Shown here: piece after piece, positions 1-64,000 of the stretch
Layout: each line of letters opens with the position of its first letter
Numbering within the stretch: the stretch's first letter is position 1
Origin: Narcine bancroftii
Lineage: Eukaryota
Direction of reading: 5' to 3'
Assembly: GCF_036971445.1 (NCBI RefSeq)
Contig: NC_091476.1
Span: 33,232,001 to 33,296,000 of the forward strand
Length of the DNA stretch: 64,000 nucleotides
Translations under genes and position numbers: made by a program
Notes under the pieces: generated by a model
Told to the model about the DNA's origin: nothing
Database searches by the model: none
Seen by the model: the letters and a program-made list of their open reading frames with translations, nothing else

Positions 1-807
1 TCTTTAGAAATGTTCGTCTTAACCATTTCTCTACATTTCATTGCACATTATAACACCAATAATTTCTCCCCATTAAGCAGTAAATGGTGACCACCTTTGC
101 CACACAGAATGATTTTCTCACACTAAATATCAATTTAATGAACAAAAAGGGATTACGGCAATATCAAATGTAAATTCAGGTCAGATTTTAGATCCCAAGC
201 ACAAACACATTCCAATGATGCATTAAAACCCTCTGAAAGAGAGCAGCAAATACAGTACAAATCAACTCATGTACCTTTCTGCACAGCTTCACAGATTCAG
301 TGGAGGAACATCTTCTTCAAGTCTTCTTAATCAATTAATCAGGAAGAGTCGAAAGAAGTTCTTTTCCATTGCGGTTTCTGTTGCAGAAGGACCAAACTCA
401 CAACAGTAGTAGTAAATTAAAGATTGGAGTGATGCAAATCAGAAAGTGTAGCTCTTGAGTTTTGAATGTCAGTTGTGGTGTCAACAAAGATGACACTTCA
501 GCCAGAAATACATCTGACTGCATCTTAATGTCTTAATAATTACAGAAGTAAATAATGAGGAAAAAATCTCTTGGGATGAAGCTTCAACTCAATTATCTAT
601 TTTTTTCTAAAGATTTTGCTTGTTTCACTATGCCCTCACAAGGACACATATGAACCAGAAATAAATATTGGCCTTGCTTGTGATGCCCACATTGGGGGAA
701 ATAAAATCTTTCAAAAAAAGCAGGAGTTTCTGCCACAGTCTTAACATGAGGAAAATAGAAGAGTGAGTTTCTATAATTGATGATATAAAAATGTGTCTTT
801 ATTGATT

Positions 808-1000
808 ATAAGAGATAGGAGCAGAATGAGGCCATTGGGTCATCAATTCTGCTCTTCTATTTGATCATGGCATAAGCATTCTCCTTTCAACCATTTACAT
901 GCCTTCTCCCAATTACCTTTGACGCCCTTACTAATCAAGAACCTATCAACCACTGCTTTAATGACTTGGCCTCCACAGCCATCTGTGCCAACATATTACA
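808..1000 (-). mobile_element. CR1-type LINE 3' tail fragment
   Basis: ATAAGAGATAGGAGCAGAATGAGGCCATT...GATCATGGC resembles the CR1 3' tail at 20395-20490 in the same orientation. Confidence 0.65.
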
Positions 1001-1016
1001 CAAATTTAGAGGATTT

Positions 1017-2120
1017 AGTATGGTTTTGTGCATGGGAAATCATGCTTCACAAATTTAATTGAGTTTCTTTGAAGTGACCAAGAGGATTAACAAGGGCAAG
1101 GCAGTAGACATTGATCACATAGAATTTAACAAGCCTTTTGACAAAGTGTCACTTGGTCAGTTTAGACCACATGAATACAGGGTGAGCTAGCCAATTTTCT
1201 TGGCAAAAAGAGTAAGAAGGTAGTAGTGGAAAGTTGTTGTTTAGACTGAAGTCCCGTGACCAGTGTACTGAAGAGATTGAAGCAGTGTCCCCTGTTGAGT
1301 GCAATATTTATTAATGATACAGCTGAGAATGTAGATAGCAAGATTCATCAGTTTGCAAAATTGGTGTGGCATACTGAATGTTCAAATAACCTCAATAACA
1401 AGATCTAGACAAAATTGGAAAGAGGCAAAGGATTGGAGCATGTATTTTACCTCAGACAAACATGAAGCGATGCATTTTGGAGTTCAATCAGGCAGAAATA
1501 CATAGTGAATGGCAGAATGCCAGAAAACATTGTAGAACAGAGACCTCTGAGTGCAAATATATTGTTCCCTGAATGTATTGTTGAGACAAGGAGGTGAAGG
1601 AGGCAAAATGCATGTTTTCCAAGATAAGAGGGATGTTGGTTGGCAGATTCAGGAGTATGTAGCCAGGACTGGATGGCATCACTCATCAGGAGAGATTGAA
1701 CTGGCTGGAACTGTTTTCCATCAAGTGAAAGAGGCTGGAATCTGACCTTACGGAGGTTTATATCATCATGAAGGACATAGATGCGGTAGCTGGTTCCAGT
1801 CTTGCTTTTCCAGTGTAGGAGAATCTAAAACAAGAAGTCATATGTTTACAGTGAGAGGGATAAAGATTTAACAAAGACTGAGAGGACTTTTTCCCACATA
1901 GAAGGTGGTGGGTATATGAAAGAATCTACCAGAGGAATTGACAGATGAAGAAGAACTACAATATTTAAAAAAACACTTAGACAGGAACACAGATAGGAAA
2001 GGTTTAGAGGGGCATGGGAAAAATGCAGGCAAATAAGACAAATTCAATCAGGCATTTTGATTGTCATAGATGAGTTGGACCAAAGAGATGATGAGGGTGC
2101 TGTGTAACTCTGTGACTATA
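1017..2120 (+). mobile_element. Old 5'-truncated CR1 LINE (decayed RT and 3' UTR)
   Basis: Decayed codons for GFVHGKSCFTNLIEF and AFDKV, collinear with the CR1 ORF2 at 60020-61236; ends in a CTCTGTGA-like tail. Confidence 0.8.
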
Positions 2121-2429
2121 ACCAAAACCTCTTGCATATAAAACCATTTATTTCCTCATGACTTTGAGTATTTCTCTCTGAATATCTTCTTGTGTGTCAT
2201 TTTTTTTCAAACTTTACTTAAAAGATAGAAAAAAAACATAACATACAGTGTAATAATAATAAAATGATTTTAAAAAGATATATATATATTAAAAAATCAA
2301 ATTAAAAAAATTAAAAATCCAAAAATAAACCACCCCACCCTCCCACCCCTTCAGCCAACTCCCTTAAGGGGAACAAAAAAATATAGACTATATATAAAAA
2401 GAAAATATTATAAATGTTAATAACAGTTC

Positions 2430-5400
2430 TAAGTATATCTAAATGAATATATTTCAAATACAGAGACCACTTACTAACAAAAGAAGAATAATTATCATGT
2501 AAATTATAGCTAATTTTTTTCCATAACAATACATACTTTCAATTCATTGTGCCAGTGTAATATATTAATCTCAGTATCATCTTTCCAAGTACTAGCAACA
2601 CATTTATGCGCTACTGATAACACCAAAAGTACAAAAGCAATTTGAATTTTATCCATTCCCATTCCCCTTAATGAATACAAATTACCCAACAAAAAAAAAT
2701 CATTGGATCTAATAGTAATAATATAAAATTATATAATTTTTCCAAAACTACTTTGATTCCTTGCCAAAATGATTGAACTTTAACACACGTCCAAACGGCA
2801 TGTTAAAATGTTCCAATACATGAGCCACATCTAAAACAAGAATCCAAATTTCTAAACCCATATATATTTTAGCTTTTCTGGGGTCAAATATAATTGATGT
2901 AAAAAATTATAATTAACCATTCCATATCTTACATTAGTCAATTTAATTACATTATCCTGACACATAGTCACCAAATCATCTTCAGGAAAAGTAAATACTA
3001 AATCACTCTCCCATTTAAGTTTAGATTTCTCCCAATCCGGCTTATTCATACTATCTTGTAACAAATTATACATAACTGAAATATAACCCTTTTTCTATAT
3101 AGAGAAAATCAAAGATTCAAATCTCAACAAAGTAGGTAAAATCATCTCTCTACCATAATTATCTTTTATCAAAGCTCTAAGTTGATAATACACAAACAAA
3201 GAATTTACAGGTATAATTGATTAAAAGAAATAAATTTCCCTTCTTCAAAACAATCCTGTATTGTCCTTATACCTTTAGAGTCCCAAATCTTTAAATGATT
3301 ATTAAACATTGAAAAAGGGATAAACTGATTATTATACAATGGAGTTAGAATTGATAGTTTATCTTTTGATCCTAATGCCCTATTTTCTTTAATCCAAATC
3401 TTTAACACATGTTTCAATATCGGCATATCATATTCATGTAATAAAATCAAATTCCAATGAAATATAAATTCATGTATCCCAACCCTAGGAATACATGCCA
3501 TCTCCACTTTAGCCCAGCTGGGAGGCTGATCTAAATCCATCAATTTACTAACAATTACTAACAATTACTAGCAATTACTAACAACTGGTCTGCTTCATAA
3601 TAATTTTGAAAATGTGGTAACTGTAGTCCGCCCAATGCATACTTCCATGTAAATCTATGCAACGCCACTCAAGCTAATTTACCTTTCCATAAAAACTCTC
3701 ATTCTGCTTTATTCAAATCTTGAAAGAAACCCTTTGGAAGTAAACAAGGTATTGACTGAAATAAATATTGAATTCGAGGAAAAATATTCATTTTAATACA
3801 ATTAATGCAACCAATCAAAGTTAATGGAAGATCTTTTCACTTAATCAAATATGCTTTAACCAGTCTTAATATAGGCACATAATTTAATTGATATAATGAT
3901 GATAATTAGTATCCATAAACACACCTAAATATTTAATTTTACTTGTCCACCTTAATTTTGAAATAGGTTTAAATTCAGAATAATCTCCTACTCCAACTGG
4001 TAAAATTTCACTTTTATTCCAATTATATCCCGATAATTCTCCAAATGTCGACAAAGACTGTTGCAATTGTTTCAACGATCGTTGCGGTTTTGACAAATAT
4101 ATCAACACATCGTCCGCAAATAAATTAATTTTATATTCTTTGTTCTTAACCCTCATCGCTCTAATTTCTTCATTTTGCCTAATAGCCTGAGCTAACAGTT
4201 CAATAGCCAATGCAAATAAGTCTGGTGACAATGGGCAGCCCAGCCGAGTTGAATGAGTCAATTTAAATGGTAAAGTAATCTGTCCATTTGTCACCACCCT
4301 AGCAATCAGGTTCGTATATAAAGCCTTAACCCAACCAATAAAAAAGGGCCAAATTTAAATTTCTCTAACACTTTAAATAAAAAATTCCCACTCAAACCTA
4401 TCAAAGGCTTTTTCTGCATCTTTCAGTATGCATTGACCAAGGTAATTCATCGAAATATATTGTCTGAAGCATTTCTATTCTTAATAAAACCTGTTTGATC
4501 AATATGTTCCAATTTTGTAAGTATTTAGCAAATACTTTTGCTATAATTTTATAATCTACATTTAATAAAGAAATAGGTCTGTATGAAGACATTTTTAATG
4601 GATCTGTATCTTTTTTTGGAATAACAGTTATTAAAACACTTGTACATGATTCTGGTAACTTCTGATCTTCAGTAACTTGATTCAACACTTCTCCAAATAC
4701 ATTAGAGAAATCATCATAAAATGTTTATAAAATTCCACAGGGGACCTTCCATTAGGCATTTCCTGAATAGCTTCCTTAATTTCAAAATCCATAAATGGAG
4801 ATTCCAATTCCTGAACATCATTCCCATCTAATACCGATAACCTTAGTTTAGATAAGTAAGAGTCAATGGAACCATTATCCTGTTTACCCTCAGAAGTATA
4901 TAATTTTAGATAAAATGAATAAAACTGATGGTTAATTTCCTGAGGTTTATAAGTAACTTTTGAATTCTTCTTAACAGCATTAATAGTCCGAGATACCTGT
5001 TCAGCTTTCAATTGCCAAGCAAGTACCTTATCAGCTCTTTCCCCAACTCAAAATAATGTTGTTTAGATCGATTAATTAAGCGCTCAAACTGATAAGTTTG
5101 TAAAGAATTATAACATAATTTCAATTTTGCTAATGCGGCTTTTTTATCTTCTGTTACATCTTTCTGAAAATTTTTCTCTAACTCAGCAATCTGATTTTAT
5201 AACTCTAAACATTCTGCCATATATTGTTTCTTAACTTTCGTAGAATAACTAATAATCTTCCCCCTGAAATAAGCTTTTAAAGTGTCCCATATTACAAAAT
5301 GACTATCCACAGAATTAACATTCTTGATCAAAAATAAAGAGATATGCTCTTTAACAAAAGTAACAAACTCTGTTTTTTTCAATAACATTGTGTTAAACCT

Positions 5401-6130
5401 CCATCTAAACGATGGATGTACTACCTCCAAACTTTCACAAGAAAAATGTAATAATGAATGATCTGATATAACTCTACTACTTTTATATTCAGTTCATAAT
5501 TCTCTACCTTGTAAATGTGCTGATACCAAGAATAAATCAATTCTGGAAAACGAATCATGACATGAAGAGTAAAAAAGAACATTCTTTTTCTGTCGGATTA
5601 ACTTTTCTCCAAATATCCACCAAATTTAAAACTTTCATTAACACATTAATTTGTGTTGCCATCTTTGATTTCCAAATACTTTTTGGATTTCTGTCCAATA
5701 AAGGGTCCAGACACAATTAAAGTCACCACCAACTCATCAGCTTGAGTTAACAGTAAAAAAAGCTTCTGAAATAAACTGCTCATCATCTATATTGGGGGCA
5801 TAAAGATTCAGCAAAGTCCAAGATTCAGCAAAAAATTTACAGTTCACTCTTAATACTCTGCCAGCATACCCCTCTGAAGATTCCAATTCCAATGGTAAGT
5901 TTTTATGAATCAAAATCGCTACTTCTCTTGACTTAAAATTAAAAGAAGAAGAAAAAAACATGACCAACCCAATCTCTTTTCAATTTCAAATGTTTTTTTT
6001 TCAGTCAGATGTGTTCCTTGTAAAAAAGCAAAGTCAATTTTCATTTTTTAATATCAGCCAATATTGTTTTTCTCTTAACTGGATTATTTAATCCCTGAAC
6101 ATTAAAAGTTGCAAAATTAAATTTAGACAT
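2430..6130 (-). pseudogene. L1 ORF2 (APE endonuclease, RT, C-terminal domain), disrupted
   Basis: MSK..ATFNVQGLNNPVKRK start, LLNLYAPN, WRFNTMLL, SYRPISLLNVDYKI, LGCPLSP, LFADDVLIY. Many stops and frameshifts; 3' end approximate. Confidence 0.9.
3541..3585. repeat. 10-bp tandem repeat (ACAATTACTA) about 4 copies, inside L1 ORF2
   Basis: Directly visible tandem copies. Confidence 0.9.
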
Positions 6131-6421
6131 CTTTTAACTACTAATATATTTACACACTATAAAATAATGCTCCCCTTTATAATTATTCCAAAAAAAAAGA
6201 AAAATAAGAAAAAAATATTCCCCCCTCAAAAAAGAAACAATAAAAAAAAACACAAAAACAAAAAAAAAAACACGCAAAGGTAGTAATACCCTAAAAATCT
6301 GGGTGTGGTGAACCCACTAGTGGCAGATGACTATCAAAGTTTTCAGTGTCATCCACCCCACCCCCAGCCATATACATACTTATTATTTAATTAAACACAA
6401 TCATATATAGTCCATATATAT

Positions 6422-8021
6422 TCAACCCAATGGTTCCAAACCCAATGACTGCTCCGGGTCTTCAATATCAAGAAGACTTTGTGTCAACTCTGCTTTCTTT
6501 CCATTCTTTCCATACTTTCCATACCCATTTACATTTCCATTTACTCTCCCCTCTTAGACAACGGAGGAGAATGCCGATTTCTTCACAGTTCCAGCAAAGA
6601 ATTAGCAAAAACCAAAGCATCATGATCATTCTTAAAGAATTGAGATTGAAAGTTTCCATAAAAAACCTTCAAAATTGCAGGATAATGAAAAGCAAACTTG
6701 TAGCCCTTTCACCACAAAATATCTTTAGCTGTATTAAATTCTTGTCATCTTCTAATGACCTCTTAACTCAAGTCAGCATAAAAAAACACTATGTTATTTT
6801 GAACCATTAATGGAGACTGATTCTACCGTGGTTTCTGTACTGCCATACGTCAAATAATTTCTTTGTCTTGGTATTTTAAACAACAAACCAAGACTGCCCT
6901 CAGTGTTTGTCCTGGAAATGGTTTTCTCCTCAGAGCTCTATGAGCCCAATCCAATTCCAAGCCTTCAGGAAAAACCTCTTTACCCAGCACCTCTGGGATC
7001 CAATCCATTAAAATTTTATAGGATCGGAACCTTCAATGTCTTCTGGAAGACCAACTATTTTCATATTATTCCATTGGCTTTGATTTTCCAATGAATCAAT
7101 CTTCTTCAATAACTCTCTTCTTTGAATCCCCAATCTACAAAAGAACCTTCCATTTTTTCTCTATTACATTCCACCTGATTTTGAAACTCAGAAAAGGCTG
7201 TTTCAATTTTCTTAAAATTATCTTGCACAGTATCAACTGATTTTATACATCTATTAATATCACTCTTAACTACAGTCATTTCCTGTTTCATAGTTGACAT
7301 TTCATCACACAAGGTATTCATTTTTATTTTTATCTCCATAAATCCTTGGTTCATGTGAATTTATATTTGTTTTGACATATTGTCCATTTGACAAGCAATC
7401 CCTTCCAAAACAGTGAACACGAAACCCATTCCAGATTCCACCACCACATTTTGAGGTCTACCTTCTTTAACTACAGGCTCCTCCTCCTGGGCAAATTCCA
7501 ATAACGTAAGTTCCTCTTCTTCCTCAGTCATTGTAAATCCTTTAGCTGAACGGCTGAGGGTCTGGAAACCCGACACTGGCACCCCGACCTCTTCAGGACA
7601 CCAGGCACCCCCACAGCCCATACTTTGTCCAGCCATTCTTTGATCCGGGATGCCCCACACAAGCCAGGCAAAGTTCCTGGATGCACAGGAGCATCCTCCA
7701 AAGCTACACTGCACGTCCCCGGGCTGCCCAGCAAGGTTGTGGGTTTGCGGGTCGCTTCATTGGCCGTGCCGCCCGCATGCACAGCTTCACGTGGATGGAG
7801 GTTGGCAACGGCCGAACTCACCAAAGTGTCGGCACCATCTTGCGGAGGCAGGATCAGCGCCAAGGTAAAACTCGAATGGGCTGGAGTCCTCTGAGGCTTG
7901 GAGGCTCCCAATGACAATTCTGTGGATTCAGCTATGCAGGTAGGCCTCAGTTCTTCCACACGTTTGTATGGTAATTTTTTTTCTGAAGTTGAGGTTTAGA
8001 TTTTTTCACCTTAGTTGCCAT
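6422..8021 (-). pseudogene. L1 ORF1 (coiled coil plus RRM/CTD-like region), frameshifted, long N-terminal extension
   Basis: Starts ATG GCA ACT AAG at 8021; heptad-rich segment MNTLCDEMSTMKQEMTVVKSDI; L1 ORF1 motif LENQSQWNNMKIVGLPEDIEG near 7030-7090; ends ...SLGLEPLG-TGA at 6422. Confidence 0.75.
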
Positions 8022-8682
8022 AATAAATCACTGTTATTTAAGCAACTGTAAATATTGTTTTTAACCACTTTTATGCTTTTTAAAACCAGGTATTTCATAA
8101 TCCAGCTGGGGAAAGGTGGAATACATGTCTTTCTTCTACACCATCTTGCCACGCCCCCCTCTTGTGTGTCTTGCTGCAAATTATATTTCAGAACCCAGTG
8201 AAAGGCTTTTGGGTATTTTATTAAAGATACAAAACAAATGCAAGTTGATCTTGGTGCCAGGGAGTTTTTTTGCCCCACTAATATTTATCAATGTCAAATC
8301 TAAAGTATGTGATTGATTTAAAAAAAATATTTAGTTCTGCAGAGGTTGGTTAATTTTCAGAAATCATAAACATACTATATAAAGACTTCCTTGATTCACT
8401 GCTCTCTAGTTTTAATATTCCATCATTCTGAACAGAAACACAATTTGTATAAATTTTTAATGTAAGAATTACTTCAGTTAAAATAATTGCTTGACTCCGC
8501 AAAGCTCAAAATATGTCCTTTTTTTTTGATTAGAATACATTCGTAATTGATGCAACCATATTTTCATTTTAAGTCAATTTCTGAGCACGGCATATTTTCA
8601 TTCTGGTTGATCCTTTAGACAGATCCAAAAGGTACAAAATATAATGTAGAGAGCAGGAAACATAATTATATTTTTAATGATA

Positions 8683-8806
8683 ACAGAAAATGCTGGAAGC
8701 ACACAACAAGTCAGGCGGTATCTATGGAAAAAGAATTAGCATGAATGTTTCAGGTCTCAGACCCATTGTCAGACAGACTTGTTAAGACTTTTCAGCATTT
8801 CATGTA
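8683..8806. mobile_element. Penelope-like element terminus with inverted arms and a decayed hammerhead on the minus strand (8744-8773)
   Basis: ACAGAAAATGCTGGAA...CAACAAGTC pairs with GACTTGTT...TTCAGCATTT. The minus strand reads CTGACAAT-GGGTC-TGA-GACCT-GAAAC. The right arm appears to resume after the MITE at 9542. Confidence 0.65.
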
Positions 8807-9541
8807 CAGTAGAATCCCATTATCCGGCACCTATGGGGATTGTGGATGTCAGATATGTACATTTTATGGTTGACTCAGGCCCAGTCTTCCCATGCATAAC
8901 TAATACACCTGCATTAAGAATACATTGTTTAAAAGACAAAAGACAGTGCAAGATGTAAATAATTTGGAAAAAAAAATCTGTTTTGTCATCTTTAGTTATG
9001 TAAAGTTCACTTTAACCAGGTAATTCTCATAACTTACAACATTTAAATACAAACATCAAATGCTGACACTCTAACAGCATTGCGCTAGCCACTACACTAA
9101 CTGTGTTGCCGTCATGTTTAACACACCTCCCCATAAGTTCATAGATAAAGCTTTACTAATATACCTAATACTAACACTTAATAGGCAGGGATAGGGAGGC
9201 CCTTTGGAAGACTCGCCCCAGTGACCAGCGGCATAAGCTGGTTTTTCATCCTGGGTGCCACCGTATAATTCCATCGCAACTTTTTTGAAACTTTTCCACC
9301 TTCCTCTTGCTGGCAATGCAACTCAACTTCATGCAAGTGGCAACTGCAAAAATAATGTGCGCGCATTGAGGGGCATTGCTAGTTTAACAGGACAAACCTT
9401 AGCTTGTTCAATAAAGTCTCAACAGGGTCCAACCATCCAGCCTTATTCATTTAATGTATTTATTTATTTATTCCCTCAATTTTTTTTTGCAGTTGGTTGA
9501 GTTTTCAGTTGATTGAATTCCATATAATGGGGATTCTACTA
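8807..9541. mobile_element. Tc1/mariner (Tigger/pogo-like) non-autonomous element, 735 bp
   Basis: Imperfect TIRs CAGTAGAATCCCATTATCCGG and CCATATAATGGGGATTCTACTA, flanked by TA at 8805-8806 and 9542-9543; no transposase ORF. Confidence 0.8.
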
Positions 9542-10113
9542 TATTTAGGATTTCCTGCTTTTGTGGTTTTTTGACTTTATCTTATGTCTTAAGTTGGCAT
9601 CAACTATAAAATGATAGAATATTGTTGAACTTGCAAATGATAGCCATAAATTATATAATCTCTCAGTCAAGTCTCATTCAGTTGTATTTGGTCTGTATAC
9701 TTCTGAACATTTTCTATCCATATGTATCTATTGAAATGACTTTTAAACATAATTGAACCTGCCTCTATCAGGTCAAATGGCCAGAGATAAAGGGTTTAAA
9801 AAAAAAGGGTGGTTGGTTGCTTGCAAGGAATCAGAAGACCAAAGGCTTTGCTTCCAAGGATAAATTTTATCAATCATTTATGTATATTCTTAGTCTCTCC
9901 TTAACTTTTAAAATTTTATTAAAACCATCAATTATGAAACAAAATCAACAATTCATTAATTTGTCATTTATCTCATGTCAGTCAATAAATGTTTGGTGAT
10001 TGGTGCTAACACGGCAAAGGATTTTGATCGTGTATTCTAGTTTGTGTATCAGGTTCAGCTGTGTCAATATTGAAAATCAACATGGTTTTGCTCTTGTGGG
10101 AAATAAACAAGTT

Positions 10114-10345
10114 GGGTTGGCACAGTTAGTGTAGCAGTTAGCTCAACACTATTACGACGACAGCAACCCAGCTTCATATCGCGTGCTGTCTGTAGGAATT
10201 CTTACAACCTCCCCTTGTCTGTGTGGGTTTTCTCCAGGTGCTCTGGTTTCCTCCCACCCTTCAAAATCGTTTGGAGTTGTAGGTTAATTGGGGGACACAA
10301 TATCATGGGATGGAAGGGCCTGTTACCATGATGTTTGTCTATTTT
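10114..10345 (+). mobile_element. tRNA-derived V-SINE (HE1-like)
   Basis: tRNA-like head GGCACAGTTAGTGTAGCAGTTAGC, V-domain TGTGTGGGTTTTCTCCAGGTGCTCTGGTTTCCTCCCAC, and CR1-like tail GAAGGGCCTGTTACCATG. Confidence 0.85.
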
Positions 10346-10544
10346 TTTTCTAAAAATGAATCTTAGGCCTAAAAGGAGAGTTCTTGTTCAATGAAGCTTT
10401 TCACAGAAGTGGGATTGGGTGTTTGGACATCCTTGGTTGTGACCCTTGACAAGGTTCAGCAGGAGGTGAAATCTTCTTCCAAAGATGGTTTCATAAATTC
10501 TTCAACAGCTTATCAAAGGAGATAAAATCCTTAATACAAGAATA

Positions 10545-10760
10545 CGATGAAATAGAAGTAGGTACAGATAACTTCTCTCTCATGCCTGTCCCCACATTCA
10601 ATACAATCACACCGGATTGATGCTGGTGTCAAGTCCTTTTGTGTGACCATGTATCACTACCTATCATTAATATACCCAATAATGCCTAATAATCTGTCTT
10701 CAACCATCATCAGGAGCAAAGCATTCCAGAGATTCACTGCCCTTTGAGAAAATACCTGAA
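10545..10760 (-). mobile_element. Old CR1 3' fragment
   Basis: GCATTCCAGAGATTCACTGCCCTTTGAG resembles the CR1 ORF2 end (QRVVNLWN) on the minus strand. Confidence 0.5.
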
Positions 10761-10921
10761 TGCCAACACTGTAATCTGCACAGAATCATTGAACCTTGGT
10801 TTCTGGAAGCTTAACTGTAATCTCTCATTAATAAGTATGCAATGTTTCAACACCCTTCTCCTCTAGTTTAGAAAGTAAAACATCCATTGCTTTTGGAGGT
10901 GCCCATGGCATTTAGTTGACC

Positions 10922-10995
10922 ATCAGAATCAGAATCAAATCAGAACTTATTGAAGAATGAAGAAGCCATGAAATTTGATGTTTGCAGCTGCAAAG
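10922..10995 (-). mobile_element. Rex-Babar LINE 3' tail remnant
   Basis: (ATCAGA)n tail plus CATGAAATTTG is the reverse complement of the tail at 57280-57340. Confidence 0.55.
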
Positions 10996-11743
10996 AAAGT
11001 GCTTTAAGGACCAGTTTTCATCTGAGTTGGGAACATTTAATGTAGTGTCAAATCATAGAATCTAAACAAACCGAATGCTTACAAAGAGTTTACAATGTCT
11101 GATTTGACATTATTATTTTCAAGCCATCACATCTTCTTAACATTGTCGAAGAAAAAAATGGTAGGAAAACATGGATCTTTTTTCCTGTTCAAAATCTGAC
11201 AGACTATTGATAGTGGATGACTGATCCAGATTTTTATCATCATTAGGACAGGATTCCATGTTTTTCTTTGTCTTCACTCTATCTGATAAATTTGGCAAAT
11301 ATAATCCCATCAGATTGACACAATTCTGAAATGTGCTGATTCGGTAATTTTACTCTTTACAGAGAAATATCAGATGTACTGTGCATATTGATTTTCATCC
11401 CCCAACTGATGCAAAAAGACTGTGTATCAATCTGGTTCTAAACATATATTTCAAAGAAGTATAATCAAATCTTTGGGCATTTGTATCACATTGACTAATC
11501 CATATGTTTTTTTTCAAATTACATAACATGCTTATTTATTTAAAGATATTATGTAAGTCATGTTGATTTCCCCCCATTTATAATGTCCATCAACAGCCAT
11601 GTATTTGCATGAATCTCATGAACAGCAGTGCACATCAGTTTTACCTGTGAGATAAAGAAACAGGTTATTTTGTATTAATTATATTTTATTAACAACTTCC
11701 AACCTCATTTTGTATCTAACCCGAGGTGGAACATTAATCTCTG

Positions 11744-11759
11744 ACTCCCTCTAGTGGTG
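11744..11759 (-). promoter_or_regulatory. Candidate CTCF site
   Basis: ACTCCCTCTAGTGGTG is about one mismatch from the CGCCCYCTRGTGG core, in non-repetitive sequence. Motif match only. Confidence 0.35.
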
Positions 11760-12631
11760 AGGAGGATCACCAACTCTCAATCACTGCATTACCCTTGTGT
11801 TCCCAAATGCAAAATAACACAGAGGCATAGAAAGATATTTCAGTGAAACCCTTTTTTTTATATATAGTATTAAGTTTCATTTATCAACTCAGAGAAATTT
11901 TCCAAGTTTAAAATTATGTTCAAGACATTGTTTAACTGGAACAGCAATTATTCCTGCAACAACTCAATTCATTCTGCAGGCAATCAAGCTTACAATACTT
12001 CAAAGAAAATGTCAAACTCCTATCTTCAATAAATATAAAGTCAATAGGACAAGGGTTTTACATCTCAGATCCAAACAACGTCAACCAGATCAACTTCAAG
12101 CAAACAGAATATTCCATGAGTAATTATGCTTTGAAGATAAAGCAGCCTGTGAAACCCCTGGAGTGTAAACATGAATCTGTGCCAGCACTAATTAAAACAT
12201 TATTAGCAAAATATCATCATAAATCTTTGTACAAATTGGGCAATGTTGTTGGGAATATTGTGCAGAGATTAATTTTTAATGATAATGAATTGCACCCTCC
12301 AGGGGACTGAGGAGCATGTTACAAAATCGGAACAAAACTGGTCGAAAAATTTTGGAGGAAGAGTTTAAAGTGCACAGCTGTATAAGTGAAATGAGACTGG
12401 CATGTCCAGATTCATCTCCAGCAGAATTAATCAACAGAAAACAGACTTACATTTTAACACTATTAGGAGTTATTTGTAGTTAAAAAGTAAGATAAGGTAA
12501 GAGTAATAGTGAGGTGCAGGACAAAGGAATACTTGAGGCATATGGAAAACCATTCAAATAGCAGGATGAAAAATTATTGCTGAAGTAATGTGTAGGGATC
12601 TTCTGCACCTACCTGGACCTTTCTGAGATAT

Positions 12632-13453
12632 AAGATGGCAGTGATAGACTCAGACTTGAAATTGGAGTCATCGACCTGTCTGCAGCGGCTACTGCTGAAC
12701 ATGCTTGCTGCAAGAAATTAGATATTTGCAATCAGATAACACTTCTAATCGGAGGAAAGGGTGCATTGGACTGCAGTGAGTCTTGTTTTGCCTGTGAAAT
12801 ATGCCGAATGGGAGTGGATCCGAGTGGCTGTTGCAAGAGCTGTGGAACTCACCTGACAGAGGTATGGAGCTTCAGACTTGGCTGAGTGGAGGAAGCTGAG
12901 CTGCTGTGATGATGAATGCAGTGGTTCTTTGGCTCTCTGAAAGCATTGTTGGAAATTCCGATTGTCAGTCTGAGTGGAAAGGCAGGCGGCGGAGTCGGAG
13001 ATGACGACCGGTGCGAGCGAGGGTTGCGGAGGTGCACCAGGCTCGGAGGCTGTGAGAGACGTGCTTAGGCCCCAAAGACAATATGGAGGAGTTGAGGCTG
13101 TGCTGTCTGGGTCTCACGGGAAGGATGGCACCGGAGGGCTTGAGACGTGGAAACTTATGACTGAATGGAATTTGGTTTCCTGGCCGCTGGTGAACTTAAC
13201 ATCTGTGAAGGGGTTGGAAACCCAACATGTTGAGGCCACAGCAACCTTCCAGGTTCAGGGAACATTCTTCTTCACCCGTAATTGTTTTTTTTTATAACTT
13301 CTAGATGTAATCTGTTTTCTTGTACAATTGCCTGGTTTCTTAAAATTGATTGTATGTTGCATTTTTAGGCAGTTTTTATACTGGGTCAGGGGAATGTTAT
13401 CTCACTTTTAATGCTGTAATGGTGTTAATGGAGAGAAATAAACTCATACTTCA
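12632..13453 (+). mobile_element. Probable non-autonomous LINE-type retroposon (non-coding, GC-rich)
   Basis: Starts with YY1-like AAGATGGC, has a GC-rich body without a recognisable ORF, and ends in a T-rich region plus AATAAAC and a short tail like Rex/L2 3' ends. Confidence 0.45.
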
Positions 13454-14029
13454 AAATAGAGAAATGATCAATCTGGTATTTGGATGGCATTATGACTTTT
13501 TAAATAATTGAATAGAAATTTATATTGTTCATATTTAGAAAAATAATTTGTAGCAAAACTTCTAAAGATTCTAGATTACTTCATGGTTTCTTTATTATCT
13601 TGTAATAAAAACAATGCAATATTACACAGAACTTGCTTCAGGCAGACAGATTCACCATTGTCAGAAACTGACTGAAGCGCCTCTTACAGTCAGAGAAAGA
13701 GAAACAAACGAGAGTCATCTCCCCCTCCCCCAACCGAGTCACTGAATATCCGTGGATTTGCCTCCAGTGCTCCCACAGCCTCTGCGGCAGACCAAGTTCC
13801 AGATCAATTTACTTCTGATTTTAATGTAAAGTTCTAATTATCCAAGAGCATTTTATGATGTCTTTGAACTTTGAAAATTGTTTCTGTGGAGTTTGCAGTG
13901 TTGTTTATTGTGGATTTGAAAATTGAAATGAATTTCAATTGAAAATTAGTACCATAATTGTTCAAAGCTAATAAATTTGAATTCATTGTAACTGCATGTA
14001 AGAAGTGAAGTTGCATGCTCACACACCAT

Positions 14030-14228
14030 TTAAAATTTAGACATACAGCATGGCAACAGGCCATTTGGGTGGCACGAGTCCGTGGGAGGAAACCAGGGCG
14101 CCCGGGGAAAACCCATGCAGACACAGGTGGAACATACAAACTTCTTACAGTCAGCATGGGATTGAAACCACAGTCCCAATTGCTGGATCTGTAAAGGCAT
14201 TGCTCTAATTGCCACACCAACCATGCCA
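14030..14228 (-). mobile_element. V-SINE (HE1-like), internally deleted
   Basis: GTGGGAGGAAACCAGGGCGCCCGGGGAAAACCCATGCAGACAC is the reverse complement of the V-domain; collinear with the copy at 46040-46287. Confidence 0.85.
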
Positions 14229-14449
14229 TTTGATACTCTGTTGTATTCACCACTGATATCAGTTGAATTTTGGCTGCCTTCAATAAAGGATAATTGTTCA
14301 GTAACTCCATCTTTTTATTTGCCTTTCTAGAATCAACATAAATATTCTGATTGGAATGGTAAATCTTACTCCAGTCCTGCTCAATGAGAACACAGCTTCC
14401 TTGAAGTGATCAACAGTTATTTAGTTGTATTACACAACTTGCAACTCAC

Positions 14450-14750
14450 ATCTGGGAATGATCCAGAGTCATGAGTTTTAATCCCATCATGGGATCTGAG
14501 TAAGTCAAATTCAAGGAAGTGAATAATTCTTGAATCAAAAAGCAAATGCCATTCTCAGTAAAAATAATCATGGAAGCACCAGCTTTTCATCTAAAATCTG
14601 ATTGTTTCACCTTTGTCCTTCGGCAAAGGAATCGCCACCACTTTCCAGGTCTGGTCCTTAAAATTTTGTTTGACTTTTCATATCTTCAGCTCAGAGAGAT
14701 GACAGTAAATAATAAATGCTGACATTTCCAAAGACATCTACATCCTCTTA
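14450..14750 (+). mobile_element. Old Deu-domain SINE (SacSINE1-like)
   Basis: ATCCAGAGTCATGAGTTTTAATCCCATCATGG, TTCACCTTTGTCCTTCGGCAAAGGAA, CAGGTCTGG and the AATAAATGCTGAC tail match the recalled shark DeuSINE layout. Confidence 0.6.
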
Positions 14751-14756
14751 AATAAT

Positions 14757-16330
14757 GTTTTTTTTTTAATATTTCATTTTGATTTTCATAAACTTGCAAA
14801 ATTCAAACAGAATAATCTTCAAACATTCATACAATATACAAAGTCTGTGTTTACCCCCCCCCCATGCCCCAACCTGCCCATTACCCGTTCCTCCTTTACC
14901 CGACTAAAAAAAAGTTAATTAAATTATACAACTACAAATTCCATTGGGGTTATAGACCCCTACAACCTAGGGGAAATAAAACAACCAGGATGGCTAAATA
15001 ACAAAGGCTAAAGGAAAAAAAAATAATTGAAACTAAAACAGAAGCATGTTGCCTGCAGCAAGTCCCACTTCCTTCATCATTTTTGTTTCCCTGCTGGGAT
15101 GGATTACTATCATACCCCTATTTCGAAGTGGGGGGGGGGGCTAATCAAATTGTATGCTAATATATTTCAAGTAAGGTTGCCACCCTCTAACAAATGTGTT
15201 GAGTTTCTTCCTTAGAATATATGTGATTTTGCCAAGGGGAATGCAACTCTGCATTTCCATATTCCAATGTGTAGTATTTAGTTGGGCGTCGGATTTCCAC
15301 GTAACCACTATACACTTCCTGGCTACTGCCAAGGTGATCCTCATGAACAGAATTTGATCTTTGGCAAATCTGAAACTCATGTCCCCAATATCTCCCAAAA
15401 GATACAATGCTGGATCCTGTGGAAAATACATTTTTGTAATTTTTTTTTCAGAATGTCTCCCAGATGGGTTTCACCTTTGTACACAGCCAGGTGAAGTGGA
15501 CCAAACTTCCAACCTCCACACCACACCTAAAGCACATTTCTGAAGTTTCAGGCTTTTGTTTTTGTATTTTTTGTGGTGTGAGGAACAACTCATGTAAGAA
15601 ATTGTACTGCACCAACCTGTATCTGGCCTTGATGACCCCTGTCACATTATCCAGACACAGTCCTTGCCACTATTCTTCACTGATTATTGTGCCAAGTCCA
15701 ACTCCTATCTCTCCCTTGATCTTCAGACCCTCACTTTGGAATATGTAACACATCTTAGAAAAATACATTTACACACAATCCCCTATTGAATTAGAATCTC
15801 TATGTTACTACATCTAGGTAGGGTCATAAATGGTCCCATTTTTTCTCTTAAGAAAGATCTTATTTGCAGATAGAAGAAGAAAGTTCTGTTGGAAAAATTG
15901 TATTTGTTTCTCAAACTGCCTTCTTTTGTAACAATCCTTGATACACCTGATCCCTTTCTGGCACCAGGTGTCCAGGATTTTATTACCCAGAGTTAAATTA
16001 TTCTGGGTCAAGTGTGTATTGGAGAATATCCCCACCTTTCATCCAATACATTGTTTTACTCTTTTCCAAGTCTGGAGTATATGCTTTAGCATGGAGCTAT
16101 CCATTTTCTTAGAGAGTAATTTGGGATCCTAATTATATATGAATTCTTCAGCTCACTTTTTGCTACCAAGTGTAATCCAATTTGTGGTGCCCTCCCTCAA
16201 AAAGTGAAGCGATAAACCTCACCTGGGCTTTGAACTCCTCCAACAAGTTGTAATCCATGTCAACTTTTCAGTGGAGATTCTAGCCACTTTCCCACTCCAC
16301 AGGAACATTCTGACACACTCATTAAGATGG
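14757..16330 (-). mobile_element. 5'-truncated L1 (second family), ORF2 C-terminus and 3' UTR
   Basis: Poly(T) at 14757-14768; RYRLVQYNFLHELFLTP, CFRCGVEVGSLVHFTWLC zinc knuckle, ARKCIVVTWKS. Confidence 0.85.
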
Positions 16331-16359
16331 AGAAATCAACCCTTATTTAACCCTTGGCC

Positions 16360-16450
16360 TCTGTTTCCCGGTTTTCAGGGACTATCAACAAGCACATATA
16401 ATCCATGTCCCTGTTTTCAGGGACTACAACAAGCGCAGATACACTCTGTC
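16360..16450. repeat. About 42-bp tandem duplication
   Basis: GTTTTCAGGGACTA(T)CAACAAGC occurs twice about 42 bp apart. Confidence 0.75.
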
Positions 16451-18056
16451 CCCCATTTCCCAAGACTGGATTTAAACCCAACTACCAGCTGGTTTGTACA
16501 GGAGTTGGTACTGTAGTTTACCCATGGATCCAGTACAGAGTATATATTATGAAAGGTTAAAAATGGCCAGAGTTCAATGTGTTAAATAAGTTTTCCAGAT
16601 CTTTTATTATTGATTAGAAGCTCGTATTTGTTAATGCAGGGACCATGCAAATCAAAATTACATGAGATCTTTTGGCAGATTTTAGACTTTCATTTGCATA
16701 TGCCACATGCCTTGTAGATACATCAGTCTTGAGCATCTCTGCTAACTCTTGTGCTTGACAATTTTGAAGCCAGCACCTTTCCAGGTTATAATGAGTGGGC
16801 AGTTCCAGTTAGCCACATTGGAGATCTATGGGGGGACCATAGGACATGGTATGGTTACTGTTTGAGACCAAGATATTTAATTGCACAGTAAGACAAATGA
16901 ATCAGGGTTCTTTCAAGATGCAGAAGCTAGAATGAAACTACGAGGTCACATTTCAGGGATTTTGTTAGATCTTAACTATATGCTTGCAAATTAATACCAA
17001 GTAGCAACTTTTCAGGCAACTTTCTGTGTAGCAAAATTAATAGAAGAGAAATCAATCACATCCTGGAGCTGTTACGAGTGGGCCATGAGTTTGATCAGCC
17101 AGATAACCTTTCTCAGTGTTCATCCTAATCTTTGGTAGTTTGAATACCGAGGAAACTGAAAACTCCTATATTTCTCCATATCCCCCATGCTTTCTGAGTG
17201 GCTACAAAGACTGTGAATAGAGATTGAAGAATAACAAAGCAGAAAATATAAATTAAAACTGGAAGTGTTTTGAATAAAACATATTCAGATTATTCTATCT
17301 GCCTTATAAAACAGCTTGAGCTTTATTATAGCTGTGCCTGGGCCTGTTTGTTGCAGTTTTGTGCTTCACTATACAATAGTCATGTTATAAAATAAACAAT
17401 GTCAACAGGTCACTCGGTTCCAAACACTAAATAATTGTGCACAAGGTAATCAATCTCAATTTATCACCTAATCAATTTTGGCAAGTGGTTTGCGTGATAT
17501 CATTTCTACACACAGCTCTAAGTAGGTGAGGTTACATCATTGCAAATGTCAGACATTAATAGAGTCCTGTCTGCTGCCTGACACATATTCCATCTTTTTG
17601 AGACTCTTGTCTTAATTTAATCATTGTTTTAAAGTCAACAAGCCTGTGCGTGAATGAGAAGACCCATAAAGGTTCTCATCAGATGTCTTTAGATGTTAAA
17701 AAATATATTAACATTTAATCATAATGCTGGTTTGATCATATGGGCTTGTTTGGGCAAAATTAATATTTTAAAGAGGACTTTAATTGATGATTAAGTTGTG
17801 TTGGAATCAACAATGAAATAAATCACAAAATGCTGGAAACATTCAGGCAACATTTTTGATTGTGAATCAGAATTAAATAGATTAAAATTTGTCAAGGATA
17901 ATATAGCAAGGTTTACTGTTTCACACTGGATGATCTGTTTGATCCAATAGAACCAAATGTTAGGTTGCAAGCATAAGAATATTAAAATGAGTCACTTTGA
18001 ACCTAATCTGTCAAATTTTGGGTGATCATTCCAAAGAAGGAAATGGTCAAAGGCTA

Positions 18057-18120
18057 GTGCGCGCGCGCGTGCGTGCGTGCGTGCGTGCGTGTGTCTGTGT
18101 CTGTGTCGCGTGCGTGTGCA
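18057..18120. repeat. Alternating purine-pyrimidine microsatellite (GC)n(GTGC)n(GT)n, Z-DNA prone
   Basis: Directly visible. Confidence 0.9.
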
Positions 18121-18900
18121 TTTGTTGTTTTTGCAATACCATTTAAATGAAATCTCTGTCCTCCATTCTTCTCTGTTAATGCCAAATTATCAATATTCCA
18201 TGGTTCCCCTAACATCCAAAATCAATAGATTCCTGTTTTGACTGAACCTTCATGGCCATCTATATTTGAGAATTCAAAAGACTTGCTATTTTTCTGAGTG
18301 AGGAAATTACTCCTCATATTAGTCATTCATTGCTTGCCATTATTCTGAGAGAGTAACCCCTGTTTCTAGACTCTTTGACAAGGGGAAACATCCTCTTTTC
18401 AATAACTGATTTTGATGTATTTGCAAAGTAATTCAAGAAATTTCCATTTTATATCAACTTCCTAAAAAAAAGCAGCATGTTGTTTCATTTAACCAAAGGA
18501 GGCTAAATTTGAACCCATATTTGAGTGCAGACTCTAATTGGCAGTATTTGATATTCACATTTCCTTTCGTGTGAGCATTGGCTCAAAATGGCATTAGCTT
18601 TAGGGGTAGTTTTGAGTGTCATGATCCCCTTTAGAACACCGTAGGCTAAAAATGTACCAAAGGGAAGGTGTGATTGCTGGCAGCATTGTAAAGGAGGACC
18701 CAAAAGAACAGTACAAGCAGTCGCTGACTTAAATCCGAATTTTCTCCTCATCATTGAGTACTGAAGTCTTAAAGCAAAGATTTTAATCAAATATTGTACT
18801 TTAAAACTATAAGAGGGAGACAGAAAGAGCCAAAAAGTGCATACTTACTTTGTTAGTCGGTGTTGCTGGGTCCATAAGATCAGCGCGACCATCTTAATTC

Positions 18901-19082
18901 CTTTGTTCATGCACGAGCCTCCAGTTGGTGCAGGCATGTTAGGTTTCCATATTGGATTTCAGTTGGCAAAAGCACCCTGACAATATTGAATTTGCACCCT
19001 TAACTGTCGCACATGCACTAAGCAAACTCCAGTACACGAACCCACAGTGCATGTGCCAACCGAAGACTCGTGTATGCGCACA
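18901..19082. repeat. Imperfect inverted repeat (~55-bp arms), probable old palindromic MITE
   Basis: CATGCACGAGCCTCCAGTTGG (about 18908-18928) pairs with CCAACCGAAGACTCGTGTATG (about 19056-19076). Confidence 0.55.
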
Positions 19083-19244
19083 GGACCTTTAAAATTCATG
19101 AAATGGGGAATGAGGCAATCTATTGGTAAGGTATAGGTTTTTCCTCTTGCTTGCCATCTTTCTAGCGTACCTGCAGAATGGTGACTGCATGCTGGTCACT
19201 ATATTGCACTATATTGTGCATGCGCACATGTGGATATATACATT

Positions 19245-19313
19245 TTTTTTTAAATTGGTCGTATGTGTGGATGGACGTAAGTCGAGTAGGTCATAAGTCG
19301 GGAAGGACCTGTA
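19245..19313. mobile_element. Tigger-like transposon end remnant
   Basis: CGTAAGTCGAGTAGGTCATAAGTCGGGAAGGACCTG followed by TA resembles a pogo/Tigger TIR; the partner end was not found. Confidence 0.55.
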
Positions 19314-20488
19314 AATAAATTGTTGATTGAGGAAGCTGGCAACATGGCAAGTTATGAAGGGAGACCTATTTAGAATCAGTAACGGAGAAGAGGGAAAATT
19401 TGCAATAATCCACAATGGAACAAATCCCTGGCTGAATGAAAGGAAAATAAATAACTTGGAAGCATTAGTGATACAAACAAAGTGATCAAACCAATGAACC
19501 ATTGATGGGGAAACTTGGAAAATGGAATAGGTCCTTACAGAAAGTGTCAGATCAAAGTCATGATCAACTTAGCTTCTGGAGTAAAGTGACTTCAAGTATT
19601 AAAAGAGTTACAAAGAATGAGAATGAAGGATAGAACACAATTCAATAAAAGTTTAATGATCCAGAAGCAAGGACAAATGTCATAATAAATCAGAGAGGTT
19701 GGTACAGAAAGATCCATTCAATGTACCATATTAGTTCTTGTCTACCAGGTTGATGTTTTACAGATAATCTTTACTGCTCACTTTACAGAGCTGATAATCT
19801 TCAATGAAACAACCAAGTGGAATATAGTCAAGAACAGAGGAAGGACACAAACTAAAATCTTCTCTCACATATATTGACATTTTTTTTGCAAAAGAGGCCT
19901 TTATATTTTATAACATGATCAGACTATATTTGCATCCTTGAATTAAATCCAAGGACTCTAAGCATTGAGTTCATATTTTTTTTTAAAGTTAACCAAGTGC
20001 TTTGAATCCTTGAATTCAATTCAAAGTGCAAATATAGTTTGAATTTGTTACAAAATAAATTAACTTCATGAACACAAAATCTAGAATTATTTCAGTAAAT
20101 TTTTCTGAGGTTCATTTTGTTTCAATAATATTGCCAAGTTAGATTGCAAAAGTTTTTGTTATCCTTGATTTTCATTTCTTGTTTCATTTCTGGATATAAA
20201 ATATCATAAGTGCAATTCATATTTGCATTACTTTTAAAAATGCTATTAAAACCCTGTTCAAACTACATGCAAGGAATGTTCTGCAAATGAATTAAATGTT
20301 CCTGCATGAACTCTCAGTATCACTAAAACATGTTTTTTTTTTCATTGAAAGCTTATAATTTGTCCTTGGTTTGTTGCTCCTTCCTGATGTCATCGAAACA
20401 TAGCAACATAGAAAATAGGTGTAGGAGTAGGCCATTTGGCCCTTCAAGCCTACACAGCCATTCATTTTGATCATGGCTGATCATCCAC

Positions 20489-23470
20489 TCAGTACCCTGT
20501 TCCAGCTCTCTCTCTCAATAATCCCTGATTCCCCTAGTCACAAGTACTAAATCTAACTCTCTCTTAAATATATCTATGGAACCAGCCTCAATGACTTCCT
20601 GTGGCAGAGAATTCCATAAATTCACCACCCTCTGAATGAAAAAATTCTTCCTCATCTCAGTCCTAAAGGACTTCCCCTTTATCCTTAAACTGTGACCCCT
20701 GGTTCTAGACTTGCTCAACATTGGGAACAATCTTCTTGCATCTAGCCTGTCAAATCCCTTAAGAATTTTGAATGTTTCTATTAAATCTCCTCTTAATCGT
20801 TTAAACTCCAGCGAGTACAAGCCCAGTCCTTCTAGCCTTTCTTCATATGCAAGTCCCACCATCCCTGGTATCAATCTGGTCAACCTTTTCTGCACTTTCT
20901 CCATGGCAATGATGTCCTTCCTCAGATAAGGAGACCAAAACTGAACACAATACTCCAGGTGAGGTCTCACCAAGGCCCTATACAATGCATCAATACCTCT
21001 CTGCTCCTGGACTCAAATCCTCTTGATATGAATGCCAACATACCATTCACCTTTTTTACTGTTTGCTGCACCTGCCTGCCCACTTTTAATGACTGATGCA
21101 CAGCGACACCCAGGTCTCTTTGCATCTCCCCTTTTCCTAATTGGATACCATTAAGATAGTACTCAGCCCTCCCATTCTTTCCTCCAAAGTGGATAAGCAC
21201 ACACTTATCCACATTATATTGCATCTGCCATGCATTTACCCACTCACCCAACCTGCCCAAGTCACCCTGCACACTCTTAACAGCCTCTACACATCTTACA
21301 ATCCCACCCAGTTTCGTGTCGTCTGCAAACTTGGAAATGCTGCTTTCTATTTCCTCATCTAAATCATTAATATATATCGTAAATAACTGGGGTCCCAGCA
21401 CTGAGCCTCGTGGTACCCCACTAGTAACTGACTGCCATTCCAAAAAGTACCTATTTATTCCTACTCTTTGCTTCCTATCTGTCAACCAATTCTCTATCCA
21501 CCTCAATACCATATCCCCTATACCGTGTGCCTTAAGTTTGTATAGTAATATCCTGTGTGGGACCTTATCAAAGGCCTTCTGAAAATCCAGGTAAACCACA
21601 TCTACTGGTTCTCCCCTATCCACTCCACTAGTTACATCCTCAAAAAATTCAATAAGATTAGTCAGACACGATTTTCCCTTCATAAAACCATGCTGGCTTC
21701 TGACTAATTAATTCACCACTTTCCAGATGTGCTGCAATCACATCTTTAATAACTGACTCTGACAATTTCCTCACTACCAATGTCAAGCTAACCAGTCTAT
21801 AATACCCTGATTTCTCTTTCCCTCCCTATTTAAAAAGTGGAGTTACATTAGCCACCCTCCAGTCCTCAGGAAATACTCCAAAATCTAAAGAGTTTTGAAA
21901 AATTATCAACAATGCATCCACTATTTCATGGGCTTCCTCCTTTAGCACTCTGGGATGCAGACCATCTGGCCCTGGGGACTTGTCTGCCTTTAATCCCTTC
22001 AATTTATCCAACTCAACCTCATAACTTGCACTTATTTTCCGCAGTCCTTCCATCACATTAGCCCCATGGTCCCCTATTATTTCCTGAAGATTATTCATAT
22101 TTTCCCTAGAGAAGACCGAACTAAAGTAGTTATTTAATTGGTCTGCCATGTCCTTGTACCCCATGACCATTCACCTGTGTCTGACTGCAAGGGACCCACA
22201 TTTGTCTTTACTAGTCTCTTTCTCTTTACATATCTATAAAAACTTTTGCAGTCATTTTTTATGTTCCCTGCCAACTTTCTCTCATAATCTCTTTTGCCTT
22301 TCCTGATTAATCCCTTTGTCTTCCTCTGTAGAACTCTGAATTTCTCCTAATCCTCTGGTTTTCTATCTTTCCTGGCAAGTCTATATGCTTCCTCTTTACA
22401 CTTGATACTCTCCCTGATTTCCCTTGTTATCCAAGGATGTACTACCCTCCTTGAGTTATTATTTTTCCAAACTGGGATGAACAAATGCTGTATTTCATCC
22501 TGGTGATTCTTAAATGCTTGCCATTGCCTTTCTACAGTTAATCCTTTAAGTAACATTTGCCAATCTAACTTAATCAATTCGTGTCTCATACCCTCAAAGT
22601 CACCCTTCTTTAAGTTCAGAACCTGAGTTACAGAATTAACCCTGTCACTTTCCATCCTAATATAAAATTGCACCATATTGTGGTCACTCTTGCCCAAAGG
22701 GCTTCGCACAACAAGATAGTTAACTAACCCTTCCTCATTACTCAGAACCCAGTCTAGGATGGCCTGTTCCCTTGTTGGTTCTTCAACATACTGGGTTAGA
22801 AAATTATCCCGTATACCTTCTAAGAAATCGTCCTCTTCAATACCCTTACCAATTTGATTCATCCAGTCTATATGGAGATTAAAGTCACCCATTATAACTG
22901 CCTTGCCTTTGTTGCACGCATTTCCAATTTCCTGTATAATGCCATCCCCAACCACTCTACTACTGTTAGATGGTCTATATACAACTCCCACTAACGTCTT
23001 CTGCCCCCTTGCATTTTGCAGCTCTACCCACATTGATTCCACATCATTCAACCTAACATCCCTCCTTTCTATTGCTTTTAACTCCTCTCTAACCAACAAT
23101 GCTACCCCACCTCCTTTTCCTTTCTGTCTGTCCCTCCTGAATATTGAAAATCCATGAATGTTAAGCTCCCAGCTTTGGTCCTCTTAAAGCCATGTCTCTG
23201 TGATCCCAACTATATCATAGTCATTTACAGCTATCTGCACATTCAAATCATCCACTTTATTACGAATACTCCTTGCATTAAGACACAAGGCCTTCAAGCT
23301 TGTTTTTACCAGAGCCTTAACCCTATCACCATTATGCTGTAAAGCGGCCCTTTTACATTTTTGCCCAGTTACCTGTCTGCCTCTTTTGCTTTTCCTCCTC
23401 CTATCTCTGACTTCTTCCCTCATGCTAAACCCCTCTGTCTCTCTACTCCTGATCCTATCCCCCTGCCACA
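20489..23470 (-). pseudogene. CR1 ORF2 (APE endonuclease plus RT), frameshifted
   Basis: CLNARSIRNK, GITETWL, MGDFN, SDHN, KSPGPDGLHP, LDFQKAFDKV, KFADDTKL, LEYCVQFWSP. Confidence 0.95.
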
Positions 23471-24433
23471 TTAGTTTAAACCTTGCCCAACAATACCTCC
23501 AAACACACTTCCGAGGGCATTGATCTCGGTCCTGCCCAGATGGAGACCATCCTGTTTGAACTGATCCCATCTGCCCCAGAACTTATTCCAATGCCCCAAG
23601 AATCTGAACCCTTCCCACCTACACCACTGTTCAAGCCACATATTCATTCTATCTATCCTGCAATTCCTACTCTGACTAGCTCGTGGCACTGGCAATAATC
23701 CAGAGATTATTACCCTAGAGGTCCTACTCCTTAACTTCCTTCCAAACTCCATAAATTCTGCTTGTAGGACCTAATCCCACTTTTTTCCTTTGTTGTTGGT
23801 ACCAAAATGGACCACAACAGTTGGCTGTTCACCCTCCCCATCCAGAATGCCCTGCAGCCGCTCCGTGATATCCCTGACCCTTGCACCCGGGAGGCAACAC
23901 ACCAACCATGAGTCCCGTTTACGGCCACAGAAGCTCCTGTCTATTCCCCTTACAATTGAATCCTCTATGACTATTGACCTACCACTCTTTTTCCAGCCCT
24001 CTTGCACGGCAGAGCCACTCACATTGCCCTGACCCTGGCTACTACTGCCTTCTTCTGTTGGGCCATCTCCCCCAACAACATCCAAAGTGGAATATCTGTT
24101 TTTCAGGGAGATGACCACAGGAGACTCCTGCACTACCTTCCTGTTCTTACTCTTACCCTTGGTCACCCAGTCCCTATCTCTCTCAACTCTATGAAGCTGT
24201 GGTGTGACCAACTCACTAAAGGTGTTATCCACCAAATCCTCAGCACCCCAGATGCTCCAGAGCGAGTCCATGAGCAGCTCCAGTGCCGTCATGCGATCAA
24301 TCAGGAGCTGCAGCTGAACACACTTCCTGCACATGTAGTTCCCAGGGACACTGTCAGTCACCCTGAGTTCCCACATGACACAAGAGGAGCATGGCACTAG
24401 ATTGAGCTCACCTGCCATGTCTAAAATGACCAC
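23471..24433 (-). pseudogene. CR1 ORF1: zinc finger/leucine zipper plus SGNH esterase domain, interrupted
   Basis: CSSCVMW...CRKCVQLQLL, IVIEDSIVRG, CCLPGARVRD, VVHFGTNN, DGLHL; a frameshift and stop near 23770. Confidence 0.9.
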
Positions 24434-24975
24434 CTACAATTGAACTAAATGAAAAAAGAAAAAAAAAGACTCACCCCTTTACCTGTGCCTCAGCCTCTCT
24501 GCGCCCAAGTCTTGAGCCAATGTCTCAAGTCTCAAGTCTCCACTCCTTCATTGCCCCATTCACTCACTGAGCTACTCCTCGCTGGCCGCTCCCTCACCTT
24601 TCACTCCTTTTATTTTATTGGCCCTCAGGCAATTTACTTACTACTCTAGCAGTCTTTCCTCGCCCCTCCTCGAACGGTCGCCTTGGGAAACACCGACTCT
24701 GTTGCCCTCCGAGCAGCAGCAGCCCGATGTATGTCTCTATTCATTTCATCAATTTTTCATTCTCTTTCAGCTGTCAGATTTTCGGAGGCATAGAAAAATC
24801 AGGAACATTGGTTAAAATGAAAACAGACAATCTCATTACAAAATTCAAGTTATCATCTTACTTACCATAGGTGGATTGGCCATCAAGCCTTACCCTGCCT
24901 CATTAACATCTGAAGAGATGAGTGAAGATCTTTTGGGGCTGAAAAGGTGCTGTCAATTTCTGTTCCTGGTCCAGA

Positions 24976-25765
24976 TTTTTTTTTGGAATATTTTATTTAT
25001 AATTTTAAATATATTTAATAATCAACAAATCAACAATCATACCAAATACAAAACATCAAGAGAACTCCTCCCTACATCCCTTCCCCTCAATATAAGACCT
25101 ATTAAACAGAGAAAGAACGAAGAAAAAAGGGTGTCCCATTGTCAGTGCATACAGTAATGCAGACACAATAATACCACAGTGTTAAAATCTTTACAGAGGT
25201 CTACTGGCTAGCCAATAACCCTATATTGGTGTCAGTGAGCTAAAACACTCATCTACAAAATTTGATTCAGAGTTTCTTGGGAAATTAGAAACTTGTGATT
25301 CAAGAAAATTCCAGACTTGCAAATATCTAAAGAATTGAGATTTAGGCGTTAAATTTAGCATAAAGATGTTTAAATGATGCAAAATATCCACCAATGAACA
25401 AACCCTTAAAAGCTTCGAATACCTTCTCTATACCATCTCTGAAAAATAGCATCATGTAAAGAAGGCTGAAAAAAATGATCGGATACAATAATACTTGAGA
25501 AAGAAAAATTATGAAATGCAAAATGTTTTCTAAATTGTGCCCAAATTCTCATAGAATATTTAACAATTGGATTATCTATTAACTTAGTAGAGCAAGGAAG
25601 TGAAGTGCTAAATTAGAAAAGTTTAGGGGGGAATTCAGCTCCATTGATACCCCTAATGGGCGATCAGAGTGATTATGAAAGAAGGACCAATATGTAAGAT
25701 TTGTATCTTCACTATCCAATCGTCGAATCTAAAGTTAGGTAGAGCCATACCACTATCTCTGAAGA
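24976..25765 (-). mobile_element. Old L1 3' fragment with internal deletion
   Basis: Poly(T) at 24976; the minus strand encodes SGMALPNF near 25735-25757 and RYLQV-like C-terminal motifs. Confidence 0.65.
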
Positions 25766-26194
25766 AGGAAGGGCTTTTGTCTAATAAATCATTATTTACA
25801 GCACACATCTATTTCTTTGATGCTATGTGCTCACAGTAATTTCAAGTGCAGAAGGAATTTATTCACCCATCATGTTAATGCAAGTTAAACAAAAAGTAAA
25901 AAGCCATATTCCAGATGGCAGACCTTCACATGTAATATTGTAGGTTATGATATGTCAAGTGGTCACCCAGTTGTAAATAGATGCATAGAGAGTTTTAGGC
26001 TACATTCTCTGCAATCTTTACAGCTACAGGTGAAAATATTTATGCTTTGTTTTCCCCCAATACTTCCAAAATCTATATCATGAATATTACAATTTAATAT
26101 ATTATTACATGTCAATAAAAGGAAATTTGAACTTTGTTAAACTCTCTTAAAGTAAGTCGGTCATTTTTATCTTTCTACCTTGACCTTATAACTT

Positions 26195-26580
26195 CATACA
26201 TCCAGGCAGCTAATATCATATAGAACCCCAATCACCTTGGTCACTACTTCTTCTCGCTGATACCCTCAGGAAGAAGGTAAAGAAATCTGAAGATCACTAC
26301 CTCTAGGTTCAAGAACAATTTATTTCCAATGACTATTGAGCTCTTGAACCACTCTTTTCTACTCTAATCATCAACTACTGACACCACAAATGAACCCGTC
26401 TGTTCTTTTCGAACATCACTTTTTTTTTCTTGCACTATGGTAACTTGGAAGTGTTATTATCTCTCTATAATTCAATTTAAAGTAGTTGTTTCATTTACAA
26501 AGTAATTGTTTGTCAGCAGCAAGAAAGAATTTTGATGCATATCAAGAGTATATATTATAATTGATAATATAATCATTATC
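26195..26580 (+). mobile_element. Rex-Babar LINE 3' fragment
   Basis: Decayed AANII..PNHLGHYFFSLIPSGRR..LKITTSRFKN..FP motif. Confidence 0.7.
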
Positions 26581-27449
26581 TTTTCAGAATAGAAGCAAGG
26601 TTTCTTTCAGGCCACAGGGCATTATAAAGTTTCACCTTTTCTTCAAAGCAATTTCTCAATGATCTGTGGAATTGCTTATCTCAGAACATCTTATAATTCT
26701 TTAAGGTCCAAAACCAATTATGCTAATCGATGCAAGTATTCCTTGAGCTGACCTTTTTAGCTACGTTGCTAAAATGTAATAACATCAGTAAGAATTAGTC
26801 ACGTAAAATTTAGGATTAGTCACGTTCGACTCTCATGATTAGTTAATCGATATGTTTGAGTGTCCATTCTCCGAATATTATTTGTTTTTCCGTGTAATTT
26901 AGTTACAATATTTCCAAAACTGTTGTGCAATTTCACTTAATAAATGTTTTGGTCTAACAACTTCTTACATGCACCTTGCTAGTTTACATCAAAATGAGTT
27001 CATCTTGTCAAAATTATGGCACTGAAATGAGACAACACTTTTTCACCTGCTCCCAGCAGATCTTCTCCTTGAACTTGAGAATTTAAATCAACTCTCAGGG
27101 CAGGAATCCCATGGTATTGAGTAGAATTCAGTTTGTACACCTTTCCATTGCACTTCAGTGTTCAAAACAGAACATGAAAACAATCTGAAATCCAAGGAGA
27201 AGTGAAGTATGAAGGTTGCTTCTACAGGCTACATATAGTGAACTAAGAGTGGAAGCAATCACCAAATTGCCCGTTTAAAAATGTTGAAGAGCTGAGATCA
27301 TTTTCACTGATGGAGCAGTATTACATTTGTGGATGCACTGTTGTATTAGATTTTAAATAAGCAAAGAGAAATGGAAATGGATCACAAACAATATATGATG
27401 AATACAAGAAAGGATTTGTGTGAATTCTCTTTTTCCAATTATGATACTG

Positions 27450-28064
27450 TGCATAGGTTTAAATTGTCCATATTTCAGAAGATGTCATCAAGAGCCAGGT
27501 CATCGAGGTGACCATAAAGAAGGTATGACTTGACTTTCTCAGGAGTCAGAGGAGATTTACCATGTTTTCAAGCAATCTATCAAACTTTTACAGGTGCACT
27601 GTGGAAAGTGCTAGTTATATCATATTCTGGCTTAGGAACACAAATGTCCTGGAACGTAGAAGGTTCCAGAAGGTAGAAAACATAGCCAAGTCGATCATAG
27701 ACTCTGACTTCTCATCCATTGAATACATCCATGTGAGTCACTGCCTTCTTAAGGCAGTCAAAATCACTCTAGTCACTGCTACCTTTGGACAGGAAGTATA
27801 GAAGCATCTCTGATGCCAAGAACAGTTTCTTTTCTACAGCTATCAAATTCATGAACCTCCCCATGACACATTAATCATGGACTGCTCCAACACCATAAAA
27901 GTATGCACAATTTCAGTTTTTTTTGCATCAGGAAAATTGTGAATATTATCCATTTTTTGTATTTATTGTCTTATAATTACATATTTTCAGTCGTTTTTTT
28001 TTTACAACTGACCTGTTCAGATGCAGTAAAAAAGAATGTTGATGAATGTATCATGTATATGATG
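27450..28064 (+). mobile_element. Rex-Babar LINE 3' fragment (Gypsy insertion target)
   Basis: LSNFYRCTVES, RRRFQKVENIAKSII; the tail resumes at 32587-32780. Confidence 0.7.
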
Positions 28065-28303
28065 TGTGATAGTACAGATTCTATCACCAATGTGTACATG
28101 TACATATGTACAGATGGTAGTGTAGGATGACTGTGATTGGCTGAGAGCGTAGCCACACCAACTGGCAGGTCTTAAAGGATTGCTCCTAGCCAGACCAGGT
28201 CATTCTGGACTGGTCGACCTACTTGTGATATGCTCCAGTCTTTTAGTTAATAAAAGCCTTGGTTTGGATCAACAAGTTTTTAGTTCTTTCGACGTGCATT
28301 ACA
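28065..28303 (+). repeat. 5' LTR (239 bp)
   Basis: TGTGAT...ATTACA, AATAAA at 28249; the first 82 bp recur at 32505. Confidence 0.9.
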
Positions 28304-28304
28304 A

Positions 28305-28319
28305 TTTTATTAACTAAAA
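28305..28319 (+). promoter_or_regulatory. Self-complementary primer-binding site candidate
   Basis: TTTTATTAACTAAAA is the exact reverse complement of LTR positions 28241-28255; there is no TGG-type tRNA PBS. Confidence 0.75.
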
Positions 28320-28334
28320 ATAAATTTTGAAGGG

Positions 28335-31300
28335 ATGGAGCGTTTGCTATGGCTAGAACGCCTCGACATTGACACACAGTCAGCTACAGCCTCGAATGAC
28401 TTTAAGCACTGGGTGAGGTGGTTCGAAACATTCTTAAACATTCTCTGATCCTGCCGTGTTAGAGGACAGCCATCGACTACTAATATTGATGACTATGGTG
28501 TCCCTGAGAGTCTACCAGAGTGTCCAGGATGCAACCACTTACGCTGCAGCCATGAAGTTGCTGAAAGGGCTCTACGAGCGACCAGTGAACAGGGTCTGTG
28601 CTCGGTACAAACTTGCTACAAGGAGGCAACAGCCCAGTGAGTCCTGTAAAGCTTATATTCAGGCACTAAGGGCAATGGGCAGGGACTGTGCCTGCACAGA
28701 GAGAACTGCTTCAGAGTCCACAGATGATCTCATTCGGGATGCCTAGGTGGCCAGGGTTCGATCGAATGAGGTGAGGCAGCGCCTGCTAGAGCACGGGGGA
28801 GAAAATCTAGAGGACGTGATCCGGATCGCAGAGACGATGGAGGCTGCGGTCTTAAGTATGGACATGTACTCTCGGGGCTGGACCACACACTCTGATGTGA
28901 GTAGGATGCCCTCCCTCTACCCTACTACTGCCGCTACGCTGCCCGATGCAACCCCAAAGTGTTATTTCTGCAGGAGGAGCAAGCACAGCAGGTCCCAGTG
29001 TCTGGAGAGAAAAGCCAAGTGCCAGAAGTGCCTTAAAAACAGCCACTTTGCTGCAGTCTGTCGTTCCAAACTGGCCACTCTCAAATACAGTGCCTCGTGT
29101 GAAGCCCATTCGCCACTCTCCATTTCAAACACTTCTTCCTCAGAGCTCTCTTCCAATGAGAGCGAGGCCTCCACCGCGCGGCAGTGCCTGATGTCACGGG
29201 GCAGACACCGAGCGCGCAAGGTACAACCCACCCTCGCCGCAATGACATTCACCCTAACGTCCAACCAGGCCCCAGCCCTGATCTCAATGCCAGCAGCCGC
29301 CACTGACCAGGGACCCACCACCGCCGTCGACCAGGGACCCATCGCTGCCAACCAGAGACCCGCTGCTGTCAACCAGGGACCCGCCACCACTGCCGACAAG
29401 GGACCTGCCGCCGCTGCCGACCGGGGACATGCCGACACTGCCAACCCGGTACCTGCTGACACTGCCATCCGGGGACCCGGCACCGCTGACCACCCCACCA
29501 CCGACGACAAGCAGTGACCCCCAACTCTTATCTTTGGCTTCAGGCAGCAACACCATCTCCCGACACTGTTTTTCCAGGCCCCACTGTTTGCGTGACGTCA
29601 TCACACACACGTTGCGTGACGTCATCAAGTAGGTCTCCACTGTCTACATTACAAGTCTCTGCATCAATAACCCCTGACCAGGACTTCCCCCAGCCTCTCA
29701 CAAAAGCAATGGAACTGATTAAAGTGCATAGTCACTATACCACTTGCTTATTTGACTCTGGGTCAACTGAGAGTTTTATCCGCCCAGACCTGGCCCACCA
29801 TTGCAGACTAGCTATTCTCCCCATTACACAGAGAATTTCATTGGCGAGCAGATCACATTCTACTGGGGTAAAGGGGTGCTGCGTGGCGACCCTGAAAGTC
29901 CAGGGCATCATGTTCACAGACTTCAAACTATTAGTTCTTCCCCAGTTGTGCGCCCCTGCTCTGCTGGGACTGGATTTTCAGTGCCAATTTCAAACCATTT
30001 CCCTGCACTTTGGGGGGCCTCACGCTCCACTCTCTGTCTGTAACCACTCCACCCCGGGAACCTCCTGCCAGCAGCAGCCCGAGCCACCCGCCCCCACGCC
30101 CTGGGGCCTCACCTGTAGTCTCTCTACCCTCCCAGTTGCTCTGCCAGCACTTTTTGCAAATCTCACCCCTGGCTGGAAGCCTGTGGCCGCCAAAAGCCGG
30201 CAATATAGTTCTGAACACAGGAAATTTATCACAAATGAGGTGCGCAGACTGCTGGATGAGGGCATTATCGAACCTAGCTTGAGTCCATGGAGGGCCCAGG
30301 TAGTAGTTGTTACAAACGGGGAGGAACCGCGGATGGTGGTTGACTACAGCCAGACAATCAACCGCTTCACACTTCTGGATGTGTACCTCCTTCCACGGAT
30401 CATGAATGTGGTGAATCAGATCACCCAATACTGTGTATTTTCCACCATTGACTTATGTTCGGCCTATCATCAGCTCCCGATCTGCCGAGAAGACTGACCT
30501 TTCACGGCCTTCGAGGCGAATAGGCAGCTGTATCAATTCCTCAGGGGTCACAAATGGTGTTGCGGTCTTCCAGCAGGAAATGGACCAGATGGTGGACCAG
30601 AACGGGCTGACTGCTATTTTCCCGTATCTGGACAATGTCACCATCTCCGGCCATTTCACGGAGGATCATGATGCCAACCTTGAGAAATTTTTTCAGACTG
30701 CACTTGTCTTCTGGACCACTCGGCTCGCAATTCTGGGCTGTGTGGTGGAGAACGGGGTGGTCATGCCGGACCCTGACTGCATGCGAAGGCACTCAAACGC
30801 AGCCTGGGTTTTTTCTCTTACTATGCCCAATGAGTTCCACACTTTGACGACAAGGCATGGCCACTCATCAAGACTACCTCCTTCCCCCTGTCAACCAAAG
30901 CCAAAGCGGCCTTCGACCACATCAAATCGGACATTACTGCTGCAATGCTGCACGCCATCGACATGTCCATTCCGTTCCAAGTCGAAAGCGATACGTTTGA
31001 CTTTGCACTGGTTGCCACTTTGAACCAGGCCGGTCGGCTGGTAGCCTTCTTCTCCAGAACCCTCCAGGGTCCTGACAGCCGACACTCCTCTGTCGAGAAG
31101 GAGGCCCAGGCCATAGTCGAGGCAGTACGTCATTGGAGACACTACCTCACTGGCAGGTGCTTTACACTGCTCACCGACCAATGCGCGGTCTCCTTCATGT
31201 TTAGCAATTCCCAGCGAGGTAAGATCAAGTATGACAAAATCACCAGGTGGAGAATCGAGCTCTCCACCTTTAATTATGACATACTGTATCGGCCAGGTAA

Positions 31301-32463
31301 ACTCAATGACCTGCCAGATGTGCTCTCCAGGGGGACTTGTGCCAACATGCAACTGGACAGGCTACAGAAACTCCACAAGGAGCTCTGTCATCCTGGGGTC
31401 ACTAGGTTCGCGTACTTTGTCAAATCTCGCAACCTGCCTGACACAGTTGAGGAGATTCACTCCATGACCTGGGCCTGCCCAGTGTGCACTGAGTGCAAGC
31501 CCCACTTCTTCCGTCCGGAGAACACCCACACCATCAAAGCCACCCGCCCCTTTGAGCATCTCAGCGTAGACTTCAAGGGTCCCCTACCGTCGACCAACCA
31601 TAACACCTACATCATAACGGCCATCAACGAGTACTCCCGCTTCCTGTTCGCTGTGCCCTGCTCGGGCATGACTGCCTCCTCAGTCATAGATGCACAGCAT
31701 CTTTGCCATCTTTGGGTATCCCAGTTACATCCACAGTGACAGAGGGTCCTCGTTTATGAGCGCGGAGCTGCGTCAGTACCTTCTGGAGCGTGGTATTGCT
31801 TCAAGCAGGACCACCAGCAATAACCCATGGGGTGATGGGCAAGTCGAAAGAGAGAATGCCACCTTCTGGAAAGCGGTTACGCTTGCCCTCCGATCCAAAG
31901 GTCTCCCCACCTCTTGCTGGCAGGATGTGCTCACTAGTGCCCTACACTCCATCCGCTCCCTCCTATGCACCGCAACCAATGCCACCCTTCGTGAAAGGAT
32001 GTTCTCTTTCCCAAGGAAATCTGAGTCGAGTACGACCATACCGGCATGGCTCACAGTTCCCAGTCCAGTCCTTTTACGACGCCACGTCCGGTACTCTAAG
32101 AATGACCCCTTGGTTGACCGAGTGACTCTGCTCCATGTGAACCCGCATTATGCCTACGTTGAGTACCCAGATGGACGGGAGGATACAGTCTCGGTAAGGG
32201 TCCTAGCCCAAGCTGGATCAGATGCAGCAGTGCCTTTAACCCAACCTCCCCCTATTCCTTCTCCCCCAGGTCATGTGCTTGAACAGATGGACCAGCAACA
32301 CCTCACCAGCTCAGGCCAGACTGTCGACAACGGCATTGGGAAATTGAGCAAAGCAGTGGCCACACCATACAGGCCTGCCGGCGACACGACTCTGGCGACC
32401 CCAATCCCGGCGCCATGACGGTCATGCCGAATGGTCAGACCCCCTGACCGGTACAGCCCCTAA
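28335..32463 (+). pseudogene. Gypsy gag-pol polyprotein, disrupted
   Basis: Gag LATRRQQPSES and CYFCRRSKHSRSQC/CQKCLKNSHFAAVC knuckles; PR LFDSGS; RT PWRAQ, VVDYSQTIN, YLDNV; RH SSVEKEAQAIVEA; IN LHKELCHPG..CPVC, VDFKGPLP, HSDRG, GQVERENA. Confidence 0.93.
29290..29515 (+). repeat. Coding minisatellite (21-24 nt units) in the gag C-terminus
   Basis: GCCGCCACTGACCAGGGACCC-like units encode AAATDQGP/TAVDQGP/AAVNQGP repeats. Confidence 0.85.
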
Positions 32464-32490
32464 CCTCCATTCACCCTGGGGTCGGTTCTC

Positions 32491-32504
32491 AAAGAAGGGG
32501 TGAA
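32491..32504 (+). promoter_or_regulatory. Polypurine tract
   Basis: AAAGAAGGGGTGAA lies directly before the 3' LTR. Confidence 0.85.
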
Positions 32505-32586
32505 TGTGATAGTACAGATTCTATCACCAATGTGTATATGTACAGATGTACAGATGGTAATGTAGGATGACTGTGATTGGCTGAGA
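32505..32586 (+). repeat. Truncated 3' LTR
   Basis: Matches 28065-28146 with 3 substitutions in 82 bp, then stops abruptly. Confidence 0.9.
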
Positions 32587-32760
32587 CACCATAAAAGGAT
32601 GCACAATTTCAAAGTTTTTTTTGCATCAGGAAAATTATGAATATTATCATTTTTTTGTATTTATTGTCTTATAATTACACATTTGCAGTCGTTTTTTTTA
32701 ACAAATGACCTGTTCAAATGCAGTAAAAAAGAATGTTGATGCATGCACCATGTCTGTGAT
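32587..32760 (+). repeat. About 170-bp direct duplicate of the left flank 27891-28064
   Basis: CACCATAAAAG.ATGCACAATTTC...AAAAAAGAATGTTGATG is present on both sides of the Gypsy. Confidence 0.92.
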
Positions 32761-33469
32761 AATAAACCCACTATCATTATTAATCATGATCAAATTGTTA
32801 TGGAATAATTGCAATCATGGTCTCTTACCATTCAATCGATGGGCCGAATGGCCAGACTCAGCTCCCTGTCTCATGATCTTAATCACAAAGGGTGTGCAAT
32901 CACATACAAATTGAGAAAGCAAGGAGTTAAAATAGTGTTTGGAATCAAGAAATTCCATCAAATTTTATGAGGCAAATTGGTTACCCTAATCACAGATCAC
33001 ACACAGTATTTGGTCCCAACGTATCAATACCGACGATGACTGCGTCAAGGATGCAAAGACAGGCAATAATTCATGGTGGGGACACACACATAACTGAGGA
33101 CACAAGTTCTATACAGTACATAATTGTGGATGTTCTTCCTCTGTTACAAAAGAAATCCAATGCTGGGAGCGAAAACAGATCGACACATTAAATGAGTTCA
33201 CTGACTTTCCTAAAATTGTTTCTAAAATCATTGATGAGATTTAGAAGTAGCCCATGAGAGCAAATTTCTTAGTGAAATTTCCTACTGAAGACATATTCAG
33301 ATCATAATCCTTGATTTTCAGTACTGATTGGACAATAACATTGATTCAATGATGAGTACTTGCAGTACTTACATCTCTCAGTATTTATGCTCTTAAGTTT
33401 TTGACATTTTTACCACAGGAAAAATTTCTTAAAGTTCTGAAAGGAAAGTTATTCCTCCCATCATTTTGT

Positions 33470-33700
33470 AAATTTTTATCACGTCTCCTCTCAGTCTCTG
33501 AAAATTCCTGAGAAAATAACTTAAGTTAATCCAATCTTTCTTTGTCAGTTATACCTTCCCATCCAGGCGGCAGCCTGGTGAATCTTTTCTGCATCCTTTC
33601 CAAAGCTACACATCCTTTCTGTGAAGAAATATATACAGAACTCCAAGTGCAGCCTAACCAAGGATATATATATAAATGCAATGTGACTTCCTGAATCTTG
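33470..33700 (-). mobile_element. Old CR1 fragment
   Basis: SLVRLHLEFC motif on the minus strand. Confidence 0.65.
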
Positions 33701-33729
33701 CTCCCCTGATCTAGGAGTGAGATTCACTT

Positions 33730-36400
33730 AACTGAATGGTGCATCAACATGGCCTCGCACTCAATGTCACCAAAACCAAGGAGCTGATAGTTGCCTTCAG
33801 GAAGCGAAAACCAGAGGTATACAATTCAGTGATCATTGGGGTATCAGAAGTGGAGAGGGTGAGCAAATTTAAGTTCTTGTCCAGACCCAGCATACTAATG
33901 GCTTTGTGAAAAAAGTGTATCAGCTCCTCTACTCACAGGTGTGTTGAGGAGACCTTGGCAAATCAGAAACTTTGGCAAATTTCGACAGATGTATGATGGA
34001 AAGTGTGCTGACCAGCTGCACCATAGTCTGTTATAGGGACACTAATACCCCTGAGAAGAAAACCCTGCAAAAGGTAATGGAAACAACCCAGAATATCAAA
34101 ACCTTCCCTACCATTGAGCACATCTACAGGGAACACTGCCTTTGGAGAGCAGCAGCAGTCATCAAAGACCCATACCATCCAGCACATGGTCTGTTCTTGC
34201 TGCTGCCATTAAGAAAAGGTATAGAGGACACAAAACTCACTCCACCATGTCCAGGAACAGTCATTACCCCTCCACCATTAGAATCCTCAACAGTAAACTA
34301 AATTCTTTGGCTTGGCTTCGCGGACGAAGATTTATGGAGGGGGTAAAAAGTCCACGTCAGCTGCAGGCTCGTTTGTGGCTGACAAGTCCGATGCGGGACA
34401 GGCAGACACGATTGCAGCGGTTGCAGGGGAAAATTGGTGGGTTGGGGTTGGGTGTTGGGTTTTTCCTCCTTTGCCTTTTGTCAGTGAGGTAGGCTCTGCG
34501 GTCTTCTTCAAAGGAGGTTGCTGCCCGCCAAACTGTGAGGCGCCAAGATGCACGGTTTGAGGCGATATCAGCCCACTGGCGGTGGTCAATGTGGCAGGCA
34601 CCAAGAGATTTCTTTAGGCAGTCCTTGTACCTTTTCTTTGGTGCACCTCTGTCACGGTGGCCAGTGGAGAGCTCGCCATATAACACGATCTTGGGAAGGC
34701 GATGGTCCTCCATTCTGGAGACGTGACCCATCCAGCGCAGCTGGATCTTCAGCAGCGTGGACTCGATGCTGTCGACCTCTGCCATCTCGAGTACTTCGAC
34801 GTTAGGGATGTAAGCGCTCCAATGGATGTTGAGGATGGAGCGGAGACAACGCTGGTGGAAGCGTTCTAGGAGCCGTAGGTGGTGCCGGTAGAGGACCCAT
34901 GATTCGGAGCCGAACAGGAGTGTGGGTATGACAACGGCTCTGTATACGCTTATCTTTGTGAGGTTTTTCAGTTGGTTGTTTTTCCAGACTCTTTTGTGTA
35001 GTCTTCCAAAGGCGCTATTTGCCTTGGCGAGTCTGTTGTCTATCTCATTGTCGATCCTTGCATCTGATGAAATGGTGCAGACGAGATAGGTAAACTGGTT
35101 GACCGTTTTGAGTTTTGTGTGCCCGATGGAGATGTGGGGGGTCTGGTAATCATGGTGGGGAGCTGGCTGATGGAGGACCTCAGTTTTCTTCAGGCTGACT
35201 TCCAGGCCAAACATTTTGGCAGTTTCCGCAAAGCAGGACGTCAAGCGCTGAAGAGCTGGCTCTGAATGGGCAACTAAAGCGGCATCGTCTGCAAAGAGTA
35301 GTTCACGCACACGTTTCTCTTGTGTCTTGGTGTGAGCTTGCAGGCGCCTCAGATTGAAGAGACTGCCATCCGTGCGGTACCGGATGTAAACAGCGTCTTC
35401 ATTGTTGGGGTCTTTCATGGCTTGGTTCAGCATCATGCTGAAGAAGATTGAAAAGAGGGTTGGTGCCAGAACACAGCCTTGCTTCACGCCATTGTTAATG
35501 GAGAAGGGTTCAAGGTTTTATCGGTTTTTACTTTTTTTTCAAATAATCCATCTTTGCTATGCCTTTTCTCTTGTAAACCCAAATAGCTCAACAGTTATTT
35601 GGAGAAAAATCAGTGGCCAAATGTGTTTTTTTTTAAATCCTGAGGGTGGGAAAAGTAAGATTTTTTTGTTGGGACCAAGGTAAACTGCCTCAGGATCTTC
35701 GTGATGCCACCATCATCACCCTGTACAAAAACAAAGGCGAGAAATCAGACTGCTCAAACTACAGGGGAATCACGTTGCTCTCCATTGCAGGCAAAATCTT
35801 CGCTAGGATTCTACTAAATAGAATAATACCTAGTGTCGCCGAGAATATTCTCCCAGAATCACAGTGCGGCTTTCGCGCAAACAGAGGAACTACTGACATG
35901 GTCTTTGCCCTCAGACAGCTCCAAGAAAAATGCAGAGAACAAAACAAAGGACTCTACATCACCTTTGTTGACCTCACCAAAGCCTTCGACACCGTGAGCA
36001 GGAAAGGGCTTTGGCAAATACTAGAGCGCATCGGATGTCCCCCAAAGTTCCTCAACATGATTATCCAACTGCACGAAAACCAACAAGGTCGGGTCAGATA
36101 CAGCAATGAGCTCTCTGAACCCTTCTCCATTAACAATGGCGTGAAGCAAGGCTGTGTTCTGGCACCAACCCTAAACTAAATTAGGGACTCGTTTAAGGAC
36201 TTATTTATGCACTTTATTTGCTTTGTTTTCCTCTCTATATTGCAAAGTTTGTTTGTATTTCTTTATTTGCTTATCAGTGTACATTGTGTACAGTTTTAAA
36301 TTTCCCGACCCTTAAGTGCTAATTCTGTATTGCCCACAGGAAGAAAAGAACCTCAGGGTGGTATGTGATGTCATCTAAGTACTCTGACAATAAATCTGAA
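33730..36400 (+). mobile_element. Rex-Babar LINE interrupted by an RTE insertion (34305-36171)
   Basis: KTKELIVAFRK, NFDRCMMESVLTSC, IKDPYHPAHGLFLLLP; the 3' UTR resumes at 36183 and ends GACAATAAATCTGAAATC. Confidence 0.8.
34305..36171 (-). mobile_element. Young RTE-clade LINE copy 1, 5'-inverted, with captured local DNA
   Basis: Uninterrupted ORF 34357-35487 (QGCVLAP, LFADD, C-terminal CNRC..H..C), a 157-bp insert, and an inverted segment at 35665-36171. TSD TAAACTAAATT at 34294-34304 and 36172-36182. Confidence 0.95.
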
Positions 36401-37344
36401 ATCACTCTGATTAATGAAGGCAAAAACGCCATATATCTTTTTTTGGCATCCTTTCTACTTATGTTGTCACTTTCAATGAACTGTGGGCTTACCCCCCAAA
36501 TAGATCAAATGATTACTGCTGGAACTGGACTGCCTGAACAGTCAGTTATCCAGTCATGAAGGTTTGTCTGAATTCGATCTAGTACAGACTGCAGACTTCA
36601 TGACATGAAATGTAAAACCAAGTGTCTCTGACGAAGAGTTCAAATCTACAAATAAGTCATTTAAATTATCTTCAACACCAAAACCTGTTGAAGATCAAGA
36701 AAATTCCAAAATTGTTTGTTTGTCACGTCTGCTTCAAAAATTAAAGGCAAGCAATGTAGTCAATCTTTCAGCAGAACTGCATGGCTCTTACTTTATTTTA
36801 TTTTATTCTCATGTATTATTTATAGTGATCGTCATCTCAAAAAGGTCATGTCCTCAGCTGGCTTTGCAATCAAATGACATTGGTACAGACATTAAATCTA
36901 CACCAAGAACTCAGATGCTCAACTTGAAAATACTTTGTCTGTGACTTTGCAAATAAACCTCACCTCTTTGGATATAAATGCTCCATCTTTATGTCTCCAT
37001 AAAGACATTACAAATTGCATTTTTTCAGCTTTAACTGGGCATCTGGGAGCCATGATTAACCATGAATGTCAGTGATATTTCCTGTTTCTAGATCATCAAC
37101 AAAGGTACAATCCCTTTGGAGTAGAGATCATTTAGCCAGGTTCTATTTATACTTAACCAGATGCTTGCCAATTTTAATATTGTTTCAAAATCTTACTTTT
37201 CCCACCCTCAGGATTTAAAAAAAAACACATTTGGCCACTGATTTTTCTCCAAATAACTGTTGAGCTATTTGGGTTTACAAGAGAAAAGGCATAGCAAAGA
37301 TGGATTATTTGAAAAAAAAGTAAAAACCGATAAAACCTTGAACT

Positions 37345-37465
37345 TTGGAGTGAAATGTTGGTTCTTTACTTTTGCTCCATGAAGGACGCTGTTTGACCCG
37401 CTGAGCTTCTCCAGCATTTTGTGTTTTTACTTCATCCACAGTATCTATGGAATTTTGTGATTTAA
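37345..37465 (+). mobile_element. Penelope-like terminal repeat remnant
   Basis: GAAATGTTGG...TTTGCTCCATGAAGGACGCTGTTTGACCCGCTGAGCTTCTCCAGCATTTTGTGTTTTTAC is shared with 58130-58215 and 61555-62000. Confidence 0.7.
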
Positions 37466-38349
37466 TTTGGATTATAACATTCACTCTAATAATAGGACAA
37501 TAAATGCCAGGTTTAGCACCATCACCCCTCATCTTGATTTTTCTCTGATTCATAGATATAGCAATGAGAACATTGATGGATCTCCCACCTTCTGGAGATT
37601 CCTTATCTATGGCCCTCTTTTAGAGTCATGCAACATTGAACAGGTCTATCAGGCCAACCTGTCCATGATGTCTAATCTGTCTTTCTGAGCTGATCCCAAT
37701 TGCCTGCACTTGCTCCATATTCTTCTAATTAATTCCTGTCCAGGTATCTTTTGAACATTGGTTATGATGCAAAGGGGACTGATTGCTATATAATTTACTT
37801 TGTTCATTTATTCCAAAGCATTCCAAGAGATTTTGTACTCAAACCAAATCTTAATGGAAAACGATTACATTTTCTTTATCACTTGGTCACAAATTAGCAT
37901 CCAACCCATCAGCAGGAGTGGAGAAAAAAATAAATGTCAGCGCCACAATATGAACTAAGAGCCTCAGACAATTAAGCCACATTGCCTTTATGTTTTACAC
38001 AGATCCCTTTAGTATGGTGAAAGATTTTGAACTACTGTATCTTATTTGAATATTTGTGCCTCCGAAAGCAAGAAGCTGATTCAACAGATCTAAGTTGTAA
38101 TTATTTGTTTTGTCCACTTGCATTTCAACATGCTTAAAGGGTATCACAGTTTAAACAAAACTTCAGATCTTTGAATAATTAAGTATTTTCATGCATGATG
38201 CTTCATCTAACGCATCCTTTATGTATGTTAACTTGTACTCAGTTTCCTTATGAGATTTGGAATGTTGTTCCATTTGAATGAACCAGATTTGTGGTGCAAA
38301 CACTTTTCAAACTGTATTTGACATGACTGTCACAGAGTCATGGAATTAT

Positions 38350-39822
38350 CTTTCTTTGGCTTGGCTTCGTGGACGAAGATTTATGGAGGGGGTAAAAAGT
38401 CCACGTCAGCTGCAGGCTCGTTTGTGGCTGACCAGTCCGATGCGGGACAGGCAGACACGATTGCAGCGGTTGCAAGGGAAAATTGGTTGGTTGGGGTTGG
38501 GTGTTGGGTTTTTCCTCCTTTGCCTTTTGTCAGTGAGGTGGGCTCTGCGGTCTTCTTCAAAGGAGGCTGCTGCCCGCCAAACTGTGAGGCGCCAAGATGC
38601 ACGGTTTGAGGCGTTATCAGCCCACTGGCGGTGGTCAATGTGGCAGGCACCAAGAGATTTCTTTAGGCAGTCCTTGTACCTTTTCTTTGGTGCACCTCTG
38701 TCACGGTGGCCAGTGGAGAGCTCGCCATATAATACGATCTTGGGAAGGCGATGGTCCTCCATTCTGGAGACGTGACCCATCCAGCGCAGCTGGATCTTCA
38801 GCAGCGTGGACTCGATGCTGTCGACCTCTGCCATCTCGAGTACCTCGCCGTTAGGGGTGTGAGCGCTCCAATGGATGTTGAGGATGGAGCGGAGACAACG
38901 CTGGTGGAAGCGTTCTAGGAGCCGTAGGTGGTGCCGGTAGAGGACCCATGATTCGGAGCCGAACAGGAGTGTGGGTATGACAACGGCTCTGTATACGCTT
39001 ATCTTTGTGAGGTTTTTCAGTTGGTTGTTTTTCCAGACTCTTTTGTGTAGTCTTCCAAAGGCGCTATTTGCCTTGGCGAGTCTGTTGTCTATCTCATTGT
39101 CGATCCTTGCATCTGATGAAATGGTGCAGCCGAGATAGGTAAACTGGTTGACCGTTTTGAGTTTTGTGTGCCCGATGGAGATGTGGGGGGGCTGGTAGTC
39201 ATGGTGGGGAGCTGGCTGATGGAGGACCTCAGTTTTCTTCAGGCTGACTTCCAGGCCAAACATTTTGGCAGTTTCCGCAAAGCAGGACGTCAAGCGCTGA
39301 AGAGCTGGCTCTGAATGGGCAACTAAAGCGGCATCATCTGCAAAGAGTAGTTCACGGACAAGTTTCTCTTGTGTCTTGGTGTGAGCTTGCAGGCGCCTCA
39401 GATTGAAGAGACTGCCATCCGTGCGGTACCGGATGTAAACAGCGTCTTCATTGTTGGGGTCTTTCATGGCTTGGTTCAGCATCATGCTGAAGAAGATTGA
39501 AAAGAGGGTTGGTGCGAGAACACAGCCTTGCTTCACGCCATTGTTAATGGAGAAGGGTTCAGAGAGCTCATTGCTGTATCTGACCCGACCTTGTTGGTTT
39601 TCGTGCAGTTGGATAATCATGTTGAGGAACTTTGGGGGACATCCGATGCGCTCTAGTATTTGCCAAAGCCCTTTCCTGCTCACGGTGTCGAAGGCTTTGT
39701 GTCGCTGAGAATATTCTCCCAGAATCACAGTGCGGCTTTCGCGCAAACAGAGGAACCACTGACATGGTCTTTGCCCTCAGACAGCTCCAAGAAAAGTGCA
39801 GAGAACAAAACAAAGGACTCTA
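38350..39822 (-). mobile_element. Young RTE copy 2, 5'-inverted
   Basis: Sense part 38350-39699 is an open ORF; inverted part 39699-39825. TSD CATGGAATTAT at 38339-38349 and 39823-39833. Confidence 0.95.
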
Positions 39823-40229
39823 CATGGAATTATACCACACAGATAAATAATCCTTTGGCACACCATCTGCATTCCAGCAATAAAGGACTATCATTTCTAG
39901 TCCCATATACAAGCACTTGATCCATGTCTTATCAAGTGAAATACTTTTCTAGATACTTTTTAAATGTTGTAAAAGACTCTGGCTTCAGTAACCCCTCAGA
40001 TGCGTGACCCAGATTCCAGCCCTCTCTGGATATAACAAATCTTCCCATTTTCTTACTCCTGATTTTAATTTGAAGCTTCTTTCTGTTTATCCTGTCTCAA
40101 ACATATTTCCCCTCATCCTCTCTCTCTCCATTCCCTGTGCATCCATTCTTTCCTCAAAATTAAAAGCTCCCATCCATGCTTCATGATGTTATTGAATGAG
40201 TTCTCTCCCTTACATTCTATGCCCTGTCT

Positions 40230-40640
40230 AATGAAGGCAAGATTCCTCGGGCTCAACATTGAATTTTTCATATTCAAATAACTTGCTCTATCTTTCAGTT
40301 TGCATTAGGAATGGCCATTCATATATGCCCTCCCTCTTCCTTTCTTTTTTCATATTCTGGCCTGATCAGCTTGTCCCACCAGGTTAGACATCACAGCAAT
40401 AGCAACACATGCCAAAGTCAATGAAGTTCAATTGTCCTTTCAAGGGCTGTCCACCATTTCACCCTATTGCAGAGACGCACTCTCTTCTCCACATTGCTCT
40501 CTTTCGGTGTCTCTATGATGTGACTAACTTGCTCAGTTCTTTTTCTCAGTTCTGGTTTCTCTTCCCACAGAAGTTGCTTGACTGGCTAATTACTTCCAGC
40601 ACTTTTGTTTTGGTTCAGATTCCAGCATCTACCATTTTAT
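40230..40640 (+). mobile_element. Old Penelope-like 3' remnant
   Basis: GGGCTCAACATTGAATTT (GLNIEF-like ORF end) and terminal TTCCAGCACTTTTGTTTTGGTTCAGATTCCAGCATC. Confidence 0.5.
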
Positions 40641-41979
40641 TTGTTTCCAAGATGAGTGATACAAATAAGTATTATTAATAAATACCATTAAGTCATTTGG
40701 AGAAAAGGCATAATTATATGGAACAAATGAAATATCTCTAATAGAGGGAATCTAAATGGCTTAATGAATTAATCTGAATTGTCTCATGTCAAAATGAATC
40801 CTGTCCCAAAGAAAAGCTTCCATTAACTTTCCTGCACTTATTTAATATCCCACTTTTACAAGTAACTTATTCTAAACTTTTATCATGGTTCTCCCTAAAA
40901 TTTCCAACTCTAACATCTTTCTCCTTTGTGAATGCAATTAGAAGTTTATACATTTCCGACTTCACCTGCATTGTCTGGCTCTGAACACAGATTACTTCAT
41001 GCCTCCTCAATGGGTTCTATTCATTTCCTGATAAACCCTATTGTGTTGAACATCATTATATAATTCTGCACACAAAAAGTGACATTTTCAGCTGGATATT
41101 CCAATTATTTTGCAGCACTGATGATGCTTAGAAAGACTTCAGAACCTTGCACCAAGCAACAGGCATTTTCAGAATTACATATTCTGATCATTTCAAATCA
41201 TGTTGCTAGCTGAATCTTAAAACAGTTAGACCATTATTGTTTGAAAGGATGGCCAGCTCACTCAAAATTGCATCAATTATATGCAAAACATTTTATGTTG
41301 CAAAAGCAGAACTAATTTAAATGGGAAAAAATACTTAATTTCCATTTAGTGAGGTCAATCTACAACTTTTGACACATTTGTATGACCTTTCTAAGAGCAT
41401 TATTATTCCACTGTTTTATTATTATTCCATCTTTTATTGTAAAGGACTTACAATCCATACATAATCACAATAAGAACCCTGCAATATTTTGCTTGTTGGC
41501 TGGTTCTACATTTCAGTCGGCACAGTATTTCTGTGATCTCTAATTTTTTTTGCTCAAACATGAGACAAATGTGCACCAACTGGATTACCATGTTGTTTTT
41601 TATGAGTAGATAAATCATAGTGGGTAGATAAACAGTAAAAACTTGGCCCCTTAAAAATCAGAAAATAAGGTGATGTCAGATGGAATACTGCCTGAGGATC
41701 ACTCAGCATGTGGAACAAACTAAGATCCACATACGGGAGTTATTTGCCTCTTCTTGTCAGTTGCTAAAGTTTTCCTTAATCCAGTGATTCAACTATTGCA
41801 GCCCCAACAATTTAATCAACACCATCTTTTTTCTTTTACTGTACCACTTCTACATTGTCTCCTACAAAGCAAAGGACTGCACAAGAGAGGAGGTGTTTGA
41901 TGAACAACTCCTGACAATCAAAATATTCAAATGGGGAAACCGTTAACATTTATCAGCATTCTTAAAAGTTGACAATGTG

Positions 41980-43150
41980 TTGTACTCCAACAACCTTTTG
42001 AAAGAAAGATAAAGGGTTAGAGATATGAGGTAGGGAAGAACAGTATTGTTGTGGAGTAGGTTTACATAGGTTGGTACCACATCATGGGCCGAAGCATCTA
42101 CACTCTACTGTGTTGCAATGATCTATCTTTTGAGCTAAACTGGAGTGCCACTAATATCCTTGCAGGGAGATATGCTTGTACATATACAGAAGTAGAAACT
42201 AGCTTGGCAGTGGGATGAAAACCAGAGCAGCAAGCTGCAAAAATCTTCCCTGAAGGGAACATTGAGGAGAAGGGAAAATTTAAGCCCAGTAAGTTTAATG
42301 GGAAGGACAAGCAGAGCCAGGTTTATAAACACTGAGGTACTGATTGGCTGTGTGTTTATTTCAAAGCAAGGGCTATTGTGGGTAAGGGAAATTAAAGATC
42401 ATCGGCATGGTTTATGGGGCAGGACAAGTCCTACAACCAATAGAAATTTTGAGGAGGTAATGCAGATGATTGATATCAGTAGGGCATTGGATATGGGCGA
42501 TGTAGATTTATAAAGCGTGTTTGACAAGATCTCTCATGGTTTACTGATTCAAATGATTAAACTCAGTAGATTGGATTCAAAAAATGGCCTGGCCATGGCT
42601 AACAGAGGATAGTGGTGTTTCTCTGACTAGATTTATATGGCCAGTGATGCTCATTATTGATCAGTGCTGGTTTCTGTGGTATCATGATACATATAATTAA
42701 TGAGGACATCAATGATCTAATAAAGCACAAAATTTTGAGGTGTAGTGATTGTATGGGAAAGCATCAGAGATGACAGATCAGTTGAATATATAAAGGAGAA
42801 ATGGCATGTGGAGTTAAATTTAGGCAAGTGTAATGTGTTGCAGAGAGATTAAATGTAAGGGGAATATATTCACTAAATAGCAAGATGCTTTGAATCATTG
42901 AATACATAGAGGTCTTGAGATGCAAGTCCATAGTTTCCTGAAAATGAAAACACAGATAGATAGGTGGTAAAGAAAGCATTCAGCATGCTTGCCTCATAGT
43001 TTAGGGCAGTGGGTATAAAAGCTGGCTGGTCAGGTTATTGCTGAATTATATCTGACATACAGGCAGATGGAATTAGTTGAATTTGGTACCATAGTCAGTA
43101 CAGACATCATGGACAAAAGTGTCTGTTCCTGTGCTGCACTAATCAATGTT
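41980..43150 (+). mobile_element. Two adjacent old CR1 remnants
   Basis: A CR1 tail ends about 42130, followed by a heavily deleted ORF2 (FDKISHG-like) and tail ending about 43150. Confidence 0.6.
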
Positions 43151-43199
43151 CCATTCATTCAATCATTCACTGGGGCCATTTTGCCATTCAGTTATATAA

Positions 43200-43690
43200 T
43201 TTGTAACTTTTGGTGACATTATCATAGGTAAAAGTTTGGGTTAATATAAGTAAATCCCCTAGAGCTTGTGCCCTCTTTGAAAATTTCTTCATCAGCCCTG
43301 AGCTCCCTCAAGAATCTTAGGATCGAAATTTCAGTCAATATTGGTCCACCATTAGTTGGGTACTCTTTCAACGCCTTACCTTTTTCCACTCCACTGATCC
43401 TGATATTACTGGATGGATTCCTCCCCAAAGCCTTTCCCTCACCAAATCCTGCCCCAATTTGTACAGCCTTCTGAAACTCCATTTCTTCAGAAACCATTTC
43501 AATTGACCTTATCTTCCCACAATGGGAAGATTCGTTCTCCTTATCCATTCTTCTTATCCTGCATGAAGTATGTACCTAATAATTTGATTGTCCATGTGGC
43601 TTTACAAACAAACTACAAAAACCTCCAATAATCTCGTACCCTTGGGTTTTTGATTATCTAAAACTGGCAGATATTCTGGCACATTGGATA
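43200..43690 (-). mobile_element. Possible old L1 ORF2 internal fragment
   Basis: SHCGKIRSIEMV resembles the L1 SLxGRIxxIKM motif. Confidence 0.35.
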
Positions 43691-43745
43691 TTATTTCCAT
43701 TAATATTTAAAAACATCTCTAATTCCATTTTTTTTAATGTTACAT

Positions 43746-44461
43746 CACTGGTTCTCAACTTTCTTTTCCCACTCACATACCATCTTAAGTAATCTCATTA
43801 ACCACAGAGCGCCTATGGCAAAGGATACCATAGGTGCCCTGTAGTTAGTAAGGGATTACTTAAGGCAGTATGTTTCCCTAGAACACTTCTACCAGCGTTG
43901 TCTCCGCTCCATCCTCAACATTCATTGGAACGACTTCATCCCAAACATCGAAGTACTCGAGATGGCAGAGGCCGACAGCATCGAATCCACACTGCTGAAG
44001 ATCCAACTGCGCTGGGTAGGTCACATCTCCAGAATGGAGGACCATCGCCTTCCCAAGATCGTGTTATATGGCGAGCTCTCCACTGGCCACCGTGACAGAG
44101 GTGCACCAAAGAAGAAGTACAAGGACTGCCTAAAGAAATCTCTTGGTGCCTGCCACATTGACCACCGCCAGTGGGCTGATATCGCCTCAAACCGTGCATC
44201 TTGGCGCCTCACAGTTCGGCGGGCAGCAACCTCCTTTGAAGATGACTGCAGAGCCAACCTCACTGACAAAAGACAAAGGAGGAAAAACCCAACGCCCAAC
44301 CCCAACCAACCAATTTTCCCTTGCAATGCTGAAACCGTGTCTGCCTGTCCCGCATTGGACTTGTCAACCACAAACGAGCCTGCAGCTGACGTGGACATTA
44401 CCCCTCCATAAATCTTCATCCGCGAAGCCAAGCCAAAGAAGAAAAAGTTTGAGAACCAGTG
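43746..44461. mobile_element. Palindromic hAT (Charlie-like) MITE, ~150 bp, interrupted by RTE copy 3
   Basis: TIRs CACTGGTTCTCAAC and TTTGAGAACCAGTG; 8-bp TSD TGTTACAT (43738) and TGTTACAC (44462); internal palindrome centred about 43822. Confidence 0.85.
43876..44447 (+). mobile_element. RTE copy 3 (older, 5'-truncated)
   Basis: Same family as 34305 and 38350 with more substitutions and a frameshift near 44325; tail AAGAAGAAAAAG. Confidence 0.92.
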
Positions 44462-44739
44462 TGTTACACAGTACTATAAGGCTTTTTCCATAGCAGCGTT
44501 GGAATGGGCCCTGATAGGTTTAAAGGGGGCATGAGATCAAAACCTCAGAGAGATTCAGGTAAGACAAATGCCAAACCATTGGGGTTTCCAGACTGTAAAG
44601 CAAAGGATAATCAGAGTTTCTCTGAACAATGTAAAACAAAAAAAAAGCAGCTAAACAATAGGAACTTAAAGCCATCTTTATTCCAAAATTCTGTCCATCT
44701 GATACAATTTAAAGAATGAATTTTGGATGTTTGCCTTTA

Positions 44740-45190
44740 CTTTCAAAGGAGACTTGGCATGTTGTCAAATACTCTGAGAAACCTCTGCAGGTATACTGTG
44801 GAATTTACACTGACTGGTCAATCACTACCTGACTTGGGCATTCAAATACCCAGGAACTCAGAAGGCTCCAGAAAATAGCAAACATAGTCAACTCAGTCAC
44901 AGGCACTGATCTCCCATCCACTGCAGACATCTATGTGAGAAACTGCTTCAAGAAAGCAGCCAGCATCTTAAAGGATCCCCATCATGCTGATCACAACCTC
45001 TTCTCACTGCTACATTTAGGCAGAAGATACAGAAGACCAGCACCTCAAGATTCAAGAGCAATTTCTTTCCAACAGCTATCAGGATCTTGGAACACCCCTT
45101 GTTACACTCATTAGGGTCTGCTCGACAGCACAAACAGACTGCCTGCACAATTGCAAAGCTACTTTTATTCTTGCCACCAGAGTTCACAAG
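44740..45190 (+). mobile_element. Rex-Babar LINE 3' fragment
   Basis: KKAASILKDPHHADHNLFSLLHLGRRYR..SRFKSNFFPTAIRIL. Confidence 0.75.
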
Positions 45191-46039
45191 CCACATCTCT
45201 GTTGGATGCATACATCTAATTCCACCATCTTTCCGTGAGACCTCCCTGACCATTTTACAGGCCATTAGTGGGAAACAAATGAAGCAATTACATAATTCAC
45301 TTACTTGAAGCTCATTCATGTTCCTACTCTGCCACCACCCAAGTGAACTTCAAACTTCAATCTCGCAGCACACATAAATTATATAATTTCTTGGCCATGA
45401 AGTTTTAAAGCATAGCAAGAGTTTTCAGGATGAAACTTTAATCAGATGAGTAGGAGGTTTTACGATCCTATTCTTTAAAATGCAAGGAAATATAACATGA
45501 TCATACCAACAGGTTGTTCGGAATAATTTGCAGAGATGTAAATTGAGCAAGAAATTTCAATTATGCTTTTATTCCTTTTGGTATAGACTCAGCTTTGGCA
45601 GTGGTGATATATCATCTCTTATTCTCCTCCCTTTCTTTTCACTCTGTTTATTTAATCAACACATTAAATGGAAAGATAATCCAGGGAGTACATTATGGTC
45701 CTGGATTTTAGTCCAATTATCAGTTCCTCAATATCATTTGGAAGAGACTAGGACATTTCTTTTAGGGATAATGATGGATGGTGCTGATCATATCCTTTAG
45801 TTCAGAGATATCTGATATTGTCTAAATCACTTCAGAGATCATCAGGATCTTTCTCCAATAGATTAAATTGCTGGAGAATAATATTCCAATCATTTTATTT
45901 TGCTCCATCATTTCCAAAATTCACAATTTCAAATGAGCATTACATTGAGGAGGTGTCTCTGAAAGTCTCTGCTGCACTGAGTTGAGGAAGGTAGCTCATA
46001 AGGAGCGATTAAACGGAAGAAACTTAAATTTTAATTTAA

Positions 46040-46287
46040 AAAGAATTTAGATATGCAGCATGGTAACAGGCCCTTTTGGCCCATAAGTCTGTGCTACCAA
46101 GTTTACACCCAATTAACCTATGGCCCTGGTAAGTTATGAATTGTGGGAGGAAACTGGAGCCCCTGGGGAAAACCCACGCAGATGTGGATAAAATGTACAA
46201 ACTCCTTACAAACAGGATTCGAACTTCAGTCCAGAATAATGGGTGCTTTTAAGGTGTTGCGCTAACCACTACACCAACCATGCCACC
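46040..46287 (-). mobile_element. V-SINE (HE1-like)
   Basis: Tail, V-domain GTGGGAGGAAACTGGAGCCCCTGGGGAAAACCCACGCAG and tRNA-like head. Confidence 0.88.
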
Positions 46288-47405
46288 CCTCACCCCCTCC
46301 CCCCCTCCCCCCCACTAACTGTTCTGTCCTGTTGGGATTGGGGATTGGTGGCTTTTGGAAATTTGGCTCTGGGGAAGAATTGAGGATTAGGTGGATCAAT
46401 CACAATAATTTTGAATGGTAGAGCAGGGTTGAGAGGCCTGACCACCTGATCCAGCTCCTATTTTTTTCTGCTTGTGTCACAAGAAATATCGTTTCAATAT
46501 ACTCTTAAAATAGAATTACTAATTAGACCACACGCTGAGAAAAGAAAATCCTAATGCAAATTCAAGTAGATAAGTAGAACAATCTTATGTAAACGATAGG
46601 CTCATCAATGACTCAGAAAGATGAAACAGCAATATGACATTGAGAGAACACTGATTGTTTTATAAATTCCATCGAAGCCATTTGTATGTCCTTTGACTGA
46701 TTGCTGCTGCAGTGCTCTCCAAAGGTTGACTGGACAGAAAAGAAATCATCATTTTTGGGGAGAAATTATAACATAAAATGATACATATTAGATGAAAAAA
46801 AACCCAATGTTTCCTAATATCCAAGGACACAAGAAGAATAGACTTATTCATTTTGAAACTTTGCATTAAATGTTTCATGTTACAATGCTATTATAAGGAA
46901 ATGAGCAATTAAGGGTAAAGGAACAATCTATGAAAATATTACATCTTGCAATTGGAAAAGAGTACACACCAGACTCATGACGTGAAGGAAATCCTGGAAC
47001 TCAAACTGCCTTGAGTGTGAAGGCAAGGAATTTAAGAACTTAATTAGCATTATTTGATGAAAATGTGGATTTTATTCTTCTACAGAATAGTGGAACATCC
47101 ATTACAGATTACTGAAACATTTTGTTGGAATCATTTAGCATTGCTCTATCAAATTCACTTCAAGCTATTGGGAAACATTATGCACCCATCTCTCTCCCAT
47201 ACTGTACTATCATTGGGAACACATGGGAGTAAACAGTGAACTCAACACAATATGCAAGAATTTACCAATGTAGAGGCATTAAATTATGCAATTTCCCAAA
47301 CTAAATACAATATTTGAAATTAAACATCTCACTATAAATATTGTGCGCATTATTGTCACACTTGTTTACACAATGTTTACAGGTTCATTAGCACTCAAGT
47401 GCCAA

Positions 47406-47805
47406 GATCGTATTATATGGCGAGCTCTCCACTGGCCACCGTGACAGAGGTGCACCAAAGAAAAGGTACAAGGACTGCCTAAAGAAATCTCTTGGTGCCT
47501 GCCACATTGACCACCGCCAGTGGGCTGATAACGCCTCAAACCGTGCATCTTGGCGCCTCACAGTTTGGCGGGCAGCAGCCTCCTTTGAAGAAGACCGCAG
47601 AGCCCACCTCACTGACAAAAGGCAAAGGAGGAAAAACCCAACACCCAACCCCAACCAACCAATTTTCCCTTGCAACCGCTGCAATCGTGTCTGCCTGTCC
47701 CGCATCGGACTGGTCAGCCACAAACGAGCCTGCAGCTGACGTGGACTTTTTTACCCCCTCCATAAATCTTCGTCCGCGAAGCCAAGCCAAAGAAAAAGAA
47801 AGAAA
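47406..47805 (+). mobile_element. Young RTE copy 4, simple 5' truncation
   Basis: 3' 400 bp of the family; TSD AGCACTCAAGTGCCAA at 47390-47405 and 47806-47821. Confidence 0.95.
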
Positions 47806-48334
47806 AGCACTCAAGTGCCAAACACATTGCATGTACAGCAATTAGAAGGACTATTTGTTTACAATCACACGAGTTCATTACTCACTGGGAGTTAAAATTG
47901 GATTTTAAGATTAAGATGTGTCAGAGTATAATCATTATTTTATTCTGTAGCCTTTAAAGAAGGTAACCTCTGTAATGGTGTTTCTATTTCATGCCATCAT
48001 ACATCAGTATATTTTCCAGACCAAGTTTCATCCTTATTTTCCTAGCTATTACATGAACCAAATCTATCTTCCACTTGCCCCTTTTACACAGAGCTTGAAA
48101 GTTTGGTTTTATGGCCTTTTGAGCGCTATGTGAAAGAATCGCAAGGTGGATTGGGGGTCTAGACTTACCCATCTTTGATCCACCTAAGTAGGCAGTCTTA
48201 GCGGTGGAACGTATTTGACTCATGGAACAGGCATTTTTCGGTTCGGTGTGAACTCACAAGCTACCTTCCTAAGATGGCTTTGCAGTTTAAAAGGGATTAC
48301 TAACTGCAGCAGCACAAGATTTTCTTCCATTTAA

Positions 48335-48560
48335 ATTTTGAGATACTCCACAGTATTAGAACCTTATGGCCCATGAGCTAACACTATGACATAATAATCC
48401 ACTAAGACTTGTCATGAATGTGGGAGAAACTGGAGCACTCGAAGGAAACCCAAATCATGGGGAGAACATATAAACTCTTTACAGATCGTGGCTGATTTGA
48501 AATCGAATCATTGGTGCTCAAATCATATTGCATGAACCTCTAGGAAACCAAGCCACCCAA
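48335..48560 (-). mobile_element. Old V-SINE
   Basis: TGTGGGAGAAACTGGAGCACTCGAAGGAAACCC V-domain. Confidence 0.7.
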
Positions 48561-48574
48561 ACAATACCTTTTTA

Positions 48575-49230
48575 TTACCTATGGCTTTCCCTTCACCACT
48601 TTCGAAGCAATCTCAACCACACCTCCTGTGTTTCCTAAATTTCTGCTCTCCCCAATCAGAATAAGGTGGGGATTCCATATTTCTTCACTTTTCATTCCAG
48701 TGGCACCAGCATTCAACAAATTATCCACCATAATATTTGCCACTTCAAAAAAAATTCCACCACTAGACACATCTTCTCCTCTTCTTCCCACCCACAACCC
48801 CTCCTCCCAGCCAAGTGAATAGCATATTCTTTCATCTGCTCCTTGGTCCATTCTTCCTTCTCTATTAATCACTTCTGATAATACTTCCCCATACCACCTG
48901 TAATTTTTATCTATTTCTTCCCAACATCCAGAGATCCAAATACTCGTTCCAATGAATCAGAAAATAACTCAGGGTTCTTCATATTTGCTATATTGTATCT
49001 GAAGGTCCTTTACTAAATTAGGACTGATCGACTTCTTTGCAAAACACCTCCCTTCAATCTGCAAGAATAACTGTGTATTCAGTATCCTGTCATGTGAATT
49101 TTCTATCCCATTCTGATTTGTCCTCAACCTGCTATATATCAAAGATATCCAATGATAGCTCTAAAAACAAAAACTCAACTGCCTACCAGGTAGGTTAGTC
49201 TAGGGACTTAACTTTGCATTCATCTTACTG
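48575..49230 (+). mobile_element. Penelope-like ORF remnant (linker/GIY-YIG region)
   Basis: QNKVGIPYFFTFHSSGTSIQQIIHHNICH...PTTRHIFS resembles the Penelope RVPLVLTFHP...RHIFP segment. Confidence 0.65.
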
Positions 49231-50061
49231 CCTTTATTTCTCCATTCTATCATCTCTTCCAGATGGGGGATCCCAGCCTCTACATAAAGTTCCCTTAGAG
49301 GTTGAAGATGCTTTTTGATCATTTGTGCATTTTGCTCAGCAGGTCAGAAAATGTTCCAAGCAGTTCTATATGTAATTGCATTTGTTACTGTAACATATGT
49401 TCTGACTTGAGTTTTCATTGGGATCCACGGAGGCAGTACAAATGTTCAATTGTTTTCCTCTCCAGTAACTTAACACACAATCTTCCATTTCTTTCTATCC
49501 TTATGGCCATCTGCTAGTCCTCTAGGATTCTCCACATGAAACATACGCCTCCAATCTATTATTTTCCATCCACATTACGGTATCTTGCACTTGACAAAGA
49601 GAAGCACAACGAAAAAGTATCACAACCCCCCCTCCCCCACCCACCCAACCCCCACAACTGTTGACAACATGCTTTGGAGTGGTAGGTCCTACTTCTTGAT
49701 ATGACAGGCATAAACCAATAGATAAGGGAAGCATAGCAATTGTGTGCTCTTAGGAGAAGCACTGAACTTGGAAGCAGACATGGAAAGGCAGTAATTACAT
49801 TACAATGACAGAAAGAAGCACAATAATGGACAGGAAAATACTCTCTCTTGTAGGCACATCTTTAGCCAGAGCCTGCCTGTGTGATCCTAATTAACCTACC
49901 ACAGAGAATTAAACAAGTACACTCAAATTCACAGAATTTCTTCCTGCACTCTTCTCAAAGTGAATGATGCAGTACTATGATTATTCAATTATGCAGCCAT
50001 CTCCAGGCAGTTTTTCTGCTCCGGTGTCTCCTGGTACTGAGGACATGGTTCCAATGCTCAC

Positions 50062-50420
50062 AACAGAATCACAGATTCACACTGCGAAAAACAAGCCCTT
50101 CAGCCCAATTCATCCATAGATTGTAAAGCCAAACTGGACTGATTTACACTGATTTGGCCTCAATATTTCTAAAGGTCTTTTAAACATTATAATTGAGTCC
50201 CGCTTTACAACTTACTCTGGAAACTCATTCACACTCTTTGTGTGAAGGAAATTGCTCCCCATTAAATATTTTCCAGTCACTTTAAACCTATGCCACCTTG
50301 ATTTGGGCTCCCCTACCCTGGGAAAAAGACTGCGACCATTCTCCTTATCTATGCCCCTCATCATTTTACCTATGTCAATGAGGTCATCCCTCAGCCTATA
50401 CTCCAGGTGGAAAAGTCTCT
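50062..50420 (-). mobile_element. CR1 3' fragment
   Basis: RLRDDLI..KMMRGIDK..SLFPRVGE; (CACAGAAT)n tail. Confidence 0.8.
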
Positions 50421-50867
50421 CCTTCAGTCCTTCTAACAATCCTTCTGGTGAATATTTTCTCATCAGCACATATATATTTGAATTGGAATCTGTAAATCTG
50501 TCATTCCTTTTCTCCGTTAAACTCCAAAGATAATATAAACACACACAAACACCTACTGTACCTGCTGGAGAGATTAGAGCCATGACAGGGACTCGAGGAG
50601 AAAAAGAATTAAAGAGGTAGTACTGCACCACCAATCATCATGGTTGCAGGAGAAAAACTTCACCTAGCAAGGAGCCACAAACTTTATCAACATAGGAGCC
50701 AGCTGGAGGGACCAATTTGCCTTCTCCAGCACCTATTTCAGATGTTTCTCTATCACACATTCACGATGCATTTGACATATTTACCAGGGTCACAATCAAA
50801 AACATAATTCAGTTTGCACTGGCATATACTGTATTTGCAGATGCTAGTTTAGTGATAACATGCTCAC

Positions 50868-51032
50868 CTTGAAGCCCATTGAGACCATGGAGATAGAAAT
50901 GGATACATCAACAGTGTGCGCTTGAACACCATTTTGCCATTTGACACTGATATTTGACACAAAGTAATCATTTAATCCTAAATACCTTTGGCTTCAGATA
51001 TTCTCTCCTTCTCAGATAAATTGTCGAGGTAT
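50868..51032 (-). other. Candidate 165-nt spliced exon (non-coding or 5' UTR plus start)
   Basis: Minus-strand acceptor TTTTTACTTTTCAG and donor AAG/GTGAGC in unique sequence; stops in all three frames. Confidence 0.25.
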
Positions 51033-51833
51033 CTGAAAAGTAAAAATATGCAGCAAATACAATCAACTGTCGAATGAAGAAAAAACTGCAGAACAATTGA
51101 TATTATTTCCCCAATTACACATAATATATTCGTATTCACAACATACTAGAATGAATGAATGTTGTAAATTTACTGCAGTCATGGAAAAAGGCAAAGTTCA
51201 GGGGGAAACAGTGCTACATTAAATAAATGAGAAGTAACAAGTCCAACAATGTGCACAATACAGCTAGCAGAGTGCAACATACATTATTAATGACAGTCTA
51301 TCGCGAAACCAAAAACAGTAACCGAGCAATGCAGTTTCATCAATTGTGCATGTAAACGAGTTGACCAGCAACATGTCCAACTTCTAATTCAATTAAAATC
51401 CATGGTAATTCTACATGCATATTAAGAAACAAAATAAAAACATGAAACTTTAAAAAGAAGATTGAAAATATAGATAATCATTAAATATATAGATCATTTT
51501 TATATTTTATTTCATATTTAATATGATTTTTTTGATGCAATGTTCACAGAAAAAGCTTTACATACTCGGAGAAGAGTGGATTTCCGTATTATCTGAATAT
51601 TTTATGAATTGACTTCTGCTGCTTGTCTCTGAAGTAAAATTATTATTCAGCACACTTGCTGCAAAAATTGCAAGTTTAATTTGGTTCATATCAGTTATGC
51701 CATGTATACTTGAGAAGTTCTGATATGCATGTTACGTTGAGAAAGAAATTCCTTGGAGATTATATCTTGGTAGATAAAAGAAGGACACATTAAATTTTAA
51801 TAGCATATTTTACTGATAATTAACTATTTGAAT

Positions 51834-52750
51834 GAAATGGTGCAGCCGAGATAGGTAAACTGGTTGACCGTTTTGAGTTTTGTGTGCCCGATGGAGATGT
51901 GGGGGGGCTGGTAGTCATGGTGGGGAGCTGGCTGATGGAGGACCTCAGTTTTCTTCAGGCTGACTTCCAGGCCAAACATTTTGGCAGTTTCCGCAAAGCA
52001 GGACGTCAAGCGCTGAAGAGCTGGCTCTGAATGGGCAACTAAAGCGGCATCGTCTGCAAAGAATAGTTCACGGACAAGTTTCTCACAAAGATAAGCGTAT
52101 ACAGAGCCATTGTCATACCCACACTCCTGTTCGGCTCCGAATCATGGGTCCTCTACCGGCACCACCTACGGCTCCTAGAACGCTTCCACCAGCGTTGTCT
52201 CCGCTCCATCCTCAACATCCATTGGAGCGCTTACATCCCTAACGTCGAAGTACTCGAGATAGCAGAGGTCGACAGCATCGAGTCCACGCTGCTGAAGATC
52301 CAGCTGCGCTGGATGGGTCTTGTCTCCAGAATGGAGGACCATCGCCTTCCCAAGATCGTGTTATATGGCGAGCTCTCCACTGGCCACCGTGACAGAGGTG
52401 CACCAAAGAAAAGGTACAAGGACTGCCTAAAGAAATCTCTTGGTGCCTGCCACATTGACCACCGCCAGTGGGCTGATAACGCCTCAAACCGTGCATCTTG
52501 GCGCCTCACAGTTTGGCGGGCAGCAACCTCCTTTGAAGAAGACCGCAGAGCCCACCTCACTGACAAAAGGCAAAGGAGGAAAAACCCAACACCCAACCCC
52601 AACCAACCAATTTTCCCTTGCAACCGCTGCAATCGTGTCTGCCTGTCCCGCATCGGACTGGTCAGCCACAAACGAGCCTGCAGCTGACGTGGACTTTTTA
52701 CCCCCTCCATAAATCTTCGTCCGCGAAGCCAAGCCAAAGAAAGAAAAAAG
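51834..52750 (+). mobile_element. Young RTE copy 5, 5'-inverted
   Basis: Inverted part 51832-52084, sense part 52082-52750; TSD AACTATTTGAAT at 51822-51833 and 52751-52762. Confidence 0.95.
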
Positions 52751-53348
52751 AACTATTTGAATAGACATACAACTTAAAGAAAGAAAACTTTTCCTGGGCA
52801 GCATTATTCATTATAGTTTCAGTATAAACTTAAGGTGAAACTTAAACAAGAGTTAAATCTTATGTAACATTATATTTTTGTTCTCACGGTTCTGACTTTG
52901 GAGCAAATTGCAATTTTTTGAACATTTTTAAGAAATATAATGAAGGGGTGTATCCTTGAAATGGTCAACAGTACCTCCATATGATATTAATGGGGCCACT
53001 TTCCTCATTTAATAAACACTTGTGGTTAGTAATGCAACAGCTTCATGTCTTCTGTGTCTTGACCTGTACCTGCACCAAGTGGGGATTGATACACCTGCTT
53101 CAAAACTGTTCCTTTTGTTACTCAAAATATTTACACAGGACCTGATGCATTTAGGATAAATGCTTTGCACTGTCGTGGATTGTTTATAAAGTAGCTACAA
53201 CAAGGAATTTACCATCATATTATATTATTTTGATGCTCTGTACTGAATGTTGGAATGATTCAGCTATATGTTTGAGCTCCATAAGCATGTGGGAACTACA
53301 GCTGTGCTACCAATGGTTTGTTGTCCCAAGCTAGTCTATATCACCTCC

Positions 53349-53445
53349 CATATAACCATAGAACCATATAACCATTTACGGAGCGGAAACAGGCCATGTT
53401 GGTCTTTCGAGTCCGCACCGGTTCACTGATTTTGTGCGTCCTGTT
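53349..53445 (-). mobile_element. Very short young CR1-type 3' tail insertion
   Basis: (ACCATA[G/T]A)n octamer tail followed by GGAAACAGGCCATGTTGGTC; CpGs retained. Confidence 0.6.
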
Positions 53446-54124
53446 CTTCTTCTTCTTCTTAACCATAGTCTCAATATCTCTTGAAAACCAAGGTTCCATA
53501 CACCTTCCTTACATCTTGCCTTCTAATGTCGCTGTGAAAACAGGGAGAGATCCTCCAGCATTTCTGTGTGTTTTTACTTCCGTATTTCATTAAATTAAAC
53601 TACTTTTTTCTTAATTTGCAGTTTTCTTTTAGTTTTAGTTCCTCTTTCCCAACTTGTTTTACATTTATACAGTATGGCTATTCTAAAACTGAAAGGAAGA
53701 AGCTTCTATCTCAGTAAAATTTCCTTCTGTGATGGGATAAGAGGACTTGAGTAAAAATATTAAAGAGTTTTAAAAAGATTTAAAAGATGAGAAAGCTTCT
53801 CTTTCTCAAGTTGCTGGAAATATGGGCAAACTACAAACTCTCATCCAAGAATCACAGCTCCAAAATTAAGGACCTGGAAACAGCTGTTGAAGTTCAAGAT
53901 TCCCTGCTGGATGATATACAACATAATAATCTGGAACTAAGAAAATTTAACGACTTATTATTGAAGACAAACAAGAATTGATGAAAGTTGTGATCACAAA
54001 TATAGTATCCATTTTTTCATTGGACTTCCTTGTTGATGATATTGAGGTATACAAAAGACTGCACAAAGGGACAGACAAGTCCATCACATGCACTAACCTC
54101 CCATCCTTTTGAAGACATCTACAA

Positions 54125-54810
54125 GATTATAAGATGTAAGAGCAGAATTAGGCTATTCAGCCTATTGAGTTTGCTCTCCTTTCAAATTTTCTCCTCAACC
54201 TCATTCTCCTGCCTTCTCCCCATCACCTGATCAAGAACTGGTCACTCCCCACTTTAAATGTAATCAGTGACTTGGCTTCCACAGCTGTCTGTGGCAATGA
54301 ATTCCATTGATTCACCACCCTCTGACTGAAGAAATTTCTTCTTATCTCTGTTCTACAGGGATGTACTTCTTATTTTGAAGCTGTGCCCTCTGGTTCTCAA
54401 GTCTCCCATGACTTCTTTCTTATTGTAAAGGGTGCTGATCAATACTAATTGTGACTCTGCCTTATGGCAGGCAGAAGGCAATTTTGTGCAGAATTATGTT
54501 TGCTTTACTATTACTTTACAATAATGAAATCTTGATTCTTGATGGGAAACATATTCTCCACATCTACTCTATCCAGCCCTTTCAAAACAAAATTCAATTA
54601 GTTTCAATGTTTCAACCTTCCAAACTGCAGTGAGTCCAGGGACAGAGCTCTAAAATGCTTCTCATACATAAACCCTCTCAACCCTAGGATAATATTTCCC
54701 AACCTCTTCTGGACCCACTTCAACACCAGCACATCCTTCTTTAGATATGAGGTCCAAAACTGCTCACAATAATTCAAATACAGTTTGATCAATTCCTTAT
54801 ATAAAAAAAT
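54125..54810 (-). mobile_element. CR1 3' fragment with an internal foreign segment (~54410-54540)
   Basis: LNYCEQFWTSYLKKDVLVL; tail at 54125. Confidence 0.75.
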
Positions 54811-54819
54811 AAGCACCTT

Positions 54820-55230
54820 GTTGAGGTGCTTCTTCAAGAAGGCAGACAAAATTTTAACAGACCCCCTCACCCTTGATTTCTCACTCTGGTACTTTTAAGT
54901 AGAAGGTACACAAGCCTGAAGTCAGTTCAAGAACAGTTTTTTTCCCCAAACAGCTACCAGTCTCTTGTACCTCCTCATATCACCTGAACAAATATACAAC
55001 AATGCCACCAAAGAGATATCTCACTACCAACACAACATAATTTTTCATAACTGGCCAAGTGTGAATATTTATTTATTATTCATTTTTGTTTCTCTTCTCT
55101 TTACATTTTTTTTCTTCACGGCACTTCAGTGTGAATTCTACTTGTGTTGAGGATAGTGTGTTTTACTTAACTAGAAAACAAGGGGGAATTATTGCATTTG
55201 TACACTGTACATGACAGCAAAATGCCATTT
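54820..55230 (+). mobile_element. Rex-Babar 3' fragment
   Basis: RCFFKKADKILTDP, AGAAGGTACACAAGCCTG, TTCAAGAACAG. Confidence 0.55.
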
Positions 55231-55864
55231 ATTTATTCAATCATTCATCATAAATTAAGGTCTAGTTAGTGTTAATGGTGAAGAATACTAGCTTTCTTCC
55301 TTTATATCAAATTGGACCAAAGCTTGGGAACTTGCTGTAATATAATTGTTATCCATTTACATTGAATGAATTTTCCAATCCGTTGGCTGCATCAGAAAAT
55401 TGGCATTCCAGATTAACACATTTCAAACAAACTGCTGCTATATTGATCTTTATCTCAATGTCTCATCACAAATTTTTACTTTAACTTTGAAATCAATGCT
55501 TTTTTTTTCTAATTGTAGCTAATGGCACATTGATCTGATTGTCTACTGGCCAACAGTGATCCCTGTCCTCTTACTACTGTACTTCTGAACCTGGATGAGT
55601 AGGAATCTCAAAGGTCTGAATAAATACCAACAATTCTGTCTCTGCACAAATCACTAAACTTCTCTCCAAGAATAAGGCAACCATTTCAATGTCCTCTTTC
55701 AGGACAAAATCCCCAGTCTGGAGATCTTGATTACAATCCATTGGCTGCATGGGTCATTGATCTCACATCTTACACCAAATGTTTGAGACAGGCACTCTAT
55801 TTCAAACTCTTGATAGATGCTCAATGGAAAAGATTCAAGGATATATTCAAAATTTCCTCAAAAA

Positions 55865-56590
55865 ATAAAACATCGAACAGTGCAGCACAGGAAAACTCTC
55901 TTTGGCTCACAATGTCTGTGCTGGCCATGATGTCTGTTTAATCTCATCTGCATCAATATGGACTCTGTGCCTCCAACCCTAACCCCACCCCCAACAATTC
56001 ATCTCTAGGTGTCTCTGAAAATTTGCTATTGTATCTGCTTCCTCCACTTCCCCTGCAGTGTCCTCACCACTTTCTGCAAAAAGAAAAGCCTCACAAATCT
56101 CCTTTAAATTTTCTCCCTCTCACATTAAACCTATGCCCACTAGTACATGACATTTCTATCCTGGGGTTGGGTGGAAGATATTTGCTCTCTACCCTTTTTT
56201 TTCCTCACATAATTTTATGTTTGGTCATCCTTCAGTCTCCAATGTTCCAGTCCAAAGAAAACAATTAATGTTTTCCAACCTCCCCTGCGAGCTAATACTC
56301 CCTCATCCAGGCGACATCCTGGTGAATGTCTTTTGTAACCTCTCTAAAACCTTCACTTCCTTTCAGTAATGCAGCAATCAGATCTGCACACAATTCTTCA
56401 ACTGTATCCAAACCCAAGTTAAACAATTATGCCAAACACCTTCTGCATGTATTGTCACTTTCAAGGACCTATGGACTGGCACCAAAGACACTTCTGTACA
56501 TCAATCCTCCTAAAGGTCTTTCCTTTTATTGTCTGGTTCCCTTTTAAATTTGACCTCTCAAAGTGTAACACCTCACATTTCATGTAACTC
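55865..56590 (-). mobile_element. Old CR1 3' fragment
   Basis: Tail ACAGTGCAGCACAGGAAA and CATCCAGGCGACATCCTGGTGAAT (FTRMSPG on the minus strand). Confidence 0.65.
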
Positions 56591-56659
56591 ATATCAACTA
56601 AAATATTTCCCAGTGTAAGTGTTGAAAGAATAGCTAAATACTTTAAATACCTTAGCGCA

Positions 56660-57340
56660 TCTCAAGGAGGAAGTCAGGGAAATACAACCCAGTCCTCATC
56701 AAGGGCTCACTAGTGGAGAGAGTCAAGAAAATCAAATTCCTGGGTGTCAACATCTCTGAGGATCTGTCCTAGAGCCTCCATGTGGATGTAATCACAAAGG
56801 CTCACCAGCAGCTATACATTGTGAGGTGTCCAAAGAGATTCGCTATGGCACTGAAGAATCACAAAAACTTCTACAGGTGTACCATGGAGAGCATTCTGGC
56901 TGGTTGCATCAGTGCCTGTTATGGACATGCCAACTCCCAAAGCAAGAATAAATTCCACAGGGGATGTTAACCCAGCCTGCGACATCACAGGCACCAGACT
57001 TCACTCCATCTAGGACATCTACATGAGGTGGTGTCTTAAAAAAGTAGCCTCTATCCTCAAGGACACCCACCACCCAGGCCAAGTCCTCTTTACTTAGCTA
57101 CCATCACGAAGAAGATACAGGAGACTGAAAACAAGCAATTGGCGGCATAAGGACAGCTTCTTCCCCACTTCCATCAGATTCCAGAATAATCATTGAACCA
57201 AAGACACTAACTTACTTTTCGTGCACTGTTATTTTTAGTTTTTATAGTAATGTTATAATATGAATGTTTGCATTATGATGCAGCCACAAAACAGAAAATT
57301 TCATGACTTGTTCATGACAATAAATTCTAATTCTGATTTG
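56660..57340 (+). mobile_element. Rex-Babar LINE 3' fragment
   Basis: KFLGVNISEDLS, KAHQQLY, NFYRCTMESILAGCI, HHPGQ; tail GACAATAAATTCTAATTCTGATT. Confidence 0.85.
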
Positions 57341-57618
57341 TAAATTTTCTGAAGGAAAAGTCTTTTAATTTTACTCACTGCAACATGGAATATTTACCTA
57401 ACCTTCCATATTTATGTCTCTTTTTTTCTGTCGAGTCATACTGTGGGGTTTTTTAATTGCTATAATTGTTGTGTATCACTTTGGCTGCAGTATGCAATAA
57501 TCTCAATGCCTTTGTGCATTGTGCTTTATGTACATGAGAATAAATTCTTATTTCATCTCAAATAAACAAATAAACTGCTTCAAACACTCTCCAGCCAGAT
57601 GGCATTAACATTGACTTT

Positions 57619-57924
57619 TGGATAGGTGTGTGGTTATCCACTTTGGAGGAAAGAATGGGAGGGCTGAGTGCTATCTTAATGGTATCCAATTAGGAAAAGG
57701 GGAGATGCAAAGAGATCTGGGTGTCGCTGTGCATCAGTCATTAAAAGTGGGCAAGCAGGTGCAGCAAGCAGTAAAAAAGGCGAATGGTATGTTGGCGTTC
57801 ATATCAAGAGGATTCGAGTCCAGGAGCAGGAGCAGAGAGGTATTGATGGATTGTATAGGGCCTTGGTGAGACCTCACCTGGAGTATTGTGTTCAGTTTTG
57901 GTCTCCTTATCTGAGGAAGGACAT
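57619..57924 (+). mobile_element. Internal CR1 fragment, near-identical to 60510-60809
   Basis: By eye, 3 substitutions plus a 6-bp duplication relative to 60510-60809; lacks the 3' tail. Confidence 0.92.
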
Positions 57925-58220
57925 TCACCCTCCCTCTCCTTCTCCCTGTCAGCTATCCACCCCCTTCCCTCTCTATCCACCTAGCCCCCGCTCCTCCCCT
58001 GGCTTGCTGCTGTGTCCTCCCTCTCTTCTCCACCTATTACCTCCTGCCTTTGCGATCACACCTTCCCCTCTTAATCTTTTATTACAATGCCTAGCAACAT
58101 TTTTCCATACCTTGATGAAGGGCTTAAGCCCGAAATGTCAGTTATGTATTTTTATCTTTGCTGTATAAATAACACTGTTTGACCTGTTGAGTTTGCCAAC
58201 ATCGTGTTTTTACCTCAGAT
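57925..58220 (+). mobile_element. Penelope-like terminal repeat
   Basis: C/T-rich region, hammerhead motif, then CTGTTTGACCTGTTGAGTTT...GTGTTTTTAC. Confidence 0.75.
58106..58147 (+). ncRNA. Minimal type I hammerhead ribozyme motif (decayed variant)
   Basis: CATACC-TTGATGA-A-GGGC TTAA GCCC-GAAA-TGTC-AGTTATG: core boxes, helix II hairpin, GUC site and partial helix I pairing. Confidence 0.7.
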
Positions 58221-58890
58221 ACTTTGGTGCATGAAAACTATCTTCAGAACATCATACTCTGCTCTTAGACTCAATGGTGAGTCTATAGTGGTCCAGTCTC
58301 AATACCTGTCCACCTGACTATTTCAGATTCTTGTGTTTAGAAGTGATAATGCACAATTAGTGAAATTATTGATTTAAAATTTACTCTAATCATAATCACT
58401 CCAGCAACAGCATTTAAACGCATCCAATTTCTACTTATATCCTCAAAGCAAATTGAATGCAACTTTATATGGTAGTTTACAAACAGTGAGATATCTAAAA
58501 TGTTCTTGAAATGTGATAACAAGTCTATTTTCAGCCAATTTACCTGTCCCTTGTATGTTGATAATTTTGTATTGCTTGATTTCATCAGGAAAAAATTAAT
58601 GATTTTTCTATGTCAATCATGCAAAATACCTTTTGCCTGATCTCAAAGCCAATTACCTAAAACACCGTTTCAATAAATATTTAGTTTCTTGAACTAAAAA
58701 AAACATATAAGCCTTTGGACAGTTGGGTAGGCAACAGTTGAAAGTTATAGTCTATGTTCTGTTGGCTAAAGGGCAATAATGTGATCTTTATTAAATTCTG
58801 AATATATTCTGTGTGAGACTGAAAAGATCATATCTCTGCTGAATAATTCATTCATCTCAAATACTGTCACAACCTGGGTGTGACTCATAA

Positions 58891-61328
58891 CGATTTCTTA
58901 GAAGATATACAGAATAATTTTCTAACCCAGTATGTTGAAGAACCAATGAGGGAACAGGCCATTCTAGACTGGGTTCTGAGTAAGGAGGAAGGGTTAGTTA
59001 ACAATCTTGTTGTGCGAAGCCCTTTGGGCAAGAGTGACCACAATATGGTGGAATTTTACATTAGGATGGAAAGTGGCAGGATTAATTCTGTAACTCAGGT
59101 TCTGAACTTAAAGAAGGATGACTTTGAGGGTATGAGATGCAAATTGATTAAGTTAGATTGGCAAATGTCACTTAAAGGATTAACTGTAGAAAGGCAATGG
59201 CAAGAATTTAAGAATCACCAGGATGAAATACAGCGTTTGTTCATCCCGGTTTAGGAAAAGAATAAATCAAGGAGGGTATTACATCCTTGGATAACAAGGG
59301 AAATCAGGGAGAGTATCAAGTGTAAAGAGGAAGCGTATAGACTAGCCAGGAAAGACAGAAAACCAGAAGATTGGGAGAAATTCAAAGTTCTACAGAGGAA
59401 GACAAAGGGATTAATCAGGAAAGGCAAAAGAGATTATAAGAGAAAGTTGGCAGGGAACATAAAAAATGACTGCAAAAGTTTTTATAGATATGTAAAGAGA
59501 AAGAGACTAGTAAAGACAAATATGGGTCCCTTGCAGTCAGAAACAGGTGAATTGGTCATGGGGAACAAGGACATAGCAGACCAATTAAATAACTACTTTA
59601 GTTCGGTCTTCACTAGGGAAAATATGAATAATCTTCAGGAAATAATAGGGGACCATGGGGCTAATGTGATGGAAGGACTGGGGAAAATAAGTGCAAGATA
59701 TGAGGTTGAGTTGGATAAATTGAAGGGATTAAAGGCAGACAAGTCCCCAGGGCCAGATGGTCTGCATCCCAGAGTGCTAAAGGATGAAGCCCATGAAATA
59801 GTGGATGCATTGTTGATAATTTTTCAAAACTCTTTAGATTCTGGAGTAGTTCCTGAGAACTGGAGGGTGGCTAATGTAACTCCACTTTTTAAAAAGGGAG
59901 GGAAAGAGAATCAGGGAATTATAGACTGGTTAGTTTGACATCGGTAGTGGGGAAAATATTCGAGTCATTTATTAAAGATGTGATTGCGGCACATCTGGAA
60001 AGTTGTGAATTCGTTGGTCAGAAGCCAGCATGGTTTTATGAAGGGAAAATCGTGTCTGATTAATCTTATTGAATTTTTTGAGGATGTAACTAGTGGAGTG
60101 GATAGGGGAGAACCAGTGGATGTGGTTTACCTGGATTTTCAGAAGGCTTTTGATAAGGTCCCACATAGGAGATTACTATACAAACTTATGGCACATGGTA
60201 TAGGGGATATGGTACTGAGGTGGATAGAGAATTGGTTGACAGATAGGAAGCAAAGAGTAGGAATAAACGGGTACGTTTTGGAATGGCAGTCAGTTACTAG
60301 TGGGGTATCACAAGGCTCAGTGCTGGGACCCCAGTTATTTACGATATATATTAATGATTTAGATGAGGACATAGAAAACAGCATTTCCGAGTTTGCAGAC
60401 GACACAAAGCTGGGTGGGATTGTAAGCTGTGTAGAGGCTGTTAAGAGTGTGCAGGTTGAGTTGGACAGGTTGGGTGAGTGGGCAAATGAATGCCAGATGC
60501 AATATAATGTGGATAGGTGTGTGGTTATCCACTTTGGAGGAAAGAATGGGAGGGCTGAGTGCTATCTTAATGGTATCCAATTAGGAAAAGGGGAGATGCA
60601 AAGAGATCTGGGTGTCGCTGTGCATCAGTCATTAAAAGTGGGCAAGCAGGTGCAGCAAGCAGTAAAAAAGGCGAATGGTATGTTGGCATTCATATCAAGA
60701 GGATTTGAGTCCAGGAGCAGAGAGGTATTGATGCATTGTATAGGGCCTTGGTGAGACCTCACCTGGAGTATTGTGTTCAGTTTTGGTCTCCTTATCTGAG
60801 GAAGGACATGGGCTTCATTGTCATGGAGAAAGTGCAGAAAAGGTTGACCAGATTGATACCAGGGATGGTGGGACTTGCATATGAAGAAAGGCTAGAAGGA
60901 CTGGGCTTGTACTCGCTGGAGTTTAAACGATTAAGAGGAGATTTAATAGAAACATTCAAAATTCTTAAGGGATTTGACAGGCTAGATGCAGGAAGATTGT
61001 TCCCAATGTTGAGCAAGTCTAGAACCAGGGGTCACAGTTTAAGGATAAAGGGGAAGTCCTTTAGGACTGAGATGAGGAAGAATTTTTTCATTCAGAGGGT
61101 GGTGAATTTATGGAATTCTCTGCCACAGGAAGTCATTGAGGCTGGTTCCATAGATATATTTAAGAGAGAGTTAGATTTAGTACTTGTGACTAGGGGAATC
61201 AGGGGGTATGGAGAGAGAGCTGGAACAGGGTACTGAGTGGATGATCAGCCATGATCAAAATGAATGGTGGTGTAGGCTTGAAGGGCCAAATGGCCTACTC
61301 CTACACCTATTTTCTATGTTTCTATGTT
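58891..61328 (+). mobile_element. 5'-truncated CR1, same family as 20395-24722
   Basis: Collinear ORF2 (SDHN, KSPGPDG, FADDTKL, ...GTGY-stop at 61236) and TTTCTATGTTTCTATGTT tail. Confidence 0.95.
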
Positions 61329-61530
61329 AACTGTTACATAGCTTACCTGAGATTGTTATTTAATATTAGCTCCTCTTGATCACCTCCTCAATCTGGAGAT
61401 AAAAACCTTCATGCTAATTTTTTTCAGATTTCTAACATGTGAGAAAAGGCCAATTCTGGAGAATAACATTTTGGATTCCAAACCATCAAACTGGAATAGA
61501 GTTTGATACTTATCAGGGTAGGCATTTTCT

Positions 61531-61571
61531 CATACCTTGATGAAGGGCTCAAGCCTGAAATGTCAATTATG
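61531..61571 (+). ncRNA. Minimal hammerhead ribozyme motif (decayed)
   Basis: CATACC-TTGATGA-A-GGGC TCAA GCCT-GAAA-TGTC-AATTATG. Confidence 0.65.
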
Positions 61572-61596
61572 TATTTTTATCTTTGCTCCATAAAGG

Positions 61597-61947
61597 GTGA
61601 TCGGCAATTAAACCGGCCCCCCTGCCAGGCTAAACACCCTGCAGGATGAAAAACAAGGCCTGTTAAAGGGCAGACAAACATGCCATGAAGCACAGAAAGG
61701 GCATCCAATGTACTGAGTCTTGGCCTGGCCACTCTCTGCAACAGAACTTACCCCAGCCACCTCGCACCTCACCATGCCACTGGATCCGGGAGGAATTGTC
61801 AAGAGGGTTGGTCTACACCTGTGCAACCTTCTACTTACCTAAATCCATTCTCGCACATGCTGTTCCTTTCAAAGGAGTGAGGTATCCTATGAAACCCCAC
61901 AAACTGACTGAAAGGAGCCATCATCATGTTATGGGGTGAATAGGCAT
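61597..61947 (+). mobile_element. Short non-coding retroposon, probably non-autonomous RTE-type
   Basis: Imperfect TSD CATAAAGG (61589-61596) and CATAATGG (61948-61955), (CAT)n-like 3' end, GC-rich, no tRNA head. Confidence 0.6.
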
Positions 61948-62399
61948 CATAATGGATGCTGTTTACCAGCTAAGCTTCTCCAGAATTTTGTGTTTTTACT
62001 TGATATTTATCAGCTTTAGGGGTAGGGAACACTCAAACAGGTAAGGTTTGATTTTGATCCCACTGGGAAATTAGATTGCTATGAAAGCAGTAAAAGTTAA
62101 AGTTAAGATTGATTGTAAATGTACTTACATGACATCACATACAACTCTGAGATTCTTTTTCCTGTGAGTCAGGCAAAATTTCAATTGGTAATTGTAAATT
62201 GTATTAAAGAAAAACAATGTATACAAAAGAGAAATGCAAACAAAGACATTTTGAGCAGACGTATGGCACCAGGCTCTTCAAGCCTGAATCTAGATTAAAG
62301 AGTTCACATTTGAAACATTGTCCATTTTTCTTCCACTTATGCTGCTCAACCCACTGTTTCTCTGGCAGGTTGTTTGTTGCAGATTCCAACAACCACAGT

Positions 62400-64000
62400 C
62401 TCTCAAGGGTCTTCAGATCTCCAAAGCCTTCCTGCCATTCATTATAACCATTGCTGATCGACCAGGGAGTCCAACCCATTCTGTGCTGTAATATACCTTG
62501 AGTCTTACCAAATTTCACTTCAAGCCTTTTTAATAATCTCAAGGATTATTGGCACAGATAGAGAATTCTCAAAATTCACTACTCTTCTTGAAAAGAAATT
62601 CTTAGTTTTCATTGACTTGCCCTTTTATTTTGAAATTGTATCCCTTCATTCAAGTCTCTCACTATTAAAAACAATTCAAAATCTACTCCATCATTAGTTT
62701 CTATGAAATAACTCCCTATTTATAACAATTACATAATTAAATCATAACTCGTATTTTGTCCAAAATCAATATTGAATATAAACATTATAGAAATAATACA
62801 CATAAAATTCCCTTGAGTAATATATTTTCTACTTCTCTGATTTGATCATGAAGTTCTGTAATAATGAAAAGGAAAAAAAAATAACTTGCATATTTCTGAA
62901 CTGCACCTCCTCTGTATTAGAGGCAAATATATAATTTACCTACCTAACTATCTCCTGCCTGATAACATTTGAGATTTGTAGACAAGAACACCCAAACCCT
63001 CTAAACTTCACTCACTTGTAATTACTTTCCATGGAGATAATAACCTACTTTTTGATTCATCTCACCAGATGAAACTTCATATGCTAATTTTTTACCCATT
63101 AACTCGAATTACTTTTATGCTAATTTTATTTTCAAACTGTGGCCTTCCAGAGGAGTGAGAACAGATCTCTTAAAAACAACTTTCAATTTTCATTTTATCT
63201 ATGGTAACATATTTTCAATCCATTCTCATACAACTCCTTCCATGCCATGAGCTGATAATTTGTGTACCAGTGTCTTAAATGGCACCTATTACATCACACT
63301 TTGTCACATGGGTTTTGGTAAACAAAAATACACCACATCTGCAGGTTTCCTCTATCAACTCTACTTATAATATTCTCCAATAACTTGAGAAAATACGTCA
63401 AACCTGATCCACTCTATATGAAACCAGATTGATAAACTTGGACTATATTCATCTTTTAAAATTTTTTTCTTTGAATATTGATACATTTTTCCAACACTGG
63501 ACGTTAAACAAATTAGCTTACAGTTTCTTAATTTGTGTCTTTTACTTTTCTTGAACAAGGGTGCGATATCATCTTCCAGTCCACTGAGACTCTCCCAGAA
63601 TTCAGAAAGTTTTCAAAACTTAAACCAATGTGCACACTAACTTCACAGCAATTCCCTTTTAAAATGTTGAGCCTCTCCATCTTTTCTGGCTTGACACCTG
63701 TTGATTTTTCTCACGAGAAATTAATTAAGCCCATGCAAAAACTTTGTTTCAAGAATCTGTCCTTTCCTTGCATCCTGATTTTTATTACTCAGCTTCATTC
63801 ATTTGAGGTATCAGCCCTACCTTACCCAATGTGGTAAAACACTGTTGTGTCTTGATTGACTGTTACTGGCTGGACACGCGTCCAGAGACTAATCCTATCC
63901 ATAGTCCCTTGCATGTTCTCTTTCTCTTTGCTTCGATCAGTTGATGAGGTTGTACGTAGTTCCTCTCTTTAGTTAATAAAGGTCTGATAGTTTCTCGATT
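62400..64000 (-). mobile_element. Very old CR1 remnants
   Basis: Tail near 62400-62700; RNCKLICLTSSVGKM and other decayed RT motifs at 63300-63560. Confidence 0.6.

Follow-up and report, generated by a model that had tools for sequence, protein, structure and literature searches.

A primer-binding site complementary to its own LTR suggests self-priming in a non-chromovirus Ty3/Gypsy lineage of animals, with fold-back LTR fossils in the genome of Narcine bancroftii

The window analysed here is a stretch of 64,000 nucleotides from Narcine bancroftii (contig NC_091476.1, positions 33,232,001 to 33,296,000), and it contains one copy of a Ty3/Gypsy retrotransposon (Table 1). The element family has the protease, RT, RNase H and integrase order, TG...CA LTRs, polypurine tract and short target duplications (5 bp in young sister copies) of that group. 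The window copy is decayed, with broken coding frames and a 3' LTR that ends at 82 bases, and its LTR end was taken from other copies because of this truncation. It lacks a 5-bp target duplication. In its place, ~174 bases of the left flank (27890-28063) recur directly after the cut 3' LTR (32586-32760; 159/173 identical), which suggests a non-standard insertion or a later rearrangement. Elsewhere in the window are two 98% identical non-LTR retrotransposon copies with long open frames (34303-35959 and 38352-39825, minus strand) and minus-strand fragments of another, with endonuclease- and RT-like frames (21826-24433).

Table 1. Features of the retrotransposon copy; coordinates are those of the window.
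Feature	Position	Strand	Remarks
5' LTR	28065..28303	+	239 bp, TG...CA; boundary common to the 30 best copies
LTR arm, predicted self-primer	28241..28255	+	G at 28246 (position -10) invariant; AATAAA at 28249-28254
Predicted cut, border of arm and second helix	28255..28256	+	inferred from the stacked helix in predicted folds; sequence at fold-back junctions picks up again with the last base of the arm
Primer-binding position	28305..28319	+	complementary to the arm; no TGG
gag region	28335..29517	+	interrupted by stops
pol pieces	29490..32418	+	protease, RT, RNase H, integrase order; several frameshifts; no chromodomain
YLDN RT motif	30625-30636	+	inside the pol pieces
Polypurine tract	32492..32504	+	sister-family copies end alike
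3' LTR, first 82 bases only	32505..32586	+	79/82 identical to the 5' LTR

The original prediction described a 15/15 match between the bases following the LTR and a segment inside it, an LTR end at 28303 and a missing TGG, and all three were confirmed. A single A (28304) separates the LTR end from a primer site that is the exact reverse complement of the arm, there is no TGG among the first 8 bases past the LTR, and none of 200 dinucleotide shuffles of the LTR yielded a duplex as long as the observed 15 bp. The window family is abundant, with 3978 LTR-leader candidates in the genome, and an arm-region pattern covering this family and a sister family has 12,327 exact matches. The full duplex is kept in 26 of the 30 best window-family copies (window included), and the remaining four have 13 or 14 pairs. 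In the younger sister family of the same genome (G000), reading frames are long and open, Gag carries two CCHC knuckles, and the LTRs of a pair are as much as 100% identical, with 5-bp duplications.

The closest named protein homologues are from rays and catsharks, and more distant ones come from corals, anemones, a nematode, insects, a sea slug and a tunicate. A search of IMG/VR returned no relatives, and the 4 loci in GTDB contigs all lacked a usable LTR. Gypsy pol also occurs in contigs and records labelled as bacterial metagenome assemblies (L131-L134; P0075, P0135, P0169), probably as animal contamination. Among 80 metagenome loci, 60 lacked an LTR pair and 20 had a repeat pair. We set aside L115 (not an LTR), L062 (a flank repeat ranked first), L124 (rearranged arm region, no duplex) and L065, in which the LTR pair (4218-4400, 8450-8632) is inverted relative to the pol match, and omitted L057, L063, L098, L106 and L122 as same-family repeats.

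The pairing can be compared across 15 elements with 14 different arms, drawn from this genome and from metagenomes; some were chosen since the duplex was visible, and 3 of the 15 came in via the duplex scan itself. The suggested check, covariation of the two 15-mers among related families, bore out the pairing: arm and primer site change together. Within an element they pair at 12.7/13 on average, compared with 8.4/13 when an arm is set against another family's site, and none of 208 such cross-family pairings is complete. Pair type switches at -4, -6, -7, -9, -11 and -12, numbered as in Table 1. The arm is 13-16 bases long across the lineage, pairing begins 2 bases past the CA that ends the LTR, and all 15 elements have G at -10 and A at -2. 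Metagenome relatives at 48-67% RT identity have identical geometry in different letters.

The same pattern recurs among close relatives. Excluding three of 20 young G000 loci without a correct LTR pair (L031, L032, L050), a 14-16-bp duplex is found in 17/17 young sister-family copies, with two changes mirrored on both sides. Single mirrored changes separate L061 from L066 and L051 from L053, and one marks a third subfamily in G000 (L189-L191). Not every change is compensated: 11 G000 primer-site variants comprise three in a subfamily with one mirrored change, one with that change and a mismatch, and seven that are unmirrored, and in two elements a change at -10 is unmirrored. A blind duplex scan gave 39 matches (redundant offsets counted) in 114 kb upstream of pol versus 4 in 188 kb of pol. 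For comparison, the self-duplex is at most 6 bp in 10/10 Mag-type control elements that have an LTR pair in this genome, although these are old copies and several boundaries are imprecise. A TGG primer site is absent in 13/13 lineage elements and was seen next to the LTR in 4/10 of the Mag-type controls.

In predicted folds of the leader, the arm pairs in cis with the primer site with high probability in most families, and in 10/13 elements a second helix is stacked against the arm's 3' end. A three-duplex pretzel of the Tf1 kind was not found, with leader-to-loop pairing no better than in shuffles in 13/13 (best 22 of 300), and the U5-end duplex stands out in 1/13. There is no TATA box at the expected place in 12/13 elements. 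Two lines of reasoning bear on where the RNA, and with it the primer, may start. The invariant G after pyrimidines suggests a primer 5' end at -10 or -11. Pairing to -13 or beyond, taken with the modelled fold probabilities, suggests -13 to -15; for the window copy the predicted pairing probability is 0.09 if the RNA starts at -11 and 0.98 if it starts at -15. Contigs from four sequencing runs presumed to be RNA show neither a transcript start nor an end. A primer built by splicing was considered and rejected, as unspliced sequence pairs at -13 in 15/15 and the bases at -11/-10 are AG in 10/15 and TG in 5. The 5' LTR of one locus (L117, about 940-1000) has an intron-like stretch (GTGAGT, a pyrimidine tract and CAG) just upstream of the arm.

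This is a decayed copy of a Ty3/Gypsy element, and we propose that its minus-strand synthesis was probably primed, as in Tf1, by its own LTR arm after the predicted cut. The RNA would start near the arm's 5' end (-10 to -15), and the leader would fold so that the arm pairs with the primer site. RNase H would then cut at 28255/28256, where the second helix begins, and the released 3'-OH would be extended through U5. If the primer remained attached, it could be copied into the plus strand, and the 3' end of that strand could anneal to an arm instead of undergoing the second strand transfer, generating palindromes.

Such products appear to be preserved in the genome. In one locus (L184), a 278-bp tandem array, the LTR end, the A and the primer site run on as the reverse complement of the pre-arm sequence. 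Exact searches recovered 273 fold-back junctions, 111 of the young family and 162 of the window family, some of them within arrays, and no reversed junction patterns in the same searches. Of these, we examined 90 from the young family and 30 from the window family. In 70 of the 90 young-family loci the inverted part reaches LTR base 1-4. LTR palindromes, consisting of a full LTR followed by inverted U3-arm sequence, make up 23/90, and 18 of these 23 are flanked by 5-bp target duplications. A further 34/90 are chimeras of minus-sense internal sequence, a short plus-sense LTR piece, the A and the inverted arm plus U3, and the remaining 33/90 take other forms. Where both ends of a chimera are visible, two have 5-bp duplications, a third matches at 4/5 and four more are unscorable.

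Where the chimeras switch to LTR sequence may indicate where the RNA began. In 34/34 young-family chimeras the start of the plus-sense LTR piece lies in the range -14 to +30, with none further upstream; in a mixed set, 1/22 starts at -18. This limit suggests an RNA 5' end near the start of the arm, and it could also come from a GC clamp in a DNA hairpin. The starts are spread without a peak at the predicted cut: 2/34 lie at +1 and 15/34 extend into the arm. Because of the target duplications and att-type ends, we infer that the fossils are integrase-inserted products of reverse transcription, and not assembly errors or chromosomal inversions. Their form fits what would be expected if plus-strand DNA ended in a primer copy and annealed to an arm. 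What the fossils by themselves show is a DNA 3' end placed at the primer site, not an RNA cut. The inference of self-priming in the original prediction gains support from compensatory changes across families and from these fold-back products, and we regard it as likely.

Several other arrangements were noted among the junction loci. Tandem arrays with a 278-bp unit, each unit with LTR and fold-back junction, lie on C11 near 238.65 Mb (L184, 262-3401), with similar spacing seen on C1, on C9 and at other places on C11; the arrays constitute an LTR-derived satellite at several sites. A second fold-back occurs at one recurring U5 point, ~23 bases past the predicted cut, in L217, L291, L303 and L235. 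Eleven loci (L200, L210, L261, L264, L267, L280, L281, L295, L305, L306, L310) have a full LTR and, after it, a short inverted segment with a recurring stop at about LTR bases 149-167, close to a predicted hairpin in U3; in L200 and L210 the sequence then jumps forward into gag.

Could the primer come from elsewhere than the 5' leader? Self-priming might use the arm of a second RNA, or the element's own 3' end within the 3' LTR, so that no cut of the 5' leader in cis would be needed. This would accommodate the 15/34 chimeras with arm bases left on the template side, at least four in 10 cases, and the two of 30 window-family loci (L242, L252) in which the inverted part passes U3 into the internal region. 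It sits poorly with the 70/90 inverted parts that end at LTR base 1-4, since stopping there indicates a plus-strand DNA template and not a long RNA primer, and with the high predicted probability of the cis fold. We consider priming in trans or from the 3' LTR, the main variant of the self-priming model, unlikely.

The duplex might instead serve to hide the 5' poly(A) signal while something else primes. In HIV-1, a poly(A) hairpin hides the 5' signal, and in retroviruses closeness to the cap may also silence it. AATAAA or ATTAAA lies within the arm in 8/15 elements and most arms end in TAAA-like sequence, as hiding would have it. However, three of the 15 (L051, L052, L120) have a canonical hexamer past the 3' end of the arm, where the duplex does not cover it, and 4/15 have none in arm or loop. 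A masking helix needs neither the fixed 2-base offset from the LTR end nor G at -10, no alternative primer site was seen, and the fold-back products place the 3' end of a DNA strand at the primer site. We judge masking as the purpose of the duplex to be quite improbable. The dual-purpose switch of the original prediction, with the signal hidden in the 5' LTR and free in the 3' LTR, is likewise unsupported as a general function; masking is possible in the window element, is not lineage-wide, and would be at most a side benefit in some families. Priming by a host RNA (a tRNA fragment, snRNA or other), with the LTR match a chance or by-product, is very improbable and already largely refuted by the covariation, given a site that varies among families while tracking the LTR arm base by base, the missing TGG, the absence of any Rfam match in 27800-28700 and the 0/200 shuffles.

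Does an element of this kind belong with Tf1/sushi? The original prediction saw no chromodomain and proposed, with an RT phylogeny as the check, that the element may lie outside that lineage, and the domain searches and trees agree with it. There is no chromodomain in the six ORF pieces of the window, in the 1457-aa sister-family polyprotein (L038), in six long lineage proteins (a control, P0366, shows one), or among the precomputed domains of 120 long homologues. The YLDN motif, offered as a pointer to lineage, proved not to be diagnostic, YLDD (29) being commoner than YLDN (16) among 80 lineage representatives. We built trees of RT (58 sequences) and RT-RH-IN (51 sequences), in which outgroups, some of them gappy, were labelled by motif against a published alignment (available part of PMC2871265) and not by name. 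Chromovirus outgroups were drawn from unnamed representatives because G000 gave no match to a chromovirus-type RT pattern and few (16) chromodomain matches.

The lineage is recovered with support of 1.0 and a long stem in both trees, and chromovirus-type sequences form a clade that excludes it (0.97 RT, 1.0 RT-RH-IN). With the lineage placed as sister to the one sushi-type sequence, the AU test rejects the tree (p 0.03-0.04) and the SH test does not (0.06-0.08); a sister position to the chromoviruses as a whole is compatible with the AU test (p 0.20-0.33). The RT topology that scores best joins the lineage to Mag (AU p 0.83), a grouping with support of only 0.29 in the RT-RH-IN tree. Judged from these sequence comparisons, the lineage lies outside Tf1/sushi and is only weakly tied to Mag. 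It may already be named, for example as one of the MolGy clades; motif and term searches of the available text and supplements of PMC12471100, PMC6238403, PMC2774666 and PMC8556966 found no clade name.

In the parts of the literature that were accessible, self-priming has been demonstrated in Tf1, with predictions for related chromoviruses and for one Copia lineage of plants; searches found it only for Tf1/sushi, Tcn1 and TAR, with no report for this lineage and none of fold-back LTR palindromes. A separate, widespread, probably self-priming lineage of animals bears on the idea that hairpin priming preceded tRNA priming (available sections of PMC3601003). Tentatively, we suggest that a large, old, non-chromovirus lineage of animal Gypsy elements might have evolved self-priming independently or kept it from before tRNA priming, with a leader that lacks a TATA box and whose start site, primer and often poly(A) signal share ~15 bases, and that frequent fold-back of the primer copy could have given rise to hundreds of LTR palindromes inserted by integrase, and to tandem arrays derived from LTRs, in a vertebrate genome. 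Self-priming elements would escape host control by tRNA fragments, and annotation tools that require a tRNA site would be expected to mis-annotate them. Fold-back insertions offer a sequence-only test of self-priming applicable to any family, and reveal a route from retrotransposons to palindromes and tandem arrays in host genomes.

Among known systems, Mag is similar in its proteins. Two CCHC knuckles in Gag are typical of Mag, and the lineage shares them. Its RT has a one-residue insertion against Ty3, and the D[YF]-[YF]P spacing is 12 residues, as in Mag, Jule, Gulliver and Fugitive, compared with 11 in Sushi and Maggy (by eye, from the accessible alignment in supplement 3 of PMC2871265). 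Unlike the lineage, the Mag-type elements of the same genome lack the self-duplex, and some have TGG adjoining the LTR. The flatworm elements Saci2/lennie are likewise non-chromoviruses with a single Gag-Pol frame and primer sites that vary among families (available text of PMC12471100). According to the accessible parts of PMC4558846 and PMC2582038, lennie has a tRNA-Leu site and 4-bp target duplications, and Saci-2 a CCCH Gag motif. We rejected identity with Saci2/lennie, from which the lineage is set apart by reported features, not by sequence: 5-bp duplications, CCHC knuckles and no TGG.

Other parallels are in priming. For the TAR lineage (Houba and Osr-1, plant Ty1/copia) and Tcn1, self-priming is predicted from at least 10 LTR-complementary bases starting 0-5 after the LTR (available portion of PMC6317226). 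The lineage shares this self-LTR complementarity just after the LTR. TAR is a Ty1/copia lineage of plants and Tcn1 is Tf1/sushi kin; the lineage described here has its domains in Gypsy order and occurs in animals. With Tf1/sushi it shares the lack of a tRNA site, a primer site that pairs with its own LTR, a predicted RNase H cut and apparent retention of the primer copy. The Tf1 primer is 11 bases long. In the available text on the Tf1/sushi group (Tf1/Tf2 of Schizosaccharomyces pombe, Tj1 and Tosmo1-3), there is no tRNA site and the self-LTR-complementary primer site follows the terminal CA (PMC4600332, PMC11042837, bioRxiv 2022.12.06.519325), and about half of the Tf1 cDNA keeps a primer-site copy in single-stranded form (PMC11042837). 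Unlike Tf1/sushi, the lineage lacks both a chromodomain and a Tf2-type SH3 domain, forms a separate clade in both trees, shows neither TATA box nor three-duplex pretzel, and often holds a poly(A) signal in its arm. Its hosts are invertebrates and cartilaginous fishes, whereas a review, in its accessible sections, places no chromoviruses in invertebrates (PMC2774666). The structure is real and conserved, and probably represents a variant of a known mechanism in a different lineage, accompanied by a new line of genomic evidence.

Follow-up and report, generated by a model that had tools for sequence, protein, structure and literature searches.

Twin priming, in which a LINE copy acquires an inverted 5' part, has been described for L1 (bioRxiv 2024.08.27.596794; PMC11702581), and 5' inversion has so far been viewed as dependent on L1 and a mammalian host. 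In the available part of one report, inversions occurred with human L1 in human cells only, bar one Nimb-2 insert; the same source suggested that overhangs of ~5 nt are too short for inversion and proposed that ~10 nt or more are necessary (PMC4245944). Capture of local DNA during LINE integration is also already known from human L1. Three insertions of this element, and a fourth that combined it with twin priming, carry fold-back inverted duplications of 52-220 bp at the 5' flank (PMC10191854), and self-annealing of the resected reciprocal end of L1 has been described as leading to inversions and inverted duplications (bioRxiv 2024.12.14.628481, Fig. 4D-E). Templated insertions at L1 amount to 22 cases of <250 bp, whose donors typically lie no more than 15 bp from the insertion point (bioRxiv 2024.08.27.596794), and the fold-back insertions of yeast involve small hairpins and a short range (PMC11724301). 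The locus described here differs in clade, in the 1-kb distance of the copied DNA and in the place of the copy, which is between the two cDNAs.

The insertion lies in a 64,000-nucleotide stretch of DNA, G000:C17:33232001-33296000 in the assembly, which was analysed as a whole and is referred to as the window. It is a LINE on the minus strand, 1.87 kb in total, and its parts were placed on a natural 3724-bp copy used as reference. The sense half (34305-35512, minus strand) runs from the 3' end to reference 2517 and the inverted half (35665-36172, plus strand) corresponds to reference 2066-2573, and both carry RT coding sequence (Pfam RVT_1, E 7e-12 and E 8e-24, respectively). We infer that the sense half is the product of the first cDNA (cDNA1) and the inverted half that of the second (cDNA2). 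An 11-bp target-site duplication (TSD), TAAACTAAATT, is found at 34294-34304 next to the element's 3' end and at 36172-36182 on its 5' side. The last 2 bases of the first copy also fit the RTE 3' end, with BLAST alignment to other RTE copies beginning at 34303, and position 36172 is common to the inverted half and the TSD. The second-nick primer is complementary to the RNA over a single nt here; among 34 inverted copies, a raw count of 28 show 1-6 nt of such complementarity. Both halves hold the same 57 bp (reference 2517-2573), at 35456-35512 on the minus strand and, as the reverse complement with 57/57 identity, at 36116-36172; this internal duplication was absent from an earlier sequence-only reading of the locus. 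That reading had placed a filler between the sense and inverted halves inside the 11-bp TSD, with GTTCA at one junction and a T run at the other, and the RVT_1 halves, the TSD copies and the junction letters all agree with it. GTTCA (35508-35512, 5 nt) belongs to both the sense half and the filler, and the T run is a T7 (35661-35667), to which the donor contributes 4 T and the RTE 3 T when reference and donor flanks are compared. The cDNA2 end, CAAA, fits the donor start over 4 nt, plus 3 extra A.

The exact inverted copy recognised earlier by eye was recovered by self-comparison: the filler (35508-35664, minus strand) is the reverse complement of the donor (37187-37343, plus strand) at 157/157 bases, homopolymers included (self-BLAST E 1e-76), and the identity breaks off sharply at either end. 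The match is far above chance and real in the assembly. The concern that the filler might be a high-copy repeat or part of the RTE consensus proved groundless, both being excluded by the genome search and the RTE comparison: the segment maps to two places only, filler and donor, in the whole 3.33-Gb assembly (595 contigs), and is without a match in the near-full-length natural RTE copy. Having two genome places only, the segment cannot have been inherited from a source element elsewhere. The donor is unique AT-rich DNA starting 1004 bp past the TSD, with no duplication surrounding it, and it sits within a single 1044-bp short-read contig that has no differences from the assembly (depth 5-6.5); this absence of duplication and the continuous contig exclude the reverse relationship, with the filler as original and 37187-37343 as copy. 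The donor had been placed 1 kb downstream, and the distance of about 1 kb holds, but in the element's own orientation it lies upstream, on the arm with the second nick.

The insertion splits an older repeat (left part ~33700-34304, right part 36183-~36400), and 12 other copies of that repeat span both parts. Within 1.43 Mb there were 24 matches to the end of the left flank and 17 to the start of the right flank, 12 of which pair up, and 9 of these 12 join the flanks in exact register (allowing for base 36183, which was left out of the comparison), so the target lost no DNA. Over 1716 compared positions the element departs from the most frequent letter at 10, each of these variants being common to at least 10 other copies, and its private variants number zero; many of the copies compared were chosen by likeness to the element, which inflates sharing and cannot create it. 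At the median rare divergence of the family (0.34%), filler and donor would be free of differences with P = 0.34. On these comparisons, element and filler can be counted among the youngest in the family, and they may share one age.

The element has a single EN-RT ORF (Pfam EN and RT) and no ORF1. A 1059-aa homologue aligns over reference 520-3676 with 75% identity and one frameshift in that copy, and the 520 bp upstream of this match are GC-rich and hold tandem repeats; the 5' end of the 3724-bp reference is provisional. Tails are short A/G (purine) repeats with no poly(A), and the TSD begins with A in 63 of 67 cases, a proportion partly forced by the A-ending tail. Human L1 ORF2p (70.6 bits) and an R2-type RT (70.9 bits) are equally distant, and the marks of the L1 clade, namely ORF1 together with ORF2, poly(A) and close likeness to L1 ORF2p, were not found. 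In the accessible parts of the literature, RTE elements are characterised by a single ORF with AP endonuclease and RT, a short 5' region and no ORF1 (PMC13174262), by a TSD peak of 10-12 bp (PMC4245944), and by a microsatellite-like tail that replaces poly(A), with animal TSDs starting with A (PMC6007223). One EN-RT ORF, the tail and the TSD length thus fit membership of the RTE clade. The label itself is in part our assumption; no RTE-named protein was among the homologues found. The protein of one copy (L022:1870-4647) is 70-74% identical to its best homologues, which include elements of lancelet and sea urchin, relatives from coral and shrimp ranking lower, a spread that would fit horizontal transfer. 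Within its 5' region the RTE has a tandem repeat of 15 bp, with ~45 units in one copy, and a ~170-bp repeat further upstream (L023, L024, C1:300.18 Mb). Other elements in the window are a Gypsy-type LTR element (27890-32760) with protease, RNase H and integrase, whose right LTR ends after 82 bp and which lies between direct repeats formed from 174 bp of duplicated host sequence (90% identity), and two 95.6% identical copies, in opposite orientation, of another LINE with EN and RT (20397-24433 and 58890-61328), presumably CR1-like by its motifs.

The frequency of inversion in the RTE family was determined in six arbitrary 200-kb blocks and 234 kb round the window (1.434 Mb in all, within a whole survey of ~1.9 Mb of the genome). 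Among 54 copies with a 3' end, 11 were 5'-inverted, one of them (C16) doubtful, with a diverged 5' piece and no TSD. A different counting rule gave 10/55 in the same sample, leaving out the window's five copies gave 8/49 (7 strict), and copies of at least 500 bp gave 11/35; loci picked by search gave 31/120, six of these 31 having been drawn by junction queries. The inverted fraction of the family is 14-20%, about one copy in six, and extrapolation to the genome gives about 125,000 copies, roughly 20,000 of them inverted. CR1, taken as a control for inversion rate, was found in only 2-3 copies, uninformatively few. An adjacent TSD (9-14 bp) accompanied 34 of 42 inverted copies versus 33 of 115 truncated ones (p 5e-9), and TSD length in the inverted copies was 11-12 bp in 25/34 and 10-12 bp in 28/34, the truncated copies being broader. 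The inverted segment usually starts no more than 60 nt from the sense start. Inverted copies with a TSD and an inverted start near the sense start make up the pattern described for L1 twin priming, and inversion of this type looks routine in this non-L1 LINE; in this and the other inverted copies both halves would come from RT acting at two nicks. Inverted segments that derive from the distant 5' region of the RNA, 0.5-2.2 kb away from where the sense part starts, were seen at three loci (L202:1367-2678, L186 and L255), two of them with a TSD. The window itself also holds a 5'-inverted RTE with an 11-bp TSD and an 18-bp internal deletion (copy B, 38350-39822), an older truncated RTE (copy C, 43877-44446) and a truncated RTE with a 16-bp TSD (copy D, 47402-47805).

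Inspection of 42 inversion junctions showed that 28 overlap by at least 1 nt, 3 are flush, 9 carry 2-10 extra nt, 1 carries 35 nt and 1 contains the long local filler. The 35-nt gap, that of C16, resembles diverged RTE 5' sequence and was not scored as capture. The long filler at 35508-35664 has no counterpart in the 41 other inverted copies, long local capture is rare in the RTE family, and the generality implied by the sequence-only reading is limited to that extent. An exact-match search of the copies collected earlier found no local templated DNA of >24 bp at their 5' ends besides TSDs and tandem repeats, and 20 loci added later were covered by the junction-gap check. Six fillers measure 4-10 nt, one of which was set aside as RTE sequence missing from the reference, and 4 of the 5 non-RTE fillers repeat the neighbouring cDNA end in inverted form, a raw count with no shuffle control. 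Three of these are 8-bp repeats on the cDNA2 side (L244 and L255 by script, L197 read by eye), the fourth is a 13-bp repeat on the cDNA1 side (L227), and the fifth filler (L215) is a direct slip of the cDNA2 end. Since the short fillers are mostly inverted repeats of a cDNA end, free cDNA ends of the RTE family seem to prime on their own strand. Two truncated copies (L194 and L195) have extras of 9 and 35 nt at the 5' junction, seemingly copied from the flank when read by eye, one of them inverted and the other direct plus a hairpin.

Some inversion junctions recur. Copy E of the window (51832-52750) and L222 (G000:C17:33302645-33303658) are inverted RTEs 18.5 kb apart that have different TSDs and the same inversion junction. 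Five variants are common to the two and absent from three other copies with that junction, and over the last 140 bp the two differ at six sites, where copy E follows another subfamily. Judged by these variants, copy E is a chimera, which may have arisen by a template switch onto its neighbour during integration or by later gene conversion. The idea that this junction is exclusive to copy E and its neighbour is weakened, as other haplotypes carry the same junction at two further loci and a near match at a third: the join of reference 2710 to 3065 is exact in two and near-identical in the third of L224 (C17:25.96 Mb), L225 (C16:60.92 Mb) and L226 (C5:314.49 Mb). With a haplotype and a TSD of its own at each locus, these three junctions are independent events via the same 3-nt match, and their recurrence may be due to a hotspot or to query selection.

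The cut geometry, the TSD, the 57-bp duplication, the donor and the junction letters are all present in the assembled DNA, and the account that we lean towards, on balance, is twin priming followed by fold-back of cDNA2 on its own resected strand, a 157-nt copy and a 5-nt microhomology join to cDNA1. The succession of steps, the end that primed and the enzyme belong to this reconstruction. A staggered cut, 11 nt apart, was made without loss of target. The first nick would have primed cDNA1 (34305 to 35512) and the 11-nt overhang of the second nick would have primed cDNA2 inside the RNA (36172 to 35665), cDNA1 extending 57 nt beyond the cDNA2 priming site. The two cDNA ends may then have remained unjoined, and the 5'-ended plus strand of the cDNA2 arm would have been resected or displaced over ~1.16 kb (36183 to 37343). 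The 3' end of cDNA2 (…CAAA) may have paired with its own minus strand at 37186-37189, with a loop of ~1.5 kb and a 3-A slip, after which a host polymerase of theta or delta type, or RT, would have extended it by 157 nt in the direction leading away from the break. The new end (…TGAAC) could have annealed to the cDNA1 end (…GTTCA), after which fill-in would have rebuilt the flank with no deletion. The proposal of the sequence-only reading that one integration event comprised twin priming and a local copy is supported by the TSD, the intact empty site, the zero private mutations and the unique donor.

Both cDNA 3' ends point to the filler, so the sequence alone permits two directions of copying. 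The 5' resection of a break strips the 5'-ended strand and leaves the 3'-ended strand exposed. We prefer cDNA2 fold-back because its template, the minus strand, carries cDNA2 and would be exposed by resection, and the geometry is of this kind, with the donor inverted, on the cDNA2 arm, and the template strand being the one that carries cDNA2. The GTTCA overlap at the cDNA1 join also resembles the family norm of overlapping junctions, and the short snap-back fillers of the family and the L1 fold-back duplications count in its favour as well. Priming by cDNA2 would give the features of a snap-back, a 4-nt match with a 3-nt slip and a 5-nt join; the cDNA1 reading is the less probable one. Several points speak against fold-back. 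The priming match is 4 nt only and requires the 3-nt slip, and the interval from the break to the far edge of the donor contains CAAA 17 times, so that the chosen site is not singled out; the short fillers come without a shuffle control and include one on the cDNA1 side; the 5-nt match at the other junction suits cDNA1 priming equally; the 1.5-kb loop would far exceed the small, short-range hairpins of the fold-backs at L1 ends and in yeast; and the event is single among the inverted copies.

Of the alternatives to cDNA2 fold-back, the one that survives best, and which we nonetheless hold unlikely, is a jump of RT from the RTE RNA to a nascent local transcript (cDNA1 onto plus-strand RNA or cDNA2 onto minus-strand RNA), with 157 nt copied and the ends joined. 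An RNA template would make the 1.16-kb resection unnecessary, and a blunt jump from end to end would suit the T7 junction. Precedents are found in the accessible parts of two reports, namely a single somatic L1 insertion that carried along pre-mRNA originating close to its target (PMC10191854) and U6 chimeras formed by RTE-like elements via template switching (PMC4476161). The filler is nevertheless without a sign of splicing or editing, and the short fillers of the family are snap-backs on cDNA, which is a DNA route. A host gene was not found either, with 0 Pfam matches in 144/355 non-repeat ORFs of the window and 20 kb on each side, a search that misses short or domain-less exons; no RNA data set was listed as covering 36180-38300, which speaks neither for nor against a transcript.

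In the DNA version of the sequence-only reading, cDNA1 switches by priming via GTTCA on the plus strand of the opposite arm, copies 157 nt toward the break and joins cDNA2 at the T/A run. The copying of local DNA stands, whereas cDNA1 as the switching end is not established, the route by cDNA2 and the minus strand being symmetric; we consider the cDNA1 version, by strand invasion or the sister chromatid, improbable. The best microhomology (5 nt) does lie at the cDNA1 junction, TGAAC occurring only 3 times in 1.16 kb, and L227 shows that cDNA1 ends are extended too. SDSA-like invasion by L1 cDNA is, moreover, the model cited for templated insertions in the available part of bioRxiv 2024.08.27.596794. 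The plus-strand template is, however, the 5'-ended strand that resection removes, which favours the cDNA2 route, and 5 nt are a weak basis for invading duplex DNA; pairing of T4 with A3 would shorten the run, yet all 7 T remain. The comparison of filler with transcription strand that had been put forward as a test cannot decide here, since either cDNA gives the same sequence unless the priming end is known.

A history of two events seems to us quite remote: an ordinary inverted RTE would have come first, and its junction, where the two 57-bp arms are able to pair, would later have broken and been repaired by a templated insertion taken from 1 kb away. One junction does lie at the edge of a 57-bp repeat arm, zero differences over 157 bp are compatible with any recent date, and templated insertions are a general scar of break repair in the accessible part of PMC11724301; the filler nevertheless occupies precisely the point of inversion in an element of 1.87 kb that shows no sign of other loss, and an element with no private mutation leaves little time for a second event. 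The short-read contigs compared came from one DNA sample in three runs, a run of another organism and a presumed RNA run. In these contigs, none crosses either junction and no empty-site joint is among the joints listed, and pruning at the neighbouring repeat, whose short-read depth is 25,000, or a different individual would give a junction gap too. An artefact of assembly or library, in which a chimeric read placed a copy of 37187-37343 in the repeat, would account for this gap beside an unbroken donor contig, and it is the least credible explanation of all, given that the contigs are simplified and weakly covered links to so deep a repeat would likely be pruned from them, that the sample may be from another individual, that a clean TSD, an exact empty site and microhomology all point to a biological origin, and that the assembled contig is 180 Mb long.

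The single event suggests that twin-primed LINE cDNA ends can stay unjoined long enough to copy DNA 1 kb off, and that closure after long copying can still take place without target loss. The inversion found throughout the RTE family is weightier than this one filler, which is rare and has precedents. An RTE with TSDs of 11-12 bp and an inverted fraction of one copy in six fits the ~10-nt-overhang proposal in the available part of PMC4245944, and separates it from ORF1p and mammalian factors. We met no report of RTE inversions in literature on twin priming or inversion with RTE or BovB, a coverage of titles and abstract starts with subscription journals mostly outside it, and the accessible parts of PMC6007223, PMC5389967, PMC4476161, PMC13174262 and PMC2912911 make no mention of them. 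We therefore advance only tentatively, at somewhat short of even confidence, the broader view that an ORF1-less RTE in a non-mammalian vertebrate twin-primes routinely, that an overhang of 11-12 nt suffices without L1, ORF1p or mammalian factors, and that unjoined cDNA ends copy chromosomal DNA 1 kb off, perhaps 18 kb in the case of copy E. If true, RTE would be an agent of local DNA duplication. With young junctions numbering tens of thousands, a single genome could show whether RT or a host repair polymerase writes the fillers, and which cDNA is extended.

Compared with known systems, the locus shares with twin-primed L1 a sense 3' part and an inverted 5' part within a discrete TSD, a short match at the 5' junction, and a small deletion or duplication at the inversion point, which is the 57-bp duplication here and a duplication in 17% of inverted L1. 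It differs from them in being a single-ORF RTE-type LINE with 11-12-bp TSDs and a purine-repeat tail in a host that is probably a non-mammalian vertebrate, to judge by the young CR1 and Gypsy-type elements nearby. As in SD-MMEJ or polymerase theta snap-back, a 3' end would prime on its own strand, copy and join by microhomology, and the 4-10-nt RTE fillers are similar, whereas snap-back tracts usually measure 5-34 bp and directly adjoin the break, and the enzyme here is putative. The L1 fold-back duplications likewise consist of an inverted copy of the flank from the second-nick side, of similar length and with the TSD kept; there the copy is in the 5' flank, the hairpin is small and the source is somatic clones, while here the copy lies between two cDNAs, the donor is 1 kb away and the element is not an L1 and is known from a genome assembly. 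With the L1 templated insertions the locus shares a non-element template of <250 bp copied during integration, from a donor 1004 bp off instead of typically within 15 bp, and with L1 'twin priming and switching' it shares an extra segment at the inversion junction, the segments at those junctions being derived from L1 and the one described here from the neighbouring chromosomal DNA.

What the first reader, a model, noticed from the sequence alone, without database searches (positions are those of the whole stretch)
34294..52762. Three of four young RTE copies carry twin-priming-type 5' inversions
Seen: copies at 34305, 38350 and 51834 each have an 11-12 bp TSD and an inverted 5' segment. The outer end of each inverted segment shares 1-3 nt with the TSD, and in element coordinates it lies close to the start of the sense part (57-nt overlap, 18-nt gap, about 100-nt gap). 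Inner junctions have microhomology (G at 39699, CTC at 52082-52084). Established: this geometry is the twin-priming signature described for mammalian L1. Inference: to my knowledge it is seldom reported for RTE-clade LINEs, so this rate may reflect unusual early second-strand nicking or host repair. The sample is only four copies.
Basis: partly seen in the sequence, partly recalled or inferred. Interest (0 to 1): 0.75.

Follow-up and report, generated by a model that had tools for sequence, protein, structure and literature searches.

The report
Twin-primed inversions in RTE retrotransposons
Three of four recent copies of an RTE-type jumping gene in a shark- or ray-like genome were inserted with their front part flipped, a habit documented mainly for mammalian L1 elements; the flips are real and also occur in RTE elements from other organisms, but four copies cannot show that this genome does it unusually often.

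Summary
Observation confirmed. Three of four young RTE-type LINE copies have an exact 11-12-bp TSD, a flipped 5' piece, outer microhomology of 1, 3 and 2 nt, and a 57-nt overlap or an 18- or 104-nt gap. Twin priming fits best (0.85). The host is probably a cartilaginous fish. The trait is not special to this host: 3 of 88 loci of RTE relatives carry TSD-flanked 5' inversions, and 2 more have the geometry without testable ends. The scan noted it before in another genome (e1-7812926, about 1 in 10). The rate claim is unproven: 3/4 has a 95% interval of 0.19-0.99 and fits L1's 31% (P=0.09). No genome was held and the contig tables were cut. Eight literature searches found no report of RTE 5' inversions, but the key 2008 paper was unavailable. 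Known mechanism, apparently under-reported clade; it supports an overhang-length rule. Interest 0.42.

The parts
34294..34304 (-). Copy 1, 3' TSD (11 bp)
   Evidence: Exact repeat of 36172-36182
34305..35512 (-). Copy 1, sense part: RT C-terminal half, short 3' UTR, AAAG-type tail; 1208 nt
   Evidence: 98.4% to copy 2; tblastn to P0001 aa 668-1055; length
35508..35664 (.). Copy 1, 157-bp templated insert at the inner junction: exact inverted copy of flank 37187-37343; 5-nt microhomology with the sense part, A/T-run microhomology with the inverted part
35665..36172 (+). Copy 1, inverted 5' segment (about 508 nt; P0001 aa 518-686); its outer 57 nt duplicate the start of the sense part
   Evidence: Pfam RVT_1
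36172..36182 (-). Copy 1, 5' TSD; 1 nt shared with the inverted segment
37187..37343 (+). Source of the templated insert, 1005-1161 bp into copy 1's 5' flank; no other copy in the window
38339..38349 (-). Copy 2, 3' TSD (11 bp)
38350..39699 (-). Copy 2, sense part (1350 nt, open RT frame; P0001 aa 622-1055)
39699..39825 (+). Copy 2, inverted 5' segment (127 nt); 18-nt gap to the sense start; 1-nt inner and 3-nt outer microhomology
   Evidence: native order seen in X6 record 31
39823..39833 (-). Copy 2, 5' TSD
43877..44446 (+). Copy 5: older (92-96%), simply truncated, no TSD found, lies inside a short element with terminal inverted repeats
47390..47821 (+). Copy 4: young, simply 5'-truncated, 400 nt between 16-bp TSDs, 4-nt 5' microhomology (CCAA)
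51822..51833 (+). Copy 3, 5' TSD (12 bp); 2 nt shared with the inverted segment
51832..52084 (-). Copy 3, inverted 5' segment (253 nt; P0001 aa 732-815); 104-nt gap to the sense start; CTC inner microhomology
52082..52750 (+). Copy 3, sense part and tail (669 nt)
52751..52762 (+). Copy 3, 3' TSD

Best explanation
These are three independent target-primed insertions of an RTE-type LINE made by twin priming. The endonuclease nicks both strands 11-12 bp apart (shown by the TSD). The first 3' end primes on the AAAG-type RNA tail and copies towards the 5' end. Before it finishes, the second 3' overhang pairs by 1-3 nt inside the same RNA near the point reached and primes a second cDNA (inferred from the geometry). 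The two cDNA ends are then joined by microhomology, leaving a gap (18, 104 nt) or a duplication (57 nt). In copy 1 one cDNA end first copied 157 nt of the 5' flank 1 kb away; the simplest route is the second cDNA folding back onto its own strand after about 1.2 kb of resection of the partner strand (inferred). Twin priming is probably a general ability of RTE elements, allowed by their 10-12-nt overhang, not a quirk of this host. This family's true rate is most likely about 10-45%, L1-like, with 3 of 4 partly a chance high draw.
For: Exact TSDs enclose both pieces in all three copies. Outer microhomology 1, 3, 2 nt: P=0.018 that all are at least 1, 3e-4 jointly, for random junctions. Outer ends lie within 57, 18 and 104 nt of the sense start, chance about 0.035, 0.011 and 0.063 each on a 3.3-kb element. 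The three breakpoints differ, so the structure is not inherited from one rearranged master. The 57-nt overlap is exact and needs two rounds of copying. The pattern matches L1: 66% gaps, 17% duplications, inverted copies longer (bioRxiv 10.1101/2024.08.27.596794, section 4 part 1 read); here inverted copies are 1867, 1473 and 917 nt against 400 nt. The same structure with TSDs of 9, 10 and 12 bp occurs in RTE relatives L002, L027 and L085. PMC4245944 (passages) ties inversion to overhangs of 10-20 nt and gives the RTE TSD peak as 10-12 bp. Posterior mean rate is 0.27-0.38 under sceptical priors of my choosing.
Against: No empty site was seen, so TSDs and microhomology are read from filled sites only. 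The mechanism is inferred from end products. The copy-1 template lies 1 kb away, whereas L1 templated insertions usually come from within 15 bp. In the contig lay, only 1 of the 12 non-native joints shown for X1/X3 changed strand and 11 were skips (15 of 118 rows shown), which leans weakly against a high rate. PMC4245944 found no inversions for human L1 in chicken cells despite 15-bp TSDs, so overhang length is not sufficient on its own and host factors matter too.
Confidence: 0.85

Rival explanations
1. Break-and-flip by host end joining: one long cDNA or RNA-DNA hybrid was cut and its 5' part was joined back in reverse by microhomology-mediated repair, with no second priming on RNA.
For: Microhomology at all junctions and a flank-templated insert are marks of alternative end joining; PMC11702581 (passages) says L1 inversion junctions are resolved by c-NHEJ or MMEJ.
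Against: The exact 57-nt duplication in copy 1 needs the region to be copied twice. Intact 11-12-bp TSDs fit a second end protected by priming (PMC11702581).
Confidence: 0.08
2. Ordinary truncated copies were inverted or rearranged after insertion, or two separate copies landed head to head.
For: Five copies lie within 18.5 kb of the 64 kb (P=0.027 for uniform placement), and table 5c shows tandem-like joins of this family elsewhere.
Against: It needs a breakpoint exactly at the TSD edge three times. The inverted pieces have no tail or TSD of their own, continue the element coordinates, and are 97.6-99.5% identical to sister copies.
Confidence: 0.04
3. The inversions are assembly or library artefacts in a very high-copy repeat.
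For: The family is extremely abundant (83,351 contigs laid in X1). Copy 1, copy 3 and all inner junctions were not checked against reads.
Against: Mis-assembly does not create exact TSDs. Contigs of runs X1 and X3 run from unique flank into copy 2 at both ends without a mismatch (37900-38373 and 39797-40300), although under 31 letters lie on the element side and these runs may be the source sample.
Confidence: 0.02

Closest known systems
5'-inverted (twin-primed) mammalian L1 insertions (Ostertag and Kazazian 2001, not read, known through PMC2912911, PMC4245944 and bioRxiv 10.1101/2024.08.27.596794)
   Same: TSD around an inverted 5' piece plus a sense 3' piece; microhomology at outer and inner junctions; short gap or duplication at the inversion point; inverted copies longer. 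L1 rates: 639 of 2068 germline, 1836 of 3598 in tumours.
   Different: The element is not L1 (best PDB match, L1 ORF2p, only 72 bits). It has one ORF, an AAAG-type tail rather than poly(A), and 11-12-bp TSDs. The host is probably a cartilaginous fish.
Templated insertions in somatic L1 integrations (bioRxiv 10.1101/2024.08.27.596794; PMC11702581)
   Same: A non-element genomic piece under 250 bp copied into the insertion.
   Different: Those templates typically lie within 15 bp of the site; here the template is 1005-1161 bp away, inverted, and sits at the inner junction of a twin-primed copy.
RTE-clade LINEs of animals (BovB, AviRTE and aquatic RTEs; PMC6007223, PMC4844689, PMC13295347)
   Same: Single EN+RT ORF of about 1055 aa, short 3' UTR with a microsatellite-like tail, TSD near 10-12 bp starting with A, T run upstream.
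   Different: No 5' inversion is described in these papers: the word occurs only in a reference title (PMC6007223) or not at all in the main text. No named RTE sequence could be compared.
Nimb-2_DR single inverted insert in chicken DT40 cells (PMC4245944)
   Same: A non-L1 LINE with TSDs near 12 bp producing a 5' inversion.
   Different: One event in culture, in a different clade; here natural germline copies and several RTE families.

Membership tests
Twin-primed 5'-inverted insertion | One TSD flanks both inverted and sense parts | tested here: met
   11, 11 and 12 bp exact
Twin-primed 5'-inverted insertion | Outer end of the inverted piece lies near the sense start in element coordinates (short gap or duplication) | tested here: met
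   57-nt overlap, 18-nt and 104-nt gaps (18 nt confirmed by X6 record 31)
Twin-primed 5'-inverted insertion | Microhomology between the TSD 3' end and the internal RNA priming site | tested here: met
   1, 3 and 2 nt; joint chance 3e-4
Twin-primed 5'-inverted insertion | Microhomology at the inner junction | tested here: met
   1 and 3 nt in copies 2 and 3; copy 1 is joined through a 157-bp insert with 5-nt and A-run microhomology
Twin-primed 5'-inverted insertion | Inversion arose at insertion (empty site, no un-inverted allele) | tested here: inconclusive
   No empty-site joint among the 15 of 118 rows shown for copy 2; runs X5 and X6 do not cover the flanks
Twin-primed 5'-inverted insertion | Second priming on the same RNA by the element's RT | not testable with these tools
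   Needs a biochemical or cell assay
RTE-clade LINE | Single ORF with APE endonuclease and RT, no ORF1 | tested here: met
   Shown on relatives, as the window copies are truncated: 70-75% identical proteins of about 1055 aa with PF03372/PF14529 and PF00078; L001 has one long ORF (1059 aa) and no ATG ORF of 80 aa or more upstream
RTE-clade LINE | Short 3' UTR ending in a microsatellite-like tail | tested here: met
   AAAG-type tails in all five copies; near-identical 3' end in L001
RTE-clade LINE | TSD 7-15 bp (peak 10-12), starting with A, T run about 10 nt upstream (PMC6007223) | tested here: met
   4 of 4 TSDs start with A after a T; 3 of 4 are 11-12 bp and one is 16; T at -13 and -14 in 4 of 4, a loose fit to 'about -10'
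RTE-clade LINE | RT phylogeny groups with named RTE families | not tested
   No named RTE reference among the hits; a tail motif was absent from two papers' supplements. RTE-type RT motifs are recalled, not tested
L1 clade | ORF1 plus ORF2, poly(A) tail, close to L1 ORF2p | tested here: not met
   Single ORF, AAAG-type tail, only 72 bits to L1 ORF2p

The most novel reading that the evidence does not exclude
This cartilaginous-fish RTE family inverts most of its longer insertions (50% or more, above germline human L1), because its endonuclease cuts the second strand early and the RT primes readily from the 11-12-nt overhang; the joining step can also fetch filler DNA from more than 1 kb of resected flank. 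It would be the best natural model of twin priming outside mammals and would overturn the view that frequent inversion needs L1 in a human-like cell.
Probability: 0.15. Interest if true: 0.7.

Novelty: new member of a known kind. Interest (0 to 1): 0.42.

Why it matters
The cell study I could read concluded that 5' inversion needs features of L1 and of human cells, and guessed that the target overhang must be about 10 nt or longer to prime (PMC4245944). Six TSD-flanked RTE inversions, three here and three in relatives, have TSDs of 9, 10, 11, 11, 12 and 12 bp. That moves twin priming outside both L1 and mammals and makes the overhang rule directly testable across LINE clades in long-read assemblies. 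Inversion also inactivates copies and confuses repeat annotation for a clade known for horizontal transfer. The mechanism itself is not new, and the high rate is not established.

Tried and rejected
Genome-wide count: no genome is held. Exact or degenerate 3'-end patterns found nothing in viral contigs or metagenome contigs; protein scans of viral contigs found no relative. Laying contigs on copy 2 gave no rate: 15 of 118 joints and 24 of 2986 loose-end rows were shown, and the tool said some were not counted for X1/X3. The two skip joints shown only for X5 lie at GATC/GANTC sites at both ends, as Hi-C ligation would give, and were dropped. The one strand-changing joint of another copy (38922/39079, X1 and X3) has a GANTC site near one end, so it is only a hint. 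From my own knowledge, short low-depth links between high-depth contigs tend to be removed in such assemblies, which would hide young inner junctions. Among relatives, L048 (hairpin-like, inverted piece from downstream) and L058/L060 (an inserted element with inverted ends) were rejected; L011's minus-strand hit is a distant separate element. My automated classifier missed L002, which was classed by hand. TSDs were not convincingly found for the simply truncated relatives tried, so the denominator of 25 is rough and includes duplicates (L023/L047, L042/L045) and probable alignment drop-outs. A Pfam scan of 55 other ORFs found no host gene. Folding of the 3' end gave z=-2.3, not pursued. Inheritance from a rearranged master copy was rejected because the three breakpoints differ.
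Full report
Check of the observation. A self-comparison of the window and a search with the two longest pieces found five copies of one LINE family between 34.3 and 52.8 kb; a search with the 3' end found no further copy. Copies 1-4 are 97.9-99.7% identical over the shared 3' 390 nt and copy 5 is 94.7-95.7% identical there. Copies 1, 2 and 3 have exact TSDs of 11, 11 and 12 bp and an inverted 5' piece; copy 4 is simply truncated with a 16-bp TSD; copy 5 has no TSD. Chance of an exact 11-mer at such offsets was 0.000135. Outer microhomology is 1, 3 and 2 nt, inner microhomology 1 nt (copy 2) and 3 nt (copy 3), and the offsets are a 57-nt overlap, an 18-nt gap and a 104-nt gap.

In copy 1 the inverted and sense parts are separated by 157 bp (35508-35664) that are an exact reverse complement of 37187-37343, unique flank 1005-1161 bp beyond the 5' TSD. 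The insert shares TGAAC with the sense part and an A run with the inverted part. Read along the element's strand, the insert is what a 3' end of the second cDNA would make by folding back on its own strand in the 5' flank, which would be single-stranded if the partner strand were resected by about 1.2 kb. That step is inference; invasion of the duplex by the first cDNA would give the same product. The older fifth copy makes the tally 3 of 5.

What the element is. The pieces encode an RT (Pfam RVT_1). The nearest long proteins are 70-77% identical; most are about 1055 aa and carry endonuclease and RT domains, many on 3.5-4.7-kb contigs; named ones come from amphioxus, a sea urchin, crustaceans and teleosts. 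Locus L001 has one 1059-aa ORF with no ORF1 and a near-identical 3' end. Human L1 ORF2p matches at only 72 bits. All four TSDs start with A after a T, with T at -13 and -14; PMC6007223 (abstract and section 15 read) reports A-starting TSDs, a T run near -10 and a 10-12-bp peak for animal RTEs. RTE membership therefore rests on architecture and target signature; no tree with named RTEs was made. The host is probably a cartilaginous fish: the CR1-like endonuclease at 22350-23183 is 72-74% identical to proteins of a skate and a stingray, and all 9 hits of 13 that carry a species name are sharks or rays.

Mechanism. One TSD around both pieces, microhomology at the outer junction (joint chance 3e-4), outer ends next to the sense start, and an exact duplication in one copy are the twin-priming signature. 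In tumour L1 insertions 66% of inverted copies have a gap and 17% a duplication at the inversion point, and inverted copies are three times longer (bioRxiv 10.1101/2024.08.27.596794, passages and section 4 part 1); here two have gaps, one a duplication, and lengths are 1867, 1473 and 917 nt against 400 nt. Break-and-flip repair does not readily give the duplication; later inversion or head-to-head insertion needs breakpoints at the TSD edge three times; a rearranged master is excluded by three different breakpoints.

Read support. Contigs of runs X1 and X3 (one sample, perhaps the source) run from flank into copy 2 at both ends with no mismatch, though with fewer than 31 letters on the element side. 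A contig of another organism (X6) shows the two pieces in native order 18 nt apart. Copies 1 and 3 and the inner junctions were not checked against reads. The family is very abundant: 83,351 contigs laid in X1, 13,894 in X5, 169 in X6.

Rate. No genome was held and the lay tables were cut, so no genome-wide rate exists. Of 15 joints shown of 118, one is the native element order, two are X5-only joints at restriction sites, and of the other 12, 11 skip sequence and 1 changes strand. That leans weakly against a majority rate. Three of four has an exact 95% interval of 0.19-0.99; P is 0.0037 at a true rate of 10%, 0.027 at 20% and 0.084 at 30%, and 0.09 at the germline L1 rate of 639 of 2068 (PMC2912911 section 8). 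A rate under about 5% is unlikely (P=0.0005 at 5%). With two sceptical priors the posterior mean is 0.27-0.38 and the chance of a rate above 0.5 is 0.03-0.19; a flat prior gives 0.57-0.67 and 0.66-0.81. None of these corrects for the window having been chosen for this pattern.

Relatives. Scans with an alignment of 28 proteins gave 80 metagenome loci (the best 80 of 511 confirmed) and 8 loci from prokaryote genome assemblies, presumably eukaryotic contaminants. Three of the 88 carry a 5' inversion inside a TSD. L002, a close relative (73%), has a 9-bp TSD, 4 nt shared at the outer end and a gap of about 460 nt. L027 has a 10-bp TSD with the outer end within about 15 nt of the sense start. L085 is a decayed, near full-length copy with a 12-bp TSD. 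L019 and L069 have the geometry but their contigs end before a TSD can be tested. Of the 80 metagenome loci, 34 had a complete 5' ORF, 21 ended inside the element and 25 showed an apparent 5' junction; 2-4 of these 25 are inverted. The sample favours long copies and its denominator is rough. Their hosts were not identified.

In-window controls. The two long CR1-like copies (from 20397, minus; 58890-61328, plus) are colinear and no opposite-strand piece adjoins either; their TSDs were not examined. An L1-like copy near 3200-6200 shows RT and endonuclease motifs on the minus strand only. These are tiny samples.

Literature. PMC4245944 (passages) found 5' inversions only for human L1 in human cells, apart from one Nimb-2 insert, and suggested that a 5-nt overhang is too short to prime while L1 inversions have 10-20-bp TSDs; human L1 gave none in chicken cells. 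Eight searches gave no paper reporting RTE 5' inversions. Term searches inside PMC6007223, PMC5389967, PMC13295347, PMC4844689 and PMC2718515 found the words only in reference titles or not at all. PMC4476161 (passages) describes twin-primed snRNA chimeras for L1 and says L2 and RTE form U6 chimeras only by template switching. Ichiyanagi and Okada 2008, the main study of RTE junctions, was not held, and most subscription papers are outside the library, so absence from print is not established.

Verdict. Real feature, known mechanism, apparently under-reported clade and host, with an unusual long-range templated insert in one copy. The claim of an exceptional rate is open and more likely wrong than right. 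Novelty: new member of a known kind. Interest 0.42.

Noticed in passing
window 28065-32586: Gypsy-type LTR retrotransposon (aspartyl protease, RNase H, integrase pieces), broken into several frames. The right LTR matches the left for only about 82 bp, and 174 bp of the left flank (27890-28063) recur at 90% identity right after it (32586-32760).
   Followed up: partly
window 20397-24433 (minus), 58890-61328 (plus), 57619-57924 (plus): CR1-like LINE copies, 95.6% identical between the two long ones; one includes ORF1; nearest named proteins are from skate, stingray and sharks. No inversion seen.
   Followed up: partly
window about 3200-7400 (minus): L1-like LINE remnant with RT and endonuclease motifs and an upstream coiled-coil-like ORF at 7109-7360.
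   Followed up: partly
window 43746-44461: The oldest RTE copy sits inside a short, nearly palindromic element with terminal inverted repeats; no TSD, and comparison of the two arms suggests about 10 bp of target were lost.
   Followed up: partly
window 34294-52762: All five RTE copies fall within 29% of the window (P=0.027 for uniform placement); possible local insertion preference.
   Followed up: partly
table 5c, places 38449-38765 joined back to 38351-38371: Contigs join short 3' pieces of the family to the tail of another copy through 1-16 other letters, suggesting tandem insertions of this RTE elsewhere in the genome.
   Followed up: no
table 5: Many same-strand skips of 32-974 nt in other copies at depth 13-20 in both X1 and X3, suggesting frequent internal deletions in this family.
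   Followed up: no
L083, L084, L085, L087 and L086, L088: Eukaryote-type RTE LINE copies lie in contigs of two bacterial genome assemblies, probably contamination.
   Followed up: no
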